A stretch of 64,000 bases of DNA from Isurus oxyrinchus (taxonomy: Eukaryota), in assembly GCA_026770705.1 (NCBI GenBank), contig JANJGN010000071.1, positions 1,922,001-1,986,000 on the forward strand, read 5' to 3'. A program made the position numbers and the translations under genes. Numbering within the stretch: the stretch's first letter is position 1; each line of letters starts with the position of its first letter. Positions 1 to 64,000 of the stretch are shown here, in pieces. The notes beneath the pieces were generated by a model, which ran no database searches, had not been told where the DNA came from, and saw nothing but the letters and a program-made list of their open reading frames with translations.

Positions 1-35655: not shown

Positions 35656-36041
35656 GGACACAAAGGGTTAACAGTTTTCTTTCAACGCAACACTAAGGCC
35701 CTACGTTTCAATGAAAGGGTTTTCACAATTGTTCCCAAATTCCTGATTTTGTCTCACAGAGAGACATCCACCATTTCTCATTAAATACACAGAGGGAGCA
35801 GCACAGGAAGAGGTCATTCAGCCCAAGCAGAGCGTGTGGGCAGTTCCTCCCCAGGCGAGCAGTCGGACAGGTCCTGGGTAAGTAACGGAACGATTGGAAT
35901 TCACTTCCACCACCAACACCGTCCTTTGTTGATGTTGTGACTTTATAAAGACAGATTCCAATGATTGATGCCTTTGAAAGATTTCTACTGATTATTGAGA
36001 TCTGGGTGTGAGGCTCAAGTCTGTTGTACAGAACATCTTTC
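35656..36041 (+). promoter_or_regulatory. Stray copy of promoter, non-coding exon 1 (donor at 35877) and start of intron 1, with no leader exon
   Basis: Near-identical to 1540-1800 and 39420-39690; homology stops at a CR1 fragment. Confidence 0.75.
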
Positions 36042-36388
36042 TGGTTAAATTATGCAGACAGGTTACACACAGTCTACGATTGTATTCCCTCAGGTCTAGA
36101 AGATTAAGGAGTGATCTAATTGAGGGGTTCAAACTGATTAAACACTCGATAGGGTCGATAGAGAGAAGCTATTCCCTCGGGTGGGGGTGGGTGGTGGGGG
36201 TCGGGTGGAGTCCAGAACAAGGGGGCCGGAACTTCAGATTGGAGCCAGGCCGTTCAGGGGTGATGTCAGGAAGCACTTCTTCACACAAAGGGGAGTGGAA
36301 ATCTGGAACTCTCTCCCCAATAATCAAACCCAACACCGAATACACATCATGTTGATTGTCACTCTGTCCATTTCCATCTCTATTACAG

Positions 36389-36493
36389 AAGAGAGGCGAG
36401 GGGAAAGCAGGAATCAAATCGAACCACCGTGTTGATGAATATCGAGGTCCTGTTTATGAAAACTGTGAGCGTGGTTGGGCTTTGAGGAATCAG
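36389..36493 (+). CDS. Orphan cytoplasmic exon, phase 0-0 (KRGEGKAGIKSNHRVDEYRGPVYENCERGWALRNQ)
   Basis: CTATTACAG| to CAG|GTGAGT, 105 nt, open, YEN motif, paralogous to the exon at 37151. Confidence 0.55.
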
Positions 36494-36628
36494 GTGAGTC
36501 ACACACCACAGGATCCCCAGCCTCTCAGCTGCTCCAGTAGCCTGGTTATTGATATGGCTGCTCCAGTCCTGTATCTGCAATGTTTTATACAGTCACTCCC
36601 AAACCCAACCAAACTCACACCCAACACC

Positions 36629-37050
36629 ATTCAGAATCAATAATCAAACCCCGTTCAGTATCAATAATCAAACCCCGTTCAGAATCAATAATCAAACCCC
36701 ATTCAGTATCAATAATCAAACCCCGTTCAATATCAATAAGCAAACCTCGTTCAGTATCAATAATCAAACCCCGTTCAGTATCAATAATCAAACCCCGATC
36801 AGTATCAATAAACAAACCCCATTCTGTATCAATAATCAAACCCCGTTCAGAATCAATAATCAAACCCCGTTCAGTATCAATAATCAAACCCCGTTCAGAA
36901 TCAATAATCAAACCCTGTTCAGAATCAATAATCAAACCTCGTTCAGTATCAATAATCAAATCCCGTTCAGAATCAATAATCAAACCCCGTTCAGAATCAA
37001 TAATCAAACCCCGTTCAGTATCAATAATCAAACCCTGTTCAGTATCAATA
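36629..37050 (+). repeat. 24-bp minisatellite (AATAATCAAACCCCGTTCAGTATC)
   Basis: About 17 units in the intron between the two YxN exons. Confidence 0.92.
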
Positions 37051-37150
37051 ATTAATGTATCTATTGTGGGTGGAATTTTTGATTTGGATCAATAATACTA
37101 AACACTGATCACTCTGATTGTCACTCTGATCATTTCTGTTTCTATTACAG

Positions 37151-37267
37151 AAGAAAGATGAGAAGGATCTGGAAATGAAATCTAACCGCGGAGTCAATCC
37201 TGATACAGATGATGATCTTTACGCAAACTGTGAATTTGCCAAGGATTCTGTTTATGGGAATTTATAA
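37151..37267 (+). CDS. Orphan terminal cytoplasmic exon (KKDEKDLEMKSNRGVNPDTDDDLYANCEFAKDSVYGNL-stop)
   Basis: Strong acceptor TTTCTATTACAG, phase 0, acidic-flanked YAN and YGNL motifs, TAA. Confidence 0.65.
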   Translation, partial: KKDEKDLEMKSNRGVNPDTDDDLYANCEFAKDSVYGNL

Positions 37268-38384
37268 ACTGAGCAAGAATGAGACACACACAGTGTAGGG
37301 AGAATACAGAACGGGAGAATCATTCAAAACTCTAACTTACCTTCCTAATATCCACAGGAACTCACTCCCAGGAAATAGATTTAAACCTCTTGTTACAATC
37401 TGATGGAATTTCTTCGGAATGATCTATCCAGGATGATTGTCTGTGGGTTTCAATTCGAACATCCTCCTTCAGAATTGTCCCTCCCTGTTGGAAACATCCT
37501 TCTCTCCATTCTGATTGTAAATGTCTTTAGATATCGTTCGATGATGTACCAGGACAGAACGGACAAATTCAATCCCGTGTCCATGATTATGAGTTAATTT
37601 TCATTCTGTTATTCACCTTCCTGTCAGTCAGTGTTTACAGAATATTCATCAGCCAGTGTAGACTTCAGGAAATGCAGGATCGGTGGATAATTGGAGCAGA
37701 GGAGATAGGCAAAATTTACTCAGCATTTTGTAATCAAATGTATTTTCAGATATATATTTGGATTTTACACTTCATTGTTAAACAGCAAAACTAACAGCAA
37801 TCTGGGAAACAGGGAAACAATTTGTTTGGAGATTTGAGAAATTCTCTGCAGCTCAGAGGAGAACAGATGTGCTACAGTGCCACCACTGGTGGGAGGACAT
37901 CATTTCAGCGTGACATGTTTACATTGATGTTGCCAGTGAACATAGGAAATTATGATGTGAAAAATTGGTTGCAGGTTTACCTTCTTCAGAAGTTCATGGA
38001 TGGATGAGACATCTTTGATAACAGAATGAGATATAGCTGCAATAAACCTCAATTTTAGTCTTTCACACTTGGAGAGTACAATTTGCATCCATTCTGAAGG
38101 CTGAGTGGATGGGTGGACTGTGCGATGTGTTTCAGATCACAGAGACCAACATCCTTGATCCTGGTTCTGCTCTATGTTTGATGACATTCTTGGATAAAAG
38201 ATTGGGAAAATAAATAATCCTCCTGCATTGATCTGTAACTGGTCTCTCCATCTGTCAATGTCCTGAGGAGAGAATTGGGTTTGAGGTCCAAAATCAGATG
38301 CATACTTTGACTGCCCATTGAATAGGAACAGGAGGAGGCCATTCAGCCCCCTCGAACCTGCTACACAGGAACAAGAGAGCACCT

Positions 38385-38600
38385 GAAATAAAAACAGAAA
38401 ATGCTGGAGAAACTGAGTAGGTCTGGCAGCATCTGAGGAGAGATAAACAGAATTAACATTTCGAGTCCGTATGACCCTTCTTCAGAGTCTATATGCAAAA
38501 ACTCTGTTTCTCTCTCCACAGCTGCTGCCAGACCTGCTGAGTCAAGGCAACATTTTTCATTTTTATTGAAGATTTACAACATCTGCAGTATTTATTTTTA
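38385..38600. mobile_element. Short palindromic Penelope-derived element with hammerhead-like motif (minus strand, about 38452-38488)
   Basis: Inverted arms related to the termini at 15372 and 17480; CUGAAGA-A-GGGUC-auacg-GACUC-GAAA-UGUUA. Confidence 0.55.
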
Positions 38601-38604
38601 ATGA

Positions 38605-39310
38605 GAGGAGGACATTCAGCCCCGCGACCCTGTTACACAGGAACAGGAGGAGGCCATTCAGCCCCCTCGAGCCTGTTACACAGGAACAGGAGGAGGCCAT
38701 TCAGCCCCATGAGCCTGTTATACAGGAAAAGGAGGAGGCCTTTCAGCCCCTCAAGCCTGTTACACAGGAACAGGAGGAAGCCCATTCAGCACCTCGAGCC
38801 TGTTACACAGGAACAGGAGGAGGCCCATTCAGCCCCTCGAGCCTGTTACACAGGAACAGGAGGAGGCCCATTCAGCCCCTCGAGCCTGTTACACAGGAAC
38901 AGGAGGAGGCCCATTCAGACCTTCAAGCCTCTAACACCAGAACGGAAGGAGGTCATTTCAGCCCCATGAGCTTGATGAACAGGAACAGGAGGAGGTCCAT
39001 TAAGCCCCTCAAGTCAGTTACATAGGAACAGGAGAAGTCTCATTCAGCCACACGAGCATCTTATATAAGAACATGAGGGGGCCCAAACAGCCCCTCAAGC
39101 CTCTTACACAAGAAACGGAGTAGGAGGTTCATTCAGTCCCTCGAGGCAGTTTTACAGGAACAGGAGGAGGCCCATTCAGCCACACAAGCCTCTTACACAG
39201 GAACAGGAGGAGGTCCATTCAGTCCCTCAAGCCTGTTACACAGGAACAGGAGGAGGCCCGTTCAACCACCTCGAGCTTAAAGCATGTGAACAGTCGATGG
39301 CCCTTCAGCC
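38605..39310 (+). repeat. About 43-bp minisatellite (ACAGGAACAGGAGGAGGCCATTCAGCCCCTCGAGCCTGTTAC) just upstream of the gene B promoter
   Basis: About 16 units. Confidence 0.88.
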
Positions 39311-39386
39311 ACATTCTTGGCACACAAAGGGTTAACAGTTTTCTAACTGTGCGAGGCAAAGAGATGCTTTCTAACTTGGGACTAAC

Positions 39387-39527
39387 CACTTCCTCATTTT
39401 GTCTCACAGTGACACATCCACCCTTTCTATTTAAACACACAGAGGGAGCAGCACAGGAAGAGGTCATTCAGCCCAAGCAGAGCGTGTGGGCAGTTCCTCC
39501 CCAGGCGAGCAGTCGGCCAGGTCCTGG
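39387..39527 (+). promoter_or_regulatory. Gene B promoter and non-coding exon 1
   Basis: CACTTCCTCATTTT (reverse strand AAAATGAGGAAGTG, PU.1/Spi-like), TATTTAAA at 39428-39435, donor at 39527/39528. Confidence 0.62.
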
Positions 39528-39977
39528 GTAAGTAACGGAACGATTGGAATTCACTTCCACGACCAACACCATCCTTTGTTGATGTTGTGACTTTATAAAG
39601 ACAGATTCCAATGATTGATGCCTTTGAAAGATTTCTACTGATCATTGAGATCAGGGTGTGAGGCTCAGTTCTGTTGTACAGAATATCTTTCTAGCTCAAA
39701 GGATGAGGGAATATCAGGGGTATGAGCTTTGGGACATCCTGAGGTGGTGAAAGGTGCTATAGAAATGCAAGTCCTTCATTGATTTATTTTTTTAAAGCTT
39801 TTTCACTCTCTGCAGAGCACCTATCATCCCACAGAGAACCAAATTAGTCTGTGAAGACATTGTCTAAAAGCAGTTCTGATCTCTCGAGAGCTGTCGGACA
39901 AGAGGTGAGGTCTCATTAACTCCTTTCTCTTTCAGAGTTTAAGAGTCAGAAGCTAAAGGAATATCTGGGAGTGGACA

Positions 39978-40017
39978 ATGATCGGGAAATCTTACTTCCT
40001 CCTGTCACTTCTCCAAG
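39978..40017 (+). CDS. Gene B leader exon
   Basis: MIGKSYFLLSLLQ, acceptor at 39935, donor G|GTAATA. Confidence 0.85.
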
Positions 40018-43000
40018 GTAATATCATCGTCAGCTTGGACAGACTTATGGCTAATAGTCTTTGTAAAAGAACATTCTTACTGAGCTCTGATAGGGAACTG
40101 ATTCAGCAGTGAGCCAGTGTACAAACTCACACCAAGTCCCATTCACCCATCACCCCTGTGCTCACTGATATACACTGACTCCCTGTCTGACAGCAGAACT
40201 GCAGGACAGCAGAGACCTCAAAGGGTTTCAGGGCTGGAGGGGGTGACAGTGATAGGGATTAGAGAGGGAGGATGGAGGGATAAGGAATCAATGAAGAGAT
40301 TTTGAAAATTGAGTCATTGCTGGACTGGGAGCCAGCGTAGGTCAGCGAGTGACAGGGGAGCAATCGGCTGAATAGAGAAGCAGGGATAAAAACTGGGGGA
40401 TGAAGTCTATCCTGATGCAAGCACTCCGATATCAATGCCCTGAAATTTTTCTCTCTTGCTGATTTTCATCAGAACTTCCCATGAAGACAACACAGAAGCT
40501 CTTAGATTAGACAGGCTGTTCAGCGTCACACTTCCTGTCCCTTCTCACCATGCTAGATACTTCAATAAGGGAGCAAGATAACTGATAGAGAGAAGGGAGG
40601 CAAAGCTGTCTGTGTGTAAAACTGTCAAATATTCCGAGTTATCATGATTGTTTCTGATCTGCTGCAGAGTTTATATTTCATTGAAACTTATCACTTTGCA
40701 GTTCAGAGAGAGACCATTGACTCACTGCCTGAAAGGCCGGAGAAGCAGATTCAACAGGAACTTTCAGAAGGGGAACTGGATAAATACTTGAAGGGGACAT
40801 TTTGCAGGGCTGTGGGGGAGAGAGCAGAGGTGAGAGTGGGACGAATTGGACAGATCTTTCAAAGGCGCAGCACAGGCTCGATGGGCCAAATGGCTTCCTT
40901 CAGTTCTGGATCATTCTACAATCCGATAAATTAAATCTCTTATCAGTAACTCTTCAGGCTCCTGCTGCAGGAATGGATCTTTCAGAAGGGCAGGGAACAA
41001 ACGGTTTCTCATATCATGTTCATATTTATTGACAATTACATAAGTGTATGGAACTGTTGAATATTTGACTCTCTAAAGTGTGGATTTAACCTTCTGGTCC
41101 ACCCAGATCTTGTGCTGGTTACCTTGTCTGGAGGTGTCTTTAACTGCTCACAGTGATCTGTGGGATTGTCACCCTTGGATGTTGTTCCTGATTTCATGTG
41201 GGATCTTCTCCTCGATGAAATAGGAGCGGGAATGGATCTGATTTATCCTCGGTTCCACCTCACCGCTGTGCCCTTGTGTGTTTGACTCCATAGGCCCTTG
41301 GTTCTGAACAAATCCTTGTCACCTCGGCTGGTGGTCATGAACCTTCTGTGGGATCCTGGATGTGAACTTGTCCCAACTGTAAACTTGGCAACTCTGCACC
41401 TCCATTTTTATCATGAACATTCCTTATCTTCTCTTGTAGTTTTAAAAGTTGCCCTCTGGTTTCTGAGAGAGTAGAATGGGTAAGAGTAGCGAAATTGGTC
41501 ACTACTGGCCCACCAAACATGTTCTCTGTCAGTGATGGAATAAGGTGAGGTGATGGTGTAGTGGTATTGTTGCTAGATGAGTAATTCAGACACCCAGGGT
41601 AATGTCCTGAGAATATGGGTTCAAATCCGACCATAATAGATGATGAAATTTGAATTTAATAAAAAGATGAAATTCAAAGTCTAGTGATGACCACAAAACC
41701 ATTGTTGGAAATCCCACCTGGTTCACCAGTGCCATTTAGGGAACAAAATTGTCTGGCGGACATGTGACTCCAGACTCCACGTCAATGTGGTTGACTCTTA
41801 CATTAGGGATGGGTAATAAATCCTGGCCTGACCAGTGACTCCCACATCCCATGAATGAATTTAACAAAGTTGCAGTTGTAGGTGTCGATCTCAGATGTAA
41901 CATTGCAATGTGTGGATCTTGCTTGGTCTGTCTACATTTGAGAATTAGGGATTTCACTGTGTGAATCATTCATTCAGCTAGGCTGTTAGATCTGGGGTAA
42001 TGAGGAGAAGAAGTAGTGTGATTGATATTCCAGATTATCTGTAATCATGAACCTAGGTTCACCAAATAAACTGAAAATAGTGCTCAGAGTGTGTGCACCA
42101 GTTGTGCTCGGTGTGTTGTGCTATTTTTGAATAACGGGATATCTGGTAAAGCTGTCGACGATGACGATGAAGTCAGTGACATGGACATGAAAGGATTCAG
42201 ATGTGATTTTGGACTAAGAATAGGCAGGAATTTCCTGTGGAATCAATGTTTCTTTGTGTTGACTTGGCTCATCCTCTTGACAAGCCTCGTACTTCCCTAC
42301 AACAACTTCAAGGTCATTGTTCATACCCGGCCAGGGACTGTATCTCTTGTGAGTCTCCTTGTGTGATCTGTGCCCATGTGTGAGGGATGAAGTGGTTGAA
42401 GAATATAGGATCACAAATGTGCCGGTATGATGCCCTGCCTGCCATTAAAAATGACTCCCTGGGAGATGCCTCGCTTATCTCGATGAGGTCAAGTTGAATC
42501 AGGCCACCCTTTCAATGATATTTCCACAGTTCCTGCAGAATTTTTCACTGTTCCCTCTTGTAGCTGCTGGCATTTCTGTTGTGCTAAATGTACTGGATCA
42601 ATTGACAGACTTGCATTCTCCTGCAGGTGTAATGTAGCAGCTCCCTTGAAACTGACAATACTGTTGAAACTTTCTGCATATTTCAATGTTATGTCCATGA
42701 ACTGAGTTGATGGGGTAGTTTCTGCATTTGACCCATGTGAAGTCTGACAGATTCCATGCATTGTCACTAGTGTGAGGTCACTGCATGCCGGTAGACTTGC
42801 AATTGCTCAGCCTTTAGTCTCCACGATGTAGAACATCTGTGACACCCAGGAGGATTGATTGTATTTGCACCCCAGGACTATGGATTCTGCACATGGAGTT
42901 GAAGTGTTGTACATAGCAGTTGGTTTCCCCATGGCCTCCCATGTCCTTGGATACATGTCTTTGAAAATTTGCTGGGGTGGGCTGTGGGAGGGGAATGTTG

Positions 43001-46000
43001 GCACTTGCCCCTGTGTCAATCTTGGTCAATAAAGGGGAGGTTGCAACTTTCTCAGGGCAGAAAATTGGAATCTTGGCCAATAGTGCAGGTGATGTGACAG
43101 CATCTGTTCTCCGTGAGATTGATGGTGTAAAAGGTTTGAAATTGTTCAACAATTGTACAATACGTTGAGCACAACTGTTGCACAAACTCTAGGTTGGGGT
43201 TTTCCGGCACAGTCATGATGGGACCTGCCGTGGGAGATTGGACAAACATTGGCTTTCGGCTGGACCGGACAATCCTGGCAGTGGGTGGGGCCAGAAAATC
43301 CCACCCCTATGGGACATTTTCAGTTTATTTGATGTGCCCAGAGAGATCTTTAAAGACAACAATCCACAATTTATTGGCAAGCCACGCCAGGATATGTGTG
43401 AGAGGTGGAATATCGATCAGCGCTCCTCGTCTCACCGTGTACATCATCGCCATTTCCTGGTTTGTCAGTCACCACATGTATATGTTCCTGATGGAATAGC
43501 GGATGGTCATTCTTATTGCTTGAAGGTTCCCCGTTGTGTAGGGTCTGTTTGGATCAGTGCACGGCTCTTTGTAGCTGCATGAGCCTTTGCTCTAGTGCCC
43601 TGCCGCTGTCAATGGCCCTTTCTGCCACAAGCCTTGCAGGATTGGTGGAAAGCTGGGCATTTCCTTGGTGCCTGCAGAAGGCCACACCTTCCACATGTCT
43701 CACTAGGTTTGGATGTTCTAGTCAGTGTGTCAACAATTGATGTTGTACTGAGGACCTGTAAGCTTCGTTGACCTGCGAGGATCACTTCGTATTTATGTCG
43801 ATCCTTGAGTAGCTCTTCAATGCTATAGGTTTTGGTCTTATCTAGCAGATCTCACCACGAGGGATCCGTTTGCTCCCCAGCTCTTTACTTGAGCTCTTTC
43901 CCGTCACTGTGTCTTCAAAGGTTTCCTGAGCAGTCAGTACACTGCGATTTCAACCCTCTCTGATGCTGTGTCTCTGTTATGGTCTGACCAAAGCGTTGAG
44001 GGTCGTCTCATGTCATGTAGCTCGATCTCAGGCTGTTCACCACGTCATACCTGTACTGAATCTTGCTGCCAGAATGTTTGGCCACCGCTGATCACCATGT
44101 TGTGTTTTTATAATGATATAAAGGCACCAGCCACTGATACGGAATTAGGTAAATACATTGTGGATTCATTTATTTAGAATAGTGACATGAGAACAGATAC
44201 ACAAGGATAGAAACTGGGAGACACCTGCAGCCAAACTGTGTGAGCTGTGTTCTGCTCACAGGCCAAAGTGAAACTTGGACTGGATGGTGTTATCATCCCA
44301 GCTGATGTTACTACTGGGCAAGTCAGATCCCAGGGTGGAACTCAGCTTGATAGGTCCTAACTTTTATTTTTTATTTAGGAATGTGGAGAGCAGCTACTGA
44401 ACAGAGTCACAGGAGTCATCTGATGAACTTCTAACAAAAGAATAAAACATTTATTAAACTAGGAAAGACAAACTATATTACATTACTCCATCACCCAGAC
44501 CTATACATTTACAGATATATACAGATTCATAAAGATAACGCAAGTTACAATAGCTATCTTATACTCTCATGTTCAAACTAAGTACACAGTCCATGTAAAC
44601 CAATAGACGACCTGTGGTCAGGGGCACCACATTCTAAAATCAAGTGACAGAACCCACTTGAAACAAATGCTATGTCTCCCTCCTCATCTGACCCCAGACG
44701 CTTGTTACACTGTGAGCCAACCAGTCTCACTGAACTGAGATATCCATATGAGGGTTTCCAATCTCCACTCTCCAAGAACTCACTTTGGAATCTTCTCCAA
44801 CATGACACTTTCACTCAGACACCTTCCACAAGGGTCCACTTTCACTATTTCAAACTCTCCTTCCCATGTTCCTGCCCCCTGGATCGCCACGTGCATTCAG
44901 CCTTCCTTCCACGCCCTGTCTCTCCAATGCTCAGCCGTGTCAATGGAACACCATGGCTTCACATGGCCGTAGTAATGAGTCACCAACCTGTGGTGTCTCC
45001 TAGGATCTTCTGGCTTCTCACAAGCCTATTTTGCTTTAGGCCTGTGTCCTGCTGCTTTCTCCCTTTATGCTTGAAGCCTTCTTCTGCTCCTCACTCTTAA
45101 CTTCACTTAACAGGGCCTTTTCCAGATTTGACTAGAAGGTCTTCTTGGGCCCTTTCTCCTGTTCCACTCGATGGTTTTGGCTTCATCTTTACTTTGGGAC
45201 TGACTATCTGTCCCAATCCTTTGTTGCTTCTCCTGGCAACTCCTTTCAACAGAACTGAAAGTCCTTTTCTGTTTTTCTCTGTCTCTGTGGTTCCCTCCCT
45301 CTGGATCACTGTTGCTAGGCAACAGCACAGTTTCTTACACGTTGTATTTGTTTTGACAGTCATAAAACCTCAAAGGAACGCTGGCTTCTTTTAAAGTCAA
45401 ATTCTATCTTTTCAAAACACCTAAACACAAAAATGCAAACTAAACTTGAACTTAAAGATAGACCTTATGCCTAACACACAAATAGACACATAGAACTGAC
45501 TTAAGCCAACCGCCGTTCCTATAGATCACATGACACACTTCCCCTCGAGTGATGTCATGCTGCTGTCCCTGAAAGGCATATTACAACAGTGTTATCACTT
45601 GACAGGTGATGTGTGCCAGGCAGACAAAGTCGATGAGAGAAAGGTGGTCACACTATCATAATGATTTTGCAATTTGTATTTATTATGAGATGTGTGCACT
45701 GAATTCAGAAGCAATAAGTCCACCAAGAAATTTAGAGAATTAAAAAAATAAATTAAAATATTTGTCATCAAAATAAAAGATTTCAAGCACATACATAAGA
45801 CTACAATGACAGCTATAATAACTCCTAAAATTCCTAATTAACCTGACTCCCAGTTACACTCCCGTTAAGGCAACAGTCCAAAAATAGATGTTAGATTTAA
45901 AACAAACTCAGCAAGTTAACCCAATGCCCTGGACAGTGGAATTCCAAATGGATTTTCCCCAACTTCAGTTCTGTTGGATAGCAGGCTTGTGCACAAACAG

Positions 46001-49000
46001 GGTCCTGAGGACCATCAGCCAATGTAGAATGATCTTGTCAACTCCTGTGTCCAGGATTCTCTTCTAACCATTGTGATACCTTGTGGAGTTCCTTGTGTGT
46101 CCTGTAGATGGTCCACACTGCAGCCGCTGTGCCCCAGTGATGGAGGGGGTGGATATCGAGTCTAGTGGATCTACAAATTATCAAGATTTAAATATTGATA
46201 TTTCTCTCCCCAGTTGGACTGTCACAAGAATGGGAAAGTAACACTCCACGAGAGGTGACAGCACAGAAAGGTTCATGTGTACAGATTCCATGTCATTACA
46301 ATTACCCATCACATTTGTTAGAGAAAACACATGTCGGAATCTGGAATATGAGGAGGGACAAATGGAATACATCGTCTATAGCCTTTCACTCCAAGGATCA
46401 CAGTCACGAGTTATCACGGTTCCACCATCGGACCCGGCTGTCTGGAGACCTGAAAGATGGCGACTGTTCCCTGATTATAAACAACATCAGATGGGGAGAT
46501 GCAGGATTTTTTTTTTTCAGAATAGAATTTGACAATGGTCGGAGCCATAACTATTACCCTGAAACCCAGCTTCATGTTTCTGGTAAGTGCTGTGTTATAA
46601 TTACTCAACAATTCACATCCAACACTCAATGGGAAATAATAGTGTTTGATTTGCTTGTTTTTTGGCCGTGTTAACCAGCGTCACTATTTTTAATGATTTG
46701 TCTATTTCTGCTCCCAGATCCATGAGCTTATTGTGTGTGATTGAATCCACATCATAGCTGTAACATAAACTGAGCTGAGGGGTGATGACACCGCCCCCCT
46801 GAGTGAAGTGTCTCCTCCCCACTACACCTTCCACCCCTCACACCGTCAGGTCTGACCTGGTGACAGTGCGGAGCTAATCACCAAATCACACCTTGGCCTG
46901 ACCCCCACCCCCACCTCCTCTGGCACTTTCTCCTCCTTTGAATATCTCACCGTGTTCCACCCCTCTCATCTCTCCTTCTAAATTCTCGTTCTCTATCGCT
47001 GATCACTCCAGGAATGATAAACATCTTCGCCCCAGGATATCTTCACTGCTTTCCTCCCTCAGTCTCTGCACCGACTGAATTCCCATCCTCGGAGATCTCA
47101 ATCTCCATCTCATCTCATCCCGCTCGGTTATTCCAACTCACTCCTGGCTGGTCTCGCACATTCTACCCTCTGTAAACTTGGGGTCATCTAAAACTCAGCT
47201 GCCCCTGTCTTAACCAGCAGTAACTCCCGTTCCCCTATCCCCACTGTACTCTCTGACCTTGAATGGCTCCTGGTCAAGCAATGTCTTGATTTCAAAATGC
47301 TTGTCCTTGCTTCCTCCCTATCTCTGTAATCTCCTCCTGTGCTACAGCCTTCCCAGATTTCTGCACTCCTCTACCTCTGGACTCTTCAGCATCCCTGATT
47401 TCCATCGCTCCAGCATGGACGGCCAAGCCTTCAGTAGCCTGGGTCCTGAGACTTAAATCCTTTCATCTTTCTATCTCCTCCTTTAAGGTGCTCCTTTAAA
47501 CCCACCTCTTCAACCAAAGTTCCGATTATCTGACCTAATATCTCCTTATATGGCGTGGGACCATACTTTGTATTATAATGCTCCTGTGGAGCACCTTGGC
47601 ATGTTATATTACAATATAGGCACTATATAAATATAATCCATTGTTCTATGCTCCTCTAGACCATTTAGATTCTTAATTTCGAGTTAACATGCAACCTGGT
47701 AACCTGGTGATAGCTTCCAGTTCAGTCCGAAAGCAACCTCTAATACTCACTTTAATATCAATGATTAAATATATTGACTGTGTCCATCAATGTTATCAGG
47801 TTATCCACTCCCATCGATCTCTCTAATCATGTCTCGAAGTCTGACATATCGTTAGAATAAAGATTCACATTTATGTAGCACCTTTCACAACCTCAGCACG
47901 GACCAAATCACTTCACAGCCAATGCGCTGATTCCTGAATTGTAGTTACTGTTGTAATGTGGGAAACACAACAACCAATTTGCGCACAGCAAACTCCCACA
48001 AATTGACAAGTAACAAATGACCTAGATCGCTGAGGGACTGATGGGGTAGTGCACTCCAAACTCTGGTCTGCTCCTCCACCCTCACCCACTATTATCAGTT
48101 CAAGTGTCTCGGAGTGAACGTATATTAAGCTGAGAGACAGAAACACCAAAGTCTCAAAGCAGGAAATGCTCTCCTGATCATTGTAACATCTCAGATCTGC
48201 TATCATCCTTGTAAAAGTGCTTTCTCTTGTGGGACTGTGGTTTCTATTTGAACTGATGCTTCATGTTATATTTCTCTAAAAGGATCCATTCTCTGTGTGT
48301 CAGATTTCACAGATAAACCCACGATATTCCCTGCTGAAATTATTGCAGGAAAGCGTGTGGATGTAAGCTGCACCTTCAACACAACATGCAATGGAACAGC
48401 AGCACCTGTCTTAACCTGGGACACTCCCACTGACGTACCTGGATCAGTCTCAAACACTGTAACTCAGCATGGTGTCACTCTGACCTATACTTCTGTTCTG
48501 ACCCTGATCCCATCACTCAAACACCACGGACACAATCTCAGCTGCAGAGTGAGATATCCATCTGTTTCATCGGAGCGGACCCTCGTACTAACTGTGCAAG
48601 GTCAGTACGGACAGCCTTCATTCTACATCAGAATTCCCTCAGCGCTGACCCTCTGACAGTGCAGCCCGTTCTCAGTGTCCATATTCTCAGGCCACTCAAA
48701 GTGCTTCACAGTCGATAGAAGTTAACTGATCTTTATTTGATTGTTGCTGAATGAAGTGACAAGCTGTCTAAACTTTACAGCTTGCACACGTTATTTTCCA
48801 TGGCAACACCTCCTCTAATCAGAGACCACTTGCCAACCAATCAGCACTCTCTTCCCTTTAAATATAAATTGTTGTTCATTTTCTGTTGGTAAACCTGCGA
48901 GCTGTCATGTTGAGTCCTGCCCTGACATCTCAATGTCACAATGAACAGAACAAGTTCCAACAATGAGCTGCGGTTGGTGATTCCTCACGTTACATCCAGG

Positions 49001-50337
49001 GACACTGGAGACTATCAGTGTGTGGCAGAGAATGAACATGGAGCAGTGGAGGTGTCCATAACCATCACTGTGGAACGTGAGTGTGCACAGACTTCAACAT
49101 CACTCTCAGGTTCAAACACTACACAAATACACACAAATATACAGACCTAAGCAGACACCTGCAGACACACAATCCCACATGTATGAGCACACACAAAGAT
49201 ACACTCACAAACAAACACCCTATCACATACTGCCCTGTGGGTTACCTGACCTCCCTCAGTGCTGCACCGGAGTATTGACCTAGATTCTGGGTTTTGTGTT
49301 CCCTTTCATATTTATGGAAGAATATGGAAATTGCAAGGTCTATTACAGACACTCAGATGCACAGGGATACTCACAGATACTCTCTGCCTCTCCAACTCTC
49401 TATCCTCCTTTAAGAAGTTTCCTGAAACCTAATCCTTTGACCAGTCACCTGTCCCAACTCGTCCTTATGTGATTTTGTGTGAAATTTTGTTTGAGTATCT
49501 GAGAGTAAGAGAGAGGTGGAGAGGTTTAGGAAGGGAATTCCTGTTGGTGAAAAGCTTACATCATGTTCTCAGCTTTCCAGTGCCCATATTTCACATGATG
49601 TCCAATGTCCTTGTTCATAATGGGGATTGCCTATGTAAACGTCACGCTGTAGTTACACTCTCCCACCAGTGGTGGCACGGTAGCACTTAACCCTTGCATC
49701 TCCAAGTTTTTCAAGCAATTTCCCTTCCTAATTTCCTACTATTCACCTCGACCGCTCCCTGTGGGAGTGAGTTCCACATTCTCCCCTCTCTCTGGGTAAA
49801 GATTGGAACTGTTCATTAAGCGGGGGGTGTAAGTCCGTGGGGGAGTCCATCTCGATCCTGCCCGATTCGCACACGCGTCCGAGATGGATTTCCACACTCC
49901 ACTAAACGTTTCCAGAATTTTCTACAGCACAATCCTGTACACAGCGATGGAGAGAAACATTGGACAGGGAGTCCAACAGCACAATGATCCATTCTCACCA
50001 ATGTTCCACGCTAAGGGGAAAGTTGCGATTGTCCACTCTTAGAGTGTTTACAATGAAAACATTCATTCCACATTGAATCCCAGTGGATGGGTCAATATTA
50101 CAGCAAATGTTGCAGTGATATGAAGCTTGATTGTTCAGCCAGAGTGAGAGATTGAAAGCGGAGAGTCAGTGATGATTTCTTTCTGTGTGTTCTCTAGACA
50201 GTGGAGGAGAGATTCTGCACGTGATCCTGATCCTGGGAATACGAGCTGTGATATTCCTTGTGGCTGTGGTTATCACTATCGCTGGAGTCTGTGTCTGGGA
50301 GAGACAAACAGTGAAAGGAAGTCGACAGACTGTTTAA
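39978..50337 (+). CDS. Gene B: short Siglec-like activating-type receptor, leader-V-C2-TM(Arg)-short tail, about 281 aa
   Basis: Exons 39978-40017, 46214-46582, 48304-48600 and 50198-50337 sum to 846 nt, in frame, canonical sites. Confidence 0.78.
41010..45588 (-). mobile_element. Decayed Ty3/Gypsy LTR retrotransposon; LTR 44098-45588 split by a nested element at 44288-45523
   Basis: Protease KIDTGASANI, integrase-like WPGMNNDLE...EAC, PBS-like TGGTGATCAGCGGTGG (reverse complement of 44082-44097), TGT...ACA LTR ends. Confidence 0.78.
46214..46582 (+). CDS. Gene B V-set exon
   Basis: 369 nt. SCVQIPC, GDCSL, GDAGFFFFRIE with Arg kept. Confidence 0.9.
48304..48600 (+). CDS. Gene B C2-set exon
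   Basis: 297 nt, GTCAG| to CAAG|GTCAGT, intact. Confidence 0.88.
48924..49076 (+). pseudogene. Gene B broken Ig repeat exon (acceptor and 5' part replaced by unrelated sequence at about 48740-48920)
   Basis: Intron homology stops at CTTTATTTG (48739) and resumes mid-exon. First Cys missing, W to R change. Confidence 0.85.
50198..50337 (+). CDS. Gene B TM and tail exon (DSGGEILHVILILGIRAVIFLVAVVITIAGVCVWERQTVKGSRQTV-stop)
   Basis: Acceptor TTTCTGTGTGTTCTCTAG, phase 1, long hydrophobic stretch with Arg (CGA 50242-50244), stop at 50335-50337. This frame is not in the ORF track. Confidence 0.8.
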
Positions 50338-50444
50338 AGCTTTGTACAGCAACAATCTGGTCAGTCAGTGCGGACAAATAACGTGTGATGTTGGGTTAAG
50401 TTGTAATGAAACTGGTCAGTGTCCTGGTTAGAATCACCTTCGTA

Positions 50445-51050
50445 TCAGAGAGGCATTCCAGCACAGAGGGAGCCCATTCAGCCCATTGAGTCCATGCTGT
50501 CTCTCTGCAGAGCAATCCAGTCAGTCCCATTCCCCGCTCTATCCCCGTATCCCTGTGAGTTTATTTCCAATTGTCCATCCAATTTCCTTTTGAAATCGTT
50601 CATCGTCTCCACTTCCACCATCCTCGTAGGCAGCGATTTCCAGCTCATTACCACTCGCTCTGTAAAAAAGTTCCTCCTCACATCCCCCCTCTGCCCACAA
50701 CCTTCAATCTGTGTCCCTCAGTCCTTGTCCCATCAGCTAATGGCAACAGCTTCTCTTTGTCTGCCTTATCTAAACCCATCATCATCTTGTACACCTCGAT
50801 CAGATCCCCCCTCAATCTCCTTTGCTCCAAGGAGAACAACCCCAGCTTCTCCAACCCAACCTTGTAGCTAAAATCCCTCATCCCTGGACCCATTCTGCTC
50901 AATCTCCTCCCCACCGTCTCAAGGACCTCACTTCCTTCCCAAAGTGAGGAGGCCAGAACTGGACACAATACTCTAGTTGTGTCCTAACCAGAGCTTTGTA
51001 AATGTTCAGCATAACCTCCCTGTGTTTGTACTCAATCCCTCCATTTATGA
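50445..51050 (-). mobile_element. CR1 LINE 3' end inside the presumed gene B 3' UTR
   Basis: LGLFSLEQRRLRGDLIEVYKMM and YKALVRTQLEYCVQFWPPH on the minus strand. Confidence 0.78.
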
Positions 51051-51408
51051 AAAGCTTATTCTTTCCATCAGCACAAACAGCAATTTCCAAGCGGACTCCC
51101 ATCAGCAGACAGAGTGCAATGAAACATCGGCATGCCTGCTTCTTAATGTACGGAGAGAAACCTGGAACGAGAGATTCTCCTTCTTCTCCTCAGCAAGCTG
51201 AAACTTTTCCTTATACCTGGTGCTCCCCAGTCCTGCTGTGTGGACACATCATAACCACGGCATTGTCTGGCTGTGTGCAGCCAACATGGTCGAATAGGAA
51301 TGAACAGAAATGTGACATTGCTAAACTCTGTTCTCTGATTGGAATGTGCTTTCTGAATGCTGCACCTTTTTCATGCTGCGATAGATTGTAAGAAGCATTT
51401 GGGTTATG

Positions 51409-51414
51409 AATAAA
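51409..51414 (+). terminator. Putative polyadenylation signal of gene B
   Basis: AATAAA at the end of a block (51270-51430) homologous to the gene A 3' UTR (24455-24625). Confidence 0.5.
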
Positions 51415-51769
51415 ATTACATTGATTAACACAAGTGATTAAAATGTTCAGCCTTTTCTGTAGATACTTATGGATTAAAATTCTTATTTTGCTGCCAGATT
51501 CTTGGCTCAAGGACATTATTTCATGTTGTCACTTTTTCCAGTCAGATGAATTCCTGTGGCCATCTTTATAATGGAAATTTTCAATGTAAACACGTCACAT
51601 TGCAGCTGCACACTCCTGCCAGTGGTGGTGCCATTCCAAAACTGTCTTGCTGCACCAACACAGTGAGAATTATTCTCGACATGTACATGATGTTGTTGTT
51701 ACACAGACATCAGGCGGAATCTTGGGCTGTGCCTAGAATGCACTTAGGACATTGCAGACCACGCACAGA

Positions 51770-53487
51770 ACTGACAGTGCAGCGTTTCCTCAGTGCTGAC
51801 CCTCGGTCAGTGCAGCGCTCCCTCATTACTGTCCCTCTGACAGTGCTGCACTACCTCATTATTGACCCTTTTCAAGTGCAGCACCCTGTCAGCACTGACC
51901 TTCTGACAGTGCAGCACACCCTCATGGCTGACAATCTGACAGTGCAGCACTCCCTCAGTACTCATCCACCCACAGTGCAGCACTCCCTCAGTACTGATCC
52001 TCTGACACTGTATCCCTCCCTCACTACTGACCTTCCGACAGTTCAGCACTCCCACGGTACACACCTTCTGACAGTGCAGCACTCCCTCAGTACAGACTCT
52101 CTGACAGTGCAGCACTCCCTCAGTACTCACCCTCCCACAGCGCAGCCCTCTCTCAGTACTCACCCTCCCACAGTGCAGCACTCCCTCAGTACTCACCCTC
52201 CCACGGTGCTGTTCGAGTTGATTCAATCAAGACTGGTGCCCAAAGAGGGAGGTTTCAATGCTAAATCATTGAATCGGTGAAAATTATTTTTAGGCTTACG
52301 GGAACAAGACTTAGTTCCTCAAATCCTTTCTTTTGCAATAACACACAGTACAAGAATTCTGTTTAAATAAATTCCAGTTAAACTTTGCCATGAAAGGATA
52401 TCTTCTCACACTCGGCTCTACCTCAGTACTAACCCTCCCACAGTCCGGCACCCCCTCAATACTTACCCTCCGACCGTGCGGAACTCACTCAATACAGACC
52501 CGCCGACAGTGCAGCACTCCCTCAGTACTGACCCTCTGACCGTGCAGCACTCCCACATTACTGACCCTCTGACAGTGCAGCACTCCCACATTATTGACCC
52601 TCTGACAGTGCAGCGCTCCCACATTACTGACCCTCTGACAGTGCAGCACTCCCTCAGTACTCAGCTTCCCACAGTGCAGCACTCCCTCAGTACTCACCCT
52701 CCCACAGTGCAGCACTCTCTCAGTACTCACCCTCCCACAGTGCAGCACTCCCTCAGTACTCACCCTCCCACAGTGCAGCCCTCCCTCAGTACTCACCCTC
52801 CCACAGTGCAGCACTCCCTCAGTACTCACCCTCCCACAGTGCTGTTCGAGTTGATTCAATCAAGACTGGTGCCCAAAGAGGGAGGTTTCAATGCAAAATC
52901 ATTGAAATCGATGAAAATTATTTTTAGGCTTACGGGAACAAGACTTAGTTCCTCAAATCCTTTCTTTTGCAATAACACACAGTACAAGAATTGTGTTTAA
53001 ATAAATTCCAGTTAAACTTTGCCATGAAAGGATATCTTCTCACACTCCGCTCTACCTCAGTACTAACCCTCCCACAGTCTGGCACCCCCTCAATACTGAC
53101 CCTCCGACTGTGCGGAACTCACTCAGTACAGACAATCTGACAGTGCAGCACTCCCTCATTACTGACCCTGTGACAGTGCAGCACTCCCTCAGTACTGACC
53201 CTCCGACAGTGCAGCACTCCCTCAGTACTGACCATCTGACAGTGCAGCACTCCCTCAGTACTGAACCTCTGACCGTGCAGCACTCCCTCATTACTGACCC
53301 TCTGACAGTGCAGCAATCCCACATTACTGACCCTCTGGCAGTGCAGCACTCCCTCATTACTGACCCTCTGACAGTGCAGCACGCTCCCATTACTGACCCT
53401 CTGATAGTGCAGCACTCCCACATTACTGACCCTCCCACAGTGCAGCACTCCCACAGTAGAGTCCCGCTGACAGTGCAGCACTCCCTC
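51770..53487 (+). repeat. Three 33-bp minisatellite arrays separated by a duplicated spacer of about 220 bp
   Basis: Spacer GTGCTGTTCGAGTTGATTCAATC at about 52206 and 52839. Confidence 0.88.
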
Positions 53488-53712
53488 CGTAATGATAACA
53501 GGGGTCGTTGAAATGTATCATACGGCCCGAGACCTGTGTTGGGGACTCTATCGCCTGAGTTTCAGCCTCTGTGGTGAGGGGGAGGAGTCTAATCCCACGG
53601 AGCCAATGGAGAAGCTTCATGACTACAGCTGCCCAAATATGAGCTGACAGATCACACATGGTAAACGTTTTGCTGAGAGCACAAAACATCCTCGATCTTT
53701 TCACTGATTACC

Positions 53713-53853
53713 CACTTCCTCATTTTGTCTCACAGTGACACATCCACCCTTTCTAATTAAACACACAGAGGGAGCAGCACAGGAAGAGGTCATTCAGCTC
53801 AAGCAGAGCGTGTGGGCAGTTCCTCCCCAGGCGAGCAGTCGGACAGGTCCTGG
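53713..53853 (+). promoter_or_regulatory. Gene C promoter and non-coding exon 1
   Basis: Same PU.1-like site and exon-1 block; donor at 53853/53854. Confidence 0.62.
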
Positions 53854-54303
53854 GTAAGTAACGGAACGATTGGAATTCACTTCCACCACCAACACCGTCC
53901 TTTGTTGTTGTTGTGACTTTATAAAGACAGATTCCAATGATTGATGCCTTTGAAAGATTTCTACTGCTTATTGAGATCTGGGTGTGAGACTCAAGTCTGT
54001 TGTACAGAACATCTTTCTAGCTCAAGGGATGAGGGAAGTGCAGAGACATGAGCTTTGGGACGTCTTGAGGTGGTGAAAGGTGCTATAGAAATGCAAATCC
54101 TTTAATGTTTTTCTTTCTTAAAGCCTTGTAACTCTCTGCAGAGCACCTATCATCCCACAGAGAATCAAATTAGTCTGTCAAGACATTGTCCAAAAACAGT
54201 TCTGATCTCTTGAGAGCTGTCGGACAAGAGGTGAGGTCTCATTAACTCCTTTCTCTTTCAGAGTTTGAGAGTCAGAAGCTTATGAAATATCTGGGAGTGG
54301 ACA

Positions 54304-54343
54304 ATGATCGGGAAATCCTACTTCCTCCTGTCACTTCTCCAAG
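54304..54343 (+). CDS. Gene C leader exon
   Basis: MIGKSYFLLSLLQ, acceptor at 54261, donor G|GTAATA. Confidence 0.85.
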
Positions 54344-57300
54344 GTAATAACGTCGTCAGCTCGGACAGTTTTATGGCTAATAGTCTTTGTAAAAGATCAT
54401 TCTTATTGAGTGTGATTGGGAACTGATTCAGCAGTGAGCCAGTGTACAAACTGACACCAAGTCCCATTCATCCATCACCCCTGTGCTCACTGATATACAC
54501 TGACTCCCTGTCTGACAGCAGAATTGGAGGAGAGCAGAGATCTCAGAGGGTTTTAGGGTTGGAGGAGGTTACAGGGATCGGGAGTGTAGAGGGGGGATGG
54601 TGGGTTAAGAACTCGATGATGAGAATTTGAAATTTGAGTCATTGCTGGACTGGGAACCAGTGTAGTTCAGCCAGTGACAGGGGAGCGATCCGCTGAATAG
54701 AGAATCAGGAATACCAACTGGGGGATGAGGTCTATCCTGATGCTGGGACTCGGATAACAATGCCCTGAAATTTTGTGTCTTTTGCTGATTTTGTCAGAAT
54801 TTCCCATGAAGACAACACAGCAGCTCCTAGAATAGACAGGCTGTTCAGTGTCACACTTCCTGTCCATTCTCACCTTGCTAGATACTTCAATAAGGGAGCA
54901 AGATAACTGAAAGAGAGAAGGAAGGTAAAGCTGTCCGTGTGTAAAACTGTCAAATATTCTGAGTTATCATGATTGTCTCTGATCTGCTGCAGAGTTTAAA
55001 GTTCTCAGAACATTAGCACTTTGCAGCTCAGAGAGAGACCATTGACTCACTGCCTGAAAGGGCGGTGGAAGCAGATTCAACAGGAACTTTCAGAAGGGGA
55101 ACTAGATAAATACTTGAAGGGGACATTTTGCAGGGCTGTGGAGGAGAGAGCAGAGGTTAGAATGGGACTAATTGGACAGATCTTTCAAAGGCCCAGCACA
55201 GGCTCGATGGGCCAAATGGCATCCTTCATTTCCGGATCATTCTACAATCTGATAAATTAAGCCCCACATCAGTAACTCTTCAGGCTCCTGCTGCAGGGAT
55301 GGATCTTTGAGAAGGACAGGGAACAAGAGGTTCCTGGTATCATTTTCATATTTCTTGACAATTATATAAGTGTATAGATCTGTTGAATATTTGAGTCTCT
55401 AAAGCGTAGAGGTAATCTGCTGTTATATCAAGATCTTGTGGTGGCAAAATTGTCTGGAGGTTTCTTTAATTGCTCACATTGATCTGTGGGATTGTCATTC
55501 TTTGATGTTGTCCCTGGTTTCAATTGACATTACACCCTTGATGCAACTGAGGAGGCTTTAAACTAATATGGCAGGGGATCGGATCCCGAGAGGAGGTTCA
55601 ACAGAGAGAGATGCACAGCCAAAATTAGAAGAGAGAGCAAATGAAACTGGAAGGCATAGAAATTATTGGCCATTTAAGGCTCAAGATAGCGTGGCAAAGT
55701 TGGATTGTATTAATTTTAATGCAAGGAGTCTGACAGACTTGCATTCCCCTGCAGGTGTAATGTTGCAGCTCCCTTGAACCTGCCAATATTGTTGAATCTT
55801 TCTGCATATTTCAATGTTATGTCATGAACTGAGCTGATGGGATAGTTTCTGAGACTGGGACAGACATAAATCCATTGGCTTTCGGCCGGACCGGACAATC
55901 ATGGAAGTGGGTGGGGCCAGAAAATCCCACCCCTATGGGAACATTTTCAGTTAATTTGATGTGCCCAGAGAGATCAATAAAGACCACAATCCACAATTTA
56001 TTGGCAAGCCACGTCAGGATATGTGTGAGAGGTGGAATATCGATCACCGCTCCTAGTCTCGTCGTGTACATCATCGCCATTTCCTGGATTGTCAGTCACC
56101 ACATGTATATGTTCCTGATGGGATAGCGGATGGTCATTCTTATTGCTTGAAGGTTCCCCGTTGTGCAGGGTTTGATTGGATCAGCGCACGGCTCTTTGCA
56201 GCTGCATCAGCCTTTGCTCTAGTGCCCTGCCGCTGTCAATGGCCCTTTCTGCGACAAGCCTTGCAGGATTGGTGGAAAGCTGGGCATTTCCTTGGTGCCT
56301 GCAGAAGGCCACACCTTCCACACGTCTCACTAGGTTTGGATGTTCTAGTGAGTGTGTCAACAATTGATGTTGTACTGAGGACCTGTAAGCTTCGTTGACC
56401 TGCGAGGATCACTTCGTATTTATGTCCATCCTTGAGTAGCTCTTCAATGCTATAGGTTTTGGTCTTATCTAGCAGATCTTTCTGGAAGGCTTCCATGGGA
56501 GTGGATGTAATCACCAACTCAACAACTCTGTCTGCAGGCTCTGTGTTTGAAATCACAGTGCGTACCCTTTTCTCTACATCGGCTGATGAAGTGGTCTATG
56601 GGTTGTGTAGGCTGATGAAATGACATAAACTCTAGTTGATGAATATGGAGTTTCACCTGATTCTGAACCTGTCTTCCAATATCGTCCGTATCTATTGGGG
56701 ATCCTTTCGCTCTTCTGCTGTTAATCCTGATGTGTTCAGCCTGTGTAGACCTTCATTCCCAATCGCGAGGTGAATTTTTATGGCTTGCTCGTCTGGTTCA
56801 GTCACACCTGAATCAGGAAACCAGAGCTCTGTACGCTGTTTAAACATTCTGAATTCAGATAGTCGGTCAGCTACATCCCAGTTCAAACTGGGGAATTTCG
56901 TGGACATTCTGACAATATTCCTTTGACCTTCCTTCTCCTACAGGATCTGGGATGAGTGTCGCTTTAGCCCCTTTCGTGTGCTTTTCCGAAGCTCCGCCCA
57001 CGAAGACGGGTTGTGGCAGGAACACACCACGGAGTAATGGAGTCTTTGTTTTTTATTCAATTTGCTGTTCAGCAATCTCGAAGCTGCCCGTTATAATCAC
57101 TAACTTCTCTGGGCTGATTTTTATAATGGTTTTTGTGTGTTTGACTCTCCCTCGCTCACTATCGATCCAGCCCACACCCGGGTCACTCGCCTTCCCTGAC
57201 TGAGCTAACCCGCTGCTGGTCCTGGCGATACACACTGTCCCACTCACTGACCTACAGGCCGTGTGCTGTAATCTCACCACGAGGGATCCGTCTGCTCCCC

Positions 57301-60300
57301 AGCTCTTTACTTGAGCTCTTTCCCGTCACTGTGTCTTCAAAGGTTTCCTGAGCAGTCAGTACACTGCGATTTCAACCCTCTCTGATGCTGTGTCTCTGTT
57401 GTGGTCTGACCAAAGCGTCGAGGGTCGTCTCATGTCATGTAGCTCGATCTCAGGCTGTTCACCACATCATACCTGTACTGAATCTTGCTGCCAGAATGTT
57501 TGGCCACCACTGATCACCATGTTGTGTTTTTATAATGATATAAAGGCACCAGCCACTGATACGGAATTGGGTAAATACATTGTGGGTTCAGTTATTTAGA
57601 ACAGGGACATGAGAACAGATATACAAGGATAGAAAGCTGGGAGACACCTGCAGCCAAACTGTGTGAGCTGTGTTCTGCTCACAGGCCAAAGTGAAACTTG
57701 GACTGGATGGTGTTACCATCCCAGCTGATGTTACTACTGGGCAAGTCAGATCCCAGGGTGGAACTCAGCTTGATAGGTCCTAACTTTTATTTTTTATTTA
57801 GGAATGTGGAGTGCGGCTACTGAACAGAGTCACAGGAGTCATCTGATGAACGTCTAACAAAAGAATAAAACATTTATTAAACTAGGAAAGACAAACTATA
57901 TTACATTACTCCTTCACCCAGACCTATACCTTTACAGATACATAAGTAGAACACAAATTACGATAACTATCTTATATTCTCATGTTCACACTAAGTACAC
58001 AGTCCGTGTAAACCAATAGACGACCTGTGGTCAGGGACACAACATTCTGAAAGCAAGTGGCAGAGCCCACTTGAAACAACTTCTATGTCTCATCTGTCCC
58101 CAGACGCTTGTTACACTGTGAGCCAACCAGTCTCACTGAAAAGCTTCTTTCATATGAGAGTTTCCAATCTCCACTCTCCAAGAACTCTCTTTGGAATCTC
58201 CTCCAACATGACACTTTCACTCAGACACCTTCCACAAGGGTCCACTTTCACTATTTCAAACTCTCCTTCCCATGTTCCTGCCCCCTGGATCGCCACGTGC
58301 ATTCAGCCTTCCTTCCGCGCCCTGTCTCTCCAAAGCTCAGCCGTGTCAATGGAACACCATGGCTTCACATGGCCGTAGTAATGAGTCACCAACCTGTGGT
58401 GTCTCCCAGGATCTTCTGGCTTCTCGCAAGCCTATTTTGCTTTAGGCTTGTGTCCTGCTGCTTTCTCCCTTTATGCTTGAAGCCTTCTTCTGCTCCTCAC
58501 TCTTAACTTCACTTAACAGGGCCTTTTCCAGATTTGACTAGAAGGTTTTCTTGGGCCCTTTCTCCTGTTCCACTCGATGGTTTTGGCTTCTTCTTTACTT
58601 TGGGACTGACTATCTGTCCCGCTCCTTTGCTGCTTCTCCTGGCAACTCCTTTCAACAGAACTGAAAGTACTTTTCTGTTTTTCTCGGTCTCTGTGGGTCC
58701 CTCCCTCTGGATCACTGTTGCTAGGCAACAGCACAGTTTCTTACACCTTGTATTTGTTTTGACTTCCCTTCAATAGTCATAAAACCTCAAAGGAATGCTG
58801 GCTTCTTTTAAAGTCAAATTCTATCTTTTCAAAACACCTAAACACAAAAATACAAACTAAACTTGAACTTAAAGATAGACCTTATGCCTAACACACAAAT
58901 AGACACATAGAACTGACTTAAGCCATCCGCCGTTCCTATAGATCACATGACACACTTCCCCTCGAGTGATGTCATGCTGCTGTCCCTGAAAGGCATATTA
59001 CAACAGTGTTATCACTTGGCAGGTGATGTGTGCCAGGCAGACCAAGTCCATGAGAGAAAGGTGGTCACACGATCATAATGATTTTGCAATTTGTATTTAT
59101 TATGAGATGTGTGCACTGAATTCAGAAGCACTAATTACACCAAGAAAATTAGAGAATTAAAAAAATAAATTAAAATATTTGTCATCAAAATAAAAGGTTT
59201 CAAGCACATACATAAGACTACAATGACTGCTATAATAACTCCTCGAATTCCTAATTAACCTGATCCCCAGTTACACTCATTTTAAAGCAACAGACCAAAA
59301 ATAGATGTAAGATTTAAAACAAACTCAGCAAGTTAACCCAATGCCCTGGACAGTGGAATTCCAAATGGATTTTCCCCAACTTCAGTTCTGTTGGATAGCA
59401 GGCTTGTGCACAAACAGGGTCCTGAGGACCATGAGCCAATGTAGAATGAACTTGTCGACTCCTGTGTCCAGGATTCCCTTCCATCCGTTGTGAAACCTTG
59501 GGGAGTTCCATGTGTGTCCTGTAGATGGTCCACACAGCAGCCACTGTGCCCCAGTGATGGAGGGAGTGGATATCGAGTCTAGTGGATCTACAAATTATCC
59601 AGATTTAAATATTGATATTTCTCTCCCCAGTTGGACTGTCACAAGAATGGGAAAGTAACACTCCACGAGAGGTGACAGTGCAGGAAGGTTCATGTGTACA
59701 GATTCCATGTCATTACAATTACCCATCACATTTGTTAGAGAAAACACGTGTCGGAATCTGGAATATGAGGAGGGACAAATGGAATACATTGTCTATAGCC
59801 TTTCACTCCAAGGATCACAGTCACGAGTTATCACGGTTCCACCATCGGACCCGGCTGTCTGGAGACCTGAAAGATGGCGACTGTTCCCTGATTATAAACA
59901 ACATCAGACGGGGAGATGCAGGATTTTTTTTTTTCAGAATAGAATTTGACAATGGTCGGAGCCACAACTATTACCCTGAAACCCTGCTTCACGTTTCTGG
60001 TAAGTGCTGTGTTATAATTACTCAACAATTCACATTCAACACTCAATGGGAAATAATAGTGTTTGATTTGCTTGTTTTTTGGCCGTGTTAACCAGCGTCA
60101 CTATTTTTAATGATTTGTCTATTTCTGCTCCCAGATCCATGAGCTTATTGTGTGTGATTGAATCCACATCATAGCTGTAACGTAACCCGAGCTGAGGGGT
60201 GATGACACCTCCCCCCTGAGTGACGTGTCTCCTCCCCACTACACCTTCCACCCCTCACACCGTCAGGTCTGACCTGGTGACAGTGCGGAGCTAATCACCA

Positions 60301-63300
60301 AATCACACCTTGGCCTGACCCCCACCCCCACCTCCTCTGACACTTCCTCCTCCTTTGAATATCTCACCGTGTTCCACCCCTCTCATCTCTCCTTCTAAAT
60401 TCTCGTTCTCTATCGCTGATCACTCCAGGAATGATAAACATCTTCGCCCCAGGATATCTTCACTGCTTTCCTCCCTCAGTCTCTGCACCGACTGAATTCC
60501 CATCCTCGGAGATCTCAATCTCCATCTCATCTCATCCCGCTCGGTTATTCCAACTCACTCCTGGCTGGTCTCGCACATTCCACCCTCTGTAAACTTGGGG
60601 TCATCTAAAACTCAGCTGCCCCTTTCTTAACCAGCAGTAACTCCCGTTCCCTTATCCCCCACTGTACTCTCTGACCTTGAATGGCTCCTGGTCAAGCAAT
60701 GTCTTGATTTCAAAATGCTTGTCCTTGCTTCCTCCCTATCTCTGTAATCTCCTCCTGTGCGACAGCCTTCCCAGATTTCTGCACTCCTCTACCTCTGGAC
60801 TCTTCAGCATCCCTGATTTCCATCGCTCCAGCATGGACGGCCAAGCCTTCAGTAGCCTGGGTCCTGAGACTTAAATCCTTTCATCTTTCTATCTCCTCCT
60901 TTAAGGTGCTCCTTAAAACCCACCTCTTCAACCAAAGTTCTGATTATCTGACCTAATATCTCCTTATATGGCGTGGGACCATACTTTCTATTATAATGCT
61001 CCTGTGGAGCACCTTGGCATGTTATATTACAATATAGGCACTATATAAATATAATCTATTGTTCTATGCTCCTCTAGACCATTTAGATTCTTACTTTCGA
61101 GTTAACATGCAACCTGGTAACCAGGTGATAGCTTCCAGTTCAGTTCGAAAGCAACCTCTAATACTCACTTTAATATCAATGATTAAATGTACTGAGTATG
61201 TCCATCAATGTTATCAGGTTATCCACTCCCATCGATCTCTCTAATCCTGTCTCGAAGTCTGACATATCGACAGAAGAATGATTCACATTTCTGTAGCACA
61301 TTTCACCACCTCAGCACGGACCAAATCACTTCACAGCCAATGAGCTGATTCCTGAATTGTAGTTACTGTTGTAATGTGGGAAACACAACAACCAATTTGC
61401 GCACAGCAAGCTCCCACAAATTGACAGGTAACAAATGACCTAGATCGCTGAGTGAATGATGGGGTAGTGCACTCCAAACTCTGGTCTGCTCCTCCACTCT
61501 CACCCACTATTATCACTTCAAGTTTCTCGGAGTGAACGTGTATTAAGCTGAGAGACAGAAACACCAAAGTCTCGAAGCAGTAAAGTCTCTCCTGATCGTT
61601 GTAACCTCTCAGATCTGATATCATCCTTGTAAAAGTGCTTTCTCTTGTGGGACTATTTGAACTGATGCTTCACGTTATATTTCTCTAAAAGGATCCATTC
61701 TCTGTGTGTTAGATTTCACAGATAAACCCACGATATTCCCTGCTGAAATTATTGCAGGGAAGTGTGTGGATGTAAGCTGCACCTTCAACACAACGTGCAA
61801 TGGAACAGCAGCACCTGTCTTAACCTGGGACACTCCCACTGACGTACCTGGATCAGTCTCAAACACTGTAACTCAGCATGGTGTCACTCTGACCTATACT
61901 TCTGTTCTGACCCTGATCCCATCACTCAAACACCACGGACACACTCTCAGCTGCAGAGTGAGATATCCATCTGTTTCATCGGAGCGGACCCTCGTACTAA
62001 CTGTGCAAGGTAAGTACGGACATCCTTCATTCCAGATTAGCTGGAATATTCTAGATTATGCATAGAAGGATCCCATAGAGAGGTATTGTGATGAGAAACA
62101 GATCATCTGTTTTTTCGGGAAAATAGTGACCAGCACAACATTAATAACAGTTTCTGAACAGTAACACAGCGGCTTTTATTTCCAGCCAAGAGACCGATAG
62201 AGCAGAGCAGGAATCACAATGTACTCACCCCCTGACAGTGCAGCACTCCCTCAGTACTGACCCTCTGACAGTGCAGCACTCCCTCAGCACTGACCCTCTG
62301 ACAGTGCAGCACTCCCTCAGTACTGACCCTCTGACAGTGCAGCACTCCCTCAGTACTGACCCTCTGACAGTGCAGCACTCCCTCAGTACTGACCCTCCGA
62401 CAGTGCAGCACTCCCTTAGTACTGATCATCCCACAGTGTAGCACTCCCTCTGTACAGACCCTCTGACAGTGCAGCACTCCCTCAGTACTCACCCTCCAAC
62501 AGTGCAGCACTGCCTCAGGACTGACCCTCCGACAGTGCAGCACTCCCTCTATACTGACCCTCCAACAGTGCAGCACTCCTTCAGAACTGAACATTTGACA
62601 GTGCAGCACTCCCTCAGTACTGACCCTCGGACAATGCAGCTCTCCCTCAATACTGACCCTCTGACAGTGCAGCACTCCCTCAGTACTGACCCTCTGACAG
62701 GTCAGCACTCACTCCTTACTGAACTGAAGTGTCTGCCTGAATTGAGTGCTTTGTGGTGAAGGAACCTACATTGATATCACGCCTTTCACATTCTCAGTGT
62801 CTCTCAAAGTGCTTCACAGTCAGTGTAAGTAACTGATCTTCATTTGTTTTCAGACACACCACAGAATCTCTCAATTACTTCTCTTGATATGATTAACGCT
62901 TCATGGATCAATATAATTGAGGGGAATTCTGCAGTGATAATCTGCTCTGTCGAGAGCTTCCCAGCTTCTAACCTGACGTGGCGACATCTTAATGTCCCAA
63001 TGAACAGAACAAGTTCCAACAATGAGCTGTGGTTGGTGATTCCTCATGTTACATCCAGGGACACTGGAGACTATCAGTGTGTGGCAGAGAATGAACATGG
63101 AGCAGTGGAGGGGTTCATAACCATCACTGTGGAATGTGAGTTACACAGACTTCAACATCTCTCTCAGATTTGAACACATATACACAAATGATCAACCACA
63201 TGCACACACAAACACTCACTGCACTGGAGTCCCGGTGTCAGCTCTGATTCTGTGCTGAAGGAAGGTAAACTCCAGATCAACAAGACCCTGAATTGGATGA

Positions 63301-63905
63301 GCAACCTCCTGAACAGAGAAATGTAGATTTACACCTCAGTGCTCCATTGGTCAAATACAATTCATTGCCTGCCCAGCCCTTGGTGAAATACTGAGGATGT
63401 GAATGGAAGGTTCTTTCATTCTAGATGGACAGCACCTCAATGGGTGGGAGAATGTAACTGCAGTGTGACAGTTTACATAGGCAGTATCCATTGTAAATGT
63501 GACAGAGGAACGTATGCTGAGGAAGGTGCCTGGAATTGCATTCAGACATCAGATACAGAGAGATGATGCATGGAGTCTTGCTGTGCACTGTGATTGCTCA
63601 CATTAAAATCTTTATGTTTTTAGATGCCCCACAGAATCTCTCAATTACTTCTCTTGATATGATTAATGCTTCATCGATCAATATAATTGAGGGGAATTCT
63701 GCAGTGATAATCTGCTCTGTCGAGAGCTTCCCAGCTTCTAACCTGACGTGGCGACATCTTAATGTCCCAATGAACAGAACAAGTTCCAACAATGAGCTGT
63801 GGTTGGTGATTCCTCATGTTACATCCAGGGACACTGGAGACTATCAGTGTGTGGCAGAGAATGAACATGGAGCAGTGGAGGGGGTCATAACCATCACTGT
63901 GGAAC
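54304..63905 (+). CDS. Gene C: Siglec-like receptor, 3' end outside the window (leader-V-C2-Ig-Ig...)
   Basis: Five intact, phase-compatible exons; no TM exon inside the window. Confidence 0.85.
55345..59005 (-). mobile_element. Paralogous copy of the same Gypsy remnant and nested LTRs in gene C
   Basis: Gag ORFs 56692-56907 and 56236-56556 with zinc knuckle CGRCG..CPA...CKACRRKGH; LTR starts at 57520. Confidence 0.78.
59631..59999 (+). CDS. Gene C V-set exon
   Basis: 369 nt, near-identical to gene B V exon, Arg kept. Confidence 0.9.
61713..62009 (+). CDS. Gene C C2-set exon
   Basis: 297 nt; R to C change gives an extra Cys (AGKCVDVSC). Confidence 0.9.
62222..62722 (+). repeat. 33-bp minisatellite, same intron position as 8836-9135
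   Basis: About 15 units. Confidence 0.9.
62854..63135 (+). CDS. Gene C Ig repeat exon 1
   Basis: 282 nt, intact. Confidence 0.9.
63624..63905 (+). CDS. Gene C Ig repeat exon 2
   Basis: 282 nt, intact, donor GAAC|GTGAGT. Confidence 0.9.
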
Positions 63906-64000
63906 GTGAGTTACACAGAATTGAACGTTCTCTTGTTATTAGCTCATGGGATGTGGGCATTGTTGACAAGACCAGAAATTATTGCGCATCTGTTACTGCC

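What the first reader, a model, noticed from the sequence alone, without database searches (positions are those of the whole stretch)
50198..50337. Hidden activating TM exon with an intramembrane arginine
Read in phase 1 from the acceptor at 50197, the exon encodes ILHVILILGI-R-AVIFLVAVVITIAGVCVW and a 12-residue tail with no Tyr. It shows no clear similarity to the gene A TM exon and this frame is absent from the ORF track. A basic TM residue with a short tail is the hallmark of receptors that use ITAM adaptors (DAP12, FcR-gamma, CD3-zeta). Which adaptor is used is unknown. The V-C2-charged TM layout resembles Siglec-15, which uses Lys.
Basis: partly seen in the sequence, partly recalled or inferred. 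Interest (0 to 1): 0.85.

Follow-up and report, generated by a model that had tools for sequence, protein, structure and literature searches.

The report
Shark activating-type Siglec membrane exon
This is the real last coding exon of a shark Siglec-like immune receptor; it provides a membrane anchor with a buried arginine and almost no tail, the usual mark of a receptor that signals through a separate adaptor chain, and the same exon type is reused by several shark receptor families.

Summary
From 50200 the exon reads a 29-residue hydrophobic span with one Arg (codon 50242-50244), a 12-residue Tyr-free tail and a stop at 50335-50337.

The predicted splice 48600|50198 (GT..AG) is present in RNA-like contigs of all four runs laid, from two organisms and three studies. 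The frame is fixed by the phase-1 donor.

The gene ("B") is:
- signal exon 39978-40017
- V-set exon 46214-46582, which keeps the Siglec arginine
- C2 exon 48304-48600
- this TM exon 50198-50359
- a spliced 3'UTR, 51072 to about 51430

Its V and C2 domains are 95% and 98% identical in protein to those of neighbouring long-form gene C. That is a paired-receptor layout like Siglec-5/14.

The exon is not an orphan. The same cassette, with the invariant core ILGIRAxIF, ends RefSeq models of Siglec-like, CD22-like, SLAM-like and single-V receptors in three shark orders.

It is not a Siglec-15 orthologue and lacks the NxxR motif. Adaptor coupling is inferred, and the adaptor is unknown.

Caveat: the contigs cannot exclude a near-identical paralogous locus as the source of the transcripts.

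The scan found this cassette before on another piece of the same genome (s1-300793) and reached the same reading. I rate it a new member of a known kind, of moderate interest.

The parts
39978..40017 (+). Exon 1 of gene B: start codon, 13-residue signal-peptide start plus one base, GT donor at 40018.
   Evidence: the 13 residues match the N-terminus of S. canicula P0012 exactly; the same exon lies at 2068 (gene A) and 54304 (gene C). One search shows the sequence. One search shows the same N-terminus in Carcharodon and Cetorhinus models. This exon was outside the stretch given to read laying, so it has no RNA evidence here.
46214..46582 (+). V-set exon (phase 1 in, phase 1 out) with the Siglec-type Arg in the FFRIEF motif.
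   Evidence: Pfam V-set 2.6e-11 and Ig_CD22 5e-7; the best solved relatives are Siglecs, and the Arg aligns with the ligand-binding Arg of sialoadhesin; high contig depth over the exon; 116 of 122 residues identical to gene C.
48304..48600 (+). C2-set exon with three Cys; the phase-1 donor (G|GT) is at 48600|48601.
   Evidence: C2-set_2 3.3e-9; contigs cover 48303-48584 and the joint starts at 48600; 96 of 98 residues identical to gene C.
48924..49077 (+). Relic 3' half of an Ig (C2b/I-set) exon, with no acceptor and no first half. It is skipped in the mRNA.
   Evidence: homology to the 12 full C2b exons of genes A and C starts in mid-exon at 48924; contigs lying here run on into paralog sequence at both ends, so they come from other genes.
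50198..50359 (+). Transmembrane and tail exon. The coding part is 50198-50337, the stop is at 50335-50337, and 22 nt of 3'UTR follow to the donor at 50360.
   Evidence: sequence and frame; joint 48600|50198 in four runs; contigs covering 50196-50359; homologous C-terminal cassettes in sharks.
50242..50244 (+). CGA codon of the intramembrane Arg. It is residue 15 of the exon and the 11th of the 29-residue hydrophobic span.
   Evidence: the Arg is invariant in all 15 cassettes compared.
50360..51071 (+). Intron within the 3'UTR (GT..AG). It contains an antisense LINE reverse-transcriptase fragment.
   Evidence: loose ends at 50359 (X18) and 51067 (X17); the loose letters map uniquely to 51072-51090. 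LINE-like ORFs on the minus strand at 50678-51102.
51072..51430 (+). Last exon, 3'UTR only, with AATAAA at 51409-51414. The end coordinate is approximate.
   Evidence: contigs cover 51067-51404, a loose end with an A-run sits at 51422, and depth falls to zero after 51413; this is the first AATAAA downstream of the stop.

Best explanation
Gene B is a short Siglec-like receptor of about 281 residues: signal peptide, one sialic-acid-type V-set domain, one C2 domain, then this exon. The exon supplies a transmembrane helix with a buried arginine and a 12-residue tail with no signalling motif.

The most likely mechanism is this. The arginine pairs in the membrane with an acidic residue of a dimeric signalling adaptor (an ITAM chain such as FcR-gamma, DAP12 or CD3-zeta, or a DAP10-like chain). 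The adaptor is needed for stable surface expression and carries the signal. Gene B would then be the activating partner of the neighbouring long-form gene C, which has a nearly identical ligand-binding head and a tyrosine-bearing tail.

The exon is a reusable cassette. B appears to be a copy of a C-like gene whose 3' part was replaced, just after the C2 exon, by the end of an activating Siglec gene: half an Ig exon, an intron and the TM(R) exon.

Shown here: the exon, its frame, the splice, the polyadenylated spliced 3'UTR, the domain identities, conservation of the cassette and its Arg, and near-identity to gene C.

Inferred: adaptor pairing, activating signalling, sialic-acid binding and the rearrangement history.
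For: - Sequence and frame.
- Strong TM hydropathy despite the Arg.
- Splice 48600|50198 in four RNA-like runs (two organisms, three studies), with exon depth far above intron depth and a second GT..AG joint in the UTR. The stop lies 22 nt before that last junction, so nonsense-mediated decay is not expected (general rule, my own knowledge).
- Siglec V-set with the key Arg, plus a C2 domain.
- Signal exon.
- B and C are 97.6% (V exon), 97.1% (intron 2) and 98.7% (C2 exon) identical in DNA, against 89-93% upstream. Homology ends 31 nt past the C2 donor.
- B's V domain is closer to gene C (116 of 122 residues) than to any other TM(R) form found (86-94 of 122).
- The cassette is C-terminal in Siglec-like, CD22-like, SLAM-like and single-V receptors of Lamniformes, Carcharhiniformes and Orectolobiformes. 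Its core ILGIRAxIF is invariant, and the tails are 4-13 residues with no Tyr.
- Against the great white shark model P0020, the 29-residue hydrophobic span is identical while the 12-residue tail has four changes.
- Precedents: the basic-TM, DAP12-coupled paired Siglecs 5/14 and 11/16 (PMC6288428), and a charged TM exon shared across IgSF families and shown to bind FcR-gamma in Xenopus (PMC2413239, PMC4536121).
Against: - No adaptor was examined and no binding or signalling data exist.
- The Arg has 18 uncharged residues after it, so it could sit nearer the outer interface than the middle. Its position therefore does not discriminate between adaptors.
- The motif is not NxxR.
- The tail motifs of the presumed inhibitory partner are YxN-type, and gene C's tail lies outside the window, so 'inhibitory' is not established.
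- The C2 side of the joint contigs (27-56 nt) lies where B and C are identical. At the two B/C-distinguishing C2 sites (48386 and 48535) all four runs show the gene-C letters. The contigs therefore cannot prove that the spliced transcript comes from this copy rather than a near-identical paralog.
- The runs are only guessed to be RNA.
- The long-form TM of the family is also well conserved among sharks, so TM conservation alone is weak evidence for a partner.
Confidence: 0.7

Rival explanations
1. The exon is used, but the receptor is a signal-less decoy or ligand sink. It is a membrane-anchored head with no partner, and the Arg only tunes trafficking or ER retention, or snorkels to the outer interface. 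It competes with long-form gene C for ligands without transmitting an activating signal.
For: The tail has no motif. Eighteen hydrophobic residues follow the Arg, nearly enough to span a membrane on their own. In Xenopus, some charged-TM receptors reach the surface without FcR-gamma (PMC2413239). Skates have short-tailed family members with no TM charge at all (P0055, P0058 and P0065).
Against: The Arg and its neighbours (ILGIRAxIF) are invariant across four receptor types and three shark orders. A passive anchor would not be expected to keep them. Ten hydrophobic residues precede the Arg, so it is buried in any placement.
Confidence: 0.12
2. This particular copy is silent or decaying. The spliced contigs would come from a near-identical paralogous V-C2-TM(R) gene elsewhere in the genome, and gene B in this window would be a recent rearranged duplicate of no function.
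For: At 48386, 48535 and 46414, all contigs in all four runs differ from the window. One intron/exon contig of X5 (49742-50250) differs at 13 of 509 letters, while a contig of the same sample (X16, 49900-50206) differs at 1 of 307, which suggests two loci or two haplotypes. The scan noted the same 140-letter cassette on another piece of this genome. The locus carries a truncated relic exon.
Against: All four coding exons are open with intact splice sites. The RNA-like run X5 holds 41% of the exact 31-mers of the 4.5-kb stretch, introns included. A near-identical contig crosses the acceptor region in X16. Contigs drop minority variants, so a missing B letter is not evidence of absence.
Confidence: 0.13
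3. The Arg pairs not with a classical ITAM adaptor but with another partner: a DAP10-like YxxM chain, another receptor with an acidic TM residue, or a shark-specific adaptor. The output need not be ITAM/Syk activation.
For: The motif differs from both described codes, NxxR for FcR-gamma and central Lys for DAP12 (PMC2413239). An older survey found no FcR-gamma in cartilaginous fish (PMC4016189). No ITAM-encoding frame exists in this window.
Against: Another window of this scan reports a transcribed FcR-gamma gene in this genome (s1-863553; I did not check it). Arg-bearing receptors in mammals pair with FcR-gamma, zeta, DAP10 or DAP12 (PMC8102735, PMC6288428), so a classical adaptor is sufficient.
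Confidence: 0.05

Closest known systems
Human Siglec-14 and Siglec-16, the activating halves of the Siglec-5/14 and Siglec-11/16 paired receptors
   Same: A Siglec head that is nearly identical to that of a neighbouring long-tailed gene. An Arg in the TM, a short tail without motifs, tandem location, and higher identity over the head than upstream, which suggests gene conversion (PMC6288428).
   Different: Two Ig domains here rather than three or four. The origin is independent and lies in sharks: the TM cassette has no detectable similarity to mammalian Siglec TMs (one search returned only shark receptors plus one repetitive low-scoring match). The partner's tail carries YxN-type motifs, not a proven ITIM. 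The adaptor is unknown.
Siglec-15 (and mouse Siglec-H)
   Same: V-C2-TM layout with a basic TM residue.
   Different: Siglec-15 uses Lys and has a longer tail (my own knowledge). The V domain here matches sialoadhesin, Siglec-5, MAG and CD33 at E about 1e-10 to 1e-9, against 2e-6 for Siglec-15. It is therefore not an orthologue.
NxxR-type TM1 exon of FcR-gamma-coupled receptors (LILRA, OSCAR, GPVI, NKp46; Xenopus XFL, LRC and SLAM families)
   Same: One charged-TM, short-tail exon type is shared by several otherwise unrelated IgSF receptor families in one lineage. It marks the activating members of paired families (PMC2413239, PMC4536121).
   Different: There is no Asn three residues before the Arg (the sequence is L-G-I-R). 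The Arg lies about 11 residues into the hydrophobic span rather than at positions 3-5. There is no sequence similarity, and the cassette was found only in sharks, with a possible stingray counterpart.
RefSeq gene models of related sharks, e.g. Carcharodon carcharias 'CD33-like' (P0020), Scyliorhinus canicula 'Siglec-14 isoform X2' (P0013) and S. torazame XP_072325011 (P0001)
   Same: The same V-C2-D-SGGE...ILGIRA... architecture and junction. The cassette is 41-43 of 45 residues identical to the great white shark models.
   Different: These are automatic predictions named by best hit. I found no paper that describes them. Their V domains are only 70-77% identical to gene B's, so they are paralogs or belong to another species.

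Membership tests
Siglec family | N-terminal V-set domain with the conserved ligand-binding Arg on strand F (F-R-x-E context) | tested here: met
   the Arg of FFRIEF aligns with the ligand-binding Arg of sialoadhesin (1url, 1od7), and the top 17 solved hits are Siglecs. V-set 2.6e-11 and Ig_CD22 5e-7.
Siglec family | Siglec cysteine pattern: an extra Cys in the V domain (SC..IPC plus DC) and a third Cys in the first C2 domain for the interdomain bond | tested here: met
   Read directly from the translations (V: three Cys; C2: three Cys) and from the alignment. The disulfide assignment itself rests on my own knowledge of Siglec structures.
Siglec family | Binds sialylated glycans | not testable with these tools
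   Needs a glycan array or cell-binding assay with gene B-Fc and an Arg mutant.
Paired activating Siglecs (Siglec-14/16 type) | Basic residue inside the TM and a short cytoplasmic tail without tyrosine motifs | tested here: met
   one Arg in a 29-residue hydrophobic span, and a 12-residue tail with no Tyr.
Paired activating Siglecs (Siglec-14/16 type) | Ligand-binding domains nearly identical to those of a linked gene with a signalling tail | tested here: met
   V 116 of 122 and C2 96 of 98 residues identical to gene C, which starts 4 kb downstream. Identity is higher over V-intron-C2 (97-98.7%) than upstream (89-93%).
Paired activating Siglecs (Siglec-14/16 type) | The partner gene carries an ITIM and is inhibitory | tested here: inconclusive
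   Gene C's tail lies beyond the window. Gene A's last exon (37175-37267) has YxN motifs, one of them in an S-x-Y-x-x-L context. Other notes of the scan read these tails as Grb2-type.
Paired activating Siglecs (Siglec-14/16 type) | Arg-dependent association with DAP12 or another ITAM adaptor | not testable with these tools
Siglec-15 orthologue | V domain closest to Siglec-15, a Lys in the TM, and a longer cytoplasmic tail | tested here: not met
   Siglec-15 (7zoz) scores E = 2e-6, behind sialoadhesin, Siglec-5, MAG, Siglec-8, CD33, Siglec-7 and Siglec-10; the residue is Arg and the tail is 12 residues.
NxxR TM1 cassette (FcR-gamma-coupled) | Asn three residues before the Arg, near the N-terminal end of the TM | tested here: not met
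   all cassettes read I-L-G-I-R-A. Seven to ten mainly hydrophobic residues, with one or two polar ones in some cassettes, precede the Arg.
NxxR TM1 cassette (FcR-gamma-coupled) | The same TM exon type is shared by several IgSF receptor families | tested here: met
   Siglec-like, CD22-like, SLAM-like and single-V receptors all carry it. This concerns how the cassette works, not membership of the family.

The most novel reading that the evidence does not exclude
The ILGIRAxIF exon is a shark-lineage 'universal activating module'. It is moved or homogenised between unrelated receptor families (Siglec, CD22-like, single-V and, more distantly, SLAM-like). It co-evolves with one dedicated adaptor. 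In that reading it is an independent solution equivalent to the tetrapod NxxR/FcR-gamma system, with its own membrane recognition code.

A hint in favour: in carpet sharks the Siglec, CD22-like and single-V cassettes are 26-29 of 31 residues identical to each other, but only 22-26 of 31 identical to Siglec cassettes of other shark orders.
Probability: 0.3. Interest if true: 0.65.

Novelty: new member of a known kind. Interest (0 to 1): 0.45.

Why it matters
Paired activating and inhibitory Siglecs have been described mainly in primates, where they are read as counter-measures against pathogens that exploit inhibitory Siglecs. Here a shark gene has the same logic: a nearly identical head on an Arg-TM, tail-less body, placed next to a long-form gene. 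It shows that this arrangement arises repeatedly, and in one of the oldest jawed-vertebrate lineages.

The cassette gives a simple sequence tag (ILGIRAxIF) for counting the activating members of several shark receptor families. It also makes testable the question of which adaptor cartilaginous fish use.

The practical value is modest. Automatic annotation already predicts such proteins, and the scan had already met this cassette.

Tried and rejected
- Frames 1 and 2 of the exon have stops or no hydrophobic span.
- The word-based protein search with the 45-aa exon alone found nothing. This is expected from its length window (25-80 aa) and is not evidence of absence. The exhaustive HMMER search then found the relatives.
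- A region search with P0001 gave only three hits.
I could therefore not fetch DNA of the cassette from other sharks, compare flanking introns, or measure synonymous and non-synonymous change.
- Use of the half Ig exon (48924-49077) in gene B is rejected. It lacks its 5' half and an acceptor, and contigs there continue into paralog sequence.
- The loose end after 48599 (TATAAGCCGG...) is not in the window, so it comes from a paralog elsewhere.
- Siglec-15 orthology is rejected.
- NxxR membership is rejected.
- No ITAM-encoding frame is present anywhere in the window.
- I found no paper on shark Siglecs or on DAP12/FcR-gamma in sharks, beyond a 2014 survey that reported FcR-gamma as absent.
- The spliced protein was never assembled or searched as one sequence. 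The exons were searched one by one by reference.
- Complex prediction was not used, because no adaptor sequence was in hand.

Full report
**1. What is in the sequence**

The window carries three tandem Siglec-like genes on the + strand:
- Gene A: V exons at 5654 and 7694, a C2 exon at 8427, about twelve further Ig exons up to 21261, and TM and tail exons near 34768 and 37175.
- Gene B: V exon at 46214, C2 exon at 48304.
- Gene C: V exon at 59633, C2 exon at 61714, Ig exons at 63000 and 63770, continuing beyond the window.

The finding lies 1.6 kb downstream of gene B's C2 exon. A pyrimidine tract and an AG at 50196-50197 precede it. In the frame starting at 50200 it reads SGGE, then 29 hydrophobic residues interrupted by one Arg (CGA, 50242-50244), then a 12-residue tail without Tyr and a TAA at 50335-50337. 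The other two frames are closed or not hydrophobic. Mean hydropathy over 19 residues reaches 2.95 with the Arg included. The only slip is that the frame does appear as a 50-aa ORF when the ORF cut-off is lowered.

**2. Is the exon used?**

I searched public runs with 46000-50500 and laid four RNA-like contig sets on 45700-51600. X5 and X16 are one sample of organism A. X17 and X18 are organism B, from two other studies.
- All four contain a joint reported as 48598->50196, cut +2. That is 48600|50198, with GT..AG ends.
- Contig depth is high on the V, C2 and TM exons and low or zero in the introns. This, together with the joint, argues that the runs really are RNA, although their kind is only a guess in the record.
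- The C2 exon ends in phase 1 (G).
- Loose ends at 50359 (X18) and 51067 (X17) show a second intron, 50360-51071 (GT..AG). The loose letters map uniquely to 51072-51090.
- The first AATAAA after the stop is at 51409. Contigs stop near 51422 with an A-run, and depth is zero after 51413.
- The stop lies 22 nt upstream of the last junction, so decay of the message is not expected (general rule).

**3. The rest of gene B**

The signal exon was found by matching the N-terminus of a related shark protein. The same 13 residues plus G|GTAA occur at 39978 (B), 2068 (A) and 54304 (C).

The coding exons are 39978-40017, 46214-46582, 48304-48600 and 50198-50337. They total 846 nt, or 281 codons plus the stop. 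Each exon was searched by reference.
- The V exon is a Siglec V-set domain (Pfam V-set 2.6e-11, Ig_CD22 5e-7).
- Its best solved relatives are sialoadhesin, Siglec-5, MAG, Siglec-8, CD33, Siglec-7 and Siglec-10. Its FFRIEF Arg aligns with the ligand-binding Arg of sialoadhesin.
- The next exon is a C2-set domain (3.3e-9).

**4. The skipped half exon and the origin of the 3' end**

B and C are collinear from 43849 to 48631 at 95.7% identity. Homology stops 31 nt after the C2 donor. Next comes 3.1 kb found only in B:
- an unrelated stretch, 48632-48923;
- the 3' half of an Ig exon plus its downstream intron, 48924 to about 49218;
- unique sequence containing the TM exon;
- an antisense LINE fragment.

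After that lies a 33-bp minisatellite (51771-53495), which in genes A and C sits in the intron after the C2 exon. The next duplication unit, with gene C's signal exon, follows.

The half exon lacks its first ~125 nt and its acceptor. Contigs lying on it continue at both ends into the sequence of the full paralogous exons, so nothing shows its use in B.

In related proteins such an Ig exon is followed directly by the cassette (P0002 and P0003). The simplest history is that the end of a longer activating Siglec gene was joined into a C-like copy. This is inference.

**5. A paired-receptor layout**

- B and C differ at 6 of 122 residues in the V domain and 2 of 98 in the C2 domain.
- DNA identity is 97.6% (V exon), 97.1% (intron 2) and 98.7% (C2 exon), against 89-93% in the upstream unit. 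This gradient is the kind seen when gene conversion keeps the heads of paired receptors alike, as described for Siglec-5/14 and Siglec-11/16 (PMC6288428).
- B's V domain is closer to long-form C than to any other Arg-TM form retrieved (86-94 of 122 residues).
- The long forms use a different, uncharged TM exon (gene A: 34768-34884) and tyrosine-bearing tails. Whether those tails are inhibitory is open.

**6. Where the exon comes from**

The word-based search with the 45 residues was blank, for length reasons. The exhaustive HMMER search of 1.84 billion representatives gave ten hits. One (P0008) was a repetitive low-scoring match. The other nine are all shark receptors. In eight the match is the C-terminus; in P0010 it is internal.

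According to their source names and my scan of their sequences, the carriers are:
- Siglec-like proteins with two to many Ig domains: Scyliorhinus torazame, S. canicula, Chiloscyllium punctatum and Carcharodon carcharias;
- CD22-like proteins: C. punctatum and Hemiscyllium ocellatum;
- a single-V receptor: Rhincodon typus;
- SLAM-like receptors: S. torazame and Mustelus asterias.

The core ILGIRAxIF and a later CV are invariant, and the tails are 4-13 residues with no Tyr.

The closest cassettes are great white shark models, at 41-43 of 45 residues. P0020 has the same V-C2-D-SGGE junction and an identical 29-residue hydrophobic span, but four changes in the 12-residue tail.

Within carpet sharks, the Siglec, CD22-like and single-V cassettes are more alike (26-29 of 31) than Siglec cassettes are between shark orders (22-26 of 31). 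The SLAM-like ones stand apart at 14-21 of 31.

A stingray short-tailed family member has an Arg at the same relative place in a weakly similar TM. The alignment score was 48 against a shuffle mean of 24.7 (sd 4.9), and one of 300 shuffles scored higher. This is suggestive only.

**7. Mechanism**

A basic residue buried in the TM, together with a motif-less short tail, is the established signature of receptors that assemble with acidic-TM adaptors. Invariance of the Arg and its neighbours across receptor families fits a shared partner.

The closest functional precedent for a shared cassette is the NxxR TM1 exon of Xenopus FcR-like, LRC and SLAM receptors, which was shown to bind FcR-gamma (PMC2413239, PMC4536121). 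The shark cassette has no Asn at position -3, and its Arg lies deeper in the span, so it is not a member of that type.

Which adaptor is used cannot be read from the sequence:
- A 2014 survey found no FcR-gamma in cartilaginous fish (PMC4016189).
- Another window of this scan reports a transcribed FcR-gamma gene in this genome (s1-863553). I did not check that.
- No ITAM-encoding frame lies in this window.

**8. Caveats**

- The C2 side of the joint contigs is only 27-56 nt long and lies where B and C are identical.
- At 48386 and 48535, the two B/C differences in the C2 exon that contigs cover, all four runs show gene C's letters. At 46414 all four differ from the window.
- One X5 contig across the acceptor differs at 13 of 509 letters, while an X16 contig of the same sample differs at 1 of 307.
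- Contigs drop minority variants, and a paralogous cassette exists elsewhere in the genome.

The splice is therefore proven for this gene type and is very likely for this locus, but it is not locus-specific proof.

**9. Verdict**

The exon is real, expressed and correctly read. It makes gene B an activating-type member of a shark Siglec pair.
- It is not hidden from automatic annotation of related species.
- It is not a Siglec-15 orthologue.
- It was met before by this scan on another piece of the same genome (s1-300793), with the same reading. I reached that reading independently here.
- I found no paper describing shark Siglecs or this cassette.

Noticed in passing
window 48924-49218: A 5'-truncated relic of an Ig (C2b) exon with its downstream intron sits between gene B's C2 and TM exons. 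It marks the rearrangement that attached the TM(R) end to a gene-C-like copy.
   Followed up: yes
window 51771-53495 (also 62203-62722, 8839-9134, 31199-31985 and 23349-23755 on the minus strand): A 33-bp minisatellite gives long open frames on both strands. In genes A and C it lies in the intron after the C2 exon; in gene B it lies after the 3'UTR.
   Followed up: partly
window 39380-41196, 53706-55522 and 1497-3053: A repeated unit of about 1.8 kb carries the identical signal-peptide exon of all three genes. B and C are 89-93% identical here but 97-98.7% identical over V-intron-C2, a gradient that suggests gene conversion of the ligand-binding part.
   Followed up: partly
window 46414, 48386 and 48535: All RNA-like contigs of four runs (two organisms) carry C, G and C where the window has T, A and A. 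The last two are gene C's letters. The cause could be private variants of the assembled individual, conversion between B and C, or contigs dominated by paralogs.
   Followed up: no
window 48599/48600 (loose end in X16, X17 and X18): Some contigs continue from a C2 exon of this type into an exon starting TATAAGCCGGAG..., which is absent from the window. A further paralog elsewhere is therefore transcribed.
   Followed up: partly
window 50478-51102, minus strand: A LINE reverse-transcriptase fragment lies inside the 3'UTR intron of gene B. The acceptor of the last exon (51071) lies within this repeat-derived stretch.
   Followed up: no
protein P0010 (Chiloscyllium plagiosum 'Siglec-11', 307 aa): This RefSeq model reads from the cassette straight into a C2 exon (…CVYFTDKP…). 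It probably joins two neighbouring genes wrongly.
   Followed up: no
proteins P0093 (Hypanus sabinus) and P0055, P0058, P0061, P0065 (skates): A stingray short-tailed family member has a TM Arg in a weakly similar context (LAVRGVLF). Skate short-tailed members have no TM charge and end in CC-R/K. Rays may therefore use a diverged cassette, or a different solution.
   Followed up: partly
window 37175-37267: Gene A's last coding exon has two YxN motifs, one of them in an S-x-Y-x-x-L (ITIM-like) context. The 'inhibitory' nature of the long forms is therefore unsettled.
   Followed up: no
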